Of a stretch of 64,000 nucleotides of DNA, positions 1 through 64,000 are shown piece by piece. The translations under genes and the position numbers were made by a program. The stretch lies in NCBI GenBank assembly GCA_934717555.1, contig CAKUYY010000005.1:3290-67289 (forward strand), read 5' to 3'. Source of the DNA: an uncultured Clostridium sp. (GTDB taxonomy: Bacteria; Bacillota; Clostridia; Oscillospirales; Acutalibacteraceae). Each line of letters begins with the position of its first letter. Within the stretch, counting starts at the first letter, position 1. The notes beneath the pieces were generated by a model. The model saw only the letters and a list, made by a program, of their open reading frames with translations. It did no database searches and had not been told where the DNA came from.

Positions 1-247
1 TGACCAGATTCTGGGCATTGGTGGACAGGAACAGCGTCCGCAGTTTATAGATAACCTCGTCGGCACGGGATTCGTCCTCGGCAATCTCCGGGTTCAGGCG
101 GATCAGGGCAGCCCGGACCATGGATTCCACCATGACGTCACTCTCATCCCGGTCCAGTTCTTCGGCAGGGATGTACTCCCAGCCGTTCCTCTGTAAGGTG
201 GTCAGGAGCATCTGCTCGGTGGTGTTGTCTTCGTTGAACTTTGGCAT
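1..247 (-). CDS. hsdR: Type I restriction enzyme R subunit (HsdR), first 82 codons only; the gene continues past the left window edge
   Basis: Truncated, so absent from the ORF track. The reverse complement from ATG(247) reads MPKFNEDNTTEQMLLTTLQRNGWEYIPAEELDRDESDV...IRLNPEIAEDESRADEVIYKLRTLF, a typical HsdR N-terminus. An AAGGAG RBS overlaps the hsdS stop 3 nt upstream. The position after hsdM-hsdS is canonical. Confidence 0.7.
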   Translation of the reverse strand, partial: MPKFNEDNTTEQMLLTTLQRNGWEYIPAEELDRDESDVMVESMVRAALIRLNPEIAEDESRADEVIYKLRTLFLSTNAQNLV

Positions 248-250
248 GAT

Positions 251-1414
251 TTACTCCTTTCTCCCGGTCCACAAAGCATCTTCCAAGATGCAGCGCTTGG
301 TGGCTTGTAGGGATGTGATGGTGTTTTGAAGGGCAGATTTGGATCTATTGGCTTTTTTGATGATTGCTTCAAACTCTTCTTGAAGATTTAATGGTGGAAG
401 TGGTTGTTTCAATTTGCATGCCTTTGATATGAGAAAATGAGCAACCGTTGTAGCTCCCAATCCGCCTTCGATTTGCGACCACACCGTCGGCATAGTAAGT
501 CCGTATGTAAAAAAAGTTTCATTTATCGAGAGCTTTTTTCTGAATAACAAAACATCGGCATCTTTAAAGTAGAAACGCTCCCCTTGCTTTATGATATACG
601 TTTTTCCAATAGTGCTTGTAGCTGAAACGATAATATCTCCTGCTTGTACTTGTTCTTCTTTTGGCCTGCTATTATAAAATTCTTCGGATACAAAAAATTC
701 ATTGGATAGTGGTTCTCCATTGGCTAGTTGAACCATATCTCTGACGCGAATAAATGGAATGTTCCCATCTGTTTTCCACTCTGATTTTAAGATACGTTTA
801 CTCGATGAAATTAAAAATATATTTTCCATTAAATCCACTGGCCATCTGCAGTGGTCGATATCGTCTTCACCAAACATCTCAATAAACCGCGCCTGCACCA
901 GGGCATCCGTTTCGGTGAGCAGTTTCTGATAGGCCTGCAAGGTGTCATTGATAGACCACAGCACCTCGGCCAGCTTCTTTTGCTCATCCATGGGCGGGAG
1001 GTCAAAGGTGTAGTTTTTCAGATTTTCCCACTTGACCCGGGGGGACAGAGAACCCGCTGATTTACCCATGGCAAATTCAAACCGATTGTCATTCTGAATG
1101 ATGAAGGGAAGCAATTCCGGCAAAAGCAGTTCCTCTTTGGCACGGATCACCGTAATGTCGCCGGAGCAGATGCCGTCAAAGGGGGCCTGTGCCGCCTTTT
1201 TCAAATAGGCACGTCTGCGGCCGAAGAGCATATCTCCCTTGTGGAACCGTTTGGTAAAAGTGTTATCGGTATCCATATCCCAGTTGGAAAGCGTGACGTC
1301 TCCCGGAGTGATATGCTCCAGGCCCACAATGGGTATACCGGTCTTATCATCCTTGTATGTTTCGCGGCTCTCCACCGCCACATCTCCCAATTTTATCTGT
1401 GACACATCACTCAC
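251..1414 (-). CDS. hsdS: Type I restriction-modification specificity subunit HsdS (two target-recognition domains)
   Basis: 387 aa. Two TRD-like halves are each followed by a conserved helical spacer (LPPMDEQKKLAEVLWSINDTLQAYQKLL and LPPLNLQEEFEAIIKKANRSKSALQ). The start overlaps the hsdM stop by 8 nt. Confidence 0.85.
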   Translation of the reverse strand: MSDVSQIKLGDVAVESRETYKDDKTGIPIVGLEHITPGDVTLSNWDMDTDNTFTKRFHKGDMLFGRRRAYLKKAAQAPFDGICSGDITVIRAKEELLLPELLPFIIQNDNRFEFAMGKSAGSLSPRVKWENLKNYTFDLPPMDEQKKLAEVLWSINDTLQAYQKLLTETDALVQARFIEMFGEDDIDHCRWPVDLMENIFLISSSKRILKSEWKTDGNIPFIRVRDMVQLANGEPLSNEFFVSEEFYNSRPKEEQVQAGDIIVSATSTIGKTYIIKQGERFYFKDADVLLFRKKLSINETFFTYGLTMPTVWSQIEGGLGATTVAHFLISKACKLKQPLPPLNLQEEFEAIIKKANRSKSALQNTITSLQATKRCILEDALWTGRKE

Positions 1415-2894
1415 CTCCCATCAGCGTGTTCAGAGCGTTGTAATTCTCCCACAGTTCTGCGGAAGCCGCACACCAGTCTTCATAGCGTTCCTGGGTTGTG
1501 CCAATCGAAACAGGCGCCGCTGTGGAAGCCGGGTCTTTTACATACAGCGGAATACTGAGAGCAAACCCATTTTTCTCAATTTCCCGGATGGACACCTTTT
1601 TGGCAATGGCACCATCGGTCTGAAATTCCCTGTAGGCCTTCTCGATGGTCTCGATATGGGACGGCTCCAGAAAACTTTCGGCGTTCTTTCGGGTCACCTC
1701 GTTCACGGCGTTGATGAACAGCACATGCCCCTTGTGGCTGTCCGGCTTTTTGGTTCGGCAGATGACGATGCAAGCCTCCATAGGGGAATTGTAAAAGAGA
1801 TTGGGCCCCAGGCCGATGACGCACTCCAGCAAATCGGAGCGCACCAGCTTTTCCCGCATATCCTTCTCCTCGTTGCGGAACAGCACCCCATGAGGAAAAA
1901 GGACCGCGCACCGGCCGGTGTCGTTTTCCATACTTTTCAAAATATGCTGGAAGAACGCATAGTCGGCGCGGCCCTGGGGCGGAACCCCCAGAAAGTTTCT
2001 GCCGTATTGGTCCGCCTCAAAGGCTTTGCGGTTCCACTGGCTGATGGAATAGGGCGGATTGGCCAGTACCACATCAAACTGTTTCAGCCGCCCGCCCTCC
2101 ACAAAGGCCGGAGCCGCGAGGGTGTCTCCGTTGACAATGTGGAAATCCTCAATGCCGTGGAGGAATAGGTTCATGCGCCCGATGGAGCAGGTCAGCGCAT
2201 TGAACTCCTGGCCATAAAGAGAGACATTGCGCCACTCCTTGTGCTGTTCTTTGAGATAGGCAACGGAAGAAACCAGCATACCGGCACTGCCACAGGTAGG
2301 ATCATAGATGGATTCTCCCGGACGAGGCTCCAGCAATTCTGCCATCAGGTGCACTACCGTCCGGTTTGTATAGAATTCCTGAGCGGTGTGGCCGCTGTCG
2401 TCAGCAAACTTCTTGATAAGATATTCATAGCCGCGCCCTAATTCATCCTCCGGACAGTTTGCCAGCGAAAGTGTCTGTGTGCTGAAATGCTCCAGCATAT
2501 CTTTCAGCAGACGATCGGGAAGCCGGCGCTTGTTGGTCCAGGTGCCGTCCCCGAAAATGCCGTGGAGCTTATCCGGATTCGCTTTCTCAATAGCGCGGAA
2601 AGCATCCTGGATTGCCTTGCCTACATCTTGTGTGACATTGCGCACAGCGTTCCAGTGGGCGTCTTTGGGGAGGACAAAGCTGTGAGTTTCCTCCCAGCTG
2701 TCTGCCTCGGGCCCGTTTTCCTGAATTGCCTTTGCGGTCTCCTCCTCATACACATCGTTGAGACGCTTGAAGAATAAAAGCGGAAAGATGTACTGTTTGT
2801 AGGAACCGGCGTCGATGTGGTTGCGAAGGAGAACGGCTGAACCCCACAGATAAGACTCCAGTTCCTCCTGGGTAATCTGCTTACTCATGGACAT
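1407..2894 (-). CDS. hsdM: Type I restriction-modification N6-adenine DNA methyltransferase subunit HsdM (paralog 1)
   Basis: 495 aa. It has the HsdM N-terminal domain (YIFPLLFFKRLNDVYEEE), EFYTNRTVV, motif I DPTCGSAGML and motif IV ANPPYS. It overlaps the upstream ORF by 14 nt. Confidence 0.9.
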   Translation of the reverse strand: MSMSKQITQEELESYLWGSAVLLRNHIDAGSYKQYIFPLLFFKRLNDVYEEETAKAIQENGPEADSWEETHSFVLPKDAHWNAVRNVTQDVGKAIQDAFRAIEKANPDKLHGIFGDGTWTNKRRLPDRLLKDMLEHFSTQTLSLANCPEDELGRGYEYLIKKFADDSGHTAQEFYTNRTVVHLMAELLEPRPGESIYDPTCGSAGMLVSSVAYLKEQHKEWRNVSLYGQEFNALTCSIGRMNLFLHGIEDFHIVNGDTLAAPAFVEGGRLKQFDVVLANPPYSISQWNRKAFEADQYGRNFLGVPPQGRADYAFFQHILKSMENDTGRCAVLFPHGVLFRNEEKDMREKLVRSDLLECVIGLGPNLFYNSPMEACIVICRTKKPDSHKGHVLFINAVNEVTRKNAESFLEPSHIETIEKAYREFQTDGAIAKKVSIREIEKNGFALSIPLYVKDPASTAAPVSIGTTQERYEDWCAASAELWENYNALNTLMGGE

Positions 2895-5298
2895 AACCTC
2901 CTTCCATCAGCAATTTCCGCATTTTAGCTTCCGCGGTACGGACGGCCTCCAGTGCGGCGAAGTAGTTCTGGCGAACCACGGCAGGAGGAATGGTTTCCTG
3001 CTTTTTCCGTTCAATATATCGCTTAACACTCAGGTCAAAACCGCCATCTTCCACGTCTTTCAGCGTGACAACTTTGCATCGCTCGATGACATCGGTGTAG
3101 TTGCTGTACAGGTCATACAGTGTCTGGATGTTGGCCGGCGAGAGCTCGTTTTGCGCCCGTTTTGGGGTATAGACCCCAGAGCCGTCAATCAGGCAGATGC
3201 GCCCCTTGTGGGTGTGGCTCTTCTTGTTGTTCAAGTAGAGGATACAGGCCGATACACCGGTGCTGTAAAATACACCGCTGGCCAGGGTGATGACGGCTTC
3301 CAACTTATCCGAAAGCACCAGCTGCTTGCGCATTTCGCCCTCTTTACCAGAATGGAAGAGCACGCCCTGAGGAAGCACTACAGCACAGCGACCATTTTTC
3401 GGATCCATGGATTTGACCATGTGCTGAAGCCAGGCGAAGTCTGCATTGGAGTCCGTCGGGCAGCCCCACAGATTTCGCCCATATTGGTCCGATTCAAACT
3501 GAGCAGATCCCCACTTGGCCATGCCGAAGGGAGGATTGGCAAGCACACAGTCAAAAGTTTTGATTCTGCCGCGTTCCAGAAACAGCGGATTGCGAAGCGT
3601 GTCTCCCTGTTTAACTTGAACATCTTTCGCGCCGTGAAGATACAAATTCATGCGGGCAATGGCAGACGTAGACAGGTTGTTCTCCTGACCGTAGATTCTA
3701 CCATAGGCAAGGCGGTCATTGTGCATGTGGCGGATTGCCTCGATTAACATCCCACCAGTGCCGCAGGCAGGATCGTATACGGTTTCTCCGGGCTGCGGGT
3801 CAAGCAGATTGACCATCAGCTTCACAATGGTACGGGGCGTGTAAAACTCGCCAGCGTTTTTCTTGGAAAGGTCTGCAAACTTTTTGATGAGGAATTCGTA
3901 GCTGTCGCCCATAATGTCTGCGGAGTAATCTTTGTTGCCGACCCGGATGCTGGACATGTGCTCGATCAGATTTTTGAGCCGCTCATCAGACAGCTTGTTC
4001 TTATCTGTCCAGGTGGCATCGTCAAAGCTGCTGAATACACCGGACAGGGTATCAGGATTTGCTTTCTCAATCCCGGTCATAGCGTTTACGATGGCCTTGC
4101 CGACATCCTTGGTTACCTTGCGGACGTCTTCCCAATGACAGCCATCGGGAATGACAAAGGAGTGCATTTCCTCGGCCTCTGCATATTCCACATCACCGCC
4201 GGAAAACGCCAGTGCATCTGCGTATTCCTCGTCATAAACATCCGAAATTCTCTTAAAAAAGAGAATGGGGGTTACATAGCTTTTGTACTCATCCTGGTTG
4301 ATGGGACCGCGTAAGATGTTGCAGGCCTCAAACAAATGGTTGAAAAGCTTCTTGCTTGTGGTTTCTTCCATTTCAGCTTCAGTGGATCGTACATCTTCCT
4401 CTGCAGCCTGCACGGCATTTTCGATTAGGGTGGCACGGTCTTCTCCGGACACCTTTCGAGTCTCATCCCGCTTGACCGGAATAGGAAGGTTCCGCATATG
4501 TCTCTCCATCACGGGAGTATATTTGTTTTCGAACTCTATCAGGATTTGAAGCAGCCGCTCGTCCAGAAAGGTCAAGGCATGTTTGCGAATGTCCGCCGGA
4601 ATACCATAGTAGGCCTCCGAAACACCGCCGCAGATGGCTGCCAAGGTATCACTATCTCCGCCGATGGAAATGGCGTTTCGGATGGCATCTTCAAAACCGG
4701 TGGATTCAAAGAAGGCCATCAATGCCTGAGGGACTGTATCTTGGCAGGTTTCATTGAAACGGTAAGTTGACCTGATGCCGTCGAGCGTAAAGTTCAGCAG
4801 GTAGTAGTTCTGCTCGATATAATCCCGGATTTCCAAAATACTGCTTCCGGTTCGGGCCATGTAAATGGCGGCTGCGGTAGCCTCAGCACCTTTTAACCCC
4901 TCTGGATGGTTATGGGTCACCTCGGTAATTTTTCGGGAAAGCAGCTTTGCTTCCTCCAGACTGCTGGCCGCAAAGCCGGCAGCGCTGACCCGCATGGCAG
5001 CTCCGTTTCCGAAGCTGTTATAGGGGTGCGGATCATCTGAAAATACCCACTTGGAGAACGCTGTGCCATATCCGCAGCCCGGATAATTTCTGCCTATGGA
5101 CTGCATGTACTCCACGGATTTTTGCGAAAGATTGCTATAATCCGGGGCGCTCTCCAAAATTGCCTTTGCCAATGCTAATGTCATGACGCTGTCATCGGTG
5201 GCAAAGCACTTATAGGTGAGAAAGTCAAAATCTTTGGTTTTAATATTGTTCCATTCAAAACGGGAACCTACGAGATCCCCAATGATTGCTCCTAGCAT
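2881..5298 (-). CDS. ADP-ribosylglycohydrolase (ARH/DraG-like) domain fused to a full HsdM-type N6-adenine DNA methyltransferase (paralog 2)
   Basis: The ORF track gives 2881..5361, which starts at a GTG. An ATG at 5298 preceded by AAGGAGacagaaatt is the more likely start. N-terminal ARH motifs: GAIIGDLVGSRFE, FATDDSVMT, SFGNGAAMRV, HNHPEG, GGDSDTLAAICGG. C-terminal HsdM motifs: PILFFKRISDVYDEEY, EFYTPRTIV, DPACGTGGML, ANPPFG. Confidence 0.8.
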   Translation of the reverse strand: MLGAIIGDLVGSRFEWNNIKTKDFDFLTYKCFATDDSVMTLALAKAILESAPDYSNLSQKSVEYMQSIGRNYPGCGYGTAFSKWVFSDDPHPYNSFGNGAAMRVSAAGFAASSLEEAKLLSRKITEVTHNHPEGLKGAEATAAAIYMARTGSSILEIRDYIEQNYYLLNFTLDGIRSTYRFNETCQDTVPQALMAFFESTGFEDAIRNAISIGGDSDTLAAICGGVSEAYYGIPADIRKHALTFLDERLLQILIEFENKYTPVMERHMRNLPIPVKRDETRKVSGEDRATLIENAVQAAEEDVRSTEAEMEETTSKKLFNHLFEACNILRGPINQDEYKSYVTPILFFKRISDVYDEEYADALAFSGGDVEYAEAEEMHSFVIPDGCHWEDVRKVTKDVGKAIVNAMTGIEKANPDTLSGVFSSFDDATWTDKNKLSDERLKNLIEHMSSIRVGNKDYSADIMGDSYEFLIKKFADLSKKNAGEFYTPRTIVKLMVNLLDPQPGETVYDPACGTGGMLIEAIRHMHNDRLAYGRIYGQENNLSTSAIARMNLYLHGAKDVQVKQGDTLRNPLFLERGRIKTFDCVLANPPFGMAKWGSAQFESDQYGRNLWGCPTDSNADFAWLQHMVKSMDPKNGRCAVVLPQGVLFHSGKEGEMRKQLVLSDKLEAVITLASGVFYSTGVSACILYLNNKKSHTHKGRICLIDGSGVYTPKRAQNELSPANIQTLYDLYSNYTDVIERCKVVTLKDVEDGGFDLSVKRYIERKKQETIPPAVVRQNYFAALEAVRTAEAKMRKLLMEGGYVHE

Positions 5299-5389
5299 AA
5301 TTTCTGTCTCCTTATGCGGACTCTTTATGATGCTGCATGAATAGGATATAGCATTTGTCACCTACATTCATCACGGGGCGATTCCTCCT

Positions 5390-7009
5390 TCAAAAAGTCT
5401 GAAGCTTGGTGAGAACTTTAGTCCAACGTTTTTCAGCTGCAGCTACAGTTTCTTTGTAGTTCGTCAGTTCTTCGAGGTACTCCTTGACCACCGCTTTCTG
5501 TGTGTCTAGCAGGGGGATGGGAACTTCCAAAACTTTCAGATCCCGATAGCTGATATTCATCACAGTCGTGCCTTGTTGGGCGCTGCTAATGAGCTTGTTA
5601 CCGATAGGGCTATCCAAGAAAATTTTCAAGTAGATGCTGTCGAGCATCTTGGCGTCTGGCCGGATTACGATCAAATTGGACGAGGCGATACATGGATAAC
5701 TCTGTGAGTGAAACACAGCGGTTCGAATTGCGGTTCCCCTGGCAGGAAGAAGTACATCCCCCTCTTGCAGCAGATAGTTGAATACTTTACGTTCCTCTTC
5801 CTGCAAGTGCTCCAACCCGGCGTAGTCAATTTCATAATCGCCTATATTGGAGATGTTCACTATACCGATGTTACCGGATGGATCTTTCTTGGTTATGGCT
5901 TTGCCACGGAATACCTCTGCAACATTCCCAATCATATCTTTCCGGAGGTTAGAACTTTGATAGTTCTGATAGTCCTCGTCTTGTTGCGCAAAAATCTGAT
6001 CAATGTTCCAGTCTCCTTGTTCTTCCAGCTCGGACAGCATGACAAAGGTATCGTCTTTCACTTCTAGTGATGTGACCGCCTCTCGGCGGGTCTTCTTGGA
6101 AGAAGAGTATCTCCGGACAACAATATCAGTGTCGTCGTACGGCCGATTGTTTTCGAGGTCCAGTAGATAGACCTTAATGCCGCAATATGATATGGTCCCT
6201 TCAGGAAGTTCTCCAATTTCCCTAATGGTATAAGTCGTCTGAACAAACTGTCGAAGATCGCTAATCTTTCCAGACGCAAAGGTGATTCGGCCTGGAAGAG
6301 TAATCACCAGGCGACCGCCATCATTCAAGTGGAGCAATAGATTCTCTAGTGCAACCATCTCGAATTCTCTACATATAAAGTTTGGGTCGTCTGACAGCAT
6401 CCGGCCGCCAAAGTTCGGACAGGCAAAGATAAGATCGAATCGGCTGTTTGTGAACTCATAGCGGTAAATGTCAGATATAATGACTTCCACATTATCATAT
6501 TTTCCGAAGATGTTTTCTAAGACTCGGGCATAAATCATGTTTTGAGTCGTAAGCACAAACTTCGAGTTAATGTTCTCATCAATTATAGACTGCAAGTTTG
6601 GGACAAACTTTTCGGCCTCGGCGATGAGAACCGTTTGGGGGTGGAAGACAAAACGATCTGTGTAGACATTTACCAACGCTTTGGGGAGCAAAGGCTTCTT
6701 GGATGTTGATAATATTTGAGCCATGAGTCCTTCCAAATCAGCATGTCGGACCTGATCGATACTCTTGTAGACAAGAATAAAATGTTCCTTGTCACGGAAA
6801 GGATTTCTGATATTTAGTTTGTCGGCGGATTCCAACAAGGAAATATAAAGCTCATCGTCAGTGGCCTTAGCGTTCTGGTTTTGGAATCGTTTCTTGACTT
6901 TATCTATCAGAACGATCGCAGCAATGCTATCATCATGCGCGACTGCACTTCTGATCACATTCCAGTAGGCTGGGAGTTTATTTTGAACGTCGCTTCTCAT
7001 CGTTTTCAT
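5390..7009 (-). CDS. Methyltransferase-like protein (degenerate motifs I and IV) fused to a single HsdS-type target-recognition domain
   Basis: 539 aa. FDLIFACPNFGGRM and LNDGGRLVITLPGRITF resemble N6-MTase motifs IV-VI, but CPNF replaces NPPF/Y and no DPxxGxG loop is seen. The C-terminal ~200 aa resemble a half HsdS (GDVLLPARG, LIVIRPD, VPIPLLDTQKAVVKEYLEEL coiled-coil). An AGGAGG RBS sits at 7013-7018. Confidence 0.6.
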   Translation of the reverse strand: MKTMRSDVQNKLPAYWNVIRSAVAHDDSIAAIVLIDKVKKRFQNQNAKATDDELYISLLESADKLNIRNPFRDKEHFILVYKSIDQVRHADLEGLMAQILSTSKKPLLPKALVNVYTDRFVFHPQTVLIAEAEKFVPNLQSIIDENINSKFVLTTQNMIYARVLENIFGKYDNVEVIISDIYRYEFTNSRFDLIFACPNFGGRMLSDDPNFICREFEMVALENLLLHLNDGGRLVITLPGRITFASGKISDLRQFVQTTYTIREIGELPEGTISYCGIKVYLLDLENNRPYDDTDIVVRRYSSSKKTRREAVTSLEVKDDTFVMLSELEEQGDWNIDQIFAQQDEDYQNYQSSNLRKDMIGNVAEVFRGKAITKKDPSGNIGIVNISNIGDYEIDYAGLEHLQEEERKVFNYLLQEGDVLLPARGTAIRTAVFHSQSYPCIASSNLIVIRPDAKMLDSIYLKIFLDSPIGNKLISSAQQGTTVMNISYRDLKVLEVPIPLLDTQKAVVKEYLEELTNYKETVAAAEKRWTKVLTKLQTF

Positions 7010-7034
7010 CCTCCTACTTCTGATCTTTGAGTGT

Positions 7035-7063
7035 ATTGTACCATGATTTCACACACACGTCAA
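7035..7063 (-). promoter_or_regulatory. Sigma-A type promoter of the RM-derived operon
   Basis: The minus strand reads TTGACG-17 nt-TACAAT, with TGg immediately upstream of the -10 (extended -10-like). It lies about 25 nt upstream of the AGGAGG RBS and ATG at 7009. Confidence 0.6.
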
Positions 7064-7219
7064 CCGTGAGCATTATTTTGGTATGTAAGTACTAAAATAA
7101 TGTTTTGCTTTATAAAACTACTACTTTACAATTCTGCAAGCAGATTACATAGACGAGACGAAAAAGCGGCTACTCATCACTCTAAAGGAGAAATCTATTC
7201 CTTTCTGTCTTATCATATG

Positions 7220-7253
7220 AAAAAGGGTTGTCCCAAACAGGACAGCCCTTTTT
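7220..7253. terminator. Rho-independent terminator hairpin (bidirectional) isolating the RM operon from upstream debris
   Basis: AAAAAGGGTTGTCC-caaaca-GGACAGCCCTTTTT. The 13-bp stem has one G-U pair and is flanked by A and T runs. Confidence 0.65.
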
Positions 7254-7308
7254 CTACCATCTTTAATTTTTTGCCTCACTCCTTGCTTCGATCAGAAAAT
7301 CTGTTTTC

Positions 7309-7449
7309 CTAGGTTGTCAGTTCCTTCTGCTCCTGTTCGCTGGCGTAGAATTTTTGAATCTCAGGTACAAGAAACCGAGAGAAGGAATCAATGATGGACT
7401 GCGGCAGTTCGATTGTGTATGGGTTCTGATGTTTTTCTTGGCTGGCCAT
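7309..7449 (-). CDS. Small hypothetical protein (46 aa), possibly a mobile-element accessory gene
   Basis: Below the ORF-track cutoff. It reads MASQEKHQNPYTIELPQSIIDSFSRFLVPEIQKFYASEQEQKELTT and is followed by the 7220-7253 terminator. The RBS is weak. It resembles small proteins I associate with Firmicute conjugative elements, but this is unverified. Confidence 0.3.
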   Translation of the reverse strand: MASQEKHQNPYTIELPQSIIDSFSRFLVPEIQKFYASEQEQKELTT

Positions 7450-7497
7450 GGTGAGTTGCCCCAATAGCAAAACCTTTGCGGCTCAACTCAGCCCATC

Positions 7498-7590
7498 TCA
7501 CACTCCTTCCCGGAAGATACACAGCTGCCAAATATTGTGCCACTGTCCAGAACGAGTGTGGGCGATTTCAAAACCTGCGGATTTTCTCAT
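7498..7590 (-). CDS. Candidate 30-aa micro-ORF whose RBS lies inside a long hairpin
   Basis: MRKSAGFEIAHTRSGQWHNIWQLCIFREGV. The GGGAAGGGAG RBS is 5 nt upstream of the ATG and forms the 3' arm of the 7596-7643 inverted repeat. Confidence 0.2.
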   Translation of the reverse strand: MRKSAGFEIAHTRSGQWHNIWQLCIFREGV

Positions 7591-7595
7591 AGTAC

Positions 7596-7643
7596 TCCCT
7601 TCCCATCTGGGCTTTTCTCATGAAACCCCCAGATGGGAAGGGA
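7596..7643. repeat. Perfect 16-bp inverted repeat with a 16-nt loop
   Basis: TCCCTTCCCATCTGGG (7596-7611) and CCCAGATGGGAAGGGA (7628-7643) are exact reverse complements. Confidence 0.9.
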
Positions 7644-7699
7644 ACGAATCGAATGATACTGGATAAGTTGGTCAAGCGCCTGTTGAATTAACAGCTTCG

Positions 7700-7936
7700 T
7701 TAAGGGGATTTGGGCAGTACTGCGTGTTCATCTGCACCTGCATGTATCTCAGCGGCCTTGACACTACTGAAATTGTAGCCATGACGTTTACAAAATTTGC
7801 GATAGCGCTCAGTGAAGGCAGCAAGACTCTGACTGCACACACAGTCCAGATGCCAGAAAGCCTCAGCAAAATCGACCCATTTCTGGCTGCCATCCTCCCG
7901 TGCAGGGCTTTTAATATGGTTTAGAAAGCCGTCCAT
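7700..7936 (-). CDS. Hypothetical 78-aa ORF, possibly a gene fragment
   Basis: ORF track only. There is no recognisable motif and the RBS is weak. It sits in a region with several short overlapping ORFs in different frames, which is consistent with a decayed gene. Confidence 0.2.
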   Translation of the reverse strand: MDGFLNHIKSPAREDGSQKWVDFAEAFWHLDCVCSQSLAAFTERYRKFCKRHGYNFSSVKAAEIHAGADEHAVLPKSP

Positions 7937-8102
7937 TTCTCATTGCCGATTCCATCAGTTTCGTGACTCGAACATACTTCATTGTTCTTGCAGTTGCCAG
8001 ACCGCAAGCTTATGTTACAACATAAGCAGTTTTTCTTTCTTCATCATCCGCATTTGCCTTCTTTTGAACCACTCGCCATGCGAGTGGCTTTCTTTATACA
8101 AG

Positions 8103-8131
8103 AAAAGAGCGCGGGAACTCCGCGCTCTTTT
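8103..8131 (+). terminator. Rho-independent terminator-like hairpin
   Basis: AAAAGAGCGCGG-gaact-CCGCGCTCTTTT, a 12-bp perfect stem ending in a T run. Confidence 0.5.
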
Positions 8132-8431
8132 GAAAGGAAAGGAAAAAATGAAAAGAAATATATATAAAGTCCTCAAAAGGAACTTCTTGATGGTCCGGCT
8201 CTCTTGCCGGCTTTGTATGATGGGCTGTTATCCTTTGGATTGATTTTATCTTACAACGCTTTTGTGACATAACCATCAAGGCATTGTGAAAGTTTCAAGA
8301 AAATCATAAAAAATTTGTAAATAGAGAACACCATAAAATTGGATTTCTTTGGATTTTATTCTCACTTTTTAGGATGGCTGTTGTCTGGACTATGTTATGA
8401 TAGGCTATAACCAAAGTTGAAACGTTATTTT

Positions 8432-8965
8432 TTACAGCGCCGTTCCCTTCTTGGGAACTCGGAAAGCCTGTATGTCGACCTTCTCTAGAGTTAGCAGCTT
8501 TATTTTTTTGCCTATACCGCCGGCGTAGCCCGTCAGACTTCCGTTTGTCCCTACCACTCTATGACAAGGGATAAGGATAGAGATGGGATTGTGCCCTACT
8601 GCGCCGCCCACCGCCTGTGCTGACATATTTTTTTCTCTGTGCTTTTCCGCAATTCTACACGCTATTTCCCTATAGGTGATGACCTGGCCGTAAGGGATCT
8701 GTCTAAGCATCTCCCATACCTCCAGACGGAACGCTGACCCTTTCAAAGAGATTGGAGGAAAAAATTCTGGATTCTTCCCCTGGAAATACACGTTCAGCCA
8801 CCGCCTTGTCTGCTGGAATACCAGCAGATCCTGTTCCTCCTGTCGTCTGTCTATCCCGGCGGCGAAATATTTCTGCCCGTCAAACCACAGACCCGTCAGG
8901 TTTTCCCCATCGCTCGCCATAGTAATAGCCCCTAGCGGCGACTGGTATCGGTTGGTATATTGCAT
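8432..8965 (-). CDS. ogt: Methylated-DNA--protein-cysteine methyltransferase (O6-alkylguanine transferase)
   Basis: 177 aa with the active-site motif IPCHRVV followed by GSLTGYAGG. Confidence 0.9.
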   Translation of the reverse strand: MQYTNRYQSPLGAITMASDGENLTGLWFDGQKYFAAGIDRRQEEQDLLVFQQTRRWLNVYFQGKNPEFFPPISLKGSAFRLEVWEMLRQIPYGQVITYREIACRIAEKHREKNMSAQAVGGAVGHNPISILIPCHRVVGTNGSLTGYAGGIGKKIKLLTLEKVDIQAFRVPKKGTAL

Positions 8966-8969
8966 ATTT

Positions 8970-9638
8970 TTATCCCCCCTTCTTAGACTTACGGGAATCT
9001 ATCTTCTTTTTGGGAGTGTAATCCCGCATCCCTTCAATAGCTCCGCCCGCCACCGCCCAGAGGTACAGGCTGGCAACACTCCCACAGGGGGAAAACCGCC
9101 GGCGGTACTTTTCAAACAGCTTCCGGTCAATTTTCCGATGATGGTATACCATGCGGAGTCCCCGCTGTAAGGCCAGATCGTCAAAGCTGAAGATATCGGG
9201 CCGCTGCATACAAAAAAGCAAAATCATCTCTGCGGTCCAGATACCCACGCCTTTTAAGGCGGAAAGATCCCTGATCGCTTCCTTATCCGGCTTGTTCCAA
9301 ATGCCTTCCAGGTCAAAAATGCCGGAACGGATCTTTTGGGCAAATTCCATGATGTATTCCGCTTTTCGGAAGGTGATGCCAAATTTTTGCAGCCCCTCCG
9401 TCCCTGCTTCCACAACAGTATCGGCGTTGACTGTGCCCAGCGCCTCCCGCATTCTCTTCCAGATGGTGGCCTGCGCCTTGGTGGAGATCTGCTGCCCCAC
9501 AATATGATGGATCACGGAAGAAAACAGGTCTGGGTCCACCTCCCGGTCGATATGTCCCACCCGTTGGATCACTTCTCCTATCTTGTGATCCTTTTGTTTT
9601 AAGTATTCTATTTCCCTCTCGCCGTAATGAAAATACAT
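8970..9638 (-). CDS. alkA: DNA-3-methyladenine glycosylase II family (HhH-GPD)
   Basis: 222 aa. It has HhH-GPD features (LSALKGVGIWTAEMILLFCMQRPDIFSFDDLALQRG) and lies immediately upstream of ogt. Confidence 0.75.
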   Translation of the reverse strand: MYFHYGEREIEYLKQKDHKIGEVIQRVGHIDREVDPDLFSSVIHHIVGQQISTKAQATIWKRMREALGTVNADTVVEAGTEGLQKFGITFRKAEYIMEFAQKIRSGIFDLEGIWNKPDKEAIRDLSALKGVGIWTAEMILLFCMQRPDIFSFDDLALQRGLRMVYHHRKIDRKLFEKYRRRFSPCGSVASLYLWAVAGGAIEGMRDYTPKKKIDSRKSKKGG

Positions 9639-9967
9639 AGGGGGTTTCCTTTCTATTTCATCGAACTTTTGTTATTTTTTATTTTACCATAAAATAGTGC
9701 GAAAAACTATGGTTATCTTTTGGGTTCCAATACTGAAGAGAAAAGGATTCGAAATTTTCCCACATCCGTTCCTCATCCACATCGCCATACCGTTCCAACA
9801 AACCGCGAAGCTCACTTTGCGCATAGCTTTCATCCCATACAGGAAGAAAAAACTCGCTTCAGGCTGGGTCCATAGCCAGAACCAATTGCTCCTAATAAGC
9901 CAATACGCTGGAACCGTCTGGCAAAGGACGATCCAGTTCGCTTCTCAACCAGTCAAACACCAGCATA

Positions 9968-10797
9968 ATGATGATAACGAGTGGATTTGAAATCTATTAT
10001 TATCGGGAGATTTATTTCAAGCCGTTAGACTTTCATAACCATGATTTTTATGAAGTTTACTTCTTCTTGGATGGCAGCGTCACGTATTATATTGAGGATC
10101 AAGTTTACGAGTTGGAGCCCGGCCAACTGCTGGTAATCCCGCCTGGAAGAATGCACCGGCCCGTTATTTTTGATAGTTCCGCCTACAAGCGGATGGTACT
10201 GTGGATTAATGTAGACTATCTACATTCTTTAAAAAATCACACAGAGCTCCTTACAGAAAAGCTAAATCTTTTTAACGGGACAAGTGGATATCTCATCCAT
10301 TTGAAAGAAGAATCCTTTTCCTTTCTTCTCGGAATATTCAACCATCTGATTCCCTTGGCCAAAAACAAGTCTCCACTGGTGCTTTTTCAGCAAAAATTTT
10401 TTATCTCTGCTTTGTTGGGGAAATATGCGAAAAACAAAAAGAACAGCAAAATTTCCCAGATTTACAAAAGAAACTAGCGCTTGTTCCTGATGCCATCCGG
10501 TATATTAACAAACATTTTACAGAACCTCTGAAACTAGACGATATCTGTTCTGAGTTTTTCGTAAGTAAGTACCACCTAATCCGTAAATTTAAAGAGTATA
10601 TAAATCCTACTGTCTATCACTATATTCTGTCTAAACGGATTGTACTGGCCCGGCATCTAATCCGGCAAGGAGTTGCAGTGACCTCTGTGGCAGAAGAATG
10701 TGGCTTCTCTGATTACTCAAATTTTTACAAAGCCTTTACTGCAAAATTGGGAATGCCCCCCGCACAATTCAAAAAATATTGTAATCATGATTTTTAA
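9968..10797 (+). pseudogene. AraC-family transcriptional regulator (cupin sensor + AraC HTH) interrupted by a frameshift
   Basis: The N-terminal cupin part (9968..10477) stops at TAG. The HTH part (ALVPDAIRYINKHFTEPLKLDDICSEFFVSKYHLIRKFKEY...ECGFSDYSNFYKAFTAKLGMPPAQFKK) continues in another frame to TAA at 10797. That second frame is open back through the A-rich tract around 10428-10445. Confidence 0.75.
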
Positions 10798-10821
10798 TCA
10801 TCTAATATCCCAATAGAAATG

Positions 10822-10859
10822 ACAATGGCGTACAAGGAAAATTCCTTGTACGCCATTGT
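10822..10859 (+). terminator. Long palindromic terminator hairpin after the AraC-family gene
   Basis: ACAATGGCGTACAAGGAA-aa-TTCCTTGTACGCCATTGT, with 18-nt perfect arms. Confidence 0.6.
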
Positions 10860-11244
10860 GGTGTTTGATATATGACATGTTATCATTCATGACAAAATTG
10901 GGGATAAACGTAATATTTTTTATTCTCTGACAACAATGCTATTCTTGTCATTGAAATGGGTCATCTCTACTCTTTTATTATTATAATCAGTTTTCATACT
11001 CTACAGTCTCCAAAGTGTCAGAGGGGCTCATATAAAAAGGTCAAAATCTGGATTGTCTCATTTTTGAGTTCCAAATTTTGGCCTTTATCCCTATACACTC
11101 TACGCTATCAAAAAGATATCTGTGACCCATATGAAAGTAAAATAACAAAAAAGAGAGCTTCATACACGGTCCGCGTATCGAAGCTCTCCACTGGGAAGCG
11201 ATGACAAAATAGATGTCACCATAAACGCGAGCAAAAAGCAAAAT

Positions 11245-11284
11245 AAAAAACTGAGTCCAGAACGCAAATTGCGTCCAGACTCAG
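11245..11284 (-). terminator. Terminator hairpin downstream of tRNA-Leu
   Basis: On the minus strand, ACTGAGTC..GACGCA-att-TGCGT..GACTCAG (with an internal loop) is followed by TTTTTT. Confidence 0.5.
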
Positions 11285-11289
11285 TCTGG

Positions 11290-11373
11290 TGGTGCGAGCG
11301 ATGGGACTTGAACCCACACGTCATAGACACACGCACCTCAAACGTGCCTGTCTGCCTGTTCCAGCACACTCGC
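11290..11373 (-). tRNA. tRNA-Leu (anticodon GAG), class II with long variable arm, encoded CCA
   Basis: Folded by hand from the reverse complement: acceptor GCGAGTG/CGCTCGC; D-arm CTG-GAACAGGCAGA-CAG; anticodon stem CACGT/GCGTG with loop TTGAGGT; variable stem GTC-TAT-GAC; T-arm GTGGG-TTCAAGT-CCCAT; discriminator A plus CCA. Confidence 0.9.
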
Positions 11374-11451
11374 ATATATCCCTGAAAACTTATATAAATT
11401 CTCAGCGGATTGTATTATACCATCTTCTGGGATCGGTGTCAATGATTTTCG

Positions 11452-12048
11452 CTAATATTTTAAGTTTTTTGCAACCTCACAAAAGTCTTCATAGCTCATC
11501 AGACAGTTGACCACCTGCAACAGGGCATTCGGGGACAGATGTTCCGGCAAACGCAATTCTTTAAGCAAAGAGACCCGTTTTTTACGGCTGTCCTGGCCTC
11601 CGGAAAATCCCCACTCAAAAAGGTCCGCTTTTGTCACCGTTCGAAAAGAACGGCTTTTTTCTTCGGAAACATCACAATCTGCACCCGCCCGACGGATAAC
11701 CTCGGCTAAAATTTCCTGGGGGATTCCTTCCACTCCCAGTTTTCCCTCCTTGGAGGGCTTTTCCTTTCGATGTTCTTTCCCAAAGATATCCGGGATATAG
11801 GCGTGTTTGATTTTTCCTTTTGGGATCATACCGGTGAGATGATTCCGAATCAGAAAACCGGCGGAGTCGCTGTCTGTCAGCACCAGAATTCCTCTTGTGT
11901 CCGCCAAACGACGTATGAGAGCCAGCTTTTCCTTATTGTTAAAAATCTGAAATCCCCCGGTATCAATAATCAATCCATCAATCAGGGACGACAGCTTAAT
12001 TTTGTCATATTTCCCTTCCACAATCACCGCTTCTTTGACACGGATCAC
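11452..12048 (-). CDS. Toprim-domain protein (RNase M5-like / DUF4093-type)
   Basis: 198 aa. Toprim signature VIVEGKYDKIKL ... ILVLTDSDSAGFLIRNHL. It overlaps the holA stop by 4 nt. Confidence 0.55.
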   Translation of the reverse strand: MIRVKEAVIVEGKYDKIKLSSLIDGLIIDTGGFQIFNNKEKLALIRRLADTRGILVLTDSDSAGFLIRNHLTGMIPKGKIKHAYIPDIFGKEHRKEKPSKEGKLGVEGIPQEILAEVIRRAGADCDVSEEKSRSFRTVTKADLFEWGFSGGQDSRKKRVSLLKELRLPEHLSPNALLQVVNCLMSYEDFCEVAKNLKY

Positions 12049-13097
12049 CTGTGTATTCCCCCTTCAGCCGCCAGACGCAACTGAGCAATCAATTCTTCTA
12101 AAATCACCCGGTTATCTACTCGGGAACTTTTTAAACGGATATCCGCTTCCAAGATCAGGCGAAGGCTTTGGCGCAATTGTTCCATTGACATGTTTCGGAC
12201 ATCCCTCTCTGCGTTTCGCAAACGGAACTCTTTCCCCTTATAGGGAAAACTCTGCGATAATTGGAAAGGCGCTACGCCGCTTTCCAGCGCCACCTTTACC
12301 CGGTAAAGATCCACATAGGCAGACGAGAGGACCGCCAAGATCATCACCGGCTCTTCTTTCTGATAAAGCAGTAAATCCAACTGCCGGTACGCTTGGTCGT
12401 ACCGCCCCGCTACCAGGGCCTTGGACAAAACAAATACCGTAGTCTCTAAGTTCTGCGTGACTACCTGGTCGATATCCTGCCGGGTAATTTCCCTCCCTTG
12501 GGCAAATGCGCACAGCTTTTCCATTTCTTGGCTTAATACCAAGAGGTCTTCCCCACAAAGCTGTATCATCCAACCCGCATCGGCCCGACTTAGGGTATTT
12601 CCCCTTTTTTCCGCCCATCCTACCAGTTGTTTTTCCAGTGTCGGAGTATCCCGTTTGCATAGTTCCGCTACACAGCCAGCTTTCTGCGCGGCCGCAAGAA
12701 ACTTCTTCCATTTGGCCGATTTTTTTACGTCCATCTCCAGGGTAGACTGGCTCACAATGAGTACAGTAGTTTCCGGCAAGTCCTCCAGAAGTTCATAAAG
12801 CTTTTTTAGTCCCGAAGCCGGCAGCGTTTCCACATTGAGATCATGCACCACAACGCACTTGCGATCCGCCAGCATCGGCAGGGCCTCCACTGCATCCGCG
12901 ATACTATCCACATCGCTGATGCCTGAAGGAAAAGACTGAAAATTAAAATCCGAATATCCTTTTCCCAAAATCTTCTGTACCATCTGCGTTGTGTAGTGTT
13001 TAATGAGATACTTTTCTTCCCCATAGAGCACATAAAGCCGGTCAAAAGTTTTTTCCCGAATCTGCTTTTTTAAATCTGTTTCTTTAATCTGAGGCAT
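12045..13097 (-). CDS. holA: DNA polymerase III subunit delta
   Basis: 350 aa. The N-terminus (YVLYGEEKYLIKHY) and size are typical, and it shows the conserved comEC-holA synteny. Confidence 0.8.
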   Translation of the reverse strand: MPQIKETDLKKQIREKTFDRLYVLYGEEKYLIKHYTTQMVQKILGKGYSDFNFQSFPSGISDVDSIADAVEALPMLADRKCVVVHDLNVETLPASGLKKLYELLEDLPETTVLIVSQSTLEMDVKKSAKWKKFLAAAQKAGCVAELCKRDTPTLEKQLVGWAEKRGNTLSRADAGWMIQLCGEDLLVLSQEMEKLCAFAQGREITRQDIDQVVTQNLETTVFVLSKALVAGRYDQAYRQLDLLLYQKEEPVMILAVLSSAYVDLYRVKVALESGVAPFQLSQSFPYKGKEFRLRNAERDVRNMSMEQLRQSLRLILEADIRLKSSRVDNRVILEELIAQLRLAAEGGIHR

Positions 13098-13099
13098 TC

Positions 13100-15325
13100 T
13101 TATTCCCTCCTTATACTGACCGCCCCGCTGGAATCCTGTTCTAAAACAAGGTTTCCCTGCCCACCGGTGACAAAGATTTCCCCGGCCTGTGGCGTATAAC
13201 GAACAATCCCTTCTCTGGCTGTTTCCTCGCTGACCGAAAATACAGCGTATTGGCTGGAGATTTCCCCTCCCCTTGCGTCTGGAACCCCTGTGATATAAAA
13301 ATGGCTATCCAGCCCCGGTGTCTCCGCTTTCCCTGTAGGGTCAACGGTTATTTGAAGATCCCCTATTGACAAGTGTGTATACCCGTTTTTCATATCCGTA
13401 TAAACAGAAGCCTTTCCCCACAGGTCTACTTGTGTTTGGCCGCTCACCATTGCCGCCTCTTGCGCTACATGCATACTGTTCCAAAGCCGTTCTTCTTTCT
13501 TCGCTTCTTCCGGCAACTCCAGCAATCGGGGAGGATATGACAAAATAACTTGATACGCCCCTTGGTTACCTTCCTGTTCTATACTGGGAAGTACCATATA
13601 ATCCAAACTGTGCACATTCTTCTCCCGGAAATGCCGTTGTACCGCCTCGGGCGCATAACGGCCTCCTCCACAGGAGATCACAGCCCCATGCCCCTGATAG
13701 GAGAGTGTCACGGCGCATCCGTCCCCCACGTCCAAAATAGCGACCTCCACAGAATTCCTGTGGAACACCCATTGGCATACGCCTCCAAAAATCAGGAGCA
13801 AACAGCTAAACCATGCCGCTATCCTCCGATTAGAGCGTGTAGGAGACCACCAGACCACTGCCAGCAGTACCAGCGTCCCCATAAGCCATAACAATAGAAA
13901 GTCTTCTCCCACCGATAGGCTCGCAAAGGGAATGTCAGCCAAACAGGAAGCACACGCCTGCAGATATTGAATCAGCAGGCTGGAAAGGAATAGAAAAGGC
14001 ATTGCCAAAAAGGAAACCACGCCCGTAAAAGATAAGAGAACCGCGGCCATTGTCCCTATCATCATCAACATAGCAGGCCCTACCAGCAACAAATTGGCAA
14101 GAATCGATACCAGGGAAAACTCCTGGAAAGTAAGCAAAATAACCGGGATTGTAAACAGTGTGGCGGATACTGTAACTGCCGCAGAATCGCCGATCCATTT
14201 CCATATCCGTTTTCCGTGGGAAATGCGGGATACCACTTTTTGATTCCATTGGTTTAAAAGCTTCCCGGAAACTAAAAGGATGCCTAAGGTACAGGCAAAG
14301 GATAACAACAGCCCTACATCTCCCGCCGCAAAGGGGTTGGCTACAGTGAGAATCCCAACAGCCGCCCCTAAGGAATTGAGAGAATCTGGTTCCCTATATA
14401 TCATCATCCCCAAAAGCATCAGAATGGACATGAGGCCCGCGCGCATCACGGAAGGGGAAAATCCGGTGACCGCCATAAATGCTATCACTCCAATGATAGA
14501 CAACCCCGCCGCCATCCGCCTGCGCAAGCGTAGGAACAGGAAAAGATGCAGCAGGCATTGGGTAACAGCGGCCATGTGCAAACCGGATACTGCCAGCAGA
14601 TGGGAAACCCCTATTCTCTGGAAATCCTCCTGGGTTTCCTGCGTCATCTGCTCTTTTGCGCCCAGCAACACCCCGGCGGCCATCCCCGACTGTTTCGAAG
14701 GAAACAGTAACCGTATGCGATGAAGAATTTCCTCCCGGGCTTTCAAGGCGTAATAATAGGGAGGGTAATGATCCGGGGATTGGATGGAAAACGGCTCATA
14801 CTCATAGAGAAAACCGGTCAGCCGGATTCCTTTGGATTGGTAGTAAGCGGCGGAATCCAGCCCGCTTCCCCTTTCCGGGACAAAAAGGCGGACCTTGCCC
14901 GTCACCCGGTCATATACGCCGGCATCCAGCGCATGGGTAGCGGTAATCCGAATATGGATGGACTGAGGCGCCCCTTCTATTTCCACCCGATCCGTCTGGA
15001 TCTCATAATAGTAACGCCCGTCTTTCTGATAGGGCAACTCACAGATGGAGCCGGAGATCTCCATATCCCGGCCGTCCAGAAACTCCACCGGCCGCACCAG
15101 CCACATCTGTCCCAAGCCATATGCGATGCACGCCATCCCGGCGGCTATACAGGCGATGGGCACAGCCTTTTCCCTGCGCAGGCGGGGAATCAAAAGAGAA
15201 ACCACAAAGAATAACAAGCATCCCGCCGCCAGATACCAAGAAATACTTTCCCCAAAGAAAACAGCGGCTGCCTGACCAAGCAGATATGAAAAACCTACCA
15301 GTGCAAGCGGCCGCTTCATAATCAT
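13100..15325 (-). CDS. comEC: DNA internalization-related competence protein ComEC/Rec2
   Basis: 741 aa. It is polytopic with a competence domain (GVSHLLAVSGLHM) and a C-terminal metallo-beta-lactamase-like region. Confidence 0.85.
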   Translation of the reverse strand: MIMKRPLALVGFSYLLGQAAAVFFGESISWYLAAGCLLFFVVSLLIPRLRREKAVPIACIAAGMACIAYGLGQMWLVRPVEFLDGRDMEISGSICELPYQKDGRYYYEIQTDRVEIEGAPQSIHIRITATHALDAGVYDRVTGKVRLFVPERGSGLDSAAYYQSKGIRLTGFLYEYEPFSIQSPDHYPPYYYALKAREEILHRIRLLFPSKQSGMAAGVLLGAKEQMTQETQEDFQRIGVSHLLAVSGLHMAAVTQCLLHLFLFLRLRRRMAAGLSIIGVIAFMAVTGFSPSVMRAGLMSILMLLGMMIYREPDSLNSLGAAVGILTVANPFAAGDVGLLLSFACTLGILLVSGKLLNQWNQKVVSRISHGKRIWKWIGDSAAVTVSATLFTIPVILLTFQEFSLVSILANLLLVGPAMLMMIGTMAAVLLSFTGVVSFLAMPFLFLSSLLIQYLQACASCLADIPFASLSVGEDFLLLWLMGTLVLLAVVWWSPTRSNRRIAAWFSCLLLIFGGVCQWVFHRNSVEVAILDVGDGCAVTLSYQGHGAVISCGGGRYAPEAVQRHFREKNVHSLDYMVLPSIEQEGNQGAYQVILSYPPRLLELPEEAKKEERLWNSMHVAQEAAMVSGQTQVDLWGKASVYTDMKNGYTHLSIGDLQITVDPTGKAETPGLDSHFYITGVPDARGGEISSQYAVFSVSEETAREGIVRYTPQAGEIFVTGGQGNLVLEQDSSGAVSIRRE

Positions 15326-15418
15326 TTCTCCAATCCTTTTGCAGATTGCGGGGAATTTCTTTTCCTCATAATTTTCTGAAAAAAAGAAATTCCCTTTCTC
15401 CTCAATAAGACAAACTTT

Positions 15419-15970
15419 TTATTTGACAAACAGAGGCAGCGGCTCCAGGAAAATAATATCTTTCCGGTTTGCCGCGTCTCCTTCTGCCAATACGCTGGCA
15501 CAGCCCACAATGTTTCCGCCGGCTTCCTGTACCAGCTTTTCCAAAGCGGAAAGGGATTCTCCCGTACTGATCACATCATCTACAATCAGAACCCGTTTTC
15601 CCTTCAAAGACTGATAATCCTCCTCCGCCAAATACAGTACCTGCTGTTTCGCGGTTGTAATGGACTTCACTTCCACCTTAATGGGATTACGCATATACAG
15701 CTTGACACTCTTACGCGCTACCACATATTTGCGGCATCCCTGGCGGGCCATTTCATAGCAAAGTGGAATGCCCTTTGCTTCCGCTGTGATCACAATATCA
15801 TGTTCCGGGCACTTTTCCAACAGGGCAGCCGCGGCTTTCTCTGTCAGCTCCACATCGCCAAACATGATAAATGCAGCGATATCCAATTTATCGTCCACTG
15901 GGCACAACGGCAAATCCCGTTCACAACCCGCTATGGTCATTTTATAAACTCGACTCATTGATTCAACCAT
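15419..15970 (-). CDS. Phosphoribosyltransferase family protein (purine PRT-like)
   Basis: 183 aa with the PRPP-binding motif VLIVDDVISTGESL. Confidence 0.7.
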   Translation of the reverse strand: MVESMSRVYKMTIAGCERDLPLCPVDDKLDIAAFIMFGDVELTEKAAAALLEKCPEHDIVITAEAKGIPLCYEMARQGCRKYVVARKSVKLYMRNPIKVEVKSITTAKQQVLYLAEEDYQSLKGKRVLIVDDVISTGESLSALEKLVQEAGGNIVGCASVLAEGDAANRKDIIFLEPLPLFVK

Positions 15971-16000
15971 CTTTCCTATTCTTGATTCACGTTTTCCGGA

Positions 16001-16339
16001 TCAGCCCGGAGGCCACTTCATGGAACGCCCGCCCAACAAATGAAAATGCAAATGCTGCACTGTCTGGCCGCCGTCTTCCCCGCAGTTATTGACAATACGG
16101 TATCCCTTATCGAGCTTGAGCTGACGGGCAAGCTGGGCCGCGACCAAATAAATATGGGCCACCACCCCGCTGTTCTGTTCGTTGAGCTCATTGGCAGAAC
16201 CAATGTGTTCCTTTGGGATCAACAGAACATGTACCGGTGCCTGAGGGTCCAGATCATAAAAGGCCACGACCTGATCATCTTCATAAACCTTGTTAGAAGG
16301 GATTTCTCCCGCAGCAATTTTACAAAAAATACAATCCAT
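16001..16339 (-). CDS. Histidine triad (HIT) family nucleotide-binding protein
   Basis: 112 aa with CIFCKI near the N-terminus and the HLHFHLLGG triad. Confidence 0.9.
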   Translation of the reverse strand: MDCIFCKIAAGEIPSNKVYEDDQVVAFYDLDPQAPVHVLLIPKEHIGSANELNEQNSGVVAHIYLVAAQLARQLKLDKGYRIVNNCGEDGGQTVQHLHFHLLGGRSMKWPPG

Positions 16340-16421
16340 CAGTCTACACCTCTTTCCTGCATCACTTGTTCATCAAGGCAGGGAGAAAAAGAAGCGCTTT
16401 TTCTCCCTTTTTCACCTTTTC

Positions 16422-19052
16422 TTATTTTACCATATCTGATAGTACGGTTTCCACTGCTTCCAGCGCTTTTTCTACCATAGACGGATCTTTTCCCCCGGCC
16501 ATCGCCATATCCGGTTTTCCTCCGCCGTTACCGCCGGCTATCTTGGCAACCGCACGCACGATATTGCCCGCATGGGCTCCCTTTCCCTGGGCTTCTTTAC
16601 CCACGGTAGCCGCGAATGTAACCTTTTCCCCATTCACAGCCGCCAGCACCGCCACGCAGTCTGGCGCCTGATCCCGGATTTTATCGCACATAGACCGCAG
16701 GGCATCCGGGGTAGTCCCTGTAAAGGAAGATGTGATAAACCGCACTCCCTGGGCTGTCTTAGCCTGAGCGAACAGTTGGTTTACCTGATCAGCCGCCATC
16801 TTTCCACGCAGCTGCTCAATAATCCGATCCTTCTCCTTCAAGTCGGCGGTCAACTGGTTACAACGATGTACCAGATCGTTGGAATTTCCCAGCTTCAAAG
16901 CGGCGGAAGCCTCCTGGATGGTGTTCTGCATCTCATTGACCAGGTTTATCATCCCAATCCCTGTGACAGCCTCAATCCGGCGCACACCCGATGCCACGGA
17001 GCTTTCAGAAATAATTTTAAACAACCCCAGCTTGGCCGTATTGTCCACATGGGTGCCTCCGCAAAATTCAATAGAGAAATCCCCCACGCTGACTACCCGG
17101 ACGACATCGCCATACTTTTCTCCAAACAAAGCCATAGCTCCCAGCTTTTTGGCTTCCTCAATGGGCATTTCGCGGGTTACCACTGGAATGCTGAACAAAA
17201 TCTTTTGATTGACCAAGTTTTCTACTTTGGAAATCTCTTCTGAAGTTAATGCGGAAAAATGAGTAAAGTCAAAACGTACATGCGCCCCGTTTACCAACTG
17301 GCCAGCCTGCTCCACATGGGTACCCAGCACACTGCGCAGGGCCGCCTGCAAAAGATGTGCCGCGGTATGGTTGCGCATGATACTGCGCCGGCGCACACTG
17401 TCCACCTGTACGCTCACAGATTCCCCGCAGGAAATCATGCCCGCCTTTACTTTAGCCTGATGCAGGAAAATCCCGTTGTGGTTTTTCGTTGTATTGATCA
17501 CATCCACTGCGGTATCCACAGAACCGATAACGCCTGTGTCTCCTACCTGTCCGCCGCTTTCCGCATAGAGCGTGGTGCGGTCTAATACGATCACCACTTC
17601 ATCCCCTGCGTTGGCATGGTCCACTCTCTGCCCATCCTTAATGATGGCTTTAACCACCGCGGGGGTATCCATCTGGCGGTATCCCAAAAACTCGGTGGGC
17701 TCAACCCCTTCCAGATCTGCCTGGTCGCTGAGCCAGGCATCCGCTCCCGCATTCTTTCTAGCCGCACGGGCACGGTCCCGCTGCTCCTTCAGCAGGCGGC
17801 TGAATTCCTCTTCGTCTACCTTCATACCGCGCTCCGCCAGGATTTCCTTGGTGAGATCCAGCGGGAACCCGTAGGTATCATTCAGCCGGAAAGCATCTTC
17901 TCCCGAAATAACATCCAGGTCCGCGGTATCCATCAGGGTATTGAGCATCTGCATGCCCTGGTCGATGGTTTTCGCAAAGCTTTCTTCCTCCACACTAACC
18001 AGTTTTTTGATATAATCCCGCTTTTCCACCAGTTCTGGATAAGCATTCTTGTTTTCTTCAATGACTGTGTCGCACACCTCAGCCAGGAAAGGCTTGTTGA
18101 TCCCCAGCAACCTGCCATGGCGGGCCGCACGGCGCAACAGGCGGCGCAGCACATAGCCCCTGCCTTCATTAGAGGGCAGTACCCCGTCGCCGATCATAAA
18201 AGTAGTACTGCGGATATGGTCGGTAATCACACGCAGGGAGATATCGCTCTTTTCCCCTTCCCCATATTGGACACCCGCGATCCGGCTGATGTGTTTCATG
18301 ATATTCTGCACAGTATCTACCAAAAAGAGGTTGTCCACCCCCTGCATGATACAGGCCAAACGTTCCAAACCCATTCCGGTGTCGATGTTGGGATGTTCCA
18401 AAGGAGTATAGTTGTTATTTCCGTCGTTTTCAAACTGGGTAAATACCAGGTTCCAGAATTCCACATAGCGGTCGCATTCACAACCTACCCCGCAGTTGGG
18501 AGAACCGCACCCATACTTTTCCCCGCGGTCAAAATAAATTTCCGAACAGGGGCCGCAGGGACCGGAGCCATGTTCCCAGAAGTTATCTTCTTTTCCCATC
18601 CGCACAATGCGTTCCGGGGCGACACCCACCTCTTTGGTCCAGATATCGAAAGCCTCGTCGTCATCCTGATAAATGGTAACCCAAAGCTTGTCCACAGGCA
18701 GCTCCAGCACTTGTGTGCAGAACTCCCACGCCCAGGCGGTAGCCTCATGCTTGAAGTAGTCGCCAAAGGAGAAATTGCCCAGCATCTCAAAATAGGTACC
18801 GTGGCGGGCGGTAATCCCTACCCGTTCAATATCCGGCGTACGGATACATTTCTGGCAGGTAGTAACCCGCTTTCTGGGCGGCGTCACTTCTCCAGTAAAA
18901 TACTTTTTCATCGGCGCCATGCCGGAGTTAATCAGCAGCAGGCTTTTGTCGTCTTTCGGGATCAACGGGAAGCTGCCCAAACGCAAATGCCCCTTTGATT
19001 CAAAAAAGGAGAGAAACTTTTCTCTCAGTTCGTTTAATCCAGTCCATTCCAT
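16422..19052 (-). CDS. alaS: Alanine--tRNA ligase
   Basis: The ORF track gives 16422..19061, which starts at a GTG. The ATG at 19052 (MEWTGLNELREKFLSFFESKGH) is the likelier start. Length is about 876 aa, with the editing-domain HxxxH motif (HTAAHLL) and a C-terminal DHHA1-like GGGKPDMA. Confidence 0.95.
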   Translation of the reverse strand: MEWTGLNELREKFLSFFESKGHLRLGSFPLIPKDDKSLLLINSGMAPMKKYFTGEVTPPRKRVTTCQKCIRTPDIERVGITARHGTYFEMLGNFSFGDYFKHEATAWAWEFCTQVLELPVDKLWVTIYQDDDEAFDIWTKEVGVAPERIVRMGKEDNFWEHGSGPCGPCSEIYFDRGEKYGCGSPNCGVGCECDRYVEFWNLVFTQFENDGNNNYTPLEHPNIDTGMGLERLACIMQGVDNLFLVDTVQNIMKHISRIAGVQYGEGEKSDISLRVITDHIRSTTFMIGDGVLPSNEGRGYVLRRLLRRAARHGRLLGINKPFLAEVCDTVIEENKNAYPELVEKRDYIKKLVSVEEESFAKTIDQGMQMLNTLMDTADLDVISGEDAFRLNDTYGFPLDLTKEILAERGMKVDEEEFSRLLKEQRDRARAARKNAGADAWLSDQADLEGVEPTEFLGYRQMDTPAVVKAIIKDGQRVDHANAGDEVVIVLDRTTLYAESGGQVGDTGVIGSVDTAVDVINTTKNHNGIFLHQAKVKAGMISCGESVSVQVDSVRRRSIMRNHTAAHLLQAALRSVLGTHVEQAGQLVNGAHVRFDFTHFSALTSEEISKVENLVNQKILFSIPVVTREMPIEEAKKLGAMALFGEKYGDVVRVVSVGDFSIEFCGGTHVDNTAKLGLFKIISESSVASGVRRIEAVTGIGMINLVNEMQNTIQEASAALKLGNSNDLVHRCNQLTADLKEKDRIIEQLRGKMAADQVNQLFAQAKTAQGVRFITSSFTGTTPDALRSMCDKIRDQAPDCVAVLAAVNGEKVTFAATVGKEAQGKGAHAGNIVRAVAKIAGGNGGGKPDMAMAGGKDPSMVEKALEAVETVLSDMVK

Positions 19053-19061
19053 GTTACACAC

Positions 19062-19335
19062 ATCCTACTTTCTGTTTTCCATACACAAAAAAGACTCCCC
19101 CTCGTCCACATTGGGACGGAGGAAGCCGTGGTACCACCCAAATTGCGCTTTTTTCAAAACGCCACTCAAATTCTTTAACGCAGAAGATACGCTGCGGCTC
19201 GTCGCCCCAGGGCTCCAGGTTGGCCGGACTTTTTCCAAAACGGAAAGCCTTTCACCAAAAGTGGCTCTCTCTCTGCATCTATGGAATAAAATCCTATTCC
19301 CTTCTATGCCGATCCGAATATCTTGGATGAACGGG
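19062..19335 (-). promoter_or_regulatory. T-box riboswitch leader of alaS
   Basis: The minus strand carries AGAGAG and GGTGAAA stem-I elements and the T-box sequence AATTTGGGTGGTACCACGG (19126-19144). A terminator hairpin CCTCCGTCC...GGACGAGGGGGAG plus TTTTTT (19086-19126) follows. Confidence 0.85.
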
Positions 19336-19338
19336 TTT

Positions 19339-19367
19339 ATTATAATCCTTAAACCAAAGCTTGTCAA
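19339..19367 (-). promoter_or_regulatory. Consensus sigma-A promoter for the alaS leader
   Basis: The minus strand reads TTGACA-17 nt-TATAAT exactly. Confidence 0.7.
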
Positions 19368-19401
19368 TCTTCCTTTCGACATTCTCCCCAGAAAACTTCC
19401 C

Positions 19402-19791
19402 TCACCCTATACGGGACAATAACCAGCTGGCCGCCAACCGTCCTAATAAGATACCGGACAAACATCCCCCTATGCTCATCAACAGGTATATACTGCCCTG
19501 TCCCCAATGCCCCGACTGATAGAGGTTCACCGTTTCCAAGCTAAAGGTCGAAAATGTGGTGAATCCTCCCAAAGTCCCCGTGGTAAGAAAAAGCTGAAGC
19601 CCTTTTTTATCAGGAAAACATTGGGAAAACAGGGCAGTAATAAATCCCATGAAAAACGCCCCTATTACATTTGCCAGCAATGTGGCCACTGGAAACCCTT
19701 GGAAATCCCAGCGCTGGAACCCTAAAGATAACAAATAACGGCAGCAGGCTCCTATAAAGCCGCCGCATCCCACCAGGAATACTTGAAGCAT
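19402..19791 (-). CDS. crcB: Fluoride ion channel CrcB/FluC
   Basis: The ORF extends to 19839, but MLQVFLVGCGGFIGACCRY at 19791 behind a GGGGGA RBS is the typical CrcB start. The protein is small with four TM segments. Confidence 0.85.
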   Translation of the reverse strand: MLQVFLVGCGGFIGACCRYLLSLGFQRWDFQGFPVATLLANVIGAFFMGFITALFSQCFPDKKGLQLFLTTGTLGGFTTFSTFSLETVNLYQSGHWGQGSIYLLMSIGGCLSGILLGRLAASWLLSRIG

Positions 19792-19891
19792 CTTTTCCCC
19801 CTGCAAGCGTTTTTTCTCAAAATAACATACAGTCCCCATAAACTGTTTACATCTGCTATTGTACCTTGCCGGGAGAAAAGATGCAATGTTT

Positions 19892-21508
19892 TTAAGCCAT
19901 CCCTTTATAATGCAGTTGATCCGCTATCTGCTTGAATACGGGGCCGCAGCTGCGGCCTCCTCCTTCCCCGTCTTCAGCAAATACCACAATCACATATTTG
20001 GGATTTTGAGCGGGATAAAAACCTGCATACCATGCCTGATCCAATTCCTCGTCCCCTATTTTTACACCGGTCTCCGCGGTGGCGGTTTTTGCGCCCGCCC
20101 CCCCTTTTTCCGGTTTTCCTTGGGAGCTGGTCCCGAATTCCACAGAGGAACGCATATACTCCATGATTTTTTCCGTTGTGGACGCTTGTAAAACCCTCGC
20201 AGGTTCTTTTACTGGATACTCTTCCTGGAATGTTCCTTCTTCATCTACCAGCCCCTGTACCAGCCTTGGCTGCGTATACTCCCCTTGGGATACGACAGCA
20301 TTAATCAGCGCTGTAATCTGGATTGGGGTAGCGGTCAATTCCCCCTGTCCAAAAGAGAAGTTTGCCAATGCCCTGTGATTGGACAGATTCCGTTCGCTGG
20401 GAAGTACCCCGGCTGCGGATTCCATTCCCGGAGCCAGTTCAACAGCTTCTCCAAATCCCAAATTTTGGGCCTCATACAGTAGTTTTTTTCCTCCTATTTG
20501 CTGTGCCAAATGGATAAAATAGCAGTTGCAGGAATAGGCGATGGCTTTGTCCATATCCACATCCCCATGGGCGGTTCCATTGATACAGTGAAAAGTGGCG
20601 CCGTCTACTTCAATACTGCCGGTACAATGATAGGTTCCTTCTGGAGATATCCCCTCTTCCAGCGCTACAGAAGCCGGTACCAGCTTAAATACCGATCCCA
20701 AATTATAGGCGGAGAGGGCCCGGTTTAAAAGAGGAGAATCCTCACGGTTTAAAACTGCGGAAAGGTTGGTGGGCGAAAAATCAGGACGGCTGACAACTGC
20801 CAGCAGATCGCAGCTTCCCGCTTCCGCCACTACCACGGCACCGCGCTTGATATAATTATTGGAAGCGATTTCCGCAATACGCTGGACATCTGCGTCTATA
20901 GTAAGTTTTATCCCTTTTGCAGCCAAATCGGAGGTATCGGAAATCAGTTCCTGTTCGCCAGGTAAAATGCGGTTGAGGGCATCTACTGGATATCGCACTG
21001 AAATCTGGGCCCCTGTTTGGGATAAATACTCGTCATATGACTTTTCCAGTCCAGAAATCCCCGTCCCGCTCCCATCCAGGTATCCAATGATATGGGATAG
21101 CGTTTGTGGTGTCCGATACCGTTCGCTTACGGAAAAAGTGTGGATTCCTTCCGATGACCATACGGCGTTATATTTTGGTTTAATTAGGAAAGGCTTTCCG
21201 GCTGACAACAGGGTAAATACCGATTCCTTTTCTTCCTCAGGCAATGTTTCTGAGAGAAAGTTGGCCGCTTCTACCGTAGGGGATACCGCCGCGATCGTGG
21301 TGTGGTCCTGCCCTGTGAGAGGAAACCCGTTGCGGTCGTAAATCGCCCCCCTTAATTTAGAAACATTAAGCTGATAAGAACTCTGGCTGGTAGCTGCCGC
21401 CTGTAAATCATCCTCCATTGTGAGGAAGTAAAGGCGGCACATCAACCCTACCGTGCCCGCCATCAAAATACAAAATAGTGCAAGGGATCTCTTTTGTAAC
21501 CGGTTCAT
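19892..21508 (-). CDS. Penicillin-binding protein 2 / peptidoglycan D,D-transpeptidase (class B PBP, no PASTA)
   Basis: 538 aa. It has an N-terminal TM anchor, SxxK (GSVFK), SxN (SCN) and a KT(G/A) motif (GAKTATAETG). Confidence 0.85.
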   Translation of the reverse strand: MNRLQKRSLALFCILMAGTVGLMCRLYFLTMEDDLQAAATSQSSYQLNVSKLRGAIYDRNGFPLTGQDHTTIAAVSPTVEAANFLSETLPEEEKESVFTLLSAGKPFLIKPKYNAVWSSEGIHTFSVSERYRTPQTLSHIIGYLDGSGTGISGLEKSYDEYLSQTGAQISVRYPVDALNRILPGEQELISDTSDLAAKGIKLTIDADVQRIAEIASNNYIKRGAVVVAEAGSCDLLAVVSRPDFSPTNLSAVLNREDSPLLNRALSAYNLGSVFKLVPASVALEEGISPEGTYHCTGSIEVDGATFHCINGTAHGDVDMDKAIAYSCNCYFIHLAQQIGGKKLLYEAQNLGFGEAVELAPGMESAAGVLPSERNLSNHRALANFSFGQGELTATPIQITALINAVVSQGEYTQPRLVQGLVDEEGTFQEEYPVKEPARVLQASTTEKIMEYMRSSVEFGTSSQGKPEKGGAGAKTATAETGVKIGDEELDQAWYAGFYPAQNPKYVIVVFAEDGEGGGRSCGPVFKQIADQLHYKGMA

Positions 21509-21674
21509 TTTTCTCCACCTTTTTTTCTATGATTTTAACCTTATGAACAGGAGAGGACCTCTCCTGTTCCTGTTATCAAAAACTTACTAGATATATTTAA
21601 GTTTTCGTTTTTTATAGAAAATCATACATAGGTAAAGTCAATAAGTCCTTCTTTTTTACAGAAAAGCGTTCCAT

Positions 21675-21709
21675 AAAAAATGCATCGAACGGAAACCGTT
21701 CGATGCATT
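21675..21709. terminator. Bidirectional rho-independent terminator
   Basis: AATGCATCGAACGG-aaa-CCGTTCGATGCATT, a 14-bp perfect stem flanked by an A run and a T run. It lies downstream of the U32 peptidase gene. Confidence 0.75.
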
Positions 21710-21769
21710 GCTATTTTTATAATTCTGTCCATACGCCTTGATTCAGAAAAAACACGGTCCATCATGTAT

Positions 21770-23002
21770 TTATCTATCTTCCCTCTTACAGCGCAGCCAC
21801 GCCCCTTTGGCAATCGGGCGGTTTACCGGCATATAGACCGTCTGGGTGGCGTGCGGCGCGCTTTCAATAGGTTCATGATCTTCATTATAAAGTTCTTCCG
21901 CCCGGACAACAAATGGAATCCCCCCTGGTTCCAATACATCCAGTTCCGCTCCCCGGAAAAATCGGTTTCGCTGGGAAAGCTTCGCCACGCCGTCCTGATA
22001 GTCCTCGCATACGGCCGCCACCTCATATTGCCGGATATACCCTCCGTTGTGGTAAACCTGTCCCGGCTCGTCACCCAGATAAAAGCCGGTATGGTATTCC
22101 CGATGGCTGATTTTTTCCACCTCTTCCCGGATCCAGGGAGCGAGCTGCCAATCCTTTCCCTGCCGTAAATAATCGTCCAAGGCATGCCGGTATGCGTTTG
22201 TGGTCACCGCCACATAATACGCAGATTTGGCTCTCCCCTCAATTTTCAGGCTGGTTACACCCGCTTCCGCTAGTTGTGGAATGTATTCAATCATACACAG
22301 GTCCCGGGAATTAAAAAAGTATGTCCCGCCGTCGGCCTCCATAATCGGGAAAGCCTGGCCTTCCCGTTTTTCCTCCACCAGCTGATATTTCCAGCGGCAC
22401 GGCTGGGCGCATTCCCCACGGTTAGCGTCCCGCCCGGTCAAATAATTGGAAATCAGGCAGCGTCCGGAAAAGGAAACGCACATGGCGCCGTGTACAAAAG
22501 CTTCTATCTCCAGTTTTGGGTCGGTTTTTTGGCGTATCTCCGCAATCTCCTCCAGGGAAAGTTCTCTGGCCAGGACAACACGGCTGGCCCCCATATTCCA
22601 AAAAGCCCGGGCCGTCTCATAGTTTACCACACCCGCCTGCGTGGAAATGTGGACATCGACCTGCGGCGCCACCCGTTTCGCGATCGATAACGCCCCTAAA
22701 TCTGTAAGAATAAACGCGTCCACCCCCGCTCGGGCGCTTTCTTCCAAAAAACAGGGCAGCCGTTGGATCTCCTGATTGCGCGGCAGGGTATTGCAGGTGA
22801 GGTATACGCGGACCCCCTTGCTATGGGCCAGCGCCACCGCCTTTTCCAGCGCTTCCCGGTCGAAATTGTCCGGGGAGCTTCTCATTCCAAATTCTTTTCC
22901 GGCTAGATAAACCGCATGGGCCCCGTAATCCAGGGCTGCTTCCAATCGTTCCCAGTCCCCTGCCGGGGCCAATATTTCCATTGGTGCTGTCTTTGTTTCC
23001 AT
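21770..23002 (-). CDS. Peptidase U32 family protein (collagenase-like)
   Basis: The ORF extends to 23110. METKTAPMEILAPAGDWERLEAAL at 23002, behind AGAGGAG, matches the usual U32 N-terminus. The conserved E-x-F-x-H-G-A-x-C motif is present (EAFVHGAMCVSFSGRC). Confidence 0.85.
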   Translation of the reverse strand: METKTAPMEILAPAGDWERLEAALDYGAHAVYLAGKEFGMRSSPDNFDREALEKAVALAHSKGVRVYLTCNTLPRNQEIQRLPCFLEESARAGVDAFILTDLGALSIAKRVAPQVDVHISTQAGVVNYETARAFWNMGASRVVLARELSLEEIAEIRQKTDPKLEIEAFVHGAMCVSFSGRCLISNYLTGRDANRGECAQPCRWKYQLVEEKREGQAFPIMEADGGTYFFNSRDLCMIEYIPQLAEAGVTSLKIEGRAKSAYYVAVTTNAYRHALDDYLRQGKDWQLAPWIREEVEKISHREYHTGFYLGDEPGQVYHNGGYIRQYEVAAVCEDYQDGVAKLSQRNRFFRGAELDVLEPGGIPFVVRAEELYNEDHEPIESAPHATQTVYMPVNRPIAKGAWLRCKREDR

Positions 23003-23122
23003 GATGCTGACACACTCCTCTTGGTTGCTCTCATTTTTCCATCCTTTGGATATAAAAAGTTGCTCTGGAGGGGAACTCCCCTGCACAGAGCAACTTTTAC
23101 GGTATCTCATAACCTGGGCGGT

Positions 23123-24562
23123 TTACGCCAGTCCCAGCGATTTCAGATTCCGCTCATGCTGCGCTTTTGTTTTCGCATATAACGCCACTTGGTTGCCATT
23201 TGCATCGGTACCATGACAGAAATATAAGTTTTTGGTAGTATCTGGATTCAACACTGCATTGATTGCATCCATACCCGGGTTACAGATGGGGCCAGATGGG
23301 AGCCCCTGGTTGTCATACGTGCTGTAGGCGCTGACAAATCCCTCTGGAACCGTATTCTTTTTATAAGGATAAAATACTGTCGGGTCAGAATCCAGAGTAT
23401 AAATATCATACTCGGCGCCAAATTGCAGACGGTTGAGGAATACGCCGGCTACTTTTTTCATATCTTCCTTGTCCGCCGCTTCCGCCTGTACCATAGAAGC
23501 CAAAGTCAACAGATCTTGTGTGGTCATACCCTTTTCCTGGGCCAGATCCGCAATGCTCATCTGTTCTTCATAACCTTTAACTCTCTCTTTTGTATAAATC
23601 TTCTTGTTATAGTTACTCAACATACGGCTGACAGTATCTACCGGGTCCTCTTCCTCGTAGAATTCATAGGTATCCGGGAAAAGGTACCCTTCCAGTTTGT
23701 AATACCTCTGATCCTGATTGGTGATTTCCTGGAGGAACTCATAGTCCTCATCAAATTGATCTGAATTACATATCTCTAGAAATTCATCTTTCTTGCAGAC
23801 ATTATTCTCTTCCAGCTTTTCCGCATATTGCATAATGGTTTCGCCTTCGTAGAAAGTGACAGAGACTGTATCCTTACGATTACTCTGCGTCTGGATATAA
23901 TTAATAATCGCCTCATAATCCATATTGGTCTGCATATCAAAAGTGCCTTTGGTAAACGTACGGCTCTGAGCGCTGCGTGTCACTATGGCGTACAGCTTAA
24001 AGAAATCCGGCCGGTCTATCACATGCTTTTCCGTCAGGATCTGCGCGATATCGTCTAAGGAAGACCCCGAAGGAATATCCACGGTAACGGTGGATTCCTG
24101 GCGGTTAATTGCCAACATATCGTTCACGCCTACCAGTATGTACTGTGCCAGCACTACTGATACAAGCATAATCATAATCAGCCAGACAATCTTAAAGAGG
24201 CATCCGTTCTTTTTGGCTTTTTGTTTTTTCCGCTTTTTCTCCGCTTTTTGGGCCTTGCGAAGTTCCTTTTTTTCCTCTTTGCTCAACGGCATTTCCACTG
24301 GCTGGGGAGCAGGGGTACTGTGACTATTCAAATTCATTTCAGGCACAGGTGGAATAGGTGCTGAATGCCCATTTGGAGCTGTTTCCTCCGGTTCTAAATC
24401 CTGTTCCTGTAGATTCAGCTGGAAGTTCTTGATTTTTTCCTGCCGTTTCTGTTCAAAGGATGGAGCAGACTGCCCGGGACGCCCTTGAGGGCGCTGCGGT
24501 GGAATCTTTCTGTTATCAGATGGATTCCCCTCCTGCTCCTTTCGGTTGAGATCCTCATTCAT
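23123..24562 (-). CDS. mltG: Endolytic peptidoglycan transglycosylase MltG (YceG-like) with a long low-complexity N-terminal extension
   Basis: The ORF extends to 24595. The ATG at 24562 lies 9 nt after GGGAGG. The protein has one TM segment and a C-terminal YceG domain (LASMVQAEA...VFLNRL...LDSDPTVFY...YNTY...GLPSGPICNPG). Confidence 0.8.
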   Translation of the reverse strand: MNEDLNRKEQEGNPSDNRKIPPQRPQGRPGQSAPSFEQKRQEKIKNFQLNLQEQDLEPEETAPNGHSAPIPPVPEMNLNSHSTPAPQPVEMPLSKEEKKELRKAQKAEKKRKKQKAKKNGCLFKIVWLIMIMLVSVVLAQYILVGVNDMLAINRQESTVTVDIPSGSSLDDIAQILTEKHVIDRPDFFKLYAIVTRSAQSRTFTKGTFDMQTNMDYEAIINYIQTQSNRKDTVSVTFYEGETIMQYAEKLEENNVCKKDEFLEICNSDQFDEDYEFLQEITNQDQRYYKLEGYLFPDTYEFYEEEDPVDTVSRMLSNYNKKIYTKERVKGYEEQMSIADLAQEKGMTTQDLLTLASMVQAEAADKEDMKKVAGVFLNRLQFGAEYDIYTLDSDPTVFYPYKKNTVPEGFVSAYSTYDNQGLPSGPICNPGMDAINAVLNPDTTKNLYFCHGTDANGNQVALYAKTKAQHERNLKSLGLA

Positions 24563-24708
24563 ATCTGTCATCCTCCCGTTTTTTGGACAAGTCAAAAAAG
24601 AAAGCCCTTTGGCTTTTTATACTATACAGAAAAACAGCAGTTTTCCTGTCACCCTTGCCTGCCCTTTGCATATGATAGAACAGATCAAACAAAAGCGAGG
24701 TGAATATC

Positions 24709-24780
24709 ATGTGCGGTTGCGGTAACAACTCTTGTCTTCTTTTGTTATTAGTGATCTGTCTGGTATGCTGCTGTTGCTAA
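24709..24780 (+). CDS. 23-aa Cys-rich tiny membrane peptide (YjcZ-like sporulation micro-protein candidate)
   Basis: Not in the ORF track. It has a GAGGTGA RBS 7 nt upstream of the ATG, reads MCGCGNNSCLLLLLVICLVCCCC, ends at TAA, and has a terminator 10 nt downstream. Confidence 0.5.
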   Translation: MCGCGNNSCLLLLLVICLVCCCC

Positions 24781-24789
24781 CCTTTTCCC

Positions 24790-24817
24790 AAGCCTCCGGA
24801 TGGAGGCTTTTTCTTTT
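24790..24817 (+). terminator. Rho-independent terminator after the micro-ORF
   Basis: AAGCCTCC-ggat-GGAGGCTT followed by TTTCTTTT. Confidence 0.7.
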
Positions 24818-25403
24818 ATGGTGAAGTCCTTCGAATATATTTTTCTGTAATCAGTAAATTGACAGGCTTATCATACCGCCCGTGGGGCAGCTTCCACTGG
24901 GTACAACTAGTATAGCAGATCCCCACTGTGACCCCGCGGAACTGGGAAAGGAACCGGTCGTAATATCCTTTTCCATACCCCAGCCGGTACCCTTCGGCAT
25001 CAAAGCTCAATCCGGGAACGACACACAAGCCCTCTGTATAATCCGTCACCTTGACACAGCGTTCCGGCACTGGTTCCAGCACGCCAAAGGCTCCCGGTTC
25101 CAGATCCTCTTCTCCCTGGATTAAATAAAATTCCATATCAACAACTCCAGGAACACACCGGGGAACCGCTACTTTTTTATGGTTGGCCCATGCCGCCCTC
25201 ATAATGGCAAAGGTATCCACTTCAATATTTTTGGAAACATAGGTGAATACCAGAGAATTTTCTGCGTATTGACGCAGGGATAACACCCGGCTCTGGATCT
25301 CCGCATCCATCGCCTGTTTCCGTTTCGGGTTCATCTCTCTCCGGGTCGCCTTATATTTTGCTCTCAAATGGTTCTTAACCACCCTGATATCTTTTACATA
25401 CAT
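24816..25403 (-). CDS. 5-formyltetrahydrofolate cyclo-ligase
   Basis: 195 aa. The motifs VAVPRC and GYGKGYYDRFL are typical of MTHFS. Confidence 0.85.
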   Translation of the reverse strand: MYVKDIRVVKNHLRAKYKATRREMNPKRKQAMDAEIQSRVLSLRQYAENSLVFTYVSKNIEVDTFAIMRAAWANHKKVAVPRCVPGVVDMEFYLIQGEEDLEPGAFGVLEPVPERCVKVTDYTEGLCVVPGLSFDAEGYRLGYGKGYYDRFLSQFRGVTVGICYTSCTQWKLPHGRYDKPVNLLITEKYIRRTSP

Positions 25404-25939
25404 TGCATCGACATCCTAATAGCTTCTGCCGTTTTGGCTCCCTTAAGCTGACTGACCAGTGTCAAACCAAACTCTATCGATACCCCAGGCCCGCGCCCGG
25501 TGACGATATTCCCATCTACACATACCGGCCGGCTGGATACCTTTGCCCCTGTGAGCTGGTTCTCAAAGCCTGGAAAACAAACGGCCTGTTTTCCCTCCAA
25601 TAAACCCATATGCCCCAAAACAGAAGGTGCCGCACAAATAGCGGCTACAAGCAGGTGATTTTCCGCCGCATACCGCACCGCCGCCTGCACAATAGGGGAC
25701 TTTTCCAGGTTGAGCGTGCCGGGCATACCTCCCGGCAGCACCACTGCTTCCAGCGGGTCTGTGGACACATCTTTCTCCAGGATATCCGCTTCCACGGTAA
25801 TCCCATGCGCCCCTGTCACCTGTTTTCCCCCGATTCCTACGGTACAAACATCCAGTTCCCCACGGCGCAGTACATCGACAGTGGCGAGGGCTTCGATCTC
25901 TTCAAAGCCTTCCGCAAGAAATACATAGATCATTCCCAC
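25394..25939 (-). CDS. DJ-1/PfpI (ThiJ) family protein
   Basis: 181 aa with the nucleophile-elbow context AAICAAPSVLG and a conserved LPGG. Confidence 0.85.
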   Translation of the reverse strand: MGMIYVFLAEGFEEIEALATVDVLRRGELDVCTVGIGGKQVTGAHGITVEADILEKDVSTDPLEAVVLPGGMPGTLNLEKSPIVQAAVRYAAENHLLVAAICAAPSVLGHMGLLEGKQAVCFPGFENQLTGAKVSSRPVCVDGNIVTGRGPGVSIEFGLTLVSQLKGAKTAEAIRMSMQCM

Positions 25940-26026
25940 AAGCTCCCTTTTTCGTCCAAATCCATCCCATCTATGGGATATTCTGTCTTTTCTTAACTTT
26001 AATACTACCCGTATTTACCAAATATG

Positions 26027-26896
26027 TCAATCCAAAGTCAGCCCTAAATAAGGTTTTTTCCCTTGAGGGTTTCCTATGGATAATCCCGGATACAAGGTTT
26101 TGCTCATTCCAAAAGGGACCAAGTTTCCCTCTCCAGGAAATAGTGTATCCTCTGCAGATAAGCGGAAACAGAAGGTTTGTGCGTTCGTATCCTTTAATAA
26201 AGCTGTCAGGAGTTCTTCCTCACACCCGAAACATCTCCACTCTAATATTTCGGCCAGATCTTTCTCTTGCCGATAGAGCGCATATCCGCTGTCAGTGCGG
26301 ACAAGCCGCCCGCCGTATAGGCGGTTGATATTAATGGCATATTCTACCATTTTTTCTTCCCACTGGATGCCTGTCTCTTTGGACATGCTGGCCTCCCGGA
26401 TGTCCCATAAAGGGGTTGGGGAAATACTTGCAGGCGTCCTTTTTTTCCGGTTTGTCAAATTTTCCAGCTCTTTTCGCCCTTTGTCCACCATACGGGTATA
26501 AAAAACCGTCTCATATCCATATTGGGCATAAAATGGATAGAGGGAAGCATTTGCCGGAAGAAGGCAGGAAACCTGCGCCCCTCTTTTCCTCGCCGCAGTG
26601 GAGTCTGCAAAAGCAAGCACGTGTCCCATCCATCCTCGTCCGCGGAAGGCCGGAGCCGTGGCTGCTCCATAAATGTACTGCGCCGGATATCGTCTCCCCT
26701 CCTCCTGCCACACACCAGGCAAAAGATAAAGGGCCGCCACCAATTTTCCCCGGTCCCAGGCCGCCACGCAGTTGCCGGGAAGCAACCAGTTTGACAGAAA
26801 AAAATCCACCGCTTCCGGGGTATCCTCAAAACTCTCTAGCCACAGGTATCTGAGCGCCTCCCGGTCTTTCTGGCCGGCAAAGCCAATATGCTCCAC
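26027..26896 (-). CDS. GNAT family N-acetyltransferase
   Basis: The ORF track starts at a TTG at 26911. A GTG at 26896 lies 6 nt after GGGAGGA and 2 nt after the upstream stop. The acetyl-CoA motif region is FRGRGWMGHVLAFA. Confidence 0.7.
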   Translation of the reverse strand: MEHIGFAGQKDREALRYLWLESFEDTPEAVDFFLSNWLLPGNCVAAWDRGKLVAALYLLPGVWQEEGRRYPAQYIYGAATAPAFRGRGWMGHVLAFADSTAARKRGAQVSCLLPANASLYPFYAQYGYETVFYTRMVDKGRKELENLTNRKKRTPASISPTPLWDIREASMSKETGIQWEEKMVEYAININRLYGGRLVRTDSGYALYRQEKDLAEILEWRCFGCEEELLTALLKDTNAQTFCFRLSAEDTLFPGEGNLVPFGMSKTLYPGLSIGNPQGKKPYLGLTLD

Positions 26897-26898
26897 CG

Positions 26899-27777
26899 CT
26901 ATTCCTCCCAACGGGCGGTAAACCGCTCCAGCAGAATAGCGGGATAATAGGAAAGCTTCGCCTTGCGCAGACCTTCCAGCCCCATATCCTCTTCCCGGTT
27001 GATATACGGATAGCCGGATAGCCTTTGAGTCGCAAATTCCCGATTGATCATGGTATAAGATCCGGCGTAACTGGACAAAGCCTTCTCAAAGTGCACCACA
27101 TAAACCTGATCATGAATGGCCTCCCCCATGGTAAAAGCCACCGGTTTTTCTTCCACCCGGATCAATCCGCCGGTAAAGCCAAGGTCCTGAAAATGGACAA
27201 AGGATTCCCGAAGGGCACATGCTTCCTTGTCCAAACCGTTTTCTTCGCTGCATCCATTTTGCACGCACCATTCCTTCGCCAAGGCTTGGCATTCCTCCAT
27301 ATTGGCGTCTGTCAAATCCTCATAGCTCCAGGAATATTGGCGCTGAAATTTTGAAATATGGTTTCGTTTGCCGTGGTACTTTTTGCCGGACAGATGAATG
27401 AGATCTTCTGAACGGTACAGGTAATCTGCGGAATCCCTGTCTTCTTCAAAGGTAAATTTTCCTGGGAACAAATCTATGAGTTTTTCTTTCGCATCCTGGG
27501 TAACCCCCGTCAATACAAATGGAATTCCCCGTTCTTTGGCGTCTTTGCGGAGCTCTTCTATGGCCTGGGTAAAATTCCCTTCCCCAAGCGGAACGCCATA
27601 CCGGTCTCCATACCGCCGCATCACAAAAGTTCCATACTGGCTCAGTTGGGTCCGATAAGCCTTTCTCCATACAAACATCGTACCAAAAGCGCCGTCCGAT
27701 CCCAGATAGCCTGTCTTTTGCAGGATAGGCGCAGCCCAGGACTGGTCATCCAAAACGGGACTGTGAAAATCTAACAT
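26899..27777 (-). CDS. DUF2156 / phosphatidylglycerol lysyltransferase C-terminal-like domain protein
   Basis: About 292 aa. GKKYHGKRNHISKF and NREEDMGLEGLRKAKLSYYP match the MprF C-terminal-like fold family as I remember it. The start overlaps the tmk stop. Confidence 0.65.
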   Translation of the reverse strand: MLDFHSPVLDDQSWAAPILQKTGYLGSDGAFGTMFVWRKAYRTQLSQYGTFVMRRYGDRYGVPLGEGNFTQAIEELRKDAKERGIPFVLTGVTQDAKEKLIDLFPGKFTFEEDRDSADYLYRSEDLIHLSGKKYHGKRNHISKFQRQYSWSYEDLTDANMEECQALAKEWCVQNGCSEENGLDKEACALRESFVHFQDLGFTGGLIRVEEKPVAFTMGEAIHDQVYVVHFEKALSSYAGSYTMINREFATQRLSGYPYINREEDMGLEGLRKAKLSYYPAILLERFTARWEE

Positions 27778-28451
27778 CCGTCTTTCCAAACTCCCTTCCA
27801 TACGTCGCATATATCATGATGAATCTCCTCTATCGTCCGGGGTATCCCATCTTTTGCACAGGCAATGACATGCCATCTCAAGCGCTTGGCGGAATACAAT
27901 GCCGCTTCCCTGCACTGGCGCAAAAATTCCACATTGCTCTCATGCAGGTCTTTTTTACTCTCATCCCCCTGATACCGCTTGCTCATCAGTTTTTGAGAAA
28001 TCTCCGTGGGCATATCCAGATATAAAACGCAGTCCGGCCTGGGAAGCCCCAATTTCCCATATTCATAGTCTTGCAGCCAATCGAGATAATTATTCCAATC
28101 TTCCCGGCCGCTTTTTACCATTTGATAAATGGCGTTGGATGTGGTATAGCGGTCTGCCAGAAACAGCCCCCCCCGCTCGTAATCCTCTTTCCAGAATTTC
28201 AGGTAGCTTGCGTACCGGTCCACCGCATAAAAGGAGGAAGCGGCATAAGCATTGACTGCGGAAGGATCCCCGCCAAACTCTCCGGAAAGATACATCTTGA
28301 CCAACGCAGAGGAAGGCTGCCGGTAATCCGGAAAAGAAAGCCTTTTTACCTGCCGGCCCTGGGATAACAGCGTTTCAAACAGCAACCCGGTCTGCGTAGC
28401 CTTCCCGCTGCCGTCCAAGCCCTCTATGACCACAAGTTTTCCTTTGCTCAT
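27771..28451 (-). CDS. tmk: dTMP (thymidylate) kinase
   Basis: 226 aa with the P-loop [13 protein letters not shown]. It shares an ATGA start/stop overlap with thyX. Confidence 0.8.
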
Positions 28452-29224
28452 TGTACGCTCTCCTTCATTCCCGTAAATTTGGCGCGTACTTCCTTCTGCT
28501 TGCCGCAGCTCATCTTGCCCTCTGAGCAGGCGCCGCGCAGGCAGGCGGGGCCTGCGTTCTTAAATAGGTTAGGAGCCACTTCCAATACCAAACGGAGCAT
28601 TTCTGTCGCCAATTCCCGGATCTCCCACTGCGCCCGGTTGCAACAACGGTGGGTAAAGAAATTCATGAGGCTCCTGGCATTCATGGTGCAAACCATTTTA
28701 GTGGCACAGGCGTTGGGCAGGACAAAACGGGCGTCTTCAATGGCCTTTTTAGAGGCCAGTCGACGGGCTTCTTTTTCCGGTTTCCCCTGGGCCAAAAACT
28801 CCGGGATATGCCTTTCTGTGAGGATCTCCGTTAATCTGTCATAATGGCGCTGGTCCTCCTCCATAGCGCGCAAAAACTCCTCCTTGGCCTCGGGCATCGC
28901 TTCGATCTCAGGAGGAAGGACAAATTCAAACATGCTTTCCTTCACATATCTCTGGCTCTGAACGCTATAGGAAGCCAAACGGTGCCGGGTAATCTGCGCC
29001 AACAAGGAACGGGAAACCCCTTCTATCCCAAACGTAAAGCTGGCGTGCTCAATGGGGCTTTCATGGCCAATTTCCGCCAGCATATCCACAAACGCCGCCG
29101 TCTTTTCCTCTGTCAGCCCCTCCTGGATCTCTTCAATAGACACAGGGGAATAGCACAATTTAGCCGCGGAAGCCACCGTTTTTTCCGGCTGGGGCGTATA
29201 CGAAATCAAGGTTACTTTTGCCAT
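28448..29224 (-). CDS. thyX: FAD-dependent thymidylate synthase
   Basis: ThyX signature [15 protein letters not shown]. The ATG at 29224 sits behind AAAGGAG (the ORF track extends to 29242). Confidence 0.9.
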
Positions 29225-29416
29225 TTTCCTATCTCCTTTCAAAAAGCCTTATCCATATCATTGCATGAAACGGCCTTCTGATACTATTTCTAATTTCTCT
29301 GTCGCTGGAAGTTCTTGTTATTATAGCAGATCTCCCCTGTTTCTTCAACTAACCCCCTCGTTGTGTAACCAGCGCCCTTTTATGGCTATTCTCTTCTACT
29401 ATTTTTCCAGCACAGT

Positions 29417-29448
29417 AAAAAGCCTGGGGGATATATCCCCCAGGCTTT
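29417..29448 (-). terminator. Rho-independent terminator after the Cys-rich protein gene
   Basis: AAAGCCTGGGGG-atatat-CCCCCAGGCTTT palindrome, with a T run on the minus strand. Confidence 0.75.
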
Positions 29449-29467
29449 CCTATTTTCTATATCCCTA

Positions 29468-30301
29468 TTATGATCTAGGTTTGCAACAGCAGCAGCCGTG
29501 GTCCTCTCCGCAGAGATCCGTGACCTTAGGCGGGAAAAACTCATTGGTTGGGAAATCGATGCGGCTGAACAGCTCACAGGGATTATCCGATGTGGTCACG
29601 CACTCTTTATCCGGAATGCAGAAATCATAAGCCGGAATCAGCATCTGGACATTGCGCTGAATCTGTACAATGGTGAAAATACCAATGGTGGCATAAACCA
29701 CTTTACAAGTGTTCTTTGTGCAGAAGTTTCCGCCATACTGTTTGCAGATACACTCAGGAATCCGGCAGCAACAATCACAGCAGTCCCGATATTCACACAG
29801 CTTCGCGGACAATCCAATGGGATCGGCAATCTGTACAGTGGCTTTGGGCAGGTTTTTGACCGGAGCGTTTTGGCTGTCCATATGTTCCGGGGCGTAATCG
29901 GAACTAAAGACTTTTACATTGCCTTCGCTGCCATATAATACAACACGTTTATTAAATATGGATAACCCGCACACTGTAACCGGCGGCGCCGCTGGGGCTT
30001 GGAAAACGTCTAAGCATACATTGAAGAAAAAGGTCATATCCACCGAATAGAATCCCTTTTGGAAGGGGACCGGCTCCAGATCTACATAGGCCATGATGAC
30101 GTCTACGTTGCGCATCCGTACATTGCTGGCTTGGTCGATGATACTTTGGCCACATTCTGTGAAATATACCCTGAGATCTTCCAGACAGTCCTTGTCACCG
30201 CATGAATCATAGATACGCTGGGCATCGATACAGACGGCTTCTTTAAAGTTTCCTGAACAATCGGCTTCATTGGGATTGATATTGCCATAGTTATCCGCCA
30301 T
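29468..30301 (-). CDS. Cysteine-rich hypothetical protein (277 aa) ending in a CCCC tail
   Basis: It has its own RBS (GGAGGAATTTTT-ATG) and terminator. About 30 Cys residues include the clusters CEYRDCCDCCCRIPECICKQ and CGEDHGCCCCKPRS. I can assign no enzymatic motif. Confidence 0.6.
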   Translation of the reverse strand: MADNYGNINPNEADCSGNFKEAVCIDAQRIYDSCGDKDCLEDLRVYFTECGQSIIDQASNVRMRNVDVIMAYVDLEPVPFQKGFYSVDMTFFFNVCLDVFQAPAAPPVTVCGLSIFNKRVVLYGSEGNVKVFSSDYAPEHMDSQNAPVKNLPKATVQIADPIGLSAKLCEYRDCCDCCCRIPECICKQYGGNFCTKNTCKVVYATIGIFTIVQIQRNVQMLIPAYDFCIPDKECVTTSDNPCELFSRIDFPTNEFFPPKVTDLCGEDHGCCCCKPRS

Positions 30302-30579
30302 AAAAATTCCTCCTAACAGGTATGATTACCTTTGTTTTCTATATCATCTTATGGGATTAGATAAAATGTGTTCCTTTTGTTTTCCAAAATAAAAAGTTGG
30401 AAAAGCCTCTGTTTTTGATCATAGAAGTAGGAGTGAAATTTTTCATAGCAGTGGGATCCCTTATGAAGAAAGCAGGGGCTTTCCGGAACAAACCGTTAGC
30501 CCCTGCTTGAATTTCTGTGAAACTTTTATGGTAAAATCAAATAGAAAACGTGAATACAATACACACTTAGATCTCTCTA

Positions 30580-32355
30580 CTAATTTTTCTTTTCCGGATC
30601 GCGCAGCCTATTTGCCAGCGATTCTTCCGGCGTTACATATAAAGTGTGGTAATTTTCGTAGATCACCATCCCAGGTTTTGCCCCTGACGGCTTATTGACA
30701 TAACGGATCTGTGTATAGTCCACAGGAACCTGAGAAGAACTCTTGGCCCGGCTGTGATAGGCCGCCAGCATTGCCGCCTGGCGGATGCTTTCCTCTCCCG
30801 GTGTTTTCCCCTGGGTCACTAAGATGGTATGAGAGCCCGGAATGTTCTTGGTATGGAACCACAGATCTTGATTGCTGGCCTGTTTCATCGTCAGTTTATC
30901 GTTTTGCCTATTATTCCTGCCTACCAGAATAGGAAATCCCTCACTGGAGGTAAAAGCCAGCGGCCCCATCATAGCCTGTGGCTTCTGTTTCCCTTTCCCC
31001 CGTTTCAGATATCCCTGTTCCGCCAGCTCCTGCCGGATCTCATTGAGTTCCCTCTCGGTAGCGGCCCGGCTCAAGGCGTCAAATACGGTATCAATATATT
31101 CCAGTTCCTGCCGCGCCTGCTGGATCTGCCCGGTCAGCATCTGTTCCGCCGTATGGGCTTTCCGGTAATCCTTGTAGTACTTCTGGGCGTTTTGAGTGGG
31201 GCTAAGTGCGGGATTTAACCGGATAACAACCGGCTTCATCTCATCATAGAAATTTTCCAGCTCCACGGAACTAGCCCCTCGTTCCATCCGGTACAAATTG
31301 GCGTTGAGAAGATCCCCGCAGATCCGCATCTGATCCCGGTTGGCACACTGTTCCAGTTCCGACTGCTGGGCATTGATTTTACGGCTAAGCCGTTCAGAAT
31401 GATTGGCGAGCAATTTTAGGAGATCCTGGGAGCGTGCCCGCATCCGTTCGATCCGGTCCCTTTCCGCGTAGAACTGATCCAAAAGGCAGGAAAAGGATCC
31501 GGGCTTCTTGACCACAGTGGCCGACCCATATTGAGAAATGTTTTCAAAACTGAAATCCATCGGCTTCCCCTGCCGGTCCTCTATCAAATAAGGAGTTCCG
31601 CTGATCTGTGTGACCTGCTGCTTGAGTCGGTCTAAAAAGAATCGCAGCCGCTCCTCCTCTTCCTGAGTCAAGCTGTGGATTGTGAGGTCCCGTCCCCTGC
31701 CTGTCAGATGTTCCAGCTCCCGGCATACTACCGGGGAAAGGCCCTGAATATGTCCTAAAATCACCTTATGGAGCGGGCGGTCGCCTGGTTCCCGTTTCAG
31801 TTGTTCTACCATTTCCTCCGCCGAAACCTCCAATAAGTTGGCTTTCTTTTGAGGAGGGGGCAGCTGATAGGTAAGCCCCGGCAAAATCAGGCGCTGGGAT
31901 GACATTTCCGCGTCCACCCGTTTCAAAGCGTCGATAATGACCCCATTCTGGTCTATCAGGATTACATTGCTGTATTTCCCCATAATCTCAGAAACCAGGG
32001 TGAGCTGTACCTTATCCCCCAATTCATTGACAGCCTCAAAATCAAAATACAACAGGCGTTCCAATCCCGGCTGGCGGATTCCCAACAGTTTGGCCCCCGA
32101 CAGCCTTTTGCGCAGCAGCATACAGAGCATAGGGGGCGTCTTGGGGTTTTCCGGCACATATTGGGTAAAGTGCACCCGCGGGCTGTTGGCCCGGGCGGAC
32201 ATCAGCAGACGGAACATTTCATGCCGGGTACGTAAAAATAACACCAGCTCGTCCCGGCTGGGCTGATAGATCTTGTCTACGCGCGCCGAAATTGCCTGGT
32301 CTTCTATTTCTTTTTTAATATGCCTTAAAAAGGCTCCATCCAATGCCATAGGCAT
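30580..32355 (-). CDS. rqcH: Ribosome quality control protein RqcH (NFACT / FbpA family)
   Basis: 591 aa. The N-terminal NFACT-N region (MALDGAFLRHIKKEIE...RVDKIYQP), a coiled-coil middle and the C-terminal NFACT-R region (LWFHTKNIPGSH) are all present. Confidence 0.85.
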   Translation of the reverse strand: MPMALDGAFLRHIKKEIEDQAISARVDKIYQPSRDELVLFLRTRHEMFRLLMSARANSPRVHFTQYVPENPKTPPMLCMLLRKRLSGAKLLGIRQPGLERLLYFDFEAVNELGDKVQLTLVSEIMGKYSNVILIDQNGVIIDALKRVDAEMSSQRLILPGLTYQLPPPQKKANLLEVSAEEMVEQLKREPGDRPLHKVILGHIQGLSPVVCRELEHLTGRGRDLTIHSLTQEEEERLRFFLDRLKQQVTQISGTPYLIEDRQGKPMDFSFENISQYGSATVVKKPGSFSCLLDQFYAERDRIERMRARSQDLLKLLANHSERLSRKINAQQSELEQCANRDQMRICGDLLNANLYRMERGASSVELENFYDEMKPVVIRLNPALSPTQNAQKYYKDYRKAHTAEQMLTGQIQQARQELEYIDTVFDALSRAATERELNEIRQELAEQGYLKRGKGKQKPQAMMGPLAFTSSEGFPILVGRNNRQNDKLTMKQASNQDLWFHTKNIPGSHTILVTQGKTPGEESIRQAAMLAAYHSRAKSSSQVPVDYTQIRYVNKPSGAKPGMVIYENYHTLYVTPEESLANRLRDPEKKN

Positions 32356-32382
32356 TCTCCCTTCTTGTGGGACATTCCTTTT

Positions 32383-33471
32383 TTATAAATAATGTACGCC
32401 GTCGGTGCAGGTTTCGGAAGCCTCCACGCAAATCTGTGGAAAATGCTTGGAAAGCCGCTGTACCAGACGCGCCACAATGATTGTCTCGGTCTTAAAATGT
32501 CCGGCGTCTACCACAGTGAGTTCCGACTGGGATGCCGCCAGCCATTCGTGATGTTTCATTTCCCCGGTTACGTAAGCGTCCACATTCCCGGCGATGGCCT
32601 CAAAAATGCGGTCCCCTCCGGCTCCCCCGCAAAAGGCCACCCGTTTAATGGGACGTGTGCCTTCTACATAACGGACCCCCTCGCAGTGAAGGCGCTCCTT
32701 GACGTGAGCCACAAATTCCCTGGGCTGCATGGGAATTTCCCATTCTCCCACCATAGCCCCGGGAAATTGTTTCATCACCCCATAATTTTTGATCACATCG
32801 AATGCGGGCTCTTCATAGGGATGGGTTTCCCGCATGGCTTCCAATACCGATGGCAGGTCGTCAGGGCTGCACAGCATTTCTACCCGGCACTCATCCACTT
32901 TTTCCAGCATGCCGCACTGTCCGATGGCGGGGTGCGCCCCCTCCTGAGGCAAAAAAGCCCCTTTCCCCTGTACCGTAAAGGAACAGGCTTCATATTGGCC
33001 CAGCTTGCCCGCTCCCGCCTTTGCCATGGCGTCAGTAACCTTTTGAGCATCGTTGACCGGTACAAACACGGCGATTTTCCAATAAGGGACGGAGCTTTCC
33101 TCCACAAAACAACTCAAATTTTTTAGCCCTAACGTTTCTCCCAAACAGTCGTTGACCCCTCCCCTGGCCATATCCAGGTTGGTGTGGGCGCACACCGCCC
33201 CAATTCCAGACTGGGCCAGCTGATAGGGAATGCTGTCACGGGACAGTCTGCGCAATGGCTGAAAAATTACGGGATGATGGCTGACGATCAGCTGGGCACC
33301 CTGCCGCTTGGCTTCTTCAATCACCGCCGGGGTAATGTCCAGGGCCACCAGGATTCTTTCCACTGGATCTTTTCGGCTCCCCACCAACAGGCCCACATTG
33401 TCAAATCCCAGCGCCGTGGAAAACGGTGCAAAACTGTCGATATCATCATAGATATTGCCTATGGTGATCAC
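32383..33471 (-). CDS. Nif3-like dinuclear metal center protein (YqfO-type with PII-like insert)
   Basis: The ORF track extends to 33645 inside trmK. A GTG at 33471 lies 7 nt after AGGAGG and overlaps the trmK stop (GTGA). Motifs: ALDITP..., IVSHHP, GAVCAHTNLD, GHFKTE. Confidence 0.8.
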   Translation of the reverse strand: MITIGNIYDDIDSFAPFSTALGFDNVGLLVGSRKDPVERILVALDITPAVIEEAKRQGAQLIVSHHPVIFQPLRRLSRDSIPYQLAQSGIGAVCAHTNLDMARGGVNDCLGETLGLKNLSCFVEESSVPYWKIAVFVPVNDAQKVTDAMAKAGAGKLGQYEACSFTVQGKGAFLPQEGAHPAIGQCGMLEKVDECRVEMLCSPDDLPSVLEAMRETHPYEEPAFDVIKNYGVMKQFPGAMVGEWEIPMQPREFVAHVKERLHCEGVRYVEGTRPIKRVAFCGGAGGDRIFEAIAGNVDAYVTGEMKHHEWLAASQSELTVVDAGHFKTETIIVARLVQRLSKHFPQICVEASETCTDGVHYL

Positions 33472-34181
33472 ATAGATTCCTCCTTCTTCCTGTCGTCTAG
33501 TCGTTGCTTCATCTGTTGTATGATCCGCATGACTTCCTCGGCCTGTTCTTCTTTGCCCTGTATCCGCAGCCCTGATTCCCGTTTGCTTTGCCGGCTGATC
33601 TCCCTGCGGATATACTCTACCGCTTCGTCGGTCTTTTCCTTCCATACAAGCCCAATATAAGGATAAAGCGGGTCCGGATCTGGGATATTCCCGATATACC
33701 GCACCTGCATGGCGCTATAGATCTTTCCCTGGGCCCGTACCGCCCGTTCCTTCTGGATCTGATACCCTTCCCCAGCCAGCCAGACCCGCAGTTTATCCAC
33801 AGAAGTCATGGGTTGTAAAACCAAATCCGTCCCCTGTTTTAGCCAGGGCGCCCGCTGCAGGATATGGATCATCACCTCTCCCCCCATGCCGGCAATCACC
33901 ACCGTATCCACTTCATGGGGGCGGATATTTTCCAAGCCGTCAGATAGCCGAGCCTCTACCATAGAAGATACCTGGTACTTTTCTATATGTTCCACAGCCC
34001 TTTCTAAGGGGCCTTCGCGAATATCGCAGGCGATAGCGTGGGAAATCTGTCCCTTTCTCGCCAGCCATACCGGAAGATATGCGTGGTCGGTACCAATATC
34101 CGCAACCGCCGCCCCTTCTTTTACCAAAGAAGCGCATTCCATCAAACGGGGGTCTAATTGAAAAAGAGGGCGCATGCTCAT
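33468..34181 (-). CDS. trmK: tRNA (adenine22-N1)-methyltransferase
   Basis: 237 aa. VADIGTDHAYLPVWL is the TrmK signature, and it shows the usual synteny with nif3-like. Confidence 0.8.
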   Translation of the reverse strand: MSMRPLFQLDPRLMECASLVKEGAAVADIGTDHAYLPVWLARKGQISHAIACDIREGPLERAVEHIEKYQVSSMVEARLSDGLENIRPHEVDTVVIAGMGGEVMIHILQRAPWLKQGTDLVLQPMTSVDKLRVWLAGEGYQIQKERAVRAQGKIYSAMQVRYIGNIPDPDPLYPYIGLVWKEKTDEAVEYIRREISRQSKRESGLRIQGKEEQAEEVMRIIQQMKQRLDDRKKEESM

Positions 34182-34308
34182 CCTCCTTCCTTTCTAAACA
34201 GTATGGAATCTCAATAAAAAGAGGGTGTAAGCACCGGGCATTCACCCTTTGTTACACCCTCTCGCTGTTGCAAAACACAGCCGCCTGATAAAAAAGCGCA
34301 GCCTATTG

Positions 34309-34515
34309 TCAGCCCTGCTGAGCCATGTGGTCGTTCAGCTTTTTAATCAGCTCATTGACGTCCACTCCATGTACCATGCAGGCCTCTTCCAGGGTTTCAC
34401 CGCGGGAAGAAGGGCAGCCCAGGCAGTGCATCCCCATATCCAGGAAATAAGGGGCGGTGGTACGGTCCATATCCAAAATATCGCCAATGATGGTATCTTT
34501 TGTCACTGTCGCCAT
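34309..34515 (-). CDS. DUF1858 / hybrid-cluster-protein-associated redox disulfide domain protein
   Basis: 68 aa with TIGDILDMD...FLDMGMHCLGCPSSRGETLEEAC. Confidence 0.75.
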   Translation of the reverse strand: MATVTKDTIIGDILDMDRTTAPYFLDMGMHCLGCPSSRGETLEEACMVHGVDVNELIKKLNDHMAQQG

Positions 34516-34630
34516 CTTATGACATCCTTTCTATTTTTTGTATTTTCCTATAACAGCCCTCATGGCCGTCTGTTTTTATTATAATAGCCAAAAGGGGACT
34601 TTGCAATACATAAACGTGGGAAATCCCACA

Positions 34631-34661
34631 AAAATACCCCGGACATAAAAGCCCGGGGTAT
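34631..34661 (-). terminator. Rho-independent terminator after the zinc-ribbon gene
   Basis: ATACCCCGG-acataaaagc-CCGGGGTAT, with a T run on the minus strand. Confidence 0.7.
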
Positions 34662-34683
34662 CCTTTTTGAAAGAAAAGGTTTC

Positions 34684-34959
34684 TTATTCTTCTCTCATCT
34701 TAGCAAAGCACTCGCTGCAATAGACCGGACGGTCTTCACGAGGCTTAAAGGGAACCTTTGCTACCTGGCCGCAGCTGGCGCAGGTGGCTTCATACATTTC
34801 GCGCTCGGGTCTGGACGCATTCTTGCGGGCGTCGCGGCAAGCCTTGCATCTCTGGGGCTCGTTTACGAAACCCTTGGATGCGTAAAATTCCTGTTCACCG
34901 GCGGTGAATACAAATTCATTGCCACATTCTTTGCAGATGAGAGTCTTGTCTTCGTACAT
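34684..34959 (-). CDS. Zinc-ribbon domain protein (three CxxC pairs)
   Basis: 91 aa with CKECG...CKAC...CASCG...CSEC. Confidence 0.7.
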   Translation of the reverse strand: MYEDKTLICKECGNEFVFTAGEQEFYASKGFVNEPQRCKACRDARKNASRPEREMYEATCASCGQVAKVPFKPREDRPVYCSECFAKMREE

Positions 34960-34990
34960 TTGATTTACCTCGCTTTGGATTAATAAAATT

Positions 34991-35055
34991 TGCCCTTGGA
35001 CGGATTCAAACCGCCACCTTTGATGATCAACGCTCTATTCTAAGCTACTTGGGCA
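34991..35055 (-). ncRNA. tRNA-like element / decayed tRNA with collapsed anticodon loop
   Basis: The minus strand reads GCCCAAG-TA-GCT-TAGAATAG-AGC-G-TTGAT-C-ATCAA-AGGT-GGCGG-TTTGAAT-CCGTC-CAAGGGC-A. The D-arm, T-arm and a 5-bp anticodon stem are present, but the anticodon loop is only 1 nt and the acceptor stem has two A-A mismatches. Confidence 0.45.
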
Positions 35056-35089
35056 TATCAAACGGCTTTTAGCCGTCAACCAACATAAA

Positions 35090-35731
35090 TCAGGATACAG
35101 AATTCTTTAATTTTTTTCGCGCCCGCTGTAAAGCATTATCTACCATCTTAGGTGATATCTCCAGCTTTTCTGCAATCTCCTCATAAGTGCGACCGCTGAG
35201 ATAGAACGCTAATACCTTGAACTCCAACCCTGACAATATCTGTTCTATATGCCGCTTCATAGACTTCACATCTTCACGGCTGATGATCAAAGTTTCAGGA
35301 TTCATCCAATCAATCGAGGTCAGTGGATTTTCCATATGTTTGCTGTCCGTCTCGTCATTGAGAGAAACATACTGGTTCAATGGAATATGCTTTTGTCTCG
35401 CTGCAGAACGGCATGCGGTCAATAACCTTCTATCCATACAGATATTAACAAAGGTTTGAAAGCTCGCCCCCGCTTCGCTGTCATAACTTTCCGCGGCGCT
35501 CAGCAAACCCAACGTAGCCTCCTGTATCAAATCCTCCCGATCCAATCCCGTCTGCTGATAAGCTGACGCTTTTGCCCGAATCAGGGAAGAATACCGGGTC
35601 ACCAGAGCATCGAACGCTTCTTTTTTCCCTTGTTTCCATAGTTGAGACAGCTGGGAATCGGTAAGATTTTCCATCCCTTGCGGATAACCTGGAATGTTCA
35701 ATCCTAGCACCTCATGGTTCTGCGTTTTCAC
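35090..35731 (-). CDS. sigH: RNA polymerase sigma factor, SigH-like (sigma-70 family)
   Basis: 213 aa. Region 2 reads DREDLIQEATLGLLSAAESYDSEAGASFQTF. The ARQKHIPLNQYVSL block is highly reminiscent of sporulation sigma-H. The region 4 HTH is YEEIAEKLEISPKMVDNALQRARKKL. Confidence 0.6.
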   Translation of the reverse strand: MKTQNHEVLGLNIPGYPQGMENLTDSQLSQLWKQGKKEAFDALVTRYSSLIRAKASAYQQTGLDREDLIQEATLGLLSAAESYDSEAGASFQTFVNICMDRRLLTACRSAARQKHIPLNQYVSLNDETDSKHMENPLTSIDWMNPETLIISREDVKSMKRHIEQILSGLEFKVLAFYLSGRTYEEIAEKLEISPKMVDNALQRARKKLKNSVS

Positions 35732-35984
35732 ACTTTTCTATATCATACCGCACGGTTTCTAAAATGTCAATAAAAACAATCTGCAAATCAAAAAATATTT
35801 TTTGCAGATTATCAAAATTCTTGTCACATTATGTCCAATATGATAGGTGAATACAGTATACTCCACCTCTGTGAAAAAAGCAAGCAACGATTGCGTACTA
35901 TTTTTTAATAAGGTATAATTGATTTATTACAGATATTTTTCTAACTTCATTCGTATGGATTTTATCTCAGTGGGAGGAGTTGCT

Positions 35985-37517
35985 ATGGTTTCCCATGTAA
36001 ATAGCTTGGGATTATTGGGCATGGATGCGTTTCCCGTGGAAGTAGAGACCGCATTGTCCAATGGAATGCCAGCCTTCGATATGGTAGGGCTTCCTGATAC
36101 TGCTGTAAAGGAATCCAGGGAACGGGTACGCGCCGCCATGAAAAACTGCGGCTTTTCCTTTCCCGCTACCCGGATTGTCACCAATCTTGCCCCCGCCGAC
36201 ATCAAAAAAGAGGGGCCTATTTATGATCTTCCTATCTTGGTTTCCCTGCTCAAGGCCACTGGGGAACTTCCTTCTTCTCTGGACGACTGCGCGTTTATCG
36301 GGGAACTATCCCTATCCGGCAACGTACGTCCTGTCCGCGGCGTCCTTCCAATGGCCATCCAGGCGAAAAGTTCGGGGATACAAAAACTTTTTGTCCCTGC
36401 GGAAAATGCTTTGGAAGGCGCGGTGGTAGAGGGGCTGCAAGTTTATCCAGTCTCTTCCATTGTATCTCTGTTAGACCATTTTTCCGGCAGGGTTCCTATC
36501 ATCCCTGCCGTGCCCCATATCCCCTCTTATCCGGAGAACAGCCTTCTTCCTGATTTCTCCCAGGTGAGGGGGCAGAATGACGCCAAGCGCGCTTTGGAAA
36601 TTGCGGCCGCAGGCGGGCATAACGTGCTGATGATAGGCCCTCCGGGTTCCGGCAAAAGTATGCTGGCCAAGCGCCTGCCGTCCATACTCCCTGACATGAC
36701 TTTATATGAACAGATGGAAACCACAAAAATCCATTCCATCGCGGGCGTCCTCCCTCATGGCAGTTCCTTGATCCATACCCGCCCTTTTCGTTCTCCCCAT
36801 CATACCATTTCTTCCGCCGGCCTTTCCGGTGGGGGCGTTATTCCCCGCCCTGGGGAACTTTCTCTTGCCCACAACGGCGTGCTCTTTTTGGATGAATTGC
36901 CGGAGTTTTCCCGGGCCGCCATCGAGGTGCTCCGCCAGCCTATCGAGGATGGAACCGTAACCATTTCCCGTGTGAACAGTACACTCACATATCCCTGTTC
37001 TATTATGCTGGTGGCTGCCATGAACCCCTGTCCTTGCGGATATTTTGGGCACCCCACCCATCCCTGTACCTGTTCTTTTTCAAAGGTTTCCCGCTATCTC
37101 GCTAGGGTTTCCGGTCCCTTGCTGGACCGTATGGATCTCCACGTGGAAGTTCCTCCTGTCAGTTTTGACCATTTGGACTCCCAGGAAACAGGTGAATCCT
37201 CTCGTCAAATAAAAGCCCGTGTAGATGCCGCCCGCAACTTACAGAGGGAACGGTATCAGTCCGCCGGCATTTCCTGCAATGCCAGAATCCCTTCTTCCCT
37301 GCTTCACAGTGTATGCGATATGACAGAAGATGCACGCGCCCTTCTCAAAAACTCTTTTGAAAAATTGGGGCTTTCCGCCCGTGCCTATGACCGAATCCTG
37401 AAAGTATCCCGTACCATCGCCGATCTTGACCACCAGGAAAAAATAGACAGCTCCCATATTGCGGAAGCTGTCCAATACCGTACGCTGGACCGGAAATATT
37501 GGGATAAGCCCCTTTGA
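35985..37517 (+). CDS. comM: YifB/ComM family Mg-chelatase-like AAA+ ATPase
   Basis: The ORF track starts at 35919, but an ATG at 35985 sits behind GGGAGGAG. It has the Walker A motif MIGPPGSGKSM, GVLFLDELPEF and a C-terminal Mg-chelatase domain. Confidence 0.9.
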   Translation: MVSHVNSLGLLGMDAFPVEVETALSNGMPAFDMVGLPDTAVKESRERVRAAMKNCGFSFPATRIVTNLAPADIKKEGPIYDLPILVSLLKATGELPSSLDDCAFIGELSLSGNVRPVRGVLPMAIQAKSSGIQKLFVPAENALEGAVVEGLQVYPVSSIVSLLDHFSGRVPIIPAVPHIPSYPENSLLPDFSQVRGQNDAKRALEIAAAGGHNVLMIGPPGSGKSMLAKRLPSILPDMTLYEQMETTKIHSIAGVLPHGSSLIHTRPFRSPHHTISSAGLSGGGVIPRPGELSLAHNGVLFLDELPEFSRAAIEVLRQPIEDGTVTISRVNSTLTYPCSIMLVAAMNPCPCGYFGHPTHPCTCSFSKVSRYLARVSGPLLDRMDLHVEVPPVSFDHLDSQETGESSRQIKARVDAARNLQRERYQSAGISCNARIPSSLLHSVCDMTEDARALLKNSFEKLGLSARAYDRILKVSRTIADLDHQEKIDSSHIAEAVQYRTLDRKYWDKPL

Positions 37518-37587
37518 TTATTTTTTATCATAGTAAAGGGTTTTTTGATCAATAAGCGCTCTATCATTTGTAAATTTTAAATATAGG

Positions 37588-37622
37588 AAAAGGCAAGCGC
37601 AAAATGCCCGCGCTTGCCTTTT
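37588..37622. terminator. Bidirectional terminator between convergent comM and the MATE gene
   Basis: AAAAGGCAAGCG-caaaatgccc-CGCTTGCCTTTT. Confidence 0.75.
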
Positions 37623-37626
37623 CTGT

Positions 37627-38985
37627 TTAATGGTTTAGATTCTCCCGTTGTTTTTGTTTCCAGTCTTTTGTGATCAGAAAAAGACTGATCATGGCCGCGA
37701 TAGCTTCCGCCGCAGGCATAGCGCTCCATACCCCATCGATCCCCCAGAGGGCGGAAAGGATGGCAATAGACGGGACAACCGCCACAATTCCCCGCATGAT
37801 GGAAATGAGAAACGCACTTCTGGATTGCCCTATACAGGCAAAATAAGAAATAGTAACAATATTGATCCCCATAAATAAAAAGGTAACAAAAGTAATCCGG
37901 ATTCCCTGTATGGCTAGCTCCGCCAAATAAGGGTCCTTTTCCCCATTAAACACAGAAGTAATCCATTCGGGAAAAATCCAGCCGGCCGCCAAAAAGGAGA
38001 CACCAAATATCAGTGCGGTAAAACAAGCGTACCGATAGACTTTTTGGGCCCACAAAGGTTTTCCCGCCCCATAATATACACTGATAATCGGCTGGATCCC
38101 TTGACCAATTCCATTAAACATCGCCATACATACCAGGGCGATATTAGTAATAATCCCATAGGCCGCCACCGCCGTATTCCCTGAAATGGCAAGCAGGGTT
38201 ATGTTAAATAACAGCATCACAATCCCATAACTGAATTCTGTGACAAAGGAGGGTGCCCCTGTCGCCGCCACACGGAAAAACTCCCTCCATTTCCCCTGAG
38301 GCCTGCAAATCCGCACCCCGCTCTTTCCACGAAACCAATGGATCGACAACACGCACAGGCTGATGACCGGAGAAAGGCCTGTGGCAAACGCCGCGCCAAA
38401 CATCCCCATATGAAGTGGGAAAACAAAAATGTAATCCAGGACAATATTAGACATACTGGCTGTCAGCATCGCCGCCATAGATAAATGGGGCGCCCCATCG
38501 TTGCGCACAAAACAAATACAGATATTATTCACCAGAAAAGCGATGGAAAAAGAAAGGATTGTCTGGATATATGATGACGCCAAAGGGACGATTTCCTCTG
38601 AAGCGCCCAAGAGCATCACCAAAGGCCGGGAAGCAAATATCCCCATCAAGGTCAGCAATACGCCCGCCATTCCCCCGGCCAGCAGCATCTGGGAAAAAAG
38701 CACCGATCCCCGGGAATGATTCCCCTGCCCCTGTGCCATGGAAAAATGGGTCGCTCCTCCCATTCCCAGCATTAAGCCGATACCGTTTACAAAACTATAA
38801 ACCGGCAAAACCAGATTCAATGCTGCTAATCCCCGTGTACCCACCCCATTGGCAATAAAATAGGTATCTGCCAATACATACAGGGACAAACCCAGCATAC
38901 TGAGCACATTCAAAGAAACATAGCGCAGGAAATGGTGTGCCATTTTTCCCTGTAACAGACTGTTTTTCTCCGACAAAAATTTCAC
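37627..38985 (-). CDS. MATE family efflux transporter
   Basis: 452 aa with 12 predicted TM segments and typical MATE N-terminal context (LSLYVLADTYFIANGVG). Confidence 0.85.
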   Translation of the reverse strand: MKFLSEKNSLLQGKMAHHFLRYVSLNVLSMLGLSLYVLADTYFIANGVGTRGLAALNLVLPVYSFVNGIGLMLGMGGATHFSMAQGQGNHSRGSVLFSQMLLAGGMAGVLLTLMGIFASRPLVMLLGASEEIVPLASSYIQTILSFSIAFLVNNICICFVRNDGAPHLSMAAMLTASMSNIVLDYIFVFPLHMGMFGAAFATGLSPVISLCVLSIHWFRGKSGVRICRPQGKWREFFRVAATGAPSFVTEFSYGIVMLLFNITLLAISGNTAVAAYGIITNIALVCMAMFNGIGQGIQPIISVYYGAGKPLWAQKVYRYACFTALIFGVSFLAAGWIFPEWITSVFNGEKDPYLAELAIQGIRITFVTFLFMGINIVTISYFACIGQSRSAFLISIMRGIVAVVPSIAILSALWGIDGVWSAMPAAEAIAAMISLFLITKDWKQKQRENLNH

Positions 38986-39113
38986 TCCTTATTCTTTAGA
39001 AATATAATAAAGTAAATTTTATATAGTTTCTATTTATTAAGTAGTTAATCACTTAAAAAGCCGGTAGTCCGGCTCTCGATATCCGTCCTAACGGCTTATT
39101 ATGATTTATCCTA

Positions 39114-39602
39114 TTATTTTTTCTTCTGTATCATCTGGAATAAAATTTCCTTTATCTTTTCTACAGTCATTCCCTGGTACAGGACACCATTGATTTTACA
39201 GTTAGGGGAAGTACGGCACTGACGCATACAGCCTGTGGTACGCACTGTTATCTGATTGGCAAGCTCCGGGTATTGACGGCACATTTCCTGAACCGCCTGA
39301 TAGAGTTTCTGTGACCCTTTTTTTCCACAATTTGGCCCGCCGCAGATCACAAGGTCACACCGCTGTTCTTCCCCTCGAATGCTGGGATACCTCTTGAAGA
39401 TTGCCTGCAAATAGGTATGCTTGATCTCCATAACCTTTTCAATTTCTTCCTGCGCCCAAAACGGAACACATCCAAATATTTCCTGAACTTCCCGCAGGAA
39501 TCCGATCAAAGCTTCTTGGCTCCGGTCCTCTGATTTCTCATAGTATCTCTTAACCTGTTCAAATTCTTCCCTAGGGTCCATCCTTTCCACCTCCAGTATC
39601 AT
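39114..39602 (-). CDS. Thioredoxin-like [2Fe-2S] ferredoxin domain protein (NuoE-like)
   Basis: 162 aa with Cys ligand pattern ICGGPNCGKKG ... TTGCMRQCRTSPNC. Confidence 0.65.
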   Translation of the reverse strand: MILEVERMDPREEFEQVKRYYEKSEDRSQEALIGFLREVQEIFGCVPFWAQEEIEKVMEIKHTYLQAIFKRYPSIRGEEQRCDLVICGGPNCGKKGSQKLYQAVQEMCRQYPELANQITVRTTGCMRQCRTSPNCKINGVLYQGMTVEKIKEILFQMIQKKK

Positions 39603-39637
39603 TCTTCCACAGAGGAAAACATGTTATCCACATTCCT

Positions 39638-40117
39638 TCACTTATGATACTTTCCATCCTGCGCAATCTGAAACGCCCGGTAAACCTGCTCACACAGCAT
39701 CACCCGGGCTAATTGATGGGGAAATGTCATAGGGGACATGGATAATTTCAATCTGGAAGCCCGCTTGACCTCTTCCGATAATCCCCAAGAACCCCCAATC
39801 GCAAAACAAACCTTGCTGTTTCCATCTATTGCAAGCTTCTGCAGGGTTTTGGACAAATCCGGCGAGGACAGTTCTTTCCCTTCAATGCAAAGGGAAATCA
39901 GTACAGCATCCCCGGTCTTTGAGAGAATCCTTTTTCCCTCTTCCTGAAGCGCCTGCTCAATCTGTGCCGGCGACGCTTTCTCCGGTACCCGGCTTTCCTC
40001 CAGCTCTACAATGGAAAAACGGCAGAAACCGGTTAACCGTTTAGCATATTCCGCACATGCGTCCCGCCAGTACTTTTCCTTACATTTTCCAATACAAACC
40101 ACTGTCACTGTCAACAT
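39638..40117 (-). CDS. rlmH: 23S rRNA (pseudouridine1915-N3)-methyltransferase
   Basis: 159 aa SPOUT protein with GKCKEKYWRDACAEYAKRL, AIGGSWGLSEEV and LSMSPMTFPHQLARVML. Confidence 0.9.
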   Translation of the reverse strand: MLTVTVVCIGKCKEKYWRDACAEYAKRLTGFCRFSIVELEESRVPEKASPAQIEQALQEEGKRILSKTGDAVLISLCIEGKELSSPDLSKTLQKLAIDGNSKVCFAIGGSWGLSEEVKRASRLKLSMSPMTFPHQLARVMLCEQVYRAFQIAQDGKYHK

Positions 40118-40127
40118 AAGCTCTTCC

Positions 40128-40922
40128 TCAAAACAGGATTGTATGCCCCCCTATATTTTCCCGAGGAGCCACCATCAGTTCGAAATCCAGTCCCTGTTTC
40201 ATCCCGCAGGCCTGCAAAGAACACAACGCCGTTTGATACGCCAATTCGGGAATATTATTTTCCTGGCTTAAGTGTGCCAACACAAAACGGGTCGTCCCGC
40301 TTTGGGCAAAGGCAGGCAATTCCCCAGCACAGGCTTCATTGGATAAATGTCCCTGTTTAGAAAGAATACGGCGTTTGAGATAATAGGGATAAAAGCCATT
40401 TTGCAGCATCCTGACATCATGGTTAGACTCAATCACCGCGATATCGCAACCACTGACCGCTTCAAAAACTGTCTGCGAAAAATAGCCCAGGTCAGTAGCT
40501 ATGGCAATTTTTCTACCATCCGAGGTATGTATACAAAACCCTATACTTTCCCGGCTGTCATGGGGCGTACGAAAAGGTACCACCCGCATATTCGCCACTT
40601 CCATTCCTTCCCATCCAATAACATCCGCAGAAAACTTTTCACTCAGCGCCCCGGCTTCTTCCATCCCTTCCAAGGTCCCCCGTGAGGAATACACCGGAAT
40701 ATGATAGCGGGAGGCTAGCACACGCACCCCCTTGATATGGTCGCTGTGTTCATGGGTGACAAAAATGGCCTGAACCCGTTTGATATCCAGTTCATTGGCA
40801 CGCATAGCGTTCTCAATCTGTTTGGCGCTTCGTCCCGCATCCACTAGAATCCCGCTTCCAGAAGCCTCGATATAATAACTGTTTCCGCTGCTTCCGCTGA
40901 ACAACGGGCATAATTTCGCCAT
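40128..40922 (-). CDS. MBL-fold metallo-hydrolase (YycJ/WalJ-like)
   Basis: 264 aa with the HEHSDH motif. Confidence 0.8.
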   Translation of the reverse strand: MAKLCPLFSGSSGNSYYIEASGSGILVDAGRSAKQIENAMRANELDIKRVQAIFVTHEHSDHIKGVRVLASRYHIPVYSSRGTLEGMEEAGALSEKFSADVIGWEGMEVANMRVVPFRTPHDSRESIGFCIHTSDGRKIAIATDLGYFSQTVFEAVSGCDIAVIESNHDVRMLQNGFYPYYLKRRILSKQGHLSNEACAGELPAFAQSGTTRFVLAHLSQENNIPELAYQTALCSLQACGMKQGLDFELMVAPRENIGGHTILF

Positions 40923-40993
40923 CTTTCGACCTCTTCTCTACAAAAAAGAACTGTTCTGCAACAGTTCTCTTTTTACTCTTTTTCTATTACAGG

Positions 40994-42280
40994 TTACAGG
41001 GCCGCTTTGGCAGAAACCTTGTCAGCAACGCTTACGCGTTGGATATCCGCTCCCAACGCTTGGAATTTTTCCACAATATTTTCATAGCCCCGTTCAATAT
41101 GCTCTATTTCCTCTACCTGTGTCACACCGCGCGCGGCCAATCCGCCAATCACCATCGCAGCGCCGGCCCGCAGGTCCGTAGCTTTCACTGGGGCTCCTAC
41201 CAGTTCGTTTACCCCTTCAATGACGGCAATCTTTCCATCCACGGATATCTGAGCGCCCAAACGGCGCAGTTCTTCTACATAGCGATACCGGTAATCCCAA
41301 ACGCTTTCATTCACAATGCTGGTCCCTCTGGCCAAAGACAGCAAGACCGCGAACTGTGGCTGCATATCGGTGGGGAAACCAGGATGAGGCATCGTCTTTA
41401 TGTTGCACTTATTGAGAGGGCCGTCCCGCACAATACGGACCGCCTCATCATATTCCTCCACCTTTACACCCATTTCTTCCAGCTTGGCAGTAATGGATTC
41501 CAAATGTTTTGGGATCACATTGCGCACTGTTACATCCCCGCCTGTCGCGGCAGCCGCTACCATATACGTCCCCGCCTCAATCTGGTCGGGAATGATAGAA
41601 TAACAAGCACCGGACAAATGGGAAACACCGCGGATCTTAATGACGTCGGTACCAGCCCCGCGGACATCCGCGCCCATGGAGTTCAGGAAGTTTGCCAAAT
41701 CCACAATATGAGGCTCTTTGGCAGCATTTTCAATGACTGTCATCCCTTTGGCTTTGACAGCAGCCAGCATGATATTGACAGTAGCGCCCACGGAAACCAC
41801 ATCCAAATAGATATTGTTTCCCATGAGTTTATCGGCATGGACATTGACCACGCCGCCTTCTAAATTATAGTCTGCCCCCAACGCGGCAAATCCCTTCAAA
41901 TGCTGGTCAATAGGGCGCACGCCAAAATCGCACCCGCCCGGCATGGCTACTACCGCGCGGGAAAAACGGCCCAGCAGAGCCCCCAGCAAGTAGTAAGAAG
42001 CCCTCATCTGGTGAACCAGTTCATAAGACGCCACTGGAGATACAATATGGCGGGGGTCAATTTCCAATGTGGTACGGTTAATCATCTTGACAGTGGCGCC
42101 CATTTGCTGCAAAATCCGGGCGATAATGGATACATCTTTAATATTGGGAATATTTTCAATCCGACATACGTCGTCGGCCAAAATGACGGCAGGGATAATG
42201 GCGACCGCAGCGTTTTTTGCTCCGCTGATATTAACATCGCCGTATAATTTATTTCCACCCGTTATGATAAACTTATCCAA
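40994..42280 (-). CDS. murA: UDP-N-acetylglucosamine 1-carboxyvinyltransferase
   Basis: 428 aa. It has ISGAKNAAVAIIPA, active-site context GGCDFGVRPIDQH and FPTDMQPQ. Confidence 0.95.
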   Translation of the reverse strand: MDKFIITGGNKLYGDVNISGAKNAAVAIIPAVILADDVCRIENIPNIKDVSIIARILQQMGATVKMINRTTLEIDPRHIVSPVASYELVHQMRASYYLLGALLGRFSRAVVAMPGGCDFGVRPIDQHLKGFAALGADYNLEGGVVNVHADKLMGNNIYLDVVSVGATVNIMLAAVKAKGMTVIENAAKEPHIVDLANFLNSMGADVRGAGTDVIKIRGVSHLSGACYSIIPDQIEAGTYMVAAAATGGDVTVRNVIPKHLESITAKLEEMGVKVEEYDEAVRIVRDGPLNKCNIKTMPHPGFPTDMQPQFAVLLSLARGTSIVNESVWDYRYRYVEELRRLGAQISVDGKIAVIEGVNELVGAPVKATDLRAGAAMVIGGLAARGVTQVEEIEHIERGYENIVEKFQALGADIQRVSVADKVSAKAAL

Positions 42281-42650
42281 CGCGGCACACTCCTAAATCT
42301 AAAATTCTCCTCAAATGCTTCTATACTCTTACAATTTTTTCATTTTATGCATATTTTATTAAAAATGAAAGAAAGCCGGTCTTTGTTTCTTTTTTCTCTG
42401 TTACACAAGGCCAGCTCTTACTCAATTATTATAAACAAATTGTTAGGAAAAATCCCAATTACCTTGCTAGATGATAATATAGAATACATAAAAAGTCAAG
42501 GATAGAACTGTCAGAAATTCTATAGGAAACTTTCCAATTTTTTTACACTGCAATAAAAAGCTGACCGATAAAGTTTTCTTATAATCTTTTTTAGAATTAT
42601 TTGCAGAAAATAAATACAAAAAACAAAAAAATGTTTCCTATTTATTTCAT

Positions 42651-43571
42651 TTATTCTCCAGAAAGCATGTAAAAACATCTGTTTTCTTCCTGTACGCCTA
42701 CTTCCAAGCGCCGGCATAAATCCTGAAAATCCGCTGGAAATTCCTGCTTCACAGAAAAAGGCTTTCGGGTCACAGGATGAACCCCATACATAAAACCGCA
42801 ATGAAGAGCTTGCCGGTCAATCTGTTCTCTGCTTCCTCCATACATATCGTCCCCTGCCAACGGCATACCCAAATGGGAAAAATGCACGCGGATCTGATGC
42901 GTACGCCCCGTCTCCAATTGAATACGAAGCAACGTATGTCCGTGGCCGCAGCCTAACGACTGCCAGTGGGTAACCGCGCTCACGCCTCCTTCTCCCACTT
43001 CCCTCTGGATCGTATGCCCATCTTTGATACGGATGGGGGCATCTATGGTCCCTTTGCCGGTTAATATACCCTGGCAAACGGCAAAATATTCCTTTCGCAG
43101 GCCATTTCCTGACAACTGCGAAGCGCAATATGCATTCTTTGCCACCGCTACTAGTCCAGAGGTATCCCGGTCCAGGCGGTTAATCGGGCGAAACGTCCAG
43201 CTTTCCCCTTTTTGTTCCGCATAACAACGTGCGGCATTGGCCAGCGTGTCCCTGTCGTGCCCTGGGGATGGATGTACCGGCATACCGGCTGGCTTTTCAA
43301 AAAAGACCAGATGATCGTCTTCCCATGCTGCTTTAATAAGATCCCCATTGCCCGGTATGCTATTCCGTTCCTCAGGCAGGTTTAACTCCACCAGGTCACC
43401 TTCTTCCAGGCAATGGACTACCCACACCGGTTCCCCATTGACCAGGATACCGCCTTGCGTCCGTTTTAACCGGATCAACAGACGGGCGGAGATTCCACAA
43501 TATCCCCGCAAAAATCCCTTTACTGTAGCCCCATGATAGTTGGAAGGAACCTTAAAACGCAATTGAGCCAT
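42651..43571 (-). CDS. RluA-family 23S rRNA/tRNA pseudouridine synthase (RluD-like, with S4 domain)
   Basis: The ORF extends to 43619, but the ATG at 43571 sits behind GGGGAGGAAAAGA. Catalytic motif HRLDRDTSGLV variant (INRLDRDTSGLVAVAK), plus GRTHQIRVH. Confidence 0.85.
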   Translation of the reverse strand: MAQLRFKVPSNYHGATVKGFLRGYCGISARLLIRLKRTQGGILVNGEPVWVVHCLEEGDLVELNLPEERNSIPGNGDLIKAAWEDDHLVFFEKPAGMPVHPSPGHDRDTLANAARCYAEQKGESWTFRPINRLDRDTSGLVAVAKNAYCASQLSGNGLRKEYFAVCQGILTGKGTIDAPIRIKDGHTIQREVGEGGVSAVTHWQSLGCGHGHTLLRIQLETGRTHQIRVHFSHLGMPLAGDDMYGGSREQIDRQALHCGFMYGVHPVTRKPFSVKQEFPADFQDLCRRLEVGVQEENRCFYMLSGE

Positions 43572-45408
43572 TCTTTTCCTCCCCAGGCTGCCCGATGTAG
43601 TCGCGGATCGCTGTAACAAATATTTCCCCGAAACGCTCCAGTTTCGACGCTCCTACGCCGCTGATTTCCCGCATTTCTTCCAAATTTGCCGGTCGTTTTG
43701 CACACATGTCCCGCAGTGTTGCATCCGTAAACACAACATAGGCGGGAACACCCATACGGTCTGCTTGCTGTTTTCTCAGTTTTTTCAGCTTTTCCAACAG
43801 GACAGGATCCACTTCGGCCTCAATTTTAGGAGCTGGAGGCGACACCTTCTTTTTGGAAGCAAACACTTTCATATGTAAGGAAGTTTCCCCATTTCTCAAC
43901 TCCCCGCTGGAAGATGTGAATTTCAAAATAGGATACTCCCCTTCCAAAACGGAAAGATATCCTTGATTCACTAAATGGTCGATCATAGCACGCACTTGTC
44001 TTTTCTCCATCCCAGCGAGGCTACCATATCCAGGCAGATGGTCAAAATGCATCTGAGAGATCCTAGCGGTCTTGGCACCCACAGCGATATCCACCACCAT
44101 ACCCGCCCCGAACCTCTGACCCGTCTGGGCCACTATGCCCAACAGACTTTTGGCGGATTCCGTCACATCCACTAAGCTGCTGTTATCCTGGCAGTTACTG
44201 CAATTTTGGCATTGGTCGGGCGCTTTCTCCCCAAAATAACGCAGGAGGAACTGGCGCAGGCAGGTATTAAGGGTAGCGTAAAAAGTCATCTGTTTCAGTT
44301 TTTCATATTCCCTGCGGCGCAGCCTTTCCTTTTGTGTCTCTGTCAGAGTTTCGCTGTCCTCCAATCCCCGGTCAATTAAAAACCGGCACAGACGCACATC
44401 CGCCCCGGAATATAAAAGAATACAATCCGCTGGGGCTCCGTCTCTGCCAGCACGGCCGGCTTCCTGATAATACTGCTCCAAATTCATGGGTATGTGATAA
44501 TGGATCACAAAAGACACATTAGATTTATCAATTCCCATACCAAATGCATTGGTCGCCACCATAACCCTGCTTCGGTCAAATAGAAACGCTTCCTGATTTT
44601 GTAGTCTTTCCTGATCCGAAAGCCCCGCGTGATAGCGCAGCGCGGAGATCCCCCGGGCGTTAAGTTCCTCACAAAGTTCATCCACACTCTTTCGCGTGCT
44701 GCAATAGATAATCCCGGATTTTTCCGGATACCGCCGCACATACTGCAAAATATAATCTGTCTTATCCCTGGGCCTTTCCACCGCGAAATAGAGATTCTTC
44801 CGGTCAAATCCCGTGGTAACACAGTAAGGGTCCTGTAATTGCAGCTGAAGCAGGATATCCTCCTTGACCTGCCGGGTAGCGGTGGCAGTGAACGCCGCCA
44901 CTACTGGACGTTTGGGGAGCTGCTGTACAAACTCAAAAATTTGGGTATAACTGGGACGGAAGTCATGCCCCCACTGGGAAATACAATGGGCTTCATCCAC
45001 TGCCAGCAAAGAAATTGGCGTATGTCTCGCAAAGTCCAGAAATACCTCTGTAAACAGGCGTTCTGGAGCTACATAAATGATTTTATATATGCCCTGCTTT
45101 GCGTTATACATAGCGGCGGACATTTGCCGCGGCGTAAGGGAACTGTTAAAATAAGCGGCCCGTATCCCTGCCTGATTTAAAGCGGTCACCTGATCTTTCA
45201 TAAGGGAAATCAGCGGCGAAACGACCAGCGTAATCCCTTTCATAGCAATAGCGGGCACCTGATAACAAATGGATTTTCCCGCCCCTGTGGGCATGATGGC
45301 AAGAACATCCCTTCCGCCAAGAATACTCTCGATCACCTCTTCCTGTCCCTGCCGAAACTGGGAGTATCCATAATAACGTTGCAGGACGGATAAAGCTTGT
45401 GGAATCAT
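43552..45408 (-). CDS. recQ: ATP-dependent DNA helicase RecQ
   Basis: The ORF extends to 45519, but the ATG at 45408 sits behind AAAGAGGAGG. It has FRQGQEEVI, the Walker A motif PTGAGKS, a DEAH box (VDEAHCISQWGHDFRP), a zinc-binding region, RQC and a C-terminal HRDC domain. Confidence 0.95.
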   Translation of the reverse strand: MIPQALSVLQRYYGYSQFRQGQEEVIESILGGRDVLAIMPTGAGKSICYQVPAIAMKGITLVVSPLISLMKDQVTALNQAGIRAAYFNSSLTPRQMSAAMYNAKQGIYKIIYVAPERLFTEVFLDFARHTPISLLAVDEAHCISQWGHDFRPSYTQIFEFVQQLPKRPVVAAFTATATRQVKEDILLQLQLQDPYCVTTGFDRKNLYFAVERPRDKTDYILQYVRRYPEKSGIIYCSTRKSVDELCEELNARGISALRYHAGLSDQERLQNQEAFLFDRSRVMVATNAFGMGIDKSNVSFVIHYHIPMNLEQYYQEAGRAGRDGAPADCILLYSGADVRLCRFLIDRGLEDSETLTETQKERLRRREYEKLKQMTFYATLNTCLRQFLLRYFGEKAPDQCQNCSNCQDNSSLVDVTESAKSLLGIVAQTGQRFGAGMVVDIAVGAKTARISQMHFDHLPGYGSLAGMEKRQVRAMIDHLVNQGYLSVLEGEYPILKFTSSSGELRNGETSLHMKVFASKKKVSPPAPKIEAEVDPVLLEKLKKLRKQQADRMGVPAYVVFTDATLRDMCAKRPANLEEMREISGVGASKLERFGEIFVTAIRDYIGQPGEEKNGSIAF

Positions 45409-45590
45409 AGCGCCCTCCTCTTTGATTAGTAAGCCTATTATATCATATTTTGTAGAAAGGAAGCGGCAGGAAGAAGAGAAATATTTTGATTCTTCCCTTT
45501 GATAAAGACTTTTTTTCACATTTTATTGCATCATTTATTATAAAAAATTCTCCCTTACCTTTGCGGGCATCAGAGAGGAAAAATATTTTT

Positions 45591-46064
45591 TCATTTCATA
45601 CACTTTGTTCCATTGGTAAAGAGAAAAATAGAATCCTCATACAGGAATTCTTGATGCATGTATCCCTCAATCACATTTCTCCAAAACAGGTAGGCTCTTT
45701 GACTGCCGTAAGCGGGCCGTACTTCCCAATTACCCGGATACTTTTCAAAGATGCTTACCGCTACTTTTCTTCCAATCCCTTTTCTCCTGTATTTGGGGAT
45801 TACCATAAACTCAGCGATACTGTGCCCGTCCTGAAATCTCTCCACATGTTCGTTTACCATAACAAACCCAAGCAATTGATTGCAATCAGATTTTTTGATT
45901 AAATAAGCATCCCGGCTGTCGTCACTAAAGTAGGCGTCAAACCATTCATAGGAAAAGGTCCCGTCCTGGTTCATCTCGTTGGAGTCTGTACCGCTTTCCT
46001 CAAATAAGGAATACTGTAAAAGCCTGTATAAAACTTCTCTATCCTTTTCTGTAACCTGCTCCAA
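45591..46064 (-). CDS. GNAT family acetyltransferase
   Basis: 157 aa with EFMVIPKYRRKGIGRKVA as acetyl-CoA binding motif A. Confidence 0.75.
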   Translation of the reverse strand: MEQVTEKDREVLYRLLQYSLFEESGTDSNEMNQDGTFSYEWFDAYFSDDSRDAYLIKKSDCNQLLGFVMVNEHVERFQDGHSIAEFMVIPKYRRKGIGRKVAVSIFEKYPGNWEVRPAYGSQRAYLFWRNVIEGYMHQEFLYEDSIFLFTNGTKCMK

Positions 46065-46261
46065 ATTTCATTCCATGGTATCCCCCATTTCTATATAACA
46101 AATTTTCTTTTTATTTTATCTCATCATAGAAATATGTACAAGGAGATGATTTTTGATAATAAAAATTGAGTTACTATTTTTTCTTCCTTTCATTTGTTTG
46201 AGACAAACATTTTTATATTAAATATACAGATTCTTTTTGATTTTATTGGCAATAATTTCAA

Positions 46262-46290
46262 TTGCAAATCAAAACCTTATCCCTTATACT
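46262..46290 (+). promoter_or_regulatory. Sigma-A type promoter for the leuA leader
   Basis: TTGCAA-17 nt-TATACT. Confidence 0.55.
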
Positions 46291-46295
46291 AATAA

Positions 46296-46608
46296 ACAAT
46301 CAGTTGAAATACGTGGAAGAGGAATAGTAGGGACATTGAACCCTTCAGAGAGTTGCCGGTTGGTGGAAGGCAGTGGGGAATTTGTTTTGAACTGGCCTTG
46401 AAGTAGCGCGTTGAATCCTTGCAAGAGAGGTAGTAGGCGTTGCCGGGACCTGACCGTTACAGCAGGAGGATATAAGATCATAAAGTTTGATCCGTATCTA
46501 AAAAGAGGGCATATTTCTTTCCGACAAGAAATATGAATTAGAGTGGTACCGCGTGGAACGATTACGAGTTCTTCGTCTCTAAGGAAATGGAGATGAAGGG
46601 CTTTTTTT
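46296..46608 (+). promoter_or_regulatory. T-box riboswitch leader of leuA
   Basis: It carries an AGAGAG motif, a GGTGGAA distal-loop-like element and the T-box sequence AATTAGAGTGGTACCGCG (46536-46553). The terminator is CTTCGTCTC-10 nt-GAGATGAAG followed by GGCTTTTTTT (46571-46608). Confidence 0.85.
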
Positions 46609-46665
46609 ATTGCCGCCATCTCCCCCTATTCTAAGTTTTTATTTTTTGGAAAGGATGCGACATCT

Positions 46666-48324
46666 ATGAAAAACGTAAACAAGTATACCCGTCAATATTT
46701 TATGCCTCCGGTTTCTTCCTTGAAATGGACGCAGAAAGAATATGTAGAGAAGGCCCCCATCTGGTGCAGCGTTGATCTGCGGGACGGCAACCAGTCTTTG
46801 ATTGTCCCTATGAGCCTGGAGGAAAAACTGGAGTTTTTCCAATACCTGTGCAAAATCGGGTTTAAAGAGATTGAGGTTGGGTTCCCCGCCGCTTCCGAGA
46901 CAGAATACGAATTCCTGCGCACCTTGATCGAACAGGATCTGATCCCGGACGACGTGACCGTCCAGGTGTTGACCCAGTCCCGGGAGCACATCATCCGCAA
47001 GACTTTTGAATCCCTGAAAGGCGCGAAAAATGCTATTGTGCATCTGTATAATTCCACTTCTGTGGCCCAGCGCGAACAGGTATTTAAAAAGTCCAAACAG
47101 GAAATTATTGATATCGCTGTTTTTGGCGCCAAGCTCTTTAATCAGATCGCAGAGGAAACCGGATGTCATTATCAATATGAATATTCCCCGGAAAGTTTTA
47201 CCGGCACAGAAATGGATTTCGCGGTGGAAATCTGCAACGCCGTTTTGGATGTGTGGAAACCCACGCCGGACAATAAGGTTATCATCAATCTTCCGGTCAC
47301 AGTATCCCATTCCATGCCGCACGTTTACGCCAGCCAAGTGGAATACATGTGCGATCATCTGAACAACCGGGAAAATGTGATTGTTTCCCTTCATCCCCAT
47401 AATGACCGCGGCTGTGCAGTTGCTGACTCCGAATTGGGTCTTTTGGCCGGCGCTGACCGTATCGAAGGCACCCTGTTCGGCAACGGGGAACGCACCGGTA
47501 ATGTGGATATTGTCACATTGGCAATGAATATGTATTCCCAGGGCGTGGACCCAAAGCTGAACTTTGAGAATATGCCTGAGGTGGTGTCCACTTACGAAAA
47601 AATGACCAACATGAAAGTATATGACCGCCAGCCGTACGCTGGTAAGCTGGTATTCGCCGCTTTCTCCGGTTCCCATCAGGACGCTATCGCCAAGGGGATG
47701 CGCTGGAGACAGGAACACGATTGCGATCACTGGACTGTTCCCTATCTGCCCATCGATCCCAAAGATGTGGGACGGGAATATGACGGTGACGTCATCCGCA
47801 TCAATAGTCAGTCCGGAAAAGGTGGTATCGGATATCTCCTCCAGCAGAAATATGGGTTTGACCTGCCTCCCAAGATGCGTGAGGACTTTGGTTACACCGT
47901 GAAAAGCGTATCTGATCATGCCCATAAAGAATTGAGCCCGGCGGAAGTACATGACATCTTCCAAAAAACCTATGTCAACATTCAGGATAATATCCGTTTG
48001 GTGGACTATCATGTCACGCGCAATGGGGATTTTCATGTCACTGTGCACCTAGAGGTAAACGGTGAAGTCAAGGAAATCAGCGGCAGCGGAAACGGCCGGT
48101 TAGACGCAGCCAGCAATGCCATGAAGCAAAGCCTGGGCCTGGATTATACTATTTTCCAGTATCAGGAGCACGCTCTGGAACAGGGTTCTACCTCTCAGGC
48201 AGCCGCTTATGTGGGAATTGCTGATAAAAACGGCAAAGTTACCTGGGGCGCGGGTATCCATACCGACATTGTGACCGCTTCCATCATGGCTTTGGTCAGC
48301 GCTATCAACCGTTCTCAAAAATAA
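46666..48324 (+). CDS. leuA: 2-isopropylmalate synthase (long, yeast/actinobacterial-type LeuA)
   Basis: 552 aa with WCSVDLRDGNQS, HPHNDRGCAVA and a C-terminal LeuA dimerisation/regulatory domain. Confidence 0.9.
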   Translation: MKNVNKYTRQYFMPPVSSLKWTQKEYVEKAPIWCSVDLRDGNQSLIVPMSLEEKLEFFQYLCKIGFKEIEVGFPAASETEYEFLRTLIEQDLIPDDVTVQVLTQSREHIIRKTFESLKGAKNAIVHLYNSTSVAQREQVFKKSKQEIIDIAVFGAKLFNQIAEETGCHYQYEYSPESFTGTEMDFAVEICNAVLDVWKPTPDNKVIINLPVTVSHSMPHVYASQVEYMCDHLNNRENVIVSLHPHNDRGCAVADSELGLLAGADRIEGTLFGNGERTGNVDIVTLAMNMYSQGVDPKLNFENMPEVVSTYEKMTNMKVYDRQPYAGKLVFAAFSGSHQDAIAKGMRWRQEHDCDHWTVPYLPIDPKDVGREYDGDVIRINSQSGKGGIGYLLQQKYGFDLPPKMREDFGYTVKSVSDHAHKELSPAEVHDIFQKTYVNIQDNIRLVDYHVTRNGDFHVTVHLEVNGEVKEISGSGNGRLDAASNAMKQSLGLDYTIFQYQEHALEQGSTSQAAAYVGIADKNGKVTWGAGIHTDIVTASIMALVSAINRSQK

Positions 48325-48421
48325 AAGTTCATATTTCATCAACAAAACGTTTCTTTTTAAGCGATTAGTCGGCTTACGGGGAAGCGTCTTGTTTGTTAGC
48401 AAAATGTCCGCTCTCAAAAAC

Positions 48422-48460
48422 AAAAATCCTCCTGCGCAATCAGTGGCACAGGAGGATTTT
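48422..48460. terminator. Bidirectional terminator between convergent leuA and yjbQ
   Basis: AAATCCTCCTG-14 nt-CAGGAGGATTT, with flanking A and T runs. Confidence 0.7.
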
Positions 48461-48568
48461 CTGATATACTCATTTTTTATTTTTTATATTTGGAATTGTT
48501 CCTCTGATATGATCTATAAAAACATCCGATATCTTGGAGTATTCACTTGTCTTCCTATTCAAGAATCC

Positions 48569-48985
48569 CTATTCGCCGATAATTTTTATAAGTGCGTGTT
48601 TTTTCCGTTTTCCATCCAATTCATAATAAAAAATCTGCTCCCAGGTACCGAAATCCAATTTCCCCTGGGTGACGGCCACTACTACTTCCCGCCCCATTAC
48701 GGTGCGTTTTAAATGAGCGTCCGCATTATCCTCATATCCATTGTGCTGATACTGGCTGTAGGGCTTTTCCGGGGCAAGTTTCTCAAGCCATACCTCATAG
48801 TCATGATGCAATCCTGGCTCATCATCATTGATAAAAACACTAGCGGTAATATTCATGGCGTTGACCAGCAGTAGGCCCTCCTGGATCCCGCTTTCACGCA
48901 GTGCTTCCTCCACCTGAGGGGTAATATTGATGATCCCCCTTCTCTGGGGAACACAAAACCAAAGTTCTTTCCGATAAGATTTCAT
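48569..48985 (-). CDS. yjbQ: YjbQ/UPF0047 family protein (secondary thiamine-phosphate synthase-like)
   Basis: The ORF extends to 49039, but the ATG at 48985 sits behind AAGGAAAGGAAG. Motifs: [14 protein letters not shown]...DNADAHLK...[13 protein letters not shown]. Confidence 0.8.
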
Positions 48986-49022
48986 ATCAATCTTCCTTTC
49001 CTTATGATTCAAATTTTTCCCG

Positions 49023-49709
49023 CTAAGCCCGCCATACAAAGGGAATTTCCCTAGAAATAACCATAGAATCCGGCGTTACCTCGCAGTCCATGGCTAATAT
49101 TCGTACCCCTTTGCGTTGCGCTTCCTGCAAAGCGTACCCAAATTCCGGATGAGTATCCCAATTGGGAGTCATGCTGTGTACCCCTTTCATTTGGATGACA
49201 AAAAGCGCAACGGCTTCATAGCCTTCCTCTGCACAACGGCACAGCTCCTGGATGTGTTTTATCCCTCTTTGAGTAGGGGCATCCGGAAATCTGGCCACCC
49301 CGTTCTCCTCCAGAGTGACCCCTTTGACCTCGATAAACACCTTTTTTTCAATAGTTTCCAGGTAAAAGTCAAGCCGTGATTTTCCATATGGGACTTCCCT
49401 TCTGACCTGTGTAGGATGGGAAAGCAGACCGCCCGCCTTTAACCATTCCTCTGCCGCACGGTTGGGGGCCTGAGCGTCCATATTAATAAGAAAATCCCCT
49501 TTTTTTACCGCTATGATATCATATTTCGTCTTTCGGGAAGGATTGTCACTTTGCTGTACGTAAACTTGAGCGCGCTTGGTGAGCAATTCTTTACATCGTC
49601 CGGTATTCTTCACATGGCATTTTTCCACTTTACCACTGATTTCCACCCATGCCACAAAACGGTTGGGCCGGGATATAAAATATCCAGGGCAAACCCGGTC
49701 ATATGTCAT
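49023..49709 (-). CDS. sfsA: Sugar fermentation stimulation protein SfsA (DNA/RNA nuclease-like)
   Basis: The start at 49709 ([22 protein letters not shown]) overlaps the upstream stop (ATGA). It contains [13 protein letters not shown] and SRLDFYL. Confidence 0.85.
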
Positions 49710-50491
49710 TCTTCTAACTTCCCCTTTCCTTCTACAGGTTCCATCAGCCAATAAACACTCACTTGAGGCGTAATTGAAAATCCCATAGATCTGTGCAATC
49801 GATAGGATATTTCATTTCCATCTACAATCTGGGAATATGGAACCTGTCCGCGTTCCAGCTGCCAGTTCACTGCGGCCGCCAACAGCGCTTTCCCTATCCC
49901 TCTGCCCCGATATTCCGGAAGGACTTCCAATAATCCCATAGATCCCTCTTCATGCTGTCCAACAAATCCCGCTAAAGCTTCCCCTAAGAAGGCTCCTATC
50001 ATCACGCCTTCTTCTAAGCTACCCCGTAAATACTTTTGATCTGCATGGCCGGAATAATGCCGTTGCAAGGCAGGAAGGAAAGCAAGAGACAACTCCTGTA
50101 AACGTGCCGGGCTTTGAAAAAGGATCGGTTTCTTTCCCCCATATACCGCCTGCCGGCAGCATAAACAGCGGCGGTAAGGAAATAATTCCTGAATTCTCTG
50201 AACCAAGTTAAGTTGATGTACCGCTATAACCTCTGCTCCCCAGATCTGTCTTAGCGCTTCTTCCCGGAATTCCTCATCCTCTGTGCTCAACAAATAAGCT
50301 TTGGACCTTCGATCCTGCAACAATATCCCTTTGGAACTCTCCATCTTTTGATCGCCAGTTCCCCTACGGATTTCTTCCAGTAAATCCATATGTGCAATGT
50401 CACCTTGTTTTAAATAGGATATGGTTGTTTCTCTCATAGCCTTTTTCTTCCGCAGATAAAATCTGTACAAATTCTTTTTTGATAGTACCAC
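49706..50491 (-). CDS. GNAT family acetyltransferase with N-terminal non-catalytic domain
   Basis: 261 aa (a later start at MRETTISYL is possible). The C-terminal part contains EVLPEYRGRGIGKALLAAAV. Confidence 0.65.
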   Translation of the reverse strand: MVLSKKNLYRFYLRKKKAMRETTISYLKQGDIAHMDLLEEIRRGTGDQKMESSKGILLQDRRSKAYLLSTEDEEFREEALRQIWGAEVIAVHQLNLVQRIQELFPYRRCLCCRQAVYGGKKPILFQSPARLQELSLAFLPALQRHYSGHADQKYLRGSLEEGVMIGAFLGEALAGFVGQHEEGSMGLLEVLPEYRGRGIGKALLAAAVNWQLERGQVPYSQIVDGNEISYRLHRSMGFSITPQVSVYWLMEPVEGKGKLEE

Positions 50492-50648
50492 AGAATGCTT
50501 CCTTGTGCAATGTTCCTCTTGTTTGCCCCTTCCTACCTCAGCCTGGTTTTTGAAAACTTTTCTCTGTGAAAATGCTTGCTATTCTTGTGTTTAAACATTA
50601 TAATTTCAATAAATAGATATTGTAAATTTAAAAAAGGAAGGGGAATTT

Positions 50649-50891
50649 ATGAGAATCCAGGCATGGGAAATTTGGAAAATATGGCATGAAGATACCTCCA
50701 TCATAGGAATTGTGGGGAACCTCTCCCCTTTGGAGATCATTCCTATTGTCATCCATGATGGATCTGTTGTGATCGATGTCCCTCATCCTATCCTAATACC
50801 ACAAGAAGAACTGGTCAAAAAGATAGGGGTTCTGGAAGAGCCCTTGATCCAGCTAGTCGCCATGGAATATATTAAAAGAAAGAATCTATAA
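50649..50891 (+). CDS. Hypothetical protein (80 aa)
   Basis: It has an AGGAAGGGGAATTT-ATG RBS and a strong terminator 25 nt downstream. No recognisable motif. Confidence 0.4.
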   Translation: MRIQAWEIWKIWHEDTSIIGIVGNLSPLEIIPIVIHDGSVVIDVPHPILIPQEELVKKIGVLEEPLIQLVAMEYIKRKNL

Positions 50892-50915
50892 AAGATCCCA
50901 TTGTTTCCTTCACCA

Positions 50916-50957
50916 CACAAAGGGCCTTCCATCTCGGCTGATGGAAGGCCCTTTGTG
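50916..50957. terminator. Strong bidirectional terminator hairpin
   Basis: CACAAAGGGCCTTCCATC-tcggct-GATGGAAGGCCCTTTGTG, an 18-bp perfect stem. Confidence 0.75.
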
Positions 50958-51185
50958 CAAAAGAAAATATTTCATGGTGTGGTGGCATGCTCCGGGTTGA
51001 ATCACCCAGCCCATTCATAAAAACAATCGGCCGTGTTTTTACTAGCAGGCAGTGTTAGCAGATTTAGTTAGAATTAACTAACCAAATAAATAATACCGGA
51101 TTTTTGTTATATTGTCAAGAGATTTTCGTTTTGTTATCTATCGTTAACTTTATGAAAACTTCCTGGTTTTCCATGAGGTTCTCTC

Positions 51186-51869
51186 TCATCGTTCGAGAGA
51201 GCTCCCCCTTTCCTCCGGCAGGGCCCGCAGGTCAACAGCGGAAACTTTTCCAAATTGCAAAATCTCCCCTGTCTCCATGGCAACTGGGTGATGGAACAGC
51301 GGTCCATCTGTCACCAAAGTGTGATATTCCCCATTTTCCCCGCAGACATCCACACCGCTATTTTCTAATTCTTGTATAATCGCTCTGTCCAGTGTTTTTC
51401 CTAAAAGACTTTCAGGGAGCAAATCATTGCGGATACATTTGATTCTCGCCTGGTATCCCAAATCTATCGCTTCCTGTACAAGTTCCTTTCTTGGACAATG
51501 CCATAACGGGAAAAGCGGTTGTACAGAAGTATGGCGGCAGCGTTCCCTACACCATAGGGCATGTTCTTCTATATCGATATCTCCAAAAACGCAGGCCTGT
51601 ATTCCCAACTGTTTCGCCCTCCGGATGCCATCTTCTAAAGCGGTATGATAGGTTTCCCCCTCTGTCTCACAGCAGATGAGGGGAATACGAAGGGCCTCCC
51701 CTATTCTCTCCATAAAATAGCGGTCAACGCCATGAAACCATGAACGGTCATAGGAGGGATTCACCATGACAATCAAAGCTGCCGGCGTATGCCCTTGTTC
51801 GCATATCCGATGCAGAGCCAATGTGCTGTCTTTCCCAAAGCTGTAAGATACCGCAACTTTCATTTTCAT
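51186..51869 (-). CDS. Dph6-related PP-loop ATP pyrophosphatase (MJ0570 / diphthine-ammonia ligase-like family)
   Basis: 227 aa. The N-terminal PP-loop-like motif is VSYSFGKDSTLAL, with GDIDIEEH also present. Confidence 0.65.
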   Translation of the reverse strand: MKMKVAVSYSFGKDSTLALHRICEQGHTPAALIVMVNPSYDRSWFHGVDRYFMERIGEALRIPLICCETEGETYHTALEDGIRRAKQLGIQACVFGDIDIEEHALWCRERCRHTSVQPLFPLWHCPRKELVQEAIDLGYQARIKCIRNDLLPESLLGKTLDRAIIQELENSGVDVCGENGEYHTLVTDGPLFHHPVAMETGEILQFGKVSAVDLRALPEERGSSLER

Positions 51870-51874
51870 TCCCC

Positions 51875-53131
51875 CTACTTGCTATTTTGATTGATAAACT
51901 CCGGTTTTAATTTAGAATATAAAATTTTCTGACCACTGTAAAGTCCATAATAACCAGATAGCATATAGCTCACCGCGCAGGCTATGGCAAACAAAAGCAA
52001 CCCCTGGGCCCCAAAAAGTTCCACGCTCAAGATGATAGAAGTAACCGGGCAATTTACCACCCCACAAAATAGGGCAACCAAACCGATGGCTGCTCCAAAT
52101 GAGGGGTTCATTCCCAGTAAGCCTCCCACTACGCACCCAAATGTGGAGCCTACAAAAAAGGTGGGAACAATTTCCCCTCCTTTGAAGCCGGCACCCAAGG
52201 TAAGTGCTGTAAAGATCATCTTTAGAAAAAAAGCCTCCGGCCTGGCTTGTCCCTGCATGGCATTCTGGATAATCTCCATACCCGCCCCATTATAATCCTT
52301 TGTTTGGACCAGATAGGTCAGGGCAACCACCAGAACGCCTCCCACAACAGCCCGAAGGATACTGTCATGCAGGAATTTTCGGTACAGACCACCTATCCAA
52401 TGCAGCCCTTTACAAAAAAGGACACTCAATCCTCCACAAAGCGCCGCAAGCAATATAACCTGCCCGATAGATGCCGGACCCAGCTCTGGGATGCCTGTGA
52501 TAGAGAAAAATGTCGGGGCAACCCCAAACCCATGGGCAATGGAAAACCCAATCACAGAAGCCAACACACAGGGGACAATCGCCGCATAGTACATCACCCC
52601 TACACTGATCACTTCCATAGAAAAAACCGCTGCTGTCAGCGGGGCTCCAAACAAAGCGGAAAAAGCGGCGCTCATCCCGCACATCACAATAATCCGCTCG
52701 TCCTTCTCGTCCAAATGAATCCAGCGCCCTATTTGATAGGCAATACTTCCCCCCATTTGCAGCGCCGCGCCTTCTCTGCCAGAAGACCCTCCCAGCAAAT
52801 GGGTAAAAAATGTACTGATAAAAATAAGCGGCGCTGTCCTGAAGGAAAGGTGCTGGGTAGAACGAACCGATGTAATCACCAGGTTCGTACCCTGGTCCTG
52901 TTCCATACCGCACAGCCGGTACAACAGCGCAATAGCGGCCCCGCCCAAAGGCAGAAGCCATATGAGCCATCCCTGCTGTATCCGGGTTTCATTGGCCCAT
53001 TCCATACACAGGTGGAAGAGTGTCCCCACCCCTCCCATTACCGTTCCCACTACACAGGCGCAAGCCGACCATTTCAAAAAGGCCGCAATATCCGTACAAG
53101 CATGGCGAAAGCTTACATTCCAATGATTCAT
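51875..53131 (-). CDS. ClC family voltage-gated chloride/fluoride channel-antiporter (no CBS domains)
   Basis: 418 aa and polytopic. It contains GGSSGREGAALQMG and GFKGGEIVPTFFVG selectivity-filter-like segments. Confidence 0.8.
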   Translation of the reverse strand: MNHWNVSFRHACTDIAAFLKWSACACVVGTVMGGVGTLFHLCMEWANETRIQQGWLIWLLPLGGAAIALLYRLCGMEQDQGTNLVITSVRSTQHLSFRTAPLIFISTFFTHLLGGSSGREGAALQMGGSIAYQIGRWIHLDEKDERIIVMCGMSAAFSALFGAPLTAAVFSMEVISVGVMYYAAIVPCVLASVIGFSIAHGFGVAPTFFSITGIPELGPASIGQVILLAALCGGLSVLFCKGLHWIGGLYRKFLHDSILRAVVGGVLVVALTYLVQTKDYNGAGMEIIQNAMQGQARPEAFFLKMIFTALTLGAGFKGGEIVPTFFVGSTFGCVVGGLLGMNPSFGAAIGLVALFCGVVNCPVTSIILSVELFGAQGLLLFAIACAVSYMLSGYYGLYSGQKILYSKLKPEFINQNSK

Positions 53132-53229
53132 GACCGATTCCTTCCATTTATCCTGAATCCTTTTTTCTTATCATAACAACAGGCCTGTCCAAAGACAAGC
53201 CTGTAACAACATCATATCTGAAGTATTTC

Positions 53230-54051
53230 CTATCCCTCTTTCTTGGGTAACCGGGAAAAATCAAAAAACTGGAATAGTTTATGATCCCTGGGCAAAACAA
53301 TCAAAAGAATGCCAATAGGGATCAGAATAATGCTAATCCACTGGGAAGTGGAAATTCCCAATAAAAACCCTCTGACATAATCATAACGGAAAAACTCCAA
53401 AACAAAACGCATCACCGCATAACAAATGAGATAAATGCCCAATAGTCTCCCCCGCTTCTCTATCCTTTTGGAAAGCAAAAGCAGGACGATACAAAGCAAA
53501 ACATTCAGCCCGCTTTCAAAAAGCTGGATAGGGAGCAGAGGGACATCCTGCGGCCCCGCCACGGAATGGGCAAAAATCATTCCCAACGGAGGGTCTACCG
53601 GTATACCATAACAACAGCCCGCACAAAAACATCCCAAACGCCCAAACGCGTGCACCAAAGGAATGGCAGGTGCAAATACTTCCATCATAGTAAACGTATC
53701 CAGCCGGTATTTCCTGGTATAAATCATCAGCATAATGACCGCGCCGATCAATCCGCCGTAAAAAACGAAACCTCCGCTGATTAAAGAAAATAGATAATTT
53801 ACATCCTGTATCAGTGTATTCCAGTTGGCAATCAAATCAGGCAGGATGGTGATGATATACAGGATTTTGGCTCCAACAGCCACACCAATCCCCGCGAACA
53901 GGGCGGAAAACAGCACATCCTCCCTTTGCTGATGGTACTTTTTCGCACGAAGTAAAGCCACTCCAATCCCAGCGGCCGCACCCGTCAGAATCATCAGTCC
54001 ATACATGGCTACCGGAAATCCAAAAATACGAATATATGGTAAAATATGCAA
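53230..54051 (-). CDS. lgt: Prolipoprotein diacylglyceryl transferase
   Basis: 273 aa with FGRLGCFCAGCCYG and multiple TM segments. Confidence 0.9.
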   Translation of the reverse strand: MHILPYIRIFGFPVAMYGLMILTGAAAGIGVALLRAKKYHQQREDVLFSALFAGIGVAVGAKILYIITILPDLIANWNTLIQDVNYLFSLISGGFVFYGGLIGAVIMLMIYTRKYRLDTFTMMEVFAPAIPLVHAFGRLGCFCAGCCYGIPVDPPLGMIFAHSVAGPQDVPLLPIQLFESGLNVLLCIVLLLLSKRIEKRGRLLGIYLICYAVMRFVLEFFRYDYVRGFLLGISTSQWISIILIPIGILLIVLPRDHKLFQFFDFSRLPKKEG

Positions 54052-54138
54052 ACACCCCTAAAAAGTAAGATAAGCAACCAGTGAGTAACCCCCTCCTGAT
54101 TGCTTATCTTTACCAAATTTTACAACTGTCTGAATGGA

Positions 54139-54414
54139 TTAATAATATAAACCTGCTGCACTGTAAATAGACGCTACACAAGCATAGCACGCAATGGTTA
54201 CAATCAAGCCCAGAGCAATCGCAATGATAGACAGTACAATACCCGCAGTAGCCATTGAACTGGGAGCCTCTTTCTTGCCCATTACGCCCAAGATCAAACC
54301 GATGATACCAAGGATGGCACCAATCCAAGCCCAGCCGCCGAAAAATCCGACAACCACACCAATGATGCCCAGTACCAAGGATGCAACCGACTTGCCATTA
54401 TTTTTGTGTTCCAT
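54139..54414 (-). CDS. DUF4190-like small membrane protein
   Basis: 91 aa with two Gly/Ile-rich TM helices (SLVLGIIGVVVGFFGG..., GIVLSIIAIALGLIV). Confidence 0.6.
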   Translation of the reverse strand: MEHKNNGKSVASLVLGIIGVVVGFFGGWAWIGAILGIIGLILGVMGKKEAPSSMATAGIVLSIIAIALGLIVTIACYACVASIYSAAGLYY

Positions 54415-54645
54415 GTAAAAAACCTCCTCTAAGTCTCAAATTTTTACTTATTATAACAAAAAATGACCAATTTGTAAACAAGATAAGAAAAAAATCGAAT
54501 GATCTTAAAATCAGAATATAATATCTCTTTGTTTTTTATATATTTTGACGATATTTTTCACCATTCAACTTCTATATATAAAAAAATTTACAGCATTATT
54601 CCTATTTTTTAGCAGTTTTATTGTATCACATAGAGCTCTCCGGAT

Positions 54646-55164
54646 TTACCAAAGGCCTTTTATGATATTCATCACAAAATCTGTCCCTGCGACCACTGCC
54701 CAAATCACCAAAATAAAAAGGATAACCGAAACTATCCTGACGATCAGCCTTTTTGAACGGCTCATCTCTTCAAATTCTTCCCCTTTTTTGACAATCTTGC
54801 GGGGTTGTTCCTCTTGTACTTGTTTCTCTTTTTCCTCTTTGGGCTGCATAGCCCCTATTCCGATCATAAGATCTTTCGCCTTCTCCCAAACCTGAAAAGG
54901 GACATATAAGTAAACGCTGGCATTTTTATTGCCTGTAATAATCGTAGCGGAAGGTTCTTTTTTGGGAGTACGGCTGGCATAAGGGATCCCTTCGTCCTCT
55001 AAAGCAGCCTCAATCCGTTCTGATTCTAAAATGCTGGTTTCCAGCAGGAAAACTGGGTCGTTTTCCTCAATATTCCTTTTTAACTGTTTGTGACAGATTG
55101 AACACCGTTCTATTTCTTTTTCCTCTATTCTCTGACAGCGGGTACAATATCTCACCGGATTCAC
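54646..55164 (-). CDS. Hypothetical zinc-ribbon protein with C-terminal TM anchor
   Basis: 172 aa. It has an N-terminal CTRC...CSIC pair, a central DUF2007-like segment, a Lys/Glu-rich linker and a C-terminal TM helix. Confidence 0.5.
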   Translation of the reverse strand: MNPVRYCTRCQRIEEKEIERCSICHKQLKRNIEENDPVFLLETSILESERIEAALEDEGIPYASRTPKKEPSATIITGNKNASVYLYVPFQVWEKAKDLMIGIGAMQPKEEKEKQVQEEQPRKIVKKGEEFEEMSRSKRLIVRIVSVILFILVIWAVVAGTDFVMNIIKGLW

Positions 55165-55353
55165 TCCTATTTTGTTTTTCTTGCCTTTATTGTAAACGAT
55201 TCCCCATAAAATCGCAAGAAGGGCTCAAATACAATTCTATTCTTTTCCTGAAATGATCCCCGCCTTAACATTTATGCAGACTTTTGATCCTGTATTCTTT
55301 ACATTATTAAAAAAGGCTGAAACGAAAAATTTCGCTCAGCCTGAAGTCAATTT

Positions 55354-55926
55354 TTATAAAACCATGGGTTGTATCTGTTTTCCCTGTAATGCCGCTTCCA
55401 AAGAAGCTGGCAGCAGATCAAAATGCGCCACCAGGGAGTTTGTTTTTTTCTCTGGGTCATCCTGAGAAAAGGGAACAAAGTATATGTGTTTGGTATTGGC
55501 CAGCCTCCCAATATTTTGGGCGGACGCTCCCAAACCATCATTGGTGGCCAAAGCCAACAGCACTGGCCTTCCGATCCGAAGATGGGATTTTGCGGCCATA
55601 GTTACAGAAGTATCTGTAATGGCATTGTTTAATTTTGCCAACGTATTTCCCGTGCATGGGGAAATTACCAGGATATCCATCATCTTTTTCGGGCCAATCG
55701 GTTCCGCCTGGACAATGGTATGAATAATGGGATTTCCACATAATCCCTCTATCTCCTGTATAAAACCCTGAGCCTTCCCAAAACGGGTGTCTGTGGTATA
55801 CGCGTTTTGGGACATCACCGGAAGTACTCGGTATCCCTGTTCTATTAAACATTTCATTTGGTCGATCGATTTGCGAAATGTACAAAAGGATCCGCATAAA
55901 GCATATCCAACGGTTATATCATTCAT
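55354..55926 (-). CDS. dpaB: Dipicolinate synthase subunit B (flavoprotein)
   Basis: 190 aa with GYALCGSFCTF at the N-terminus. It shares an ATGA overlap with dpaA. Confidence 0.85.
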   Translation of the reverse strand: MNDITVGYALCGSFCTFRKSIDQMKCLIEQGYRVLPVMSQNAYTTDTRFGKAQGFIQEIEGLCGNPIIHTIVQAEPIGPKKMMDILVISPCTGNTLAKLNNAITDTSVTMAAKSHLRIGRPVLLALATNDGLGASAQNIGRLANTKHIYFVPFSQDDPEKKTNSLVAHFDLLPASLEAALQGKQIQPMVL

Positions 55927-56783
55927 GATACTCCCTCCTCAATCATATGATAAATAGTTGTTTTGATAATCTCTCCCGCTGTTTTTGGTGCAACCTTTCC
56001 AGGCAGGGAAAGCGCCTGGATCGCTCTAATCCCCTGCCTTTGAGCCGCTACTCCCCCCGGGGCGGAAGCCAAATCAATGTTTAAGGATTTTCCCACAATA
56101 TGGGCTAGCGTACATGCATCAAATACCAGGGCTGGAATGGTATTAAAAATAATATCATATCCTTGTGTTTCTCCTAACTTGTTTGTTGATACGGCCTGAT
56201 AACCTTCCAATTCAATCCAGGCAAGATCCTGCGGCTTTCGGGCACTGACGGTAACTTTTGCCCCCAATCCCTGCAGCATCCTGCTAAGTACTTTTCCTAT
56301 CCTGCCAAACCCAGCTACCAGGCATTTGGCCCCATTAATTGTACCGGGATATTCCCTCATAGCAATTTCAATGGCCCCCTCGGAAGTAGGGACCGCATTC
56401 TTTACCGTAAATTCCTCCCGTTCAAAATAATCAGAGGCGTCGATTCTGCTCCACAGATCGCTGGTGGATTGTAGCCGGGACAGCATTCCGCAGAATACTT
56501 TTTTATGTTCTAACATCCTTACAAATTTTTCATCCAATAAGATTTCTTCCTTGGAAAAAGGAGCGTTCAACGTTTTCTTGTCCACTGTGGCGGGCAACGG
56601 CAAAATAAGGAAGTCACTGTTTTGAACCGTTTTCTCCAGGGAAGCCTTTTGTATGCCGGGGGAAAAAGAAGCTTGTTCCATTCCCGCAGTATAAACGGTA
56701 TACCCATCTCCTGCGATGGATTCCGCCATAGCAACCTGCCGTTTGTCTCCTCCTATCACTCCAAAAGTGTTTATGGAAATCAT
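55923..56783 (-). CDS. dpaA: Dipicolinate synthase subunit A
   Basis: 286 aa with the Rossmann motif VAGFGRIGKVL. It is paired with dpaB. Confidence 0.85.
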   Translation of the reverse strand: MISINTFGVIGGDKRQVAMAESIAGDGYTVYTAGMEQASFSPGIQKASLEKTVQNSDFLILPLPATVDKKTLNAPFSKEEILLDEKFVRMLEHKKVFCGMLSRLQSTSDLWSRIDASDYFEREEFTVKNAVPTSEGAIEIAMREYPGTINGAKCLVAGFGRIGKVLSRMLQGLGAKVTVSARKPQDLAWIELEGYQAVSTNKLGETQGYDIIFNTIPALVFDACTLAHIVGKSLNIDLASAPGGVAAQRQGIRAIQALSLPGKVAPKTAGEIIKTTIYHMIEEGVS

Positions 56784-56819
56784 TGTTTGGTTACCCCCAT
56801 TTGTTTGTTAATCCTACTT

Positions 56820-56847
56820 TATAGTATGGCGTCTCTCTTTTTCCCGT
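56820..56847 (-). promoter_or_regulatory. Candidate sigma-K type (late mother-cell) promoter of dpaAB
   Basis: The minus strand reads AC-17 nt-CATActaTA, about 35 nt upstream of the dpaA start. This matches the Bacillus sigma-K consensus AC-N17-CATANNNTA and is an inference only. Confidence 0.35.
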
Positions 56848-57048
56848 TCCTATAGAAAATTGGACAATCTCCGAAATGCTGTAAAAAAAAAGGAAAAAAG
56901 TGTTTATTTTATACGCAGTAAGCAATATAATAGAAACAGTAGTGGAAAGGTTGAAAATCCTTTTTATTCAAAAAATTTTTTACTGGCATGTTTCTCCAAG
57001 AAGGAAAGCATCCTATTTTTTCGTATCTTTTATGAGGAGTGACTACGA

Positions 57049-58428
57049 TTGAATCAGCAACAGGATATATTAAATCATGTAAAAAGGATTCATATGATTG
57101 GAATCGGGGGTTCCGGTATGTGCCCCATCGCCGAGATCCTGCACAGCGAGGGCTTTGAAATCACCGGTTCCGATGTGTTTGAATCAGATACATTGGAGCG
57201 TATCCGCTCTTATGGGATTCCTGTTCATATGGGGCACCGCGGGGAAAATATCAAAGGAGCCCAGCTTGTGGTATATACCGCGGCTGTAAAGCAAGACAAT
57301 CCCGAGCTAGTTGCAGCGAAAGAGCAGGGTATCCCGGCGATAGAGCGCAGCGTCATGTTGGGCATGGTAGCCCGGCGCTATCAAAATTCCATCGCTGTGT
57401 CCGGTACTCATGGCAAAACCAGCACCACCGCCATGCTCACACAGATTTTAATCAACGGCGGAAAGGACCCCACCGCTATCATCGGAGGCAAGCTTCCTTT
57501 CATTGGGGGAAATGGAAGGGTCGGTGCCTCTGAGAATATGGTGTGTGAGGCCTGTGAATATGTGGATACCTTTTTGCAGCTAACCCCCGCTATTTCTATT
57601 ATTTTAAATATAGACGCCGATCATCTGGATTATTTTAAAGATTTGGAGCATATCATCCAGTCTTTCCATCGGTTCGCCGGACAGACCTCACGGCTTCTTG
57701 TCGTCAATGGGGACGATGCCAACACGCGCAAGGCGATAGAAGGTCTTTCCCTCCCGGTCCTCACCTTTGGCCTAGGGGAAAATAACGACTACCGAGCTGT
57801 CAATATTTCCGCTCACGCAGGTGTGAAAGAGCAGTTTACCCTATCATACCGTGGGGAGCCTTTGACCGATATTACGCTGAGCGTCCCTGGCAAGCACAAT
57901 ATCTATAACGCCTTGGCCGCTGCCGCTGCCGCCCATTATCTTGGGGTAGCACCGGATGATATCGCTTTCAGCTTACATCAATTTACAGGGGTCCACCGCC
58001 GTTTTGAAATTCTGGGAGACCTGCACGGTATTACCGTAGCGGACGATTTCGCCCACCACCCTACAGAGCTAAAGGCTACCCTCACTGCCGCCATGCAAAT
58101 GGGGTTCCAACAGGTCTGGGCTGTTTTCCAACCCCACACCTTCTCCCGGACCTTCCTGTTGTTGAACGATTTTGCTGAAGCGCTTTCTATTCCGGATCAC
58201 GCGGTGATTTCCGAAATTCTTCCCGTCCGTGAAACCAATACCTATGGTATTTACGCCAAAGATTTAGCAGACAAAGTACCGGGAAGCGTCTGGTTTAAGA
58301 CCTTTGAAGAAATTACCGATTATGTCACCCAAAAGGCTCAGCCCGGGGATCTGATCCTTACTTTGGGCGGCGGTAACGTCTATCAATGCGCCCATATGAT
58401 TGTTGACCGTCTAAAAGCCAAAGAATGA
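57049..58428 (+). CDS. murC: UDP-N-acetylmuramate--L-alanine ligase
   Basis: 459 aa with a TTG start. It contains IHMIGIGGSGM and the ATP-binding motif VSGTHGKTSTTAM. Confidence 0.95.
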   Translation: MNQQQDILNHVKRIHMIGIGGSGMCPIAEILHSEGFEITGSDVFESDTLERIRSYGIPVHMGHRGENIKGAQLVVYTAAVKQDNPELVAAKEQGIPAIERSVMLGMVARRYQNSIAVSGTHGKTSTTAMLTQILINGGKDPTAIIGGKLPFIGGNGRVGASENMVCEACEYVDTFLQLTPAISIILNIDADHLDYFKDLEHIIQSFHRFAGQTSRLLVVNGDDANTRKAIEGLSLPVLTFGLGENNDYRAVNISAHAGVKEQFTLSYRGEPLTDITLSVPGKHNIYNALAAAAAAHYLGVAPDDIAFSLHQFTGVHRRFEILGDLHGITVADDFAHHPTELKATLTAAMQMGFQQVWAVFQPHTFSRTFLLLNDFAEALSIPDHAVISEILPVRETNTYGIYAKDLADKVPGSVWFKTFEEITDYVTQKAQPGDLILTLGGGNVYQCAHMIVDRLKAKE

Positions 58429-58467
58429 TAATCTATTTTTTCTCTGTTTGGAAAGGAGCATCATGGA

Positions 58468-59907
58468 ATGAACCGGCCCAATATCCTTTTGATTACCACC
58501 GACCAGCAGCGGTTCGATACCATTGCGGCTTTGGGAAATTCCCACATTTTTACCCCGCATCTCAACTGGCTCACTGACGAGGGGACCTCTTTTGTCCGCT
58601 GTTACGCGGACTGCCCCATCTGTATGCCGTCCCGGGCCACCATTATGACGGGAAAACGAGGTTATACCACCGGCTGTGTGGGAAATAACGGGGATCTTCT
58701 TCCCATGCGTACCCAAAAGGAAACACTGCCCTACCTCTTGACCCAAAACGGTTATCAAACCCGCGGGGTTGGAAAGATGCATTTTGAGCCTGCCCGGGCG
58801 AATTATGGGTTTGAGCATATTGATTTAGACCTGAATTATTACCGAGAAATGGCCCAGCACCCTGAATGGGGAATCCCCAAAGACCATGGAACGGGAGAAA
58901 ATGAAGTGGAACCCGTCATTTCCACTGTGCATGAATCTTACAGCCTGACCCAATGGACTGTGAAACATTCCATTGATTTTCTAGAAACCAGGGACCCCAC
59001 CCGGCCTTTCTTTTTGTGGACAAGCTTTACCAAACCTCACCCGCCCTTAGATCCTTGTTTCCATTACTGGGCCCTTTATGAAGATGAGGATATGCCGGAC
59101 CCGGTGCTTGGAGACTGGTCCGCTGACCTTGCTACCATGCCCAAAGGATATTTGCGTATTACCTACTGGCTCAATAACATGCAGAGATTTTCCCCGCGCC
59201 AAATGAAAAAAATCCGACGGGCCTACTATGCCCTGATTACTCAAATCGATTATTCCTTGGGATTGCTGTTTGCCCGGGTACGGGAACTGGGATTGCTAGA
59301 AAACACCTGGATCATCTTCACCTCTGACCATGGGGATATGCTGGGGGATCATCATATGGGCGCCAAATTTGTATTTCAAGAAGGCGCTTCCCATGTTCCG
59401 CTGATTATCCGTCCTCCCATGGCCGCGGGGAAGATCCACGAAATGTCCGGCAAGCGCTGTCAGCGCCTCGTCGAAATGGCTGACCTTTTCCCCACTATCC
59501 TTTCCATGGCTGGGCTTTCTGTCCCACAGGACGCCGACGGTGTCAACCTGCTGGATCATTTGCAGGATAACCGCACTACTCCCTTTTTTGGAAATGTGGA
59601 AAACCATACATTCTGCGTTATGGAAGGATACGAAAAATATCTGTGGACCGCTTTTGGAGGGGCAGAATTGTTGTTTGATTTAAAGGAAGACCCTTATGAA
59701 CAGCATAATCTGGCCTGCCTTCCGGAATATCAGGACAAAATGGAATATTACCGTAAGTTATTGATCGGCCATATGAAACAAACCGGCGTCACGGAACATA
59801 TCAAAGGGGATACTTTGATCCCCGTGGAAGCGCCCAAGGACACCCATGATGTTGCAAAGTGGCCGGGATTTCATTCCCCAAAAGTGGAAATCGATACCCT
59901 GCATTGA
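58468..59907 (+). CDS. Sulfatase family protein (Cys-type, formylglycine motif), no signal peptide
   Basis: 479 aa with LLITTDQQR, the C-x-P-x-R motif (CMPSRATIMTG) and FTSDHGDMLGDH. Confidence 0.85.
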   Translation: MNRPNILLITTDQQRFDTIAALGNSHIFTPHLNWLTDEGTSFVRCYADCPICMPSRATIMTGKRGYTTGCVGNNGDLLPMRTQKETLPYLLTQNGYQTRGVGKMHFEPARANYGFEHIDLDLNYYREMAQHPEWGIPKDHGTGENEVEPVISTVHESYSLTQWTVKHSIDFLETRDPTRPFFLWTSFTKPHPPLDPCFHYWALYEDEDMPDPVLGDWSADLATMPKGYLRITYWLNNMQRFSPRQMKKIRRAYYALITQIDYSLGLLFARVRELGLLENTWIIFTSDHGDMLGDHHMGAKFVFQEGASHVPLIIRPPMAAGKIHEMSGKRCQRLVEMADLFPTILSMAGLSVPQDADGVNLLDHLQDNRTTPFFGNVENHTFCVMEGYEKYLWTAFGGAELLFDLKEDPYEQHNLACLPEYQDKMEYYRKLLIGHMKQTGVTEHIKGDTLIPVEAPKDTHDVAKWPGFHSPKVEIDTLH

Positions 59908-59998
59908 GCCATTCTATTGCTGAAATGGTAACTTTCATGCCTCCATAATATAGCTATTAGAAAATTAGGATATAATCTTCTAAAATTCATCAATAATC

Positions 59999-60046
59999 AA
60001 AAAACCGTGCCAAAAAGCTTTTACCAGCTAATTGGCACGGTTTTTT
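59999..60046. terminator. Bidirectional terminator between the convergent sulfatase and suf genes
   Basis: AAAACCGTGCCAA-18 nt-TTGGCACGGTTTT, with flanking A and T runs. Confidence 0.7.
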
Positions 60047-60085
60047 GCAATATTCTCTTAGTAGCTACTCTGTTGAATAACCTCT

Positions 60086-61003
60086 TTATTTCAGGAATCC
60101 TTCAATGATTTTCGCTTCCGCTTCTTCCTCGGTTAATCCCAAAGTCATCAATTTAATCAATTGCTCTCCTGCAATTTTCCCAATCGCCGCTTCATGGATC
60201 AAACCAGCGTCCACATGGTTGGCGGTCAGTTCCGGAATCGCGCTTACAATGCCTTGATCCATAATGATGGCATCACATTCCGAGTGGCCCGTACAGCGGG
60301 TATTGCCATTGATACAGGAGCGGAACGTTTGACGGGAATGCCCTTTCGCCACGGAACGAGATATCAAGTCCGCGCCGGAACCCTCCCCGTTGAGATCCAC
60401 TTCAAAATTGGTTTCCGCGATTTGATGGCCATGGTTCATGATTTTTTCTTTCACAACAATTTTAGCGCCCTTATCAAGCTTTGCTTTTGTGATACGGTTG
60501 GTAGAATCCACACCCTTGATCTGTGTGCTGTTCATTTCCATATAGCCGCCCTCGGCGATTTCCGCGTAGGTCTGGGGGTTGATAATCCGTTCTCCCGTTC
60601 CTTCCCCTATCCCGATATGTTTTTCCAAATACAATACCCGGGCGTTTTTCCCAATGAAAAAGCGGTGGATCCCGTTGTGCTGGGAGCTTTCCTCCCCATC
60701 GGTATGCACGCCGCAGCCCGCCACGATGGTGACGTCTGCCCCTTCCCCTACATAAAAATCGTTATATACCAGATCATCCACATGGCTATGGGTGACGCAA
60801 GCGGGGATATAGACGGTTTCCCCTTTTGCCTCAGGCTGGATGATGATGTCAATCCCCGGTTTGTCCTTCTTGGGATTGATTTGGATATGCTCAGTAGACT
60901 GCCGCCCGGCACACTGCCCATCCTCCCGGATATTATAGGCTCCCGTTGGGTCCCCCACTAGGTCAGACACCATCTCTAATAACTTTTTCGTCACTTTATT
61001 CAT
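60086..61003 (-). CDS. SufB/SufD family Fe-S cluster assembly protein
   Basis: The ORF track extends to 61024, but the ATG at 61003 lies 7 nt after GGAGGA. It has beta-helix repeats and a conserved C-terminus (AAIGKIAGEQLIKLMTLGLTEEEA). Confidence 0.8.
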   Translation of the reverse strand: MNKVTKKLLEMVSDLVGDPTGAYNIREDGQCAGRQSTEHIQINPKKDKPGIDIIIQPEAKGETVYIPACVTHSHVDDLVYNDFYVGEGADVTIVAGCGVHTDGEESSQHNGIHRFFIGKNARVLYLEKHIGIGEGTGERIINPQTYAEIAEGGYMEMNSTQIKGVDSTNRITKAKLDKGAKIVVKEKIMNHGHQIAETNFEVDLNGEGSGADLISRSVAKGHSRQTFRSCINGNTRCTGHSECDAIIMDQGIVSAIPELTANHVDAGLIHEAAIGKIAGEQLIKLMTLGLTEEEAEAKIIEGFLK

Positions 61004-61727
61004 CTTCATTTCCTCCTTTCCCACAGCAGAAATTGCATCCGCCTTCCGCCTGCAAAAGTTCTGGAAGCAGTTTCTCTTTGGCTCCTCTTGCCGTCACTTC
61101 CCCACCGGACAGTACCACAATATCGTCGGCAATATCCAAAATGCGCTCTTGATGGGAAATAATCAATACGGAGCCTTGAATTTCTTTGCGCATACGCTTA
61201 AACACATCAATCAGATTTTGGAAGCTCCATAGGTCAATTCCAGCCTCTGGTTCATCAAACAGGGTAAGCGGCGTTTTTCTGGCAATTGCCATGGCAATCT
61301 CGATACGCTTCATTTCCCCCCCGGACAAACTGGCGTTTACTTCCCTGTCAATATACTCTCTTGCACATAATCCCACATCCCGCAAGTAAGCGCGGATTTC
61401 CTGCTCTTTTAGCTGGGTGCCAGCCGCCAGTTTAATGAGGTCGCGCACCGTAATCCCCTTGAAGCGGACAGGCTGCTGAAACGCATAGCCGATCCCCATC
61501 TTAGCTCGTTCCGTAATGGAAGCATCTGTAATATCTTTCCCATCGAACAGGATCCGGCCGGAAGATGGCGGCAGGATACCGGCGATCACTTTCGCTAAGG
61601 TAGATTTCCCCCCTCCATTGGGCCCTGTAATAACAATAAACTTGGAATCCTCAATGGTTAAATTGATATTTTTCAGAATTTCCCGGCTGCTTTCTACACA
61701 AACCGAAATATTTTGCAGTTCTAACAT
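60996..61727 (-). CDS. sufC: SufC-like ABC ATPase (Fe-S cluster assembly)
   Basis: 243 aa with Walker A GPNGGGKST, signature LSGGEMKR, Walker B LTLFDEPEAGID and a Cys-containing tail (GGCNFCCGKGG). It overlaps the next gene by 8 nt. Confidence 0.8.
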   Translation of the reverse strand: MLELQNISVCVESSREILKNINLTIEDSKFIVITGPNGGGKSTLAKVIAGILPPSSGRILFDGKDITDASITERAKMGIGYAFQQPVRFKGITVRDLIKLAAGTQLKEQEIRAYLRDVGLCAREYIDREVNASLSGGEMKRIEIAMAIARKTPLTLFDEPEAGIDLWSFQNLIDVFKRMRKEIQGSVLIISHQERILDIADDIVVLSGGEVTARGAKEKLLPELLQAEGGCNFCCGKGGNEDE

Positions 61728-61816
61728 ATCTTTTTCACCTCGTTGATTTGGGTCTGCCTAGATGATGATAAATAAAAGAGGAGTTCCTTATAAACATAAA
61801 GAATTCCAATAGTTTT

Positions 61817-61845
61817 AGTATAAACGCATTGTAAACCCTTGTCAA
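61817..61845 (-). promoter_or_regulatory. Sigma-A type promoter for the sufC-sufB/D pair
   Basis: The minus strand reads TTGACA-17 nt-TATACT, about 90 nt upstream of the sufC ATG. Confidence 0.6.
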
Positions 61846-61865
61846 TTTCTTCACAATACTCTGAT

Positions 61866-61915
61866 AAAAAAACGGCAGAATCCATACCTTTCCGGTGTAG
61901 TTTCTGCCGTTTTTT
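61866..61915 (-). terminator. Rho-independent terminator after the transglutaminase-like lipoprotein gene
   Basis: AAAAAACGGCAGAA-21 nt-TTCTGCCGTTTTTT. Confidence 0.7.
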
Positions 61916-61932
61916 GGACAGAGATTCCTCAT

Positions 61933-63381
61933 TTACCATGAAATTTTCAAATAATGTTCCAAGCCCACACATTTAAGATGGGAAATCCCTGTATTTGCAA
62001 TCCATGTTGTATCCACACAGCCATAAACACTATTAGAAAACGTACTGCCTGAACTGGTGTCCAAAAAGATTTCTATCTCATGGATTCCCATAGCCTGGGC
62101 ATTTAAAATAGCCTGGTTTACTTTAGTTCCCACAGATTCCCCCGGCCCTATAAAAGCCCATGCCATAGTATGGTAACTTTCCGCTGTAGAAATACAGCTA
62201 GGCAATACAAAATTAGAAAGTTCCGATTGATTTCCCGCTCCCGCCTGGGCGTAGAAAGAACGGTTTCTTCCCGGTATGCTTTGGATCTCCTGGCTTGTCA
62301 GATTAAAATAATCGTAAGAAATGCGCTGGACCCCATCGCTGTAAATGGGATCATCCCAGGTAGCGTCCATCTGATACCAATTGCCATTGATACACACCGC
62401 GTTCCACATATGGTCTACCATATTTCCGCTGGCGTCAATCGCTGTCCCCCGCTGCAGCACACATTCCAGCCCCACTTGTGTACATAAATATTGCACTGCC
62501 CGGGCGTACCCTTCGCACACGGCGGAACCGCCCACCAAGGCGCCGTATATATTATAGGCGTCAGAATCCACATTACTGGGAGAGGCGCCTCCATAACCAT
62601 AGGACACACCAGATATCACAAAATCATGTACCGCTTTTTCCAACGCCAGGTCACTCATTCCACCCGTCAAACCTCCCAGAAATGAGGACACCCGTTGACG
62701 AATTTGTGCCTGCTTCCGTGTTTTTTCCGCCGGCGTACAGTTATAAGAGCACTCCATATAAACACAATCCTGTTTATTGGTGACATAGGTTTTGGACATC
62801 CAGAAATATTCCGGATGGTCATTCATCACCGCACTGTAAGCCAGCAGGACATCCGATCTAGTCAGCGTCAGTCCCTGCTGGTTCATATTGCTGGTATTAA
62901 AATAAAATTTCGTGGTTCTCATATAGGATACCGCCGTGGCAATACAGCGGTAAGCTACTTTCTGGCTTTCGGTGAGGGTTTGATAAGAAGGTTCATAATT
63001 TGTAATGGCAGGATAATACCCCCTGCCTCCTGTCTGATAAGTCACCGTAGCAGATACGCCGGAAGACGATCCATCGGATGAATCTCCGGAAACAGCGCGG
63101 TCTGTACCTTCTTCCTCTCCGCCGGGAGACGCCTGCAAGTCCGGTAGAGATTCCGTTACCTCCTCAGGTTCCAATGTTTCCTGAGAGGATACAGAACTGT
63201 CTCTATTCTGCTCTTCAGAAGAAGATGTATTCCCTTCCTCTTCAGAAGTAACCTGTGAAGAAATAGCGGAACTAGGGTTGCTGGCCCCGTCCCCTGTTGG
63301 AATATTTTTGTGACAGCCCGCAAAACACAGCAACATCGTGATCGCAAGGCACCACGCCACTGCCGTCCGATTTCGATTCAT
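61933..63381 (-). CDS. Secreted lipoprotein with transglutaminase-like cysteine protease core
   Basis: 482 aa. It has a signal peptide with lipobox LLCFAGC and a Ser/Glu-rich linker. The Cys-His-Asp core context is GSAVCEGYARAVQYLC ... VDHMWNAV ... MDATWDD. Confidence 0.75.
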   Translation of the reverse strand: MNRNRTAVAWCLAITMLLCFAGCHKNIPTGDGASNPSSAISSQVTSEEEGNTSSSEEQNRDSSVSSQETLEPEEVTESLPDLQASPGGEEEGTDRAVSGDSSDGSSSGVSATVTYQTGGRGYYPAITNYEPSYQTLTESQKVAYRCIATAVSYMRTTKFYFNTSNMNQQGLTLTRSDVLLAYSAVMNDHPEYFWMSKTYVTNKQDCVYMECSYNCTPAEKTRKQAQIRQRVSSFLGGLTGGMSDLALEKAVHDFVISGVSYGYGGASPSNVDSDAYNIYGALVGGSAVCEGYARAVQYLCTQVGLECVLQRGTAIDASGNMVDHMWNAVCINGNWYQMDATWDDPIYSDGVQRISYDYFNLTSQEIQSIPGRNRSFYAQAGAGNQSELSNFVLPSCISTAESYHTMAWAFIGPGESVGTKVNQAILNAQAMGIHEIEIFLDTSSGSTFSNSVYGCVDTTWIANTGISHLKCVGLEHYLKISW

Positions 63382-63566
63382 GGAGATCCCCCTGCTTTAA
63401 TAGGATACTTACTTTATTTTTTATTATAGCATACTCTATATCATATTTGTAAAAAATCATAAAATTTTATTACACACAAAACAGTAATCCATTATATTTT
63501 ACTTTTCTTTTACAAAAGGCTATCCCTATACGGAAAAATTTTTATTGTAGAAAAATTCTTTCCTAT

Positions 63567-63616
63567 AAAAAATACCGTTACAGCCCCATCCCTTTGGAAT
63601 GTCGTGTAACGGTATT
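63567..63616 (-). terminator. Rho-independent terminator after the thioesterase gene
   Basis: AATACCGTTACA-22 nt-TGTAACGGTATT, with a T run on the minus strand. Confidence 0.6.
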
Positions 63617-63623
63617 TCCTAAA

Positions 63624-64000
63624 TTAATAACCCTGATCCCTGCGTTCTTTTCGCAATGACTGGCGGCGGGCTCCATTTTTAAATTCCGCTTTTTCCTGAT
63701 CTGTCTCTAAAATCAAGCGTGGCACCGGAATAGGCCTGTTTTGGTCATCTAGCGCTACAAAAACCAGATAAGCAGTATTCACCAATGTCCTTATCCCCTC
63801 CAGGCTTTCCATAAAGGTATCCACCCGCACTTCCATAGAAGTACGTCCCACATAGGTCATCTTTCCAACCAGTACCACCGTACTGTTGATCACTACCGCG
63901 GAACGGAATTGTAAATTATCCACACACGCAGTTGTGACTTCCCTTCCAGAATGCCGGCGGGCCACTACCCCGCCGACCGTATCAATCCACTGCATCAAAG
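63624..64000 (-). CDS. Acyl-CoA thioesterase (hot-dog fold), C-terminal part; the N-terminus is probably beyond the right window edge
   Basis: WIDTVGGVVARRHSGREVTTACVDNLQFRSAV resembles YciA/BFIT-type acyl-CoA hydrolases. In those proteins this segment sits about 30 aa from the true N-terminus. Confidence 0.65.
   Translation of the reverse strand, partial: LMQWIDTVGGVVARRHSGREVTTACVDNLQFRSAVVINSTVVLVGKMTYVGRTSMEVRVDTFMESLEGIRTLVNTAYLVFVALDDQNRPIPVPRLILETDQEKAEFKNGARRQSLRKERRDQGY

Follow-up and report, generated by a model that had tools for sequence, protein, structure and literature searches.

Does a Type I restriction locus with two HsdM paralogs and two S-type modules encode two enzymes, or a single enzyme with additional parts? 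The question is raised by five minus-strand genes, referred to here as g1 to g5, located at one end of a 64-kb stretch of DNA (the window, in its entirety, that was analyzed). The initial annotation of this locus proposed that two alternative complexes draw on a shared HsdR and named a heteromeric pair of M proteins as the other option. On balance, we favor a different overall reading and consider it probable: an operon of a known Type I subgroup (M1M2S plus R), with g1 as its autoregulator and an ARH domain on M1 as an optional add-on. The genes and their domains are listed below.

5390-7009 as listed, minus strand: g1, pseudo-methyltransferase plus half-S module; the likelier extent is 5390-7000 (536 aa), starting at the ATG at 7000
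2881-5298, minus strand: g2 (ARH-M1), 805 aa from the ATG at 5298
4489-5298, minus strand: N-terminal ARH domain of g2, with GAIIGD, TDDS, and GGDSDT motifs
4354-4488, minus strand: charged linker of g2 (aa 271-315), connecting the ARH domain to the M1 body
2881-4353, minus strand: M1 methyltransferase body of g2 (HsdM_N and N6_Mtase), with DPACGTGGML and NPPF
1407-2894, minus strand: g3, the M2 methyltransferase, with DPTCGSAGML, NPPY, and an NSPME loop
251-1414, minus strand: g4, an HsdS with two TRDs (Methylase_S, two stretches)
1-247, minus strand: g5, the first 82 codons of hsdR (HSDR_N); the edge of the window cuts the gene

The ATG at 7000 is the likelier start of g1 because it lies 9 nt past an AGGAGG sequence (7015-7010) and because g1 homologs are 536 aa long. 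Homologs of g2 are 805 aa long and do not carry the 21-aa extension that begins at the GTG at 5361. As previously claimed, the five genes are tightly packed: g1 and g2 are separated by 91 nt to the ATG at 5298 (28 nt to the GTG at 5361), g2 and g3 overlap by 14 nt, g3 and g4 overlap by 8 nt, and 3 nt separate g4 from g5, which encodes a protein of ~970 aa in relatives. The domain identities proposed earlier for all five genes, including a degenerate methylase with a single TRD for g1 and an ARH-HsdM fusion for g2, agree with the Pfam calls (g1, weak N6_Mtase at 21 bits and Methylase_S; g2, ADP_ribosyl_GH at 120.9 bits against a cut-off of 26.2, HsdM_N, and N6_Mtase; g3, HsdM_N and N6_Mtase).

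The two-methylase core and its conservation

The two M proteins of the locus sort onto the two M proteins of PacII. The M1 body of g2 has PacII M1 as its best PDB match (7vru_A; 470 bits versus 399 for M2), and the best match of g3 is PacII M2 (7vru_B; 575 bits versus 430 for M1). Motif IV reads LANPPFG in g2 and LANPPYS in g3, and the same division is seen in related loci, where 58 of 59 upstream M genes encode NPPF and all 55 downstream M genes encode NPPY. The active-site loop of g3, FYNSPMEAC, contains the Asn-Ser-Pro-Met-Glu (NSPME) loop named for the m4C subunits of m4C/m6A Type I systems (PMC5100572, PMC9613975), whereas the corresponding loop of g2 is FYSTGVSAC. The M proteins encoded by g2 and g3 are 44% identical; M1 and M2 of the published m4C/m6A systems are 45 to 55% identical (PMC5100572, PMC9613975). 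From these sequences, g2 is predicted to make m6A and g3 is predicted to make m4C. For the specificity subunit, residues 6 to 160 of g4 align with TRD1 of PacII S (E = 2.5e-31), and conservation of S in several relatives is confined to its first half (56 to 69% identity). By alignment, TRD1 of g4 resembles the cytosine-half-site TRD1 of PacII, and TRD2 is variable.

The order NPPF-M1, NPPY-M2, S, and R was described as a subgroup in 2016 (PMC5100572), and a structure of PacII M1M2S (PDB 7VRU) is available (Zhu 2022, PMC9613975). PacII, BceNI, and other "non-canonical" m4C/m6A Type I systems likewise place an NPPF-type M upstream and an NPPY-type M downstream (PMC5100572, PMC9613975). The likeness to the PacII type extends to the gene order M1, M2, S, R, the NSPME loop in M2, and the conserved TRD1 of S, and g2, g3, and g4 each have the PacII counterpart as their best solved relative. 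In their sequences, g2 to g5 thus match the published m4C/m6A subgroup (M1M2S plus R). A canonical Type I system with one M gene (M2S1R2) is ruled out by the two distinct, conserved M genes. The initial annotation had taken the pair of M paralogs as an extension of the Type I paradigm, a claim that must be withdrawn because the gene order is that of this known subgroup; its suggestion of a heteromeric M pair, on the other hand, fits the sorting of the two proteins onto PacII M1 and M2.

In the published systems, a single S serves both M1 and M2, which work jointly; S paired with M2 only shows no activity, and S paired with M1 only is partially active (PMC5100572). Because the locus belongs to this characterized family, its core enzyme would be expected to follow the same scheme, in which an M1M2S methylase assembles from M1 (g2, adenine), M2 (g3, cytosine), and a single HsdS (g4), and HsdR (g5) joins this methylase to cut unmethylated DNA.

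Two features set the present locus apart from the PacII type: M1 carries an N-terminal ARH domain of 270 aa followed by a linker, and the operon opens with a fifth conserved gene, g1, together with a conserved palindrome. No mention of a g1-type gene or of the palindrome was found in the m4C/m6A papers (PMC5100572, PMC9613975). While the two-methylase core is already known, these conserved add-ons appear to be undescribed.

Of 80 genome loci, ~55 share the order g1, (ARH-)M1, M2, S, R; they come from Lachnospiraceae, Oscillospiraceae, Paenibacillus, Bacillus, Veillonellaceae, Melainabacteria, and rumen Alphaproteobacteria. The order is also seen in loci from metagenomes, C. difficile, and C. 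folliculivorans. Given this recurrence across several phyla, the arrangement is not a chance juxtaposition, and the earlier view of the five genes as one conserved unit is borne out. Frameshifted or truncated copies in three loci (L168, L169, and L004) could be taken to mean that the first two genes are chance neighbors or decaying remnants without function in the system. This explanation has a vanishingly small probability: the intact, full-length arrangement is kept at protein identities from 35% to 98% in several phyla, and the cross-phylum recurrence refutes it.

Gene 1 and the palindrome at its promoter

The g1 product begins with a helical domain like that of HsdM, followed by a degenerate Rossmann domain of the methyltransferase type, a single TRD related to that of Esub1, and a conserved-region helix at the C terminus. 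In the profile alignment, the SAM loop of g1 is deleted and CPNF stands in place of NPPY. The motif-IV NPPF/Y and the glycine loop are absent at these positions in 84 g1-family representatives, down to 24% identity; in one of the 84, NPPF is present elsewhere in the protein. Since the SAM-binding loop and NPPF/Y have been lost family-wide, g1 cannot be a methyltransferase; judged by its motifs, it is a family-wide pseudo-methyltransferase fused to a half-S module. The predicted fold of g1 (AlphaFold model, Foldseek) matches HsdM and the M-S fusion of Vibrio vulnificus YJ016 (PDB 7EEW), although the TRD half of the model is poor (pLDDT <50); the C-terminal helix is modeled at 501-538. Like g1, the V. 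vulnificus protein combines in one chain a methylase domain and, after it, a TRD and a helix; among the Foldseek matches listed, no other has an alignment (650 columns) long enough to cover the whole g1 model. Unlike this fusion, the g1 family has neither the SAM-binding loop nor NPPF/Y.

The second half of g1 resembles Esub1 of Streptococcus pyogenes (SpyM3_0890; PDB 8VSQ and 8VSR), a dimeric protein of solved structure (PMC11754733). Residues 348 to 537 of g1 are homologous to Esub1 (E = 1e-38, 36% identity, a single one-residue gap) across the TRD and the dimerization helix, with the insertion-helix region aligned without gaps. Esub1 differs from g1 in its size (~200 aa), in the absence of the HsdM-like half, and in its location away from Type I genes. 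Among related loci, g1 is 59 to 86% identical where HsdS is 27 to 54% identical; by this comparison, the TRD of g1 is nearly invariant while HsdS varies. In addition to the five-gene arrangement, g1 accompanies ARH-less M1 genes or single-M Type I operons, and it also occurs as an orphan gene. A Pfam search of g1 gave no helix-turn-helix family, the only matches being N6_Mtase and Methylase_S. Genes of this kind are currently annotated as "restriction endonuclease subunit S," which probably misdescribes them.

The region upstream of g1 contains the following features.

7035-7063, minus strand: putative sigma-70-type promoter, TTGACG-17-TACAAT with a TG extension (10/12 matches)
7077-7096, no strand assigned: 20-bp palindrome, candidate operator (TTTAGTACTTACATACCAAA on the minus strand)
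7229-7244, minus strand: terminator-like hairpin, GGGCTGTCC-TGTT-TGGGACAACCC, followed by a T run (pattern match only)
7309-7449: uncalled 46-aa ORF, read from the sequence; the minus-strand hairpin at 7229-7244 lies downstream of it

The TTGACG-17-TACAAT site is the top promoter-like site in the 9 kb scanned. The match alone is not significant, because the scan found 12 such sites versus 10.3 expected; the promoter call is instead backed by conservation, as a near-consensus TTGACA is kept at the equivalent position in >60 related loci. The near-consensus promoter proposed initially therefore stands on its conservation and not on the match itself. For the terminator placed earlier at 7220-7253, there is a hairpin at 7244-7229, upstream of the operon promoter, but the call comes from pattern matching only (the 9-kb scan gave 19 terminator-like sites versus 9.5 expected). 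The 46-aa ORF at 7309-7449 had no Pfam match.

The sole copy of the palindrome in the window, at 7077-7096, precedes the -35 box by 13 nt; it has 2 mismatches to the family consensus, TTTGGTAT-N4-ATACCAAA. With ≤2 mismatches allowed, the palindrome is present in 63 of 68 regions upstream of g1, at 4 to 21 nt (commonly 5 to 14 nt) from the TTGACA box. Its 16 specified positions are 85 to 100% conserved, with the central two free to vary. In 1.35 Mb of related loci, 77 sites were found, all but one of them upstream of g1; one of the upstream sites (in L088) lies ~1.9 kb away from the gene. The GTAT-N4-ATAC core also occurs in promoters of g1-like genes of single-M systems. Two copies flank the core promoter of an orphan 582-aa relative of g1, and in the promoters of stand-alone Esub1-like genes the core coincides in part with the -10 box or the start of transcription. 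An orphan relative at greater distance (L166; 24% identity) lacks the palindrome. The GGTA-N6-TACC core is laid out like a symmetric Type I site. Outside the promoter, GGTA-N6-TACC is neither avoided nor enriched (11 observed versus 7.5 ± 3.6 expected).

Autoregulator, specificity subunit, or decoy

A palindrome conserved at the gene's own promoter suggests that g1 acts as a DNA-binding regulator, and we infer that g1 is an operator-binding autoregulator rather than a second specificity subunit. The link between protein and palindrome is comparative, and the site could instead be bound by an unrelated host factor. Under the proposed mechanism, g1 would derive from an M-S fusion methylase and have lost catalysis, with its Esub1-like TRD and coiled-coil helix forming a homodimer. 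The dimer would bind the TTTGGTAT-N4-ATACCAAA palindrome adjoining the -35 box of the operon's own promoter and thereby autoregulate the whole operon, most likely by repression; the variable spacing between palindrome and -35 box does not tell repression from activation.

In this capacity, g1 would stand in for a controller (C) protein, although it does not belong to that class. It resembles C proteins in being the first gene of its operon and in having a palindromic candidate operator at its own promoter, a likeness that is functional only: C proteins are small Xre-type helix-turn-helix proteins binding a C-box, whereas g1 would use a pair of Type I TRDs. The usual reason for a controller is to delay R relative to M, and a single promoter for five genes cannot by itself provide such a delay. 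That an entire Type I operon can be repressed has a precedent in the C gene upstream of the hsd operon of Mycoplasma gallisepticum; the review that describes it also treats methylase-repressor fusions, SsoII among them, alongside C proteins (PMC12707154).

The two complexes of the initial annotation, HsdM/HsdS and ARH-HsdM with g1 as specificity subunit, have some points in their favor, in that all five genes are co-inherited, g1 has both a TRD and the conserved helix on which M subunits normally dock, and the partial activity of published M1 plus S means that M1 can work without M2 (PMC5100572). We nevertheless consider this arrangement unlikely. The M proteins sort cleanly into M1 and M2 families that share one S, with the M2-plus-S pair inactive; g1 also accompanies ARH-less M1 genes and single-M operons or stands alone; its TRD is not diversifying in the way restriction specificities do; and the conserved palindrome sits at the promoter, with counts of GGTA-N6-TACC elsewhere close to expectation.

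A related possibility is that g1 gives M1 a fixed specificity and that M1 methylates the adenines of the operator, creating an epigenetic feedback switch. The symmetric adenines of GGTA-N6-TACC are 7 bp apart, which is the methylated-base spacing in published M1M2S systems, and control by promoter methylation is known in other restriction-modification systems (PMC12707154). This switch is distinctly improbable, however, given that the stretches examined around stand-alone Esub1-like genes and orphan g1 relatives contain the palindrome but no called M gene, and that the positions beside the TRDs in a g1 dimer would already be filled by its own dead methylase domains.

Even less probable, in our estimation, is a role for g1 as a decoy, an inactive look-alike of the M2S1 DNA-binding clamp that would sequester anti-restriction proteins of phages and thereby shield the functional enzyme. 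In its favor, the homologous Esub1 is bound by phage paratox on its presumed DNA-binding face (PMC11754733), g1 opens the operon, and the g1 fold matches an M-S fusion crystallized with the DNA mimic Ocr (7eew). Against this, a decoy leaves unexplained the conserved palindrome in promoters of all family branches, and g1 does not preserve the paratox-binding motif RxFxR (Rx(hydrophobic)xR) but reads RKVFN; across the g1 family, the second Arg of the motif is not conserved.

Regulation of Type I restriction systems is believed to be chiefly post-translational. In the review cited above (PMC12707154), the only dedicated transcriptional controller reported for a Type I locus is that of one Mycoplasma, a conventional helix-turn-helix protein. 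Binding of g1 to the palindrome, if it occurs, would make g1 a case of a restriction specificity module reused as a transcription factor; Esub1, which is bound by a streptococcal prophage protein, would gain a testable DNA target; and the promoter, operator, and g1 together would form a portable cassette placed before at least two Type I families. A broader reading, which we offer tentatively as somewhat less likely to be right than wrong, holds that g1, its orphan relatives, and Esub1 constitute a new class of regulators built from Type I parts, binding (A/G)GTAT-N4-ATAC(C/T) as homodimers and autoregulating their own promoters, with g1 as the controller of a Type I operon and the ARH domain on M1 as an eraser of restriction-blocking ADP-ribose marks. 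If true, this would give Esub1 a function as well as a DNA site and explain why paratox targets it.

The ARH domain on M1

The N-terminal 270 aa of g2 have the ADP_ribosyl_GH fold and the acidic metal-binding motifs also found in ARH3, DraG, and Tri1. By analogy with ARH3 and DraG, the GAIIGD, TDDS, and GGDSDT motifs are taken to be catalytic. All three were detected in 48 of 50 full-length copies, and at the sequence level the catalytic motifs are intact. Unlike DraG and Tri1 themselves, g2 scores far under the NCBIfam equivalog cut-offs (57 bits versus 337 for DraG; 32.5 bits versus 490 for Tri1). Scores for the models MAD2 and MAD5 of MADS, the methylation-associated defense system, were likewise below their cut-offs: MAD2 reached 80 bits versus 720 and MAD5 47 bits versus 400. 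The searchable literature yielded no ARH-HsdM fusion.

DarTG is often inserted in Type I operons (PMC8883491), and DarG3 of DarHTG is an ARH-like antitoxin that accompanies a DNA ADP-ribosylating defense toxin (PMC13069673). In contrast to the DarTG module, neither a DarT-like gene nor any other ADP-ribosyltransferase gene turned up in the window, in the loci with gene annotation, or among the genes inserted at nine loci. The most likely role of the ARH domain, as an optional add-on, would be to remove ADP-ribose from DNA or from the enzyme itself, such that restriction and modification could keep working against ADP-ribosylation by a phage or a toxin. The domain is absent from M1 in some clades and present in most Firmicute members. 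Its fusion to M1 suggests an unexplored link between ADP-ribosylation and restriction.

Layout of the locus and its two methyltransferase genes

The initial annotation had described five packed same-strand genes, and its gene junctions were borne out by the open reading frames, overlaps, and gaps, as were all of its domain assignments by Pfam. The features of the locus are as follows.

Features of the locus (window positions)
5390-7009 as listed (ATG at 7000 the likelier start), minus strand: g1, weak N6_Mtase and one Methylase_S (Pfam)
2881-5361 or 2881-5298, minus strand: g2, ADP_ribosyl_GH, HsdM_N, and N6_Mtase (Pfam)
1407-2894, minus strand: g3, HsdM (Pfam)
251-1414, minus strand: g4, HsdS with two target recognition domains (TRDs) (Pfam)
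1-247, minus strand: g5, first 82 codons, HsdR N-terminus (Pfam)
7063-7035, minus strand: promoter-like TTGACG-17-TACAAT, the best-scoring such site in the region
7244-7229, minus strand: terminator-like hairpin, a pattern in the sequence

Overlaps of 14 nt (g2/g3) and 8 nt (g3/g4) and a gap of 3 nt (g4-g5) join the last four genes, while the length of the g1-g2 gap depends on the start codon of g2, being 91 nt with the ATG at 5298 and 28 nt with a GTG. This ATG is the conserved start of g2, as homologs are 805 aa long and lack the extension. For g1, the ATG at 7000 is more likely to be the start than the listed 7009; AGGAGG lies 9 nt before it, and homologs are 536 aa long. The promoter scan as a whole did not rise above chance (12 sites versus 10.3 expected). 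A 46-aa open reading frame without a family match (7309-7449, minus strand) stops just ahead of the terminator-like hairpin, and no counterpart was called at the equivalent position in relatives. The upstream flank is chromosomal housekeeping sequence (O6-methylguanine methyltransferase, a glycosylase, holA, comEC, alaS, and a penicillin-binding protein). The remainder of hsdR and anything past it lie beyond the window edge; exact g1 occurs on one contig only (L001), which likewise ends short of hsdR, and the exact HsdS protein of g4 has no database record.

Morgan et al. described a subgroup of Type I systems that has two M genes (PMC5100572). In this subgroup, the upstream M1 carries NPPF and makes m6A, whereas the downstream M2 carries NPPY and an Asn-Ser-Pro-Met-Glu loop and makes m4C; M2 adjoins S, which is followed by R, and the conserved TRD1 of S reads the cytosine half-site (PMC5100572). 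Foldseek and sequence searches of solved structures matched the locus to the PacII M1M2S methylase (7VRU). The two M proteins of the window are 44% identical: g2 has NPPF and scores 470 bits against PacII M1 versus 399 bits against M2, and g3 has NPPY and NSPME and scores 575 bits against M2 versus 430 bits against M1. In addition, TRD1 of g4 aligns with PacII S. Across related loci, NPPF was found in 58 of 59 upstream M genes and NPPY in all 55 downstream ones. Because the window shares every sequence hallmark of the subgroup, g2-g5 are a member of this published kind, with an M1M2S-R core. The initial interpretation is partly supported: of the arrangements it proposed, the second, a heteromeric M pair, was right (g2 sorts with M1 and g3 with M2). 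The accompanying suggestion that two M genes extend the Type I paradigm had been anticipated by the M1M2S subgroup (PMC5100572). The novelty of the locus is instead in two conserved modules for which we found no description, namely, a cassette of g1 plus its operator and a fusion of an ADP-ribosylglycohydrolase (ARH) domain to M1.

The pseudo-methylase g1 and the palindrome at its promoter

Of the two modules, the cassette is of greater interest, as it would give a function to Esub1, a solved protein of Streptococcus pyogenes. Profile-profile alignment with HsdM places FACPNFG of g1 on the NPPY motif and reveals deletion of the SAM-binding loop DPxCGxGG. Among 84 representatives of the family, with identities as low as 24%, none had NPPF/Y at the motif position or the glycine loop; judged from these alignments, g1 is catalytically dead, and this state is old and family-wide. 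The AlphaFold model of g1 resembles HsdM subunits and is confident at residues 11-340, but the TRD half (pLDDT below 50) was unusable, and the sequence match to Esub1 was therefore used in its place (8VSQ; residues 348-537, E = 1e-38, 36% identity). Esub1 is a half-S-like homodimer whose two putative DNA-binding heads are identical, and it is bound by the phage protein paratox (PMC11754733). Among the matches listed, only the Vibrio vulnificus M-S fusion methylase 7EEW (650 columns) was long enough to cover the whole g1 chain. Unlike restriction specificity subunits, g1 does not diversify: in three loci where it is 86, 65, and 59% identical, HsdS is 54, 27, and 30% identical.

Alignment of the sequences preceding 68 g1 genes yielded a palindrome, TTTGGTAT-N4-ATACCAAA; 63 of these genes have it with no more than 2 mismatches, always 4 to 21 nt upstream of a near-consensus TTGACA box. 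Its 16 specified positions are 85 to 100% conserved, and its two central positions are free to vary. The association between family and site is strict. Of the 77 sites in 1.35 Mb of locus sequence, 76 are upstream of g1, and the window has a single site, at 7077-7096. A search for a second operator found that g1 promoters mostly have one palindrome. At L088:8083-10001, the operator and promoter are intact, with ∼1.9 kb of extra sequence before g1.

The palindrome core also precedes g1-like genes (35 to 38% identity) that head single-M Type I operons. In stand-alone Esub1-like genes (three sequence groups), it overlaps the −10 box or the transcription start. An orphan 582-aa relative, consisting of a pseudo-methylase and a TRD, has two GGTAT-N4-ATACC palindromes flanking the core promoter, one just 5′ of the TTGACA box and the other 3′ of the −10 box (L006:12285-12445, same in L007-L009). 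The TRD plus helix is the sole module common to all the proteins whose promoters carry this core. No palindrome was found upstream of a distant family member (L166:6001-7749, 24% identical, 582 aa) that stands alone by Cas9-Cas1-Cas2.

The core, GGTA-N6-TACC, is laid out like a symmetric Type I site, with adenines 7 bp apart, the distance reported between methylated bases in M1M2S systems (PMC5100572). Outside the operator it occurs at chance frequency (11 observed versus 7.5 ± 3.6 expected), so restriction at this core gains no support. There was also no sign that the palindrome is a phage-borne site: of 76 exact copies in viral contigs, only 6 lie beside a g1 homolog, and the others resemble chance occurrences within coding DNA.

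We infer that a g1 homodimer would clamp the palindrome as an M2S1 methylase would, albeit without catalysis, and would thereby regulate the adjoining promoter. Repression is the favored sign of this control, with activation as the alternative, because the site lies over or flanks the core promoter in the stand-alone and orphan relatives and because a clamp the size of M2S1, centered 15 to 25 bp from the −35 box, would reach the box. Repression of a whole hsd operon by a controller is known from Mycoplasma gallisepticum; that controller is an ordinary C protein, unlike g1 (PMC12707154). No dead M-S protein or Type I operator of this kind was described in the searchable literature.

The ARH domain on M1

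The ARH domain at the N-terminus of g2 scores 121 bits on PF03747. The motifs GD, TDDS, and GGDSDT, which by ARH3 and DraG we take to be metal-binding catalytic motifs, are kept in g2 and were detected in 48 of 50 full-length copies. A stand-alone ARH of 265 aa in gut Firmicutes, encoded beside a DUF6508 gene, is ∼77% identical to the domain; at L006, a stand-alone ARH with 78% identity to it and a DUF6508 gene lie ∼4 kb from the orphan 582-aa gene. Since M1 is without ARH in Melainabacteria, Alphaproteobacteria, and some Lachnospiraceae loci, the domain is an optional add-on.

A link between ARH-type proteins and DNA ADP-ribosylating defense toxins is known from DarG3 (PMC13069673), and DarTG frequently sits within Type I operons (PMC8883491). 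The loci that were annotated or inspected showed no transferase gene. In relatives, the insertions between g1 and M1 encode an HNH nuclease, a DUF2971 protein, and products of no known kind, with no transferase among them. With low confidence, we suggest that ARH may strip ADP-ribose from DNA or from the enzyme itself. No fusion of an ADP-ribosylglycohydrolase with HsdM or Type I systems was found in the searchable literature.

Conservation of the locus and variation among relatives

Full-length g1 relatives number in the hundreds. The long contigs of three of them (a metagenome bacterium, Clostridioides difficile, and Clostridium folliculivorans) carry g1, ARH-HsdM (805 aa), HsdM (∼495 aa), HsdS, and HsdR (∼970 aa) on one strand. 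Scanning one genome for each species gave 80 loci, of which ∼55 preserve the arrangement at least as far as the second M gene; most of the remainder are truncated by contig ends. The prospect, raised in the initial annotation, of the first two genes never being inherited together with the hsdMSR core is thereby dismissed. This order was found in Lachnospiraceae, Oscillospiraceae, Paenibacillus, Brevibacillus, Bacillus, Veillonellaceae, Melainabacteria, and rumen Alphaproteobacteria. Plasmids searched held no close g1 relative, and PADLOC and NCBIfam gave generic Type I matches only on the locus, with MADS matches far under cutoff.

Additional genes in related loci
L002:19626-21040 and L003:11189-12603: KwaA/KwaB after hsdR, Kiwa defense system
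L031:3017-3979, L049:2001-2966, L028:11609-12274, and L033:11630-12259: DUF2971 or 210- to 220-aa cargo between g1 and M1
L080:12779-13711, 14947-15759, and 19000-20352: PIN_12, Abi_C, and KAP NTPase

Among the long relatives, the closest (g1 86% identical, M1 and M2 93%) has KwaA and KwaB directly after hsdR, and the same Kiwa genes may be present in the missing stretch downstream of hsdR in the window. Several relatives (L005:11624-12613, L020, L039, L045, and L004, the L004 copy being split into two ORFs) have an insertion between g1 and M1 that encodes a protein of 328 aa with an HNH nuclease motif at its C-terminus. No Pfam family matches the conserved N-terminal domain, and the protein may be an embedded second nuclease. 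Other cargo at this position comprises a 320-aa DUF2971 protein and a 210- to 220-aa protein without a family match.

A 530-aa ARH-HsdM lies behind a WYL-domain regulator gene at L169:8013-10593, with g1, M2, S, and R absent nearby, which may represent a decayed locus or another use of the fusion. In L168 (4462-6781 and 16985-19317), M1 is split by a frameshift, with IS21-type transposase genes upstream; hsdR is followed there by an integrase and an additional hsdS gene, possibly an invertible specificity switch. Finally, the single-M Type I operon of L080, headed by a g1-like gene, has PIN_12 and Abi_C proteins among its hsd genes and a KAP NTPase after hsdR.

Follow-up and report, generated by a model that had tools for sequence, protein, structure and literature searches.

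The window analysed here (the whole stretch of 64,000 nucleotides of DNA from an uncultured Clostridium sp.) contains a minus-strand operon with the gene order P539 - ARH-M1 - M2 - S - R, whose features are as follows:

7035..7063, minus strand: candidate promoter TTGACG-17-TACAAT with an extended TG (consensus match only, 10/12 positions)
5390..7009, minus strand: P539, 539 aa, first gene of the operon (Pfam: weak N6_Mtase and Methylase_S)
5308..5313, minus strand: Shine-Dalgarno sequence AAGGAG, with the ATG at 5298 beginning 9 nt downstream
2881-5298, minus strand: ARH-HsdM fusion gene, uninterrupted, with an 805-aa product from the ATG at 5298
4519..5298, minus strand: ARH/DraG-type ADP-ribosylglycohydrolase domain, residues 1-260 (Pfam, structure matches, AlphaFold2, Foldseek)
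4354..4518, minus strand: fusion-specific connector, residues 261-315 (AlphaFold2, conservation, ends of stand-alone homologues)
2881..4353, minus strand: M1 (m6A-type) methyltransferase moiety, residues 316-805 (Pfam, PDB match, motifs)
1407..2894, minus strand: M2 (m4C-type) methyltransferase of 493-495 aa, whose gene overlaps the stop codon of ARH-M1
251..1414, minus strand: HsdS specificity subunit, 384-387 aa (Pfam Methylase_S)
1..247, minus strand: the first 82 codons of hsdR (5' end), which continues past the window edge

The fusion gene occupies an open reading frame (2881..5361, minus strand) of 826 codons, counted from a GTG, with no interruption. The original prediction of a single in-frame ARH-HsdM gene translated from the ATG at 5298 behind AAGGAG is borne out by this continuity, by the Pfam domains of both kinds (ADP_ribosyl_GH, HsdM_N and N6_Mtase were all matched), and by the 9-nt spacing of a start that yields 805 residues. 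All the motifs quoted at that stage were found again in the translation, including GDLVGSRFE (residues 7-15), TDD (34-36), HNHPEG (129-134) and GGDSDT (213-218) in the ARH part and AGEFYTPR (482-489), DPACGTGG (509-516) and NPPF (588-591) in the HsdM part.

The methyltransferase moiety comprises an HsdM_N domain (Pfam match at fusion residues 320-448, E 5e-23), a catalytic domain (N6_Mtase, residues 459-768, E 6e-93) and a C-terminal tail. With AGEF (3832-3855), motif I DPACGTGG (3751-3774), motif IV NPPF (3526-3537; kept in all 29 full-length homologues) and the loop STGVS (3250-3264), it looks catalytically competent, and the claim that the HsdM part is complete stands. It is not an ordinary Type I HsdM, because it is the M1 of a two-methyltransferase subgroup with M2, S and R directly downstream; the second hsdM gene (1407-2894) had gone unnoticed, and it changes the classification of the system. 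M2 shares 44% identity with the M1 moiety and exhibits the motifs NPPY and AQEF and the loop NSPME. The best PDB match of the M1 moiety is PacII M1 (7vru_A, E 4e-140; PacII M2, 5e-118), that of M2 is PacII M2 (7vru_B, E 1e-171), and the two carry NPPF and NPPY, respectively; the operon therefore belongs to the known m6A/m4C subgroup, and on sequence criteria the fusion gene is the M1 (m6A, NPPF) subunit of a PacII-type non-canonical Type I RM system.

Such systems have been described for PacII, DbaKI, BceNI and others (Morgan et al. 2016, NAR, PMC5100572), and the structure of the PacII M1M2S-DNA complex has been solved (7VRU/7VS4; Zhu et al. 2022, Nat Commun, PMC9613975). M1 introduces m6A on one strand and M2 introduces m4C on the other; M1, M2 and one S form a heterotrimeric M1M2S methylase, to which HsdR is recruited for restriction. 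The operon described here shares with them the M1-M2-S-R gene order, the AGEF/NPPF motifs of M1, the NPPY motif and NSPME loop of M2 (the loop being identical to N375-E379 of M2.PacII, PMC5100572), the M1/M2 identity (45% in PacII) and the conserved TRD1 of S, and its M1, M2 and S have PacII M1, M2 and S as their reciprocal best matches. It differs in the N-terminal ARH and connector, which add ~315 aa to M1 (PacII M1 has 499 aa), in the AQEF of M2, where the published description gives AAEF, and in the additional upstream gene P539. Neither PMC5100572 nor PMC9613975 mentions an ADP-ribosyl hydrolase.

P539, immediately preceded by the candidate promoter, is built of a degenerate methyltransferase-like domain, one target-recognition domain and a coiled-coil tail. 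The family alignment shows that motif I is lost (IAEAEKF) and that CPNFG stands in place of NPPF at motif IV, and the target-recognition domain matches Esub1 of S. pyogenes (PDB 8VSQ, E 1e-38). In roughly half of the related loci, ARH-M1 is preceded by a homologue of P539. Residues 6-274 of HsdS align to S.PacII (7vru_C, E 2.5e-31); residues 1-183 (TRD1) are 59-67% identical across phyla and the remainder ~30%, a pattern that fits the description of the two-methyltransferase subgroup (PMC5100572), and TRD1 is presumably the cytosine-recognising half. The translated hsdR fragment is identical to the start of a 971-aa HsdR encoded in the same operon on contigs L004-L007.

The ARH domain matches Pfam ADP_ribosyl_GH (PF03747) over residues 1-233 (E 2e-34, 120 bits vs a cut-off of 26). 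Sequence searches matched it to the structures of ARH3, DraG and MJ1187, the AlphaFold2 model has a pLDDT mostly >90, and Foldseek retrieved ARH3 (probability 1.0, TM about 0.6). The domain thus has the all-alpha fold common to the ARH3/DraG/Tri1 family and the same binuclear-metal ligands, with ARH3 as the closest solved structure; it is only ~20-24% identical to solved members, shorter (~260 aa), and joined to a DNA methyltransferase. Its scores fall far below both the DraG and the Tri1 equivalog cut-offs. The metal-site residues, as aligned to ARH3, are E15, T34-D35-D36, D215, D217 and T218, and alignments of 18, 29 and 58 homologues show the catalytic residues to be invariant or almost invariant, which agrees with the initial view that the metal-binding positions are intact. 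Apparently, the fused ARH is an active ADP-ribose hydrolase.

For the connector, AlphaFold2 predicts a beta-hairpin (263-276), a helix (288-305) and then an acidic tether, EEDVRSTEAEMEETT (residues 300-314), with pLDDT of 80-94 for residues 261-300 and <50 for residues 308-339, which are predicted to be disordered. Among the 29 full-length homologues the connector is the least conserved part, with a mean top-residue frequency of 0.52 vs 0.79 in both the ARH and the methyltransferase domain, and stand-alone ARH homologues stop at about residue 262-270. From the disordered segment and the poorly conserved connector we infer that the ARH would be a tethered module. The long flexible tether would fit just as well if the two functions were merely co-inherited.

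The fusion gene is real and widespread. It was found in at least 30 species genomes of many phyla, with full-length versions (799-815 aa) in 29 GTDB species genomes from at least 8 phyla. Tabulation of the neighbourhoods, proposed along with the prediction, revealed an M2 homologue directly after the fusion in 29/29 full-length cases, usually with overlapping stop and start; NPPY is present wherever the M2 reading frame extends to motif IV, and N(S/A)PME likewise in every M2 long enough to reach it. Databases annotate the fusion proteins automatically as "N-6 DNA methylase" or "ADP-ribosylglycohydrolase family protein", and the architecture is common. An ARH-less sister M1 (64% identical) resides in an M1-M2-S operon, and in a lineage >90% identical M1-M2-S is intact but the ARH has decayed to a remnant, which indicates that the ARH is accessory and dispensable for the M1-M2-S core. 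In the one decayed copy the catalytic residues (the sequence there reads GEEWDT) and the reading frame were lost together, which suggests selection on catalysis. Other N-terminal domains also occur on HsdM homologues, an nSTAND NTPase being one example (nSTAND1-HsdM, P0233); hence the statement that HsdM normally carries no accessory domain is not absolute.

Across 38 fusion loci we found no ADP-ribosyltransferase (ART) and no other recurrent partner; the only recurrent extra gene encodes an hsdS-shuffling tyrosine recombinase. We infer that the ART writer acts in trans. Homologues of the ARH subfamily (40-64% identical) are found on plasmids and in phage genomes, in the latter within early or accessory regions, some copies of the ARH-M1 system are surrounded by ICE-like DNA, and PvCTn of P. 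vulgatus combines an ARH with a Type I RM system. These observations suggest a conflict context for the subfamily, and the phage and plasmid copies speak for conflict between genomes and not for host regulation. ARTs injected or transferred along with invader DNA have been documented or postulated (PMC5512222), and erasers of ADP-ribose on DNA act in defence and counter-defence, namely the DarG macrodomain, the NADAR proteins DarG1/AdfN (PMC11825919) and DarG3 of DarHTG, which has been reported to be ARH-like in fold (PMC13069673). We therefore favour, tentatively and at slightly less than an even chance, the reading that the ARH on this PacII-type M1 is a tethered, active enzyme that erases ADP-ribose deposited by invader ARTs, whether on the RM complex or on DNA close by. 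One copy of the eraser would be present per RM complex and would remove ADP-ribose within reach of the tether, the marks having been written by ARTs encoded elsewhere, most plausibly by those that phages and conjugative elements deliver or express. The substrate may be the RM subunits, which we slightly favour, or the DNA under scanning. The literature searched yielded no report of ADP-ribosylation of any Type I RM enzyme.

Rather unlikely, but the alternative that survives best, is that the two functions are independent: a general ADP-ribose eraser, providing broad immunity to ART toxins like Tri1 or clearing OAADPr or ADP-ribose adducts, would have been fused to a gene in a mobile RM operon, where co-expression and co-transfer would retain it; mechanistically, nothing would connect it with methylation or restriction. 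Stand-alone ARHs 62-75% identical to the fused domains are widespread and lack a conserved gene neighbourhood, and a rough NJ tree intermixes them with the fused ones; since the two are not separated, nothing marks the fused domain as specialised for a substrate tied to RM, a point against the favoured reading. The weakly conserved, partly disordered connector, the loss of ARH where M1-M2-S stays, and the frequent clustering and fusing of defence genes agree with such independence. However, a free enzyme would be a better general eraser than a single copy on a scarce DNA-bound complex, the fusion is intact with both active sites kept in the 29 species genomes, and the segment 263-305 of the connector is fusion-specific and predicted with high confidence to be structured.

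An endogenous switch analogous to DraT/DraG, in which a host ART would ADP-ribosylate an RM subunit and so silence restriction, for instance upon DNA damage, once the system has been acquired or during NAD stress, with the fused ARH reactivating the complex or sensing NAD-derived small molecules, is improbable. DraG, the founding member of the family, does act in such a switch (its model TIGR02662 matches the fused ARH weakly, E 1e-15, far under its cut-off), Type I systems need control by restriction alleviation, and the methylase core to which the ARH is attached contacts HsdR. Yet the 38 loci examined encode no ART within them or nearby, unlike DraT/DraG and Tre1/Tri1, whose cognate ART is adjacent, the ARH-less sister and the decayed variants retain the rest of the operon, and copies of the subfamily are carried by phages and plasmids. 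A catalytically silent ARH serving as a binding or structural module (sensing ADP-ribose or NAD, offering a docking surface or acting as a decoy for phage proteins) would have a parallel in P539, a pseudo-enzyme of the same operon with a dead methyltransferase-like domain, but is very improbable given the near-invariance of the metal ligands, HNHPEG and GGDSDT and the joint loss of these residues (to GEEWDT) and of the reading frame in the decayed copy. Finally, the joining of separate ARH and hsdM genes by a sequencing or assembly error, which frameshifts or splits in related loci (L001-L003 with 398+399 aa, L015, L036) might suggest, is effectively refuted: these splits lie within the HsdM part and none at the ARH/HsdM junction, the identical 805-aa protein (with index entries in 38 blocks of the assembly collection) is encoded on all 23 carrier contigs read, from independent assemblies, and the same architecture recurs in the 29 species genomes and in the RefSeq isolate protein WP_204802807.1 of Oscillibacter valericigenes, which falls with the 805-aa protein into a 90%-identity cluster of 178 members.

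We found no paper describing an ARH-HsdM fusion, so the suggestion that this is not a described system holds for the fusion but not for the underlying two-methyltransferase Type I subgroup: the ARH fused to M1 would be the new element, the PacII-type restriction system being already known. ARH-M1 resembles the erasers of DNA ADP-ribosylation (DarG, DarG1/AdfN, DarG3) as a putative remover of ADP-ribose in a setting of phage-bacterium conflict; those are antitoxins or phage orphans, whereas ARH-M1 is fused to an RM methylase and is accompanied by neither DarT nor another ART. The PrrC anticodon nuclease of the EcoprrI locus is a second-line module within a Type I RM locus, a separate toxic effector triggered on inhibition of the RM enzyme. 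PrrC/EcoprrI, nSTAND1-HsdM and ARH-M1 have in common an accessory conflict-type module attached to a Type I methylase core, but the ARH, unlike PrrC, is a covalently fused hydrolase with no obvious toxic activity. As an eraser of ADP-ribose left by invader ARTs, it would be an optional accessory module outside the chemistry of methylation and restriction, and may allow both to continue under ART attack.

The fusion is encoded by the second gene of a five-gene operon on the minus strand of the window:

Genes and upstream site of the operon (window coordinates)
7063-7035, minus strand: promoter-like site upstream of the operon
7009-5390, minus strand: P539, a protein of 539 aa, first gene
5298-2881, minus strand: ARH-M1, an ADP-ribosylglycohydrolase (ARH) domain joined through a connector to M1, an m6A-type HsdM; second gene
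2894-1407, minus strand: M2, a plain HsdM (m4C-type) of 493-495 aa, overlapping the stop of the fusion
1414-251, minus strand: HsdS, next to M2
247-1, minus strand: first 82 codons of HsdR, which leaves the window (full 971-aa gene on contigs L004-L007)

ARH-M1 is a single ORF (window 2881-5361, minus strand, 826 codons from GTG), in which the ATG at 5298, with AAGGAG ahead of it at 5313-5308, gives a protein of 805 aa. The profile analysis confirmed both halves of the in-frame ARH-HsdM fusion claimed in the original prediction: Pfam ADP_ribosyl_GH matches residues 1-233 (E-value 2e-34; score 120 bits, gathering threshold 26.2; positions 3-281 of the 287-position profile), HsdM_N residues 320-448 and N6_Mtase residues 459-768 (E-value 6e-93), and all motifs quoted in that prediction are present. 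The continuity of the ORF, with no assembly error, follows from the same 805-aa protein on the 23 contigs read, which come from independent metagenome assemblies, from a 90%-identity cluster of 178 members including RefSeq WP_204802807.1 (named 'N-6 DNA methylase [Oscillibacter valericigenes]'), and from 29 GTDB species genomes with a full-length fusion of 799-815 aa, so that a sequencing or assembly artefact is hardly credible. The architecture is plentiful in sequence databases, where it has been annotated automatically. Most matches to a query consisting of the ARH domain and the junction are only 345-620 aa long, and a truncated "ARH-HsdM_N" protein was considered as the native form; it was rejected because at the DNA level the short forms correspond to contig ends, frameshifts (L001-L003, L015, L036) or interruptions by recombinase elements before motif I. 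About three quarters of the fusions in GTDB species genomes are full length.

In the related loci L001-L003 (GCA_037461075.1 and two Logan assemblies) ARH-M1 is split into 398 and 399 aa by a one-base frameshift (about L001:11190-11220) that lies inside the HsdM N-terminal domain and is identical in the three assemblies; L015 and L036 carry different frameshifts. Such copies could be pseudogenes, sequencing errors or the result of phase variation. In several unrelated genomes M1 (L009/L010, L011, L019) and M2 (L014) are broken at one same nucleotide, after ...GTATAYGA. The matching site in the window, where the gene is intact, lies at about 3775-3785 (minus strand, codons V-Y-D), right before motif I DPACGTGG (3751-3774). 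The DNA beyond the interruption carries large serine recombinase genes; the insert in L011 is the end of a prophage with lysis and tail genes, and that in L009 is a small element in which an HTH_17 excisionase-like gene is present. In these hsdM genes the sequence coding for motif I seems to serve serine-integrase elements as a recurrent attB; their insertion would turn the RM system off, and their excision would possibly turn it on again.

For the ARH domain, the sequence search against solved structures reported ARH3 as the best match (E-value 4e-14), followed by the Thermus thermophilus ARH, MJ1187 and DraG. The FE (FE/YE in ARH3), TDD and GGD(S/T)DT motifs align with ARH3 and correspond here to E15, T34/D35/D36 and D215/D217/T218, which we take to be the counterparts of the ARH3 metal ligands E41, T76/D77/D78 and D314/D316/T317. 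Alignments of 18, 29 and 58 homologues show these residues to be either invariant or conserved in at least 90% of the sequences, in agreement with the earlier statement that the metal-binding positions look intact; the active site appears complete and the domain apparently active. PHROG 6572 also matches the domain (E-value 1.5e-52), while the scores against the Tri1 equivalog (31, cut-off 490) and the DraG equivalog (57, cut-off 337) are far lower than the respective cut-offs. Among the 29 full-length fusions, the mean frequency of the top residue is 0.79 in the ARH and methyltransferase domains alike and lowest in the connector (residues 256-315; 0.52). Residues 1-509 were modelled with AlphaFold2 from an alignment of 58 sequences (mean pLDDT 80). 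The model has an all-alpha ARH fold in residues 1-260, where pLDDT mostly exceeds 90, then a beta-hairpin (263-276) and a helix (288-305) that are specific to the fusion (pLDDT 80-94), and a low-confidence stretch (308-339) that takes in the acidic tether. Foldseek matched the N-terminal part to ARH3, MJ1187, T. thermophilus ARH and DraG (probability 1.0, target TM 0.58-0.62) and the C-terminal part to PacII M1. The tether is predicted to be flexible, and each M1M2S complex would carry one ARH. An internal start that would yield an ARH-less M1 was considered and rejected, as Met310 is not conserved.

The window operon resembles the non-canonical Type I systems that Morgan et al. reported in 2016 (PMC5100572). 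In this subgroup an NPPF gene is followed by an NPPY gene, S and R; M1 and M2 are about 45% identical; M2 exhibits the motifs NPPY and AAEF and a bulky N-S-P-M-E loop that adjoins the flipped base; and the S subunit combines a highly conserved cytosine-recognising TRD1 with a variable TRD2 (PMC5100572). M1 generates m6A in one strand and M2 m4C in the other, within a heterotrimeric M1M2S methylase (PMC5100572, PMC9613975) whose structure has been solved for PacII (7VRU/7VS4; PMC9613975). A member of the subgroup is expected to modify a bipartite motif in this way and to restrict DNA that lacks the modification. The window and related loci share this order: the NPPF gene comes first, the NPPY gene follows and adjoins hsdS, and hsdR is present. 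The M1 moiety exhibits VLANPPF (motif IV NPPF at 588-591, found in 29/29 full-length homologues), AGEFYT (482-487) and a small loop, STGVS; M2 exhibits VLANPPY and FYNSPME, with the NSPME loop identical to N375-E379 of M2.PacII, whereas its second motif is AQEF throughout this clade instead of AAEF. The two methyltransferases are 44% identical, and each retrieves its own PacII counterpart from the PDB as the best match (M1 moiety: 7vru_A, the PacII M1, E-value 4e-140, 471 bits; 7vru_B, the PacII M2, 398 bits; M2: 7vru_B, E-value 1e-171, 575 bits; 7vru_A, 430 bits). HsdS is 59-67% identical across phyla in residues 1-183 and about 25-44% in the remainder, and its residues 6-274 align to S.PacII (E-value 2.5e-31). 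Canonical Type I systems (IA-IE, M2S1R2) use the product of one hsdM twice per complex and place m6A on both strands, whereas two distinct hsdM genes, NPPF and NPPY, are found here. On these sequence features the M1, M2, S and R genes can be assigned with confidence, and because both HsdM proteins split into the two PacII classes, with matching gene order and HsdS, the operon almost certainly belongs to the known m6A/m4C two-methyltransferase Type I subgroup.

The only unusual element is the N-terminal addition on M1, of about 315 residues; PacII M1 has 499 aa, and neither Morgan et al. nor the PacII structure paper mentions an ADP-ribosyl hydrolase (PMC5100572, PMC9613975). A literature search on ARH with HsdM and on anti-restriction ADP-ribosyltransferases (ARTs, the writers of the mark) retrieved no description of the fusion, which may yet be mentioned in a broader review. 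The original prediction was right in calling a full HsdM and overlooked the operon context with a second hsdM; likewise, its view that this is not a described system applies to the fusion, for which no paper was found, and not to the RM system, which is of the known m6A/m4C kind. The RM system is already known, and the fusion of ARH to M1 is the apparently new element.

P539 consists of a pseudo-methyltransferase, a single TRD and a coiled-coil tail. IAEAEKF stands in place of motif I, and the family shows CPNFG, VPVFG or IPIFG at motif IV. The TRD matches Streptococcus pyogenes Esub1 (PDB 8VSQ; E-value 1e-38), an orphan half-S protein to which paratox, a phage protein, binds. Homologues of P539 are found upstream of ARH-M1 in about half of the loci, and in L009, L038 and L039 its place is held by a relative of 577-600 aa whose motif I is intact and which has 'NYPF', together with a 175-aa ORF. 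P539 may be a regulator, a decoy or an alternative specificity factor.

The RM island is located between ogt/HhH-GPD repair genes and, beyond the window edge, smpB. GC skew is -0.01 to -0.03 in the operon region (window 1-8000) and -0.05 to -0.18 in 8001-64000, despite genes on the same strand and similar GC content (0.46-0.51); this contrast is consistent with horizontal acquisition of the operon. In the whole window just two Rfam matches exceed the gathering score, a T-box leader at 46305-46583 (plus strand, 116.7 bits) and one tRNA gene at 11293-11373 (minus strand).

When a single genome was scanned for each GTDB species, the fusion turned up in Clostridia (those of the gut included), Bacilli (Bacillus, Paenibacillus, Brevibacillus, Robertmurraya), Erysipelotrichaceae, Selenomonadaceae and Deferribacteraceae, as well as in Synergistaceae (Synergistota), Akkermansia, Bacteroidales, Saccharibacteria and Thermoguttaceae. 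The next gene is an M2 homologue in 29/29 full-length fusion loci, usually overlapping the M1 stop and possessing NPPY and N(S/A)PME wherever the ORF extends to these motifs; HsdS and HsdR come after M2, or HsdR comes first. When all other ORFs of 38 fusion loci were clustered, only a tyrosine recombinase recurred (10 loci), and no ART partner was found among them. Nor does the window operon or its neighbourhood encode an ART domain of the kind that would be the cognate partner in a DarTG or Tre1/Tri1 arrangement, and the ARH apparently has no writer encoded in cis. The recombinase lies downstream of M2 (L001, L013, L020, L027, L030, L032, L033, L036, L043, L050), and these ten loci contain several full or partial hsdS genes, i.e. 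a shufflon with phase-variable specificity; in many of them the conserved TRD1 half of HsdS is also encoded by an ORF of its own, of about 196 aa. The window operon has a single hsdS and no recombinase.

In plasmid and phage collections the fusion is absent and only stand-alone ARHs are found. One copy, 94-95% identical to the window P539 and ARH-M1, resides in ICE-like DNA (locus L008, Logan ERR14030524, 1-16359) among genes for a serine recombinase, an nSTAND NTPase, RepA_N, ParB, PcfM and DUF3846; its M1 is cut at residue ~588-608, at motif IV.

Bacteria of the same kinds commonly encode stand-alone ARHs, which are 260-300 aa long and share 62-75% identity with the fused domain; a search of the neighbourhoods of these ARHs found no ART, sirtuin or macrodomain gene and no conserved neighbours. 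A rough neighbor-joining tree of ARH domains, too weak to tell whether the fusion arose once, mixes fused with stand-alone sequences, and the fused ARH appears to be an ordinary member of its subfamily. Homologues with 40-64% identity occur in phages of Porphyromonas and Bacteroides and in metagenome records of jumbo phages, and the same subfamily is found on large Clostridium botulinum and C. sporogenes plasmids (matches H1-H25). Two phage examples are:

L092, 5001-5783: ARH of Porphyromonas phage phage005b
L093, 5001-5774: ARH of Bacteroides phage Versailles

The phage ARHs end early or accessory gene blocks and adjoin regulators and a DNA methyltransferase. The presence of homologues in phages and plasmids suggests that the subfamily acts in conflicts between mobile elements and their hosts.

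The ARH can also be absent. The protein P0122 (locus L094) is an ARH-less M1, 64% identical, in a normal M1-M2-S operon. In L095-L097, where M1 belongs to the same 90%-identity cluster as the window protein and M1, M2 and S are intact, M1 is preceded by a 102-aa ORF (L095:188-496, and likewise in L096 and L097), a frameshifted and N-terminally deleted ARH remnant with the metal motif GGDSDT changed to GEEWDT. Because the ARH-less sister and the decayed lineage keep the methylase core, the ARH is, judging from these comparisons, probably an accessory that is gained and lost, outside the methylation and restriction machinery. The 493-498-aa members of the fusion's 90% cluster were also considered as ARH-less M1 and proved to be M2 proteins. 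Other N-terminal additions are found in HsdM homologues that share 33-38% identity with the M1 moiety (P0233, 1290 aa; P0169, P0212, P0181, P0240, P0168): one carries an nSTAND1 NTPase, and the rest have extensions of 120-585 aa that match no Pfam family. The earlier statement that HsdM subunits normally carry no accessory catalytic domain has exceptions in such proteins as nSTAND1-HsdM, and the HsdM N-terminus seems to be a place where accessory modules are recurrently attached.

ADP-ribosylation is a weapon on both sides of the conflict between phages and bacteria (DarT acts on DNA, CmdT on mRNA, T4 Alt and Mod on host proteins); to our knowledge it has so far not been linked to restriction-modification. 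In PacII the N-terminal domains of M1 and M2 make the M1-M2 interface, the complex clamps round the DNA, and M1 was expressed with an N-terminal SUMO tag (PMC9613975). With this arrangement, an N-terminal ARH on a 10-30-residue tether could have the DNA leaving the clamp, M2, S and the docked HsdR within reach. Phages and conjugative elements are documented or postulated to deliver ARTs together with their DNA, by injection or transfer (T4 Alt, ART domains of polyvalent proteins; PMC5512222), enzymes that erase ADP-ribosylation from DNA are an established part of defence and counter-defence (DarG, the NADAR protein AdfN; PMC11825919), and an ARH-like DarG3 has been reported (PMC13069673). From the reach of the tether, the delivery of ARTs with invaders and the known erasers, our preferred model is that writers acting in trans could put ADP-ribose on RM subunits or on the inspected DNA, and that the tethered ARH would strip these marks, so that restriction and modification stay working; RM subunits are slightly favoured over DNA as the substrate. 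The m6A/m4C classification and this tethered-eraser mechanism, taken jointly, we hold with slightly more doubt than belief. That the ARH is a built-in counter-counter-defence is offered tentatively, as a rather doubtful proposal: phages or conjugative elements would blind restriction by ADP-ribosylating the Type I complex, or else their own or incoming DNA, and the tethered hydrolase would reverse this locally.

Two independent functions may instead merely travel together in one protein. This is a serious alternative, albeit also on the unlikely side: it agrees with the lack of specialisation of the fused ARH relative to the stand-alone ones and with its dispensability for the M1-M2-S core. 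An endogenous switch similar to DraT/DraG seems improbable. A catalytically silent binding module is still slightly less probable for an ARH with such conserved metal-site residues.

The tethered eraser and the independent functions differ in what the fusion means. Either invader ARTs target RM complexes or the DNA under inspection, or two defence functions merely travel together; if the coupling is not real, the protein would be an ordinary M1 carrying a passenger domain. As judged from its sequence, the fusion appears to be a clear lead tying ADP-ribosylation to restriction-modification, alongside a plausible mundane alternative, and it sets apart a widespread sub-lineage of its own within the m6A/m4C Type I systems, which have so far received little study. 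A conserved, apparently active hydrolase on a Type I methylase core provides a testable entry point into the relationship of the two. If the counter-counter-defence reading is true, ARH-M1 would be the first RM enzyme to contain its own eraser of a modification, whether post-translational or on nucleic acid, and ADP-ribosylation would be a hitherto unrecognised anti-restriction strategy.

Follow-up and report, generated by a model that had tools for sequence, protein, structure and literature searches.

What is the role of a protein that resembles a methyltransferase deprived of its catalytic motifs, is fused to half of a specificity subunit and is encoded at the head of a Type I restriction-modification operon? 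This question is raised by a gene, here named psiMS, that lies near one end of the window, i.e. the whole 64-kb stretch of DNA from an uncultured Clostridium sp. that was analyzed. A preliminary description, made from the sequence by eye, had taken the gene product for a dead methylase-like scaffold that carries a second DNA-recognition specificity, and had offered a partnership with the neighboring ARH-HsdM fusion or a function as DNA sensor as its possible roles. Here, we examined the gene, its protein product, its relatives and its promoter region. The features on which the analysis rests are collected in Table 1.

Table 1. Features of the psiMS locus, with positions in the window, and the palindrome in front of the Esub1 gene
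Feature	Position	Strand	Remarks
psiMS (name given here), dead-methylase/half-HsdS fusion gene	5390..7000	minus	536 aa from ATG at 7000
psiMS stop codon	5392-5390	minus	
psiMS ribosome-binding site AGGAGG	7010..7015	minus	9 nt before ATG 7000; abuts first ATG
N-terminal all-helical domain of PsiMS (aa 4-122)	6644..7000	minus	least conserved part, 27% mean identity
Rossmann-type methyltransferase-like domain of PsiMS (aa 123-324)	6038..6643	minus	catalytically degenerate
PsiMS motif I remnant VLIAEAEKFVPNL	6593..6631	minus	replaces DPxxGxG SAM loop
PsiMS motif IV remnant CPNF	6410..6421	minus	replaces NPPF/Y
Single Esub1-type TRD of PsiMS (aa 356-497)	5519..5944	minus	most conserved part, 67% mean identity
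C-terminal long helix of PsiMS (aa 498-539)	5393..5518	minus	equivalent to HsdS conserved region and Esub1 dimerisation helix (PMC11754733)
ARH-HsdM1, ADP-ribosylglycohydrolase domain fused to NPPF-type (m6A) methylase subunit	2881..5298	minus	
HsdM2, NPPY-type (m4C-class) methylase subunit	1407..2894	minus	PMC5100572
HsdS, full-size specificity subunit	251..1414	minus	two TRDs
hsdR start (ATG at 247)	1..247	minus	gene continues beyond window
psiMS promoter, sigma-70-type	7035..7063	minus	TTGACG (7063-7058), 17-nt spacer, TACAAT (7040-7035), extended -10 TG
Palindromic operator candidate TTTGGTATGTAAGTACTAAA	7077..7096	.	centre 23 nt upstream of -35 hexamer
Palindrome ATAGTATCTAAATACTAT	upstream of SpyM3_0890 (Esub1 gene)		

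psiMS leads a PacII-type restriction operon

The open reading frame of 539 aa that had been delimited between positions 5390 and 7009 exists, but is located on the minus strand. It reaches up to an ATG at 7009, which is directly abutted by the ribosome-binding site. Since this site is spaced by 9 nt from the next ATG, at position 7000, and since the homologs are 536 aa long, we place the start at ATG 7000, and the real product is probably encoded by 7000..5390. The gene had also been judged more AT-rich than its neighbors. This applies to the comparison with hsdM1 and hsdM2, which have GC contents of 51% and 54%, respectively, but not to hsdS, whose GC content is the same as that of psiMS (44.8%). 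The PsiMS family comprises 101 clusters (50% identity, E ≤ 1e-30), with members from across Bacillota as well as from MAGs that were classified as Melainabacteria or Alphaproteobacteria, and includes a homolog of 98% identity. The view that psiMS is a decaying pseudogene is ruled out by this homolog and by the family-wide conservation, and a large family under purifying selection is supported. There is reason to avoid the annotation 'restriction endonuclease subunit S' for these 536-aa proteins.

Downstream, psiMS is followed by hsdM1 (likely start at ATG 5298), hsdM2, hsdS and hsdR, which are separated by a 91-nt gap, two overlaps and a 3-nt gap, such that no space is left for an extra gene. 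With the best sigma-70-like promoter situated just upstream of psiMS and tightly packed or overlapping genes after it, the designation of psiMS as operon leader proved correct. Among 69 psiMS loci with enough flank, hsdM was the next gene on the same strand in 67 (median gap 14 nt). The hsdM gene following psiMS lacks the ARH domain in 22 of these 67 related operons, and psiMS relatives are solitary at two loci, which argues against PsiMS being a dedicated partner of the ARH-HsdM fusion as had been proposed.

The order M1-M2-S-R behind psiMS is the same as in PacII-type systems, which consist of M1 with NPPF, M2 with NPPY, S and R (PMC5100572, PMC9613975). The best matches of HsdM1 and HsdM2 were 7vru_A (470 bits) and 7vru_B (575 bits), respectively. 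The operon behind psiMS is a known PacII-type m6A/m4C Type I system. In PMC5100572 and PMC9613975, term searches retrieved neither an upstream gene for a dead-methylase/half-S protein nor an ARH fusion. Unlike the PacII type, some psiMS relatives precede operons with a single detected hsdM gene: at eight loci hsdM comes next and no second hsdM was detected in the sequence covered, seven of the eight belonging to a distant subfamily. A conserved upstream gene, as a possible classical controller, was sought in 57 psiMS loci and none was shared. The sole recurrent upstream gene was rlmD-like and occurred at 12 of the 57 loci.

The methylase-like domain has degenerate motifs throughout the family

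Residues 149-308 of PsiMS gave a weak match to Pfam N6_Mtase (PF02384; E 1.8e-4, 21.4 bits with a cut-off of 20.4). In hhalign, PsiMS matched the profile of HsdM1 from the same operon with an E value of 1.4e-6, and FDLIFACPNFGG was aligned to FDCVLANPPFGM. The final AF2 model, of a PsiMS monomer, was built on 62 diverse sequences (pLDDT 93.5, pTM 0.89) and superseded an earlier run with 22 close homologs, in which the N-terminal half was good while the TRD had a pLDDT below 50. Foldseek related PsiMS to HsdM, M.TaqI and CamA structures with a probability of 1.0, the alignments covering ~530 columns for CamA and ~440 for M.TaqI-type methylases. The methyltransferase-like fold that the preliminary description had assigned to the protein is supported.

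The motifs for SAM binding and catalysis, which had been described as ruined, are gone not just in the protein from the window. Among 22 homologs, the position of motif IV reads [C/S/L/T/F]-P-x-F-G-x-R with a first residue that is never N or D, and P198, F200, G201 and R203 are invariant. In place of the glycine-rich SAM loop, IAEAEKF is conserved throughout the family, and another invariant residue, E131, is part of the motif I remnant. Across ~85 representative clusters of the family, down to 24% identity, NPP[FY] and the GxG loop were both absent, and the acidic residue of motif II and the N/D of motif IV were conserved in none. When only the N-terminal 344 aa were used as query for a homolog search, all homologs returned were family members, with no active relatives among them. 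Judged from these alignments, motif degeneracy is a trait of the PsiMS family and not a local mutation, and we infer that PsiMS has lost the ability to bind SAM.

The half-HsdS module is related to Esub1 and is conserved

The C-terminal part had been interpreted as a half-HsdS, and this interpretation was confirmed. Residues 360-515 matched Pfam Methylase_S (PF01420) with an E value of 4.9e-9, the PADLOC model Specificity_I matched PsiMS with an E value of 1.4e-18, and structurally PsiMS matched Esub1 as well as the S part of 7EEW. PsiMS contains one TRD and one helix and, unlike a full HsdS, is without a second TRD and a second conserved region. The top Foldseek match of the entire protein was 7eew_A (E 1.7e-22, 621 columns), a fused HsdM and half-HsdS 'intact MTase' from Vibrio vulnificus YJ016 which, like PsiMS, combines M domain, TRD and helix in a single chain. 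According to its entry, 7EEW was deposited as a methyltransferase, whereas PsiMS is devoid of the SAM loop and of a catalytic motif IV.

Esub1 from Streptococcus pyogenes (SpyM3_0890, PDB 8VSQ/8VSR) shares with PsiMS a TRD with an 'insertion helix', retained in PsiMS as residues 405-412, and a C-terminal dimerisation helix. The C-terminal 192 aa of PsiMS are 38% identical to Esub1 (E 2e-44), the alignment being gap-free across Esub1 residues 63-70, and Foldseek superimposed PsiMS on 8vsr_B with a target-normalised TM score of 0.90 and an rmsd of 1.9 Å. Esub1 forms a homodimer whose DNA-binding face is conserved, and the authors of the structure considered it transcription-factor-like, with its target unknown (PMC11754733). 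Since the helix is conserved, and by analogy with the crystal structure of Esub1 (PMC11754733), we infer that PsiMS dimerises as well. Esub1 is a stand-alone protein of 198 aa without a methylase-like domain, to which PsiMS adds a 350-aa N-terminal helical and methylase-like extension, and the Esub1 gene, which is conserved in streptococci, is located at a distance from Type I genes, whereas psiMS leads Type I operons. Esub1 is not a truncated psiMS pseudogene, as the 198-aa protein is conserved across many Streptococcus species.

In 41 operons, the mean pairwise identity of the PsiMS TRD was 67% (minimum 55%) compared with 16% for TRD2 of HsdS. The PsiMS TRD has ~20% identity (E 0.02) with the HsdS of its own operon versus 38% with streptococcal Esub1. 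Because the TRD is the best-conserved part of PsiMS, whereas real specificity TRDs diversify, we conclude that it is not a variable second specificity, and the proposal that PsiMS supplies a second specificity, as understood for Type I systems, is not supported.

A conserved palindrome is located at the psiMS promoter

The psiMS promoter is the best match in positions 1..8500 of the window (10 of 12 positions plus TG), and equivalent near-consensus promoters are found at related psiMS loci. It is accompanied by a palindrome, which in the family comprises 20 bp and reads TTTRGTAT-N4-ATACYAAA with the core RGTA-N6-TACY. In the window, two positions in one arm of the palindrome do not conform to this consensus. 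No second copy occurs in the 64 kb, and matches occurred in 0 of 100 shuffles. The core adjoins or overlaps the -35 box of the psiMS promoter in 72 of 75 loci, and its density is 3.23 per kb in the 75 upstream regions compared with 0.086 per kb in 1.28 Mb of loci. No further full palindromes were found within psiMS operons. Other RGTA-N6-TACY matches in the operons are without the TTT/AAA arms, and several correspond to the coding stretch for the hsdR Walker-A motif.

The distance between the center of the palindrome and the -35 box falls into discrete classes of -3, 15-17 and 22-24 nt. In the main family, the palindrome is placed upstream of the -35 box with its center near -52 to -59, a position that also allows activation. 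The conserved arms of ~9 bp enclose ~2 variable central bases and are longer than the usual Type I half-site. Many of the operator sites are composed of mixed half-sites, with G or A at the outer core position.

The same palindrome, RGTA-N6-TACY, is present in front of the Esub1 gene, although the TRD-helix module is all that Esub1 has in common with PsiMS. In five of seven Esub1-family genes the core is located 34-42 nt before the ATG and overlaps the -10 region. A sixth gene shows the variant TGTA, and no site was found for the Esub1 relative L086. Among PsiMS relatives with 24-28% identity, GGTAT...ATACC is kept at the promoter in L209 and L211; in the distant relative L210 no site was found. 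A motif-first scan of metagenomes with an 18-base palindrome gave 120 matches, 41 of which belong to an unrelated GTATCG satellite-like repeat. Twenty of the 79 remaining matches are near the estimated start of a PsiMS-family gene, mostly at distances of 70-125 nt and in two cases of ~285 nt, and 59 have no such gene nearby, many of them residing inside long ORFs. Fifteen sampled matches without PsiMS had no neighboring gene in common. The palindrome is hence not exclusive to the PsiMS family.

PsiMS as a putative autoregulator and alternative functions

On balance, we consider it fairly probable that PsiMS descends from a single-chain Type I methyltransferase, has lost catalysis and was recruited as a sequence-specific DNA-binding regulator. 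The best reading of the sequence data is that a PsiMS homodimer binds the operator and autoregulates the Type I operon, probably by repression. Two protomers would pair via their C-terminal helices, as Esub1 does in the crystal structure, the two identical TRDs would then read both half-sites of the palindrome, and the bulky M2S-like clamp thus formed would hinder RNA polymerase, so that the entire psiMS-hsdM1-hsdM2-hsdS-hsdR transcript would be under negative autoregulation. The P-x-F kept in motif IV may still stack on the flipped adenine of GTA without methylating it. From the interpretation given in the preliminary description, the dead M-like fold fused to a half-HsdS is retained, while the second specificity and the partnership with ARH-HsdM are not. 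The term 'DNA sensor' is apt in one sense: by comparison, PsiMS most likely reads a fixed palindrome at its own promoter.

It appears improbable that PsiMS acts as a structural subunit of the restriction complex, either by conferring a second specificity on HsdR and the active HsdMs or as a scaffold for ARH-HsdM1. Type I genes do accompany psiMS, hsdM being next in nearly all loci, and the protein has an HsdS-type TRD and the helix that normally docks HsdM. However, the TRD is conserved instead of diversifying, not every operon has the ARH domain, and there are relatives that occur solitarily or as stand-alone proteins. Moreover, a dead methylase steering HsdR to sites that cannot be methylated would be self-toxic, no clear complex of Esub1 with HsdM was obtained in vitro (PMC11754733), and the palindrome at the promoter would be left unexplained.

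The chance is equally slim that PsiMS is purely a decoy or guard that has no role in transcription and mimics the M2S DNA clamp in order to soak up or sense Ocr, ArdA or Prx-like proteins. The title of the 7EEW entry, the closest fold match, also names the DNA mimic Ocr, the PacII M1M2S complex is bound by Ocr and ArdA (PMC9613975), phage Prx binds the DNA face of Esub1 (PMC11754733), and decoy HsdMS systems such as Ronin are known (bioRxiv 10.1101/2023.04.06.535777). On the other hand, an effector gene such as ronA is not linked to psiMS and decoys can do without a fixed DNA target, so that the conservation of both the promoter palindrome and the TRD would find no explanation.

The occurrence of the palindrome without PsiMS in metagenomes might suggest that it is bound by an unlinked host factor or marks the boundary of a mobile element, with PsiMS having some other role. 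We regard this as very improbable, as the motif accompanies the TRD module across Bacillota, in the Melainabacteria and Alphaproteobacteria MAGs and at core streptococcal genes, has a fixed spacing to the promoter and shares no other conserved neighbor. Least probable of all is that PsiMS is still an enzyme which uses unconventional motifs (xPxF, EAEK) to methylate the palindrome as an epigenetic promoter switch: the Rossmann fold is intact and the P, F, G and R around motif IV as well as E131 are invariant, yet A-E-A-E-K stands in place of the glycine-rich SAM loop, none of the ~85 clusters conserves the N/D of motif IV or the acidic residue of motif II, and the Esub1 relatives have the same palindrome but no methylase domain.

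Autoregulation by PsiMS could be extended to a decoy-repressor mechanism, which we put forward tentatively and consider rather unlikely. Here, the repressor would be a dead version of the DNA clamp of the enzyme itself, and phage DNA-mimic anti-restriction proteins that block the Type I enzyme (Ocr, ArdA, Prx-like) would also pull PsiMS off the operator and so induce the restriction operon. If true, such a mechanism would account for a regulator assembled from M and S parts and for the binding of phage Prx to the DNA face of Esub1, its relative; it also predicts RGTA-N6-TACY as the DNA target of Esub1.

Comparison with known controllers and with Ronin

RptR is an autorepressor encoded by the first gene of Type I restriction-modification islands in Gammaproteobacteria (PMC12255303). 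psiMS likewise is the first gene of its operon. Another parallel is that the regulator, putative in the case of PsiMS, is conserved in diverse bacteria together with a palindromic core-promoter site. The proteins themselves differ: RptR, of 9 kDa, has a four-helix fold and binds to TAGCTA repeats (PMC12255303), and the C proteins of Type II systems have an HTH, whereas PsiMS is a 61-kDa pseudo-enzyme with a methylase-like and TRD fold that putatively binds via the TRD of a restriction enzyme. PsiMS would therefore functionally resemble RptR and C-protein controllers, but would be made of the enzyme's own parts.

With Ronin, PsiMS has in common that a Type I M/S module is reused beyond methylation-directed restriction; the function of Ronin is independent of methylase activity (bioRxiv 10.1101/2023.04.06.535777). 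Ronin, however, consists of separate, catalytically intact HsdM and HsdS proteins with the 61-aa toxin RonA, usually without hsdR, while the psiMS operon contains hsdR and has no linked toxin gene.

Implications for the control of Type I operons

Descriptions of how Type I systems are controlled have mostly concerned the protein level, e.g. the degradation of HsdR by ClpXP; a transcriptional repressor of Type I operons, RptR from Gammaproteobacteria, was first described as late as 2025 (PMC12255303). We searched the literature for a prior description of such an inactive methyltransferase/specificity fusion or of its autoregulation and found none. PsiMS points to a second, unrelated and widespread solution for the control of Type I operons, in which a duplicated methylase-specificity fusion would have lost catalysis and kept sequence-specific DNA binding. 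For Esub1, a protein of no assigned function for which a crystal structure and a phage-encoded partner are available, RGTA-N6-TACY now provides a concrete candidate DNA target. Our findings also suggest that restriction operons may be induced by the same phage proteins that inhibit the enzyme.

PsiMS is a degenerate methylase fused to a half-size specificity module

The minus-strand psiMS ORF is real, and its product carries all the sequence features listed in the preliminary description. An AGGAGG ribosome-binding site (7015-7010) abuts the first ATG and lies 9 nt from a second ATG at 7000; given this spacing and the length of 536 aa found in nearly all homologs, translation most likely starts at 7000. 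Pfam matches were obtained for residues 149-308 (N6_Mtase, weak) and 360-515 (Methylase_S). When PsiMS was compared profile to profile with the family of HsdM1, the methylase subunit encoded next in the operon, FDLIFACPNFGG aligned to FDCVLANPPFGM (E 1.4e-6), while the match to the second subunit, HsdM2, was far weaker (E 0.027).

Across 22 aligned homologs (57-86% identity), the place of motif IV is taken by [C/S/L/T/F]-P-x-F-G-x-R, with P198, F200, G201 and R203 invariant and the catalytic N/D absent, and the conserved string VLIAEAEKFVPNL stands in place of the SAM loop. In a library clustered at 50% identity, 101 clusters fell within E <= 1e-30; roughly 85 of these are full-length (480-630 aa) and reach down to 24% identity. 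Neither NPP[FY] nor a GxG loop was present in any of the clusters examined, save four far outliers which combine a GxG loop with an odd motif IV. The lost motif IV and missing SAM loop, originally read by eye from psiMS, are thus borne out for the family as a whole. Since these losses are shared family-wide, the degeneracy is an old, selected trait rather than a product of decay. The gene had also been described as more AT-rich than its neighbors; at 44.8% GC it does lie below hsdM1 (51%) and hsdM2 (54%) but equals hsdS.

A first structural model, built from a shallow alignment, resolved only the N-terminal half. The second, from 62 diverse sequences, reached a pLDDT of 93.5 and a pTM of 0.89. 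Its best PDB match was 7EEW (E 1.7e-22, 621 columns), a single-chain HsdM plus half-HsdS methylase from Vibrio vulnificus in which the architecture is known in active form. It was followed by Esub1, the stand-alone half-S homodimer of Streptococcus pyogenes (8VSR/8VSQ; target-normalised TM 0.87-0.91, rmsd 1.9 Å, 38% identity), and then by methylases with a built-in recognition domain, CamA (~530 columns) and M.TaqI (~440 columns). The resemblance to both 7EEW and Esub1 agrees with the fold first proposed for PsiMS.

psiMS heads Type I restriction operons

Across the window's first 8.5 kb, the psiMS promoter is the top sigma-70-type match. Downstream, HsdM1 carries an N-terminal ADP-ribosylglycohydrolase (ARH) domain (PF03747, E 1e-34); the GTG start at 5361 given by the ORF finder looks over-extended, and an ATG at 5298, preceded by AAGGAG, is likelier. 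The HsdM pair belongs to the non-canonical m6A/m4C Type I systems reported by Morgan et al. (PMC5100572), HsdM1 being their M1 (NPPF) and HsdM2 their M2 (NPPY) subunit. The structure of one such system, PacII, is available (PMC9613975): HsdM1 best matches 7vru_A (470 bits vs 399 to chain B) and HsdM2 7vru_B (575 bits vs 430 to the other chain). Therefore the operon probably places m4C in one strand and m6A in its complement. The published gene order of PacII-type systems, M1-M2-S-R, is that of the window operon, and an additional gene upstream of these did not come up in term searches of either paper. The 1.3 kb upstream of the operon (7100-8431) is without an ORF above 80 aa and contains several terminator-like hairpins.

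Features of the psiMS region and other features of the window
Feature	Position	Strand	Remarks
HsdR	start at 247	minus	runs off window
HsdS, full-size	1414-251	minus	8-nt overlap with HsdM2
HsdM2	2894-1407	minus	14-nt overlap with HsdM1
HsdM1 (ARH-HsdM fusion)	2881-5298	minus	likely start 5298, 91 nt past psiMS stop
psiMS ORF	7009-5390	minus	539 aa
psiMS promoter, sigma-70-type	7063-7035	minus	directly upstream of psiMS; TTGACG, 17 nt, TACAAT, extended -10 TG
Palindrome	7077-7096		TTTGGTATGTAAGTACTAAA
Terminator-like hairpin (example)	7244-7229	minus	
Putative Ogt-type methylguanine methyltransferase	8432-8965	minus	by eye; contains PCHRV
Putative AlkA-type glycosylase	8970-9638	minus	by eye
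tRNA	11293-11373	minus	Rfam scan
T-box leader	46305-46583	plus	Rfam scan

With one genome scanned per species, 80 PsiMS loci were recovered, in Lachnospiraceae, Clostridia, Paenibacillus, Bacillus, Veillonellaceae and lactobacilli, in metagenome-assembled genomes labelled Melainabacteria (Gastranaerophilales, Vampirovibrio) and rumen Alphaproteobacteria, and in a few with other labels. Among the 69 loci with enough downstream sequence, hsdM comes next on the same strand in 67 (median gap 14 nt) and psiMS is solitary in two; 54 have the M1+M2 pair. In eight loci hsdM comes next, but the available sequence showed no second hsdM; seven of these belong to a distant subfamily (roughly 35-38% identity), in which full S and R genes were directly seen in L069, L071, L075 and L076. 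The next hsdM is fused to ARH in 45 of the 67 operons. As the ARH domain and the M1/M2 pair are each optional, psiMS is tied to Type I operons generally and to neither of these. The suggestion that PsiMS is the dedicated partner of ARH-HsdM is at odds with the 22 operons without ARH and the two solitary loci.

Some loci contain additional genes. In L011 (11599-12585) and L030 (11621-12607), psiMS and ARH-hsdM1 are separated by a gene of 328 aa whose product ends in an HNH motif (PF01844, E 1.4e-4), and L022, L036 and L040 have gaps of ~1 kb at the same place. Opposite the solitary psiMS of Limosilactobacillus allomucosae (L066) lies a convergent cluster (12332-17671, minus strand) encoding a 1128-aa protein, helicase-like by eye, and a 341-aa protein beginning MKFDYIVGNPPYQ (methylase-type NPPY motif); it may be another defence island.

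The recognition domain of PsiMS is conserved and related to Esub1

Regional identity was computed over the 41 operons having all four proteins. The target-recognition domain (TRD) is the most constant part of PsiMS (mean pairwise identity 0.67, minimum 0.55), above the methylase-like domain (0.51), the C-terminal helix (0.45) and the N-terminal helices (0.27). In HsdS of the same operons, TRD1 averages 0.50 and TRD2 0.16. A second strain-specific target should vary like HsdS TRD2, so this pattern speaks against the second DNA-recognition specificity originally proposed and points to a constant ligand instead.

The TRD-helix module is far closer to Esub1 (38% identity, E 2e-44) than to HsdS of its own operon (~20%, E 0.02). 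Its authors describe Esub1 as a homodimer joined by its C-terminal helices, with a conserved, DNA-compatible surface that carries an "insertion helix" missing from canonical S subunits; binding to HsdM was not clearly seen, and they call it "characteristic of a transcription factor or repressor" (PMC11754733).

A conserved palindrome marks the psiMS promoter

When the 300-nt upstream regions of 75 family genes (74 loci plus the window) were aligned, a palindrome emerged in 72 of them, TTTRGTAT-N4-ATACYAAA with the core RGTA-N6-TACY. In length, its conserved arms exceed a typical Type I half-site. These stretches hold 3.23 cores per kb, compared with 0.086 per kb across the 1.28 Mb of locus DNA as a whole, where matches elsewhere are without flanking arms. 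Of the three loci seemingly without a site, two are not clear counter-examples: L079 has a perfect copy ~1.8 kb upstream of its gene, and in L054 the right arm stands at the 5' edge of the upstream stretch, directly followed by a TTGACA promoter. The window copy deviates from the consensus twice, both times in one arm; the 64 kb contain no second match, and 100 shuffles yielded none.

The associated promoters are near-consensus and the spacing is fixed, with the palindrome centre 15-17 nt before the -35 hexamer in 27 loci and 22-24 nt before it in 28, including the window; in six loci of the distant subfamily the hexamer lies within the palindrome spacer. Upstream of psiMS, no gene is conserved across 57 loci, and therefore PsiMS is the only constant neighbor of the site, the two solitary cases included. 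The constant ligand of the PsiMS TRD is thus probably the palindrome at the promoter of its own gene.

This link finds support in Esub1 sites, in distant relatives and in a motif-first scan. Esub1-family genes are stand-alone (~198 aa), conserved over many Streptococcus species, and have only the TRD-helix module in common with PsiMS. In five of seven, the core lies 34-42 nt ahead of the ATG and overlaps the -10 region (ATAGTATCTAAATACTAT in S. pyogenes), and a sixth has a TGTA...TACA variant. The streptococcal loci L083 and L085 have a second core inside the esub1 coding sequence, at +447; in L081-L085 and L087 an ArAE_1 transporter and/or DUF2130 gene usually comes next on the same strand. 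Among four relatives with 24-28% identity, L209 (GGGTATTGCAATACCC) and L211 (TTTTGGTATTGACAATACC; one extra spacer base, TTGACA inside the spacer) have GGTAT...ATACC inverted repeats at the promoter, a third has two GTA-N7-TAC sites, and in the fourth none was seen on inspection. GTA...TAC inverted repeats with a core spacer of 7 nt rather than 6 occur in L208 (~1990-2070) and L211 (~1430-1455), recalling Type I enzymes, in which coiled-coil length sets spacer length.

Scanning metagenome contigs for TTTTGGTAT-N4-ATACCAAAA gave at least 120 matches. Among the 120 matches listed, 41 belong to an unrelated satellite-like GTATCG repeat; this repeat, built of GTATCGCGATAC units, contains the 18-base palindrome by coincidence and occurs in L088, L090, L091 and ~38 other metagenome loci (samples Ga0209781, Ga0209364). 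Of the 79 non-satellite matches listed, 20 adjoin a PsiMS-family gene, mostly 70-125 nt and in two cases ~285 nt from the estimated start, and 59, many inside long ORFs, have none nearby; a sample of 15 of the latter shared no common neighbor gene. Therefore the palindrome is not exclusive to PsiMS, yet its association with this rare family greatly exceeds chance.

PsiMS as a putative operon regulator

PsiMS unites a dead methylase fold, one conserved TRD and one long C-terminal helix with the first operon position and a conserved symmetric promoter site. On comparative evidence, we propose that two protomers would pair via the C-terminal helix, like Esub1 and half-size S subunits, so that two identical TRDs could read the two half-sites, and that the resulting M2S-like clamp on or beside the -35 element would limit transcription of psiMS-hsdM1-hsdM2-hsdS-hsdR. 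More speculatively, a flipped adenine of GTA might still be held by the P and F that stay invariant in the degenerate motif IV. Repression is favored because the promoters are near consensus and should need no activator, and because in the distant subfamily and the Esub1 genes the palindrome overlaps a core promoter element (-35 or -10); activation stays conceivable in the main family, where the palindrome centre lies near -52 to -59. A functional analogue would be RptR of Gammaproteobacteria, a 9-kDa autorepressor encoded by the first gene of Type I islands; it is likewise conserved together with its binding site, and its authors suspect that a phage factor releases it (PMC12255303).

PsiMS might instead act purely as a decoy for DNA-mimic anti-restriction proteins, a role for which precedents are good: Ocr is part of the 7EEW entry, PacII M1M2S is bound by both Ocr and ArdA, the phage protein Prx binds the DNA face of Esub1 (PMC11754733), and Ronin is a decoy HsdMS system. 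Such a role leaves the operator unexplained. The two roles might be combined, with DNA mimics that inhibit the enzyme stripping its clamp-like copy off the operator and thereby inducing the operon, though we consider this rather improbable. Binding of the palindrome by an unlinked factor is hard to square with a motif that tracks the TRD across phyla and gene contexts. Residual enzymatic activity is unlikely, as the catalytic motifs are lost and Esub1 relatives have the same site without any methylase domain. Finally, a second specificity or partner of ARH-HsdM does not fit a conserved TRD, an optional ARH domain and the existence of solitary and stand-alone relatives, and would be self-toxic if unaccompanied by methylation.

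The downstream PacII-type system and the solved relative of the C-terminal module, Esub1, are already known. Our literature searches found no account of the PsiMS family as a catalytically dead M-S fusion, and neither its operator nor any DNA target for Esub1 came up in them; database names of members include "restriction endonuclease subunit S", "type I restriction enzyme M protein" and "hypothetical protein". If the reading of PsiMS as a regulator is true, it would be a restriction-operon controller built from a pseudo-enzyme.
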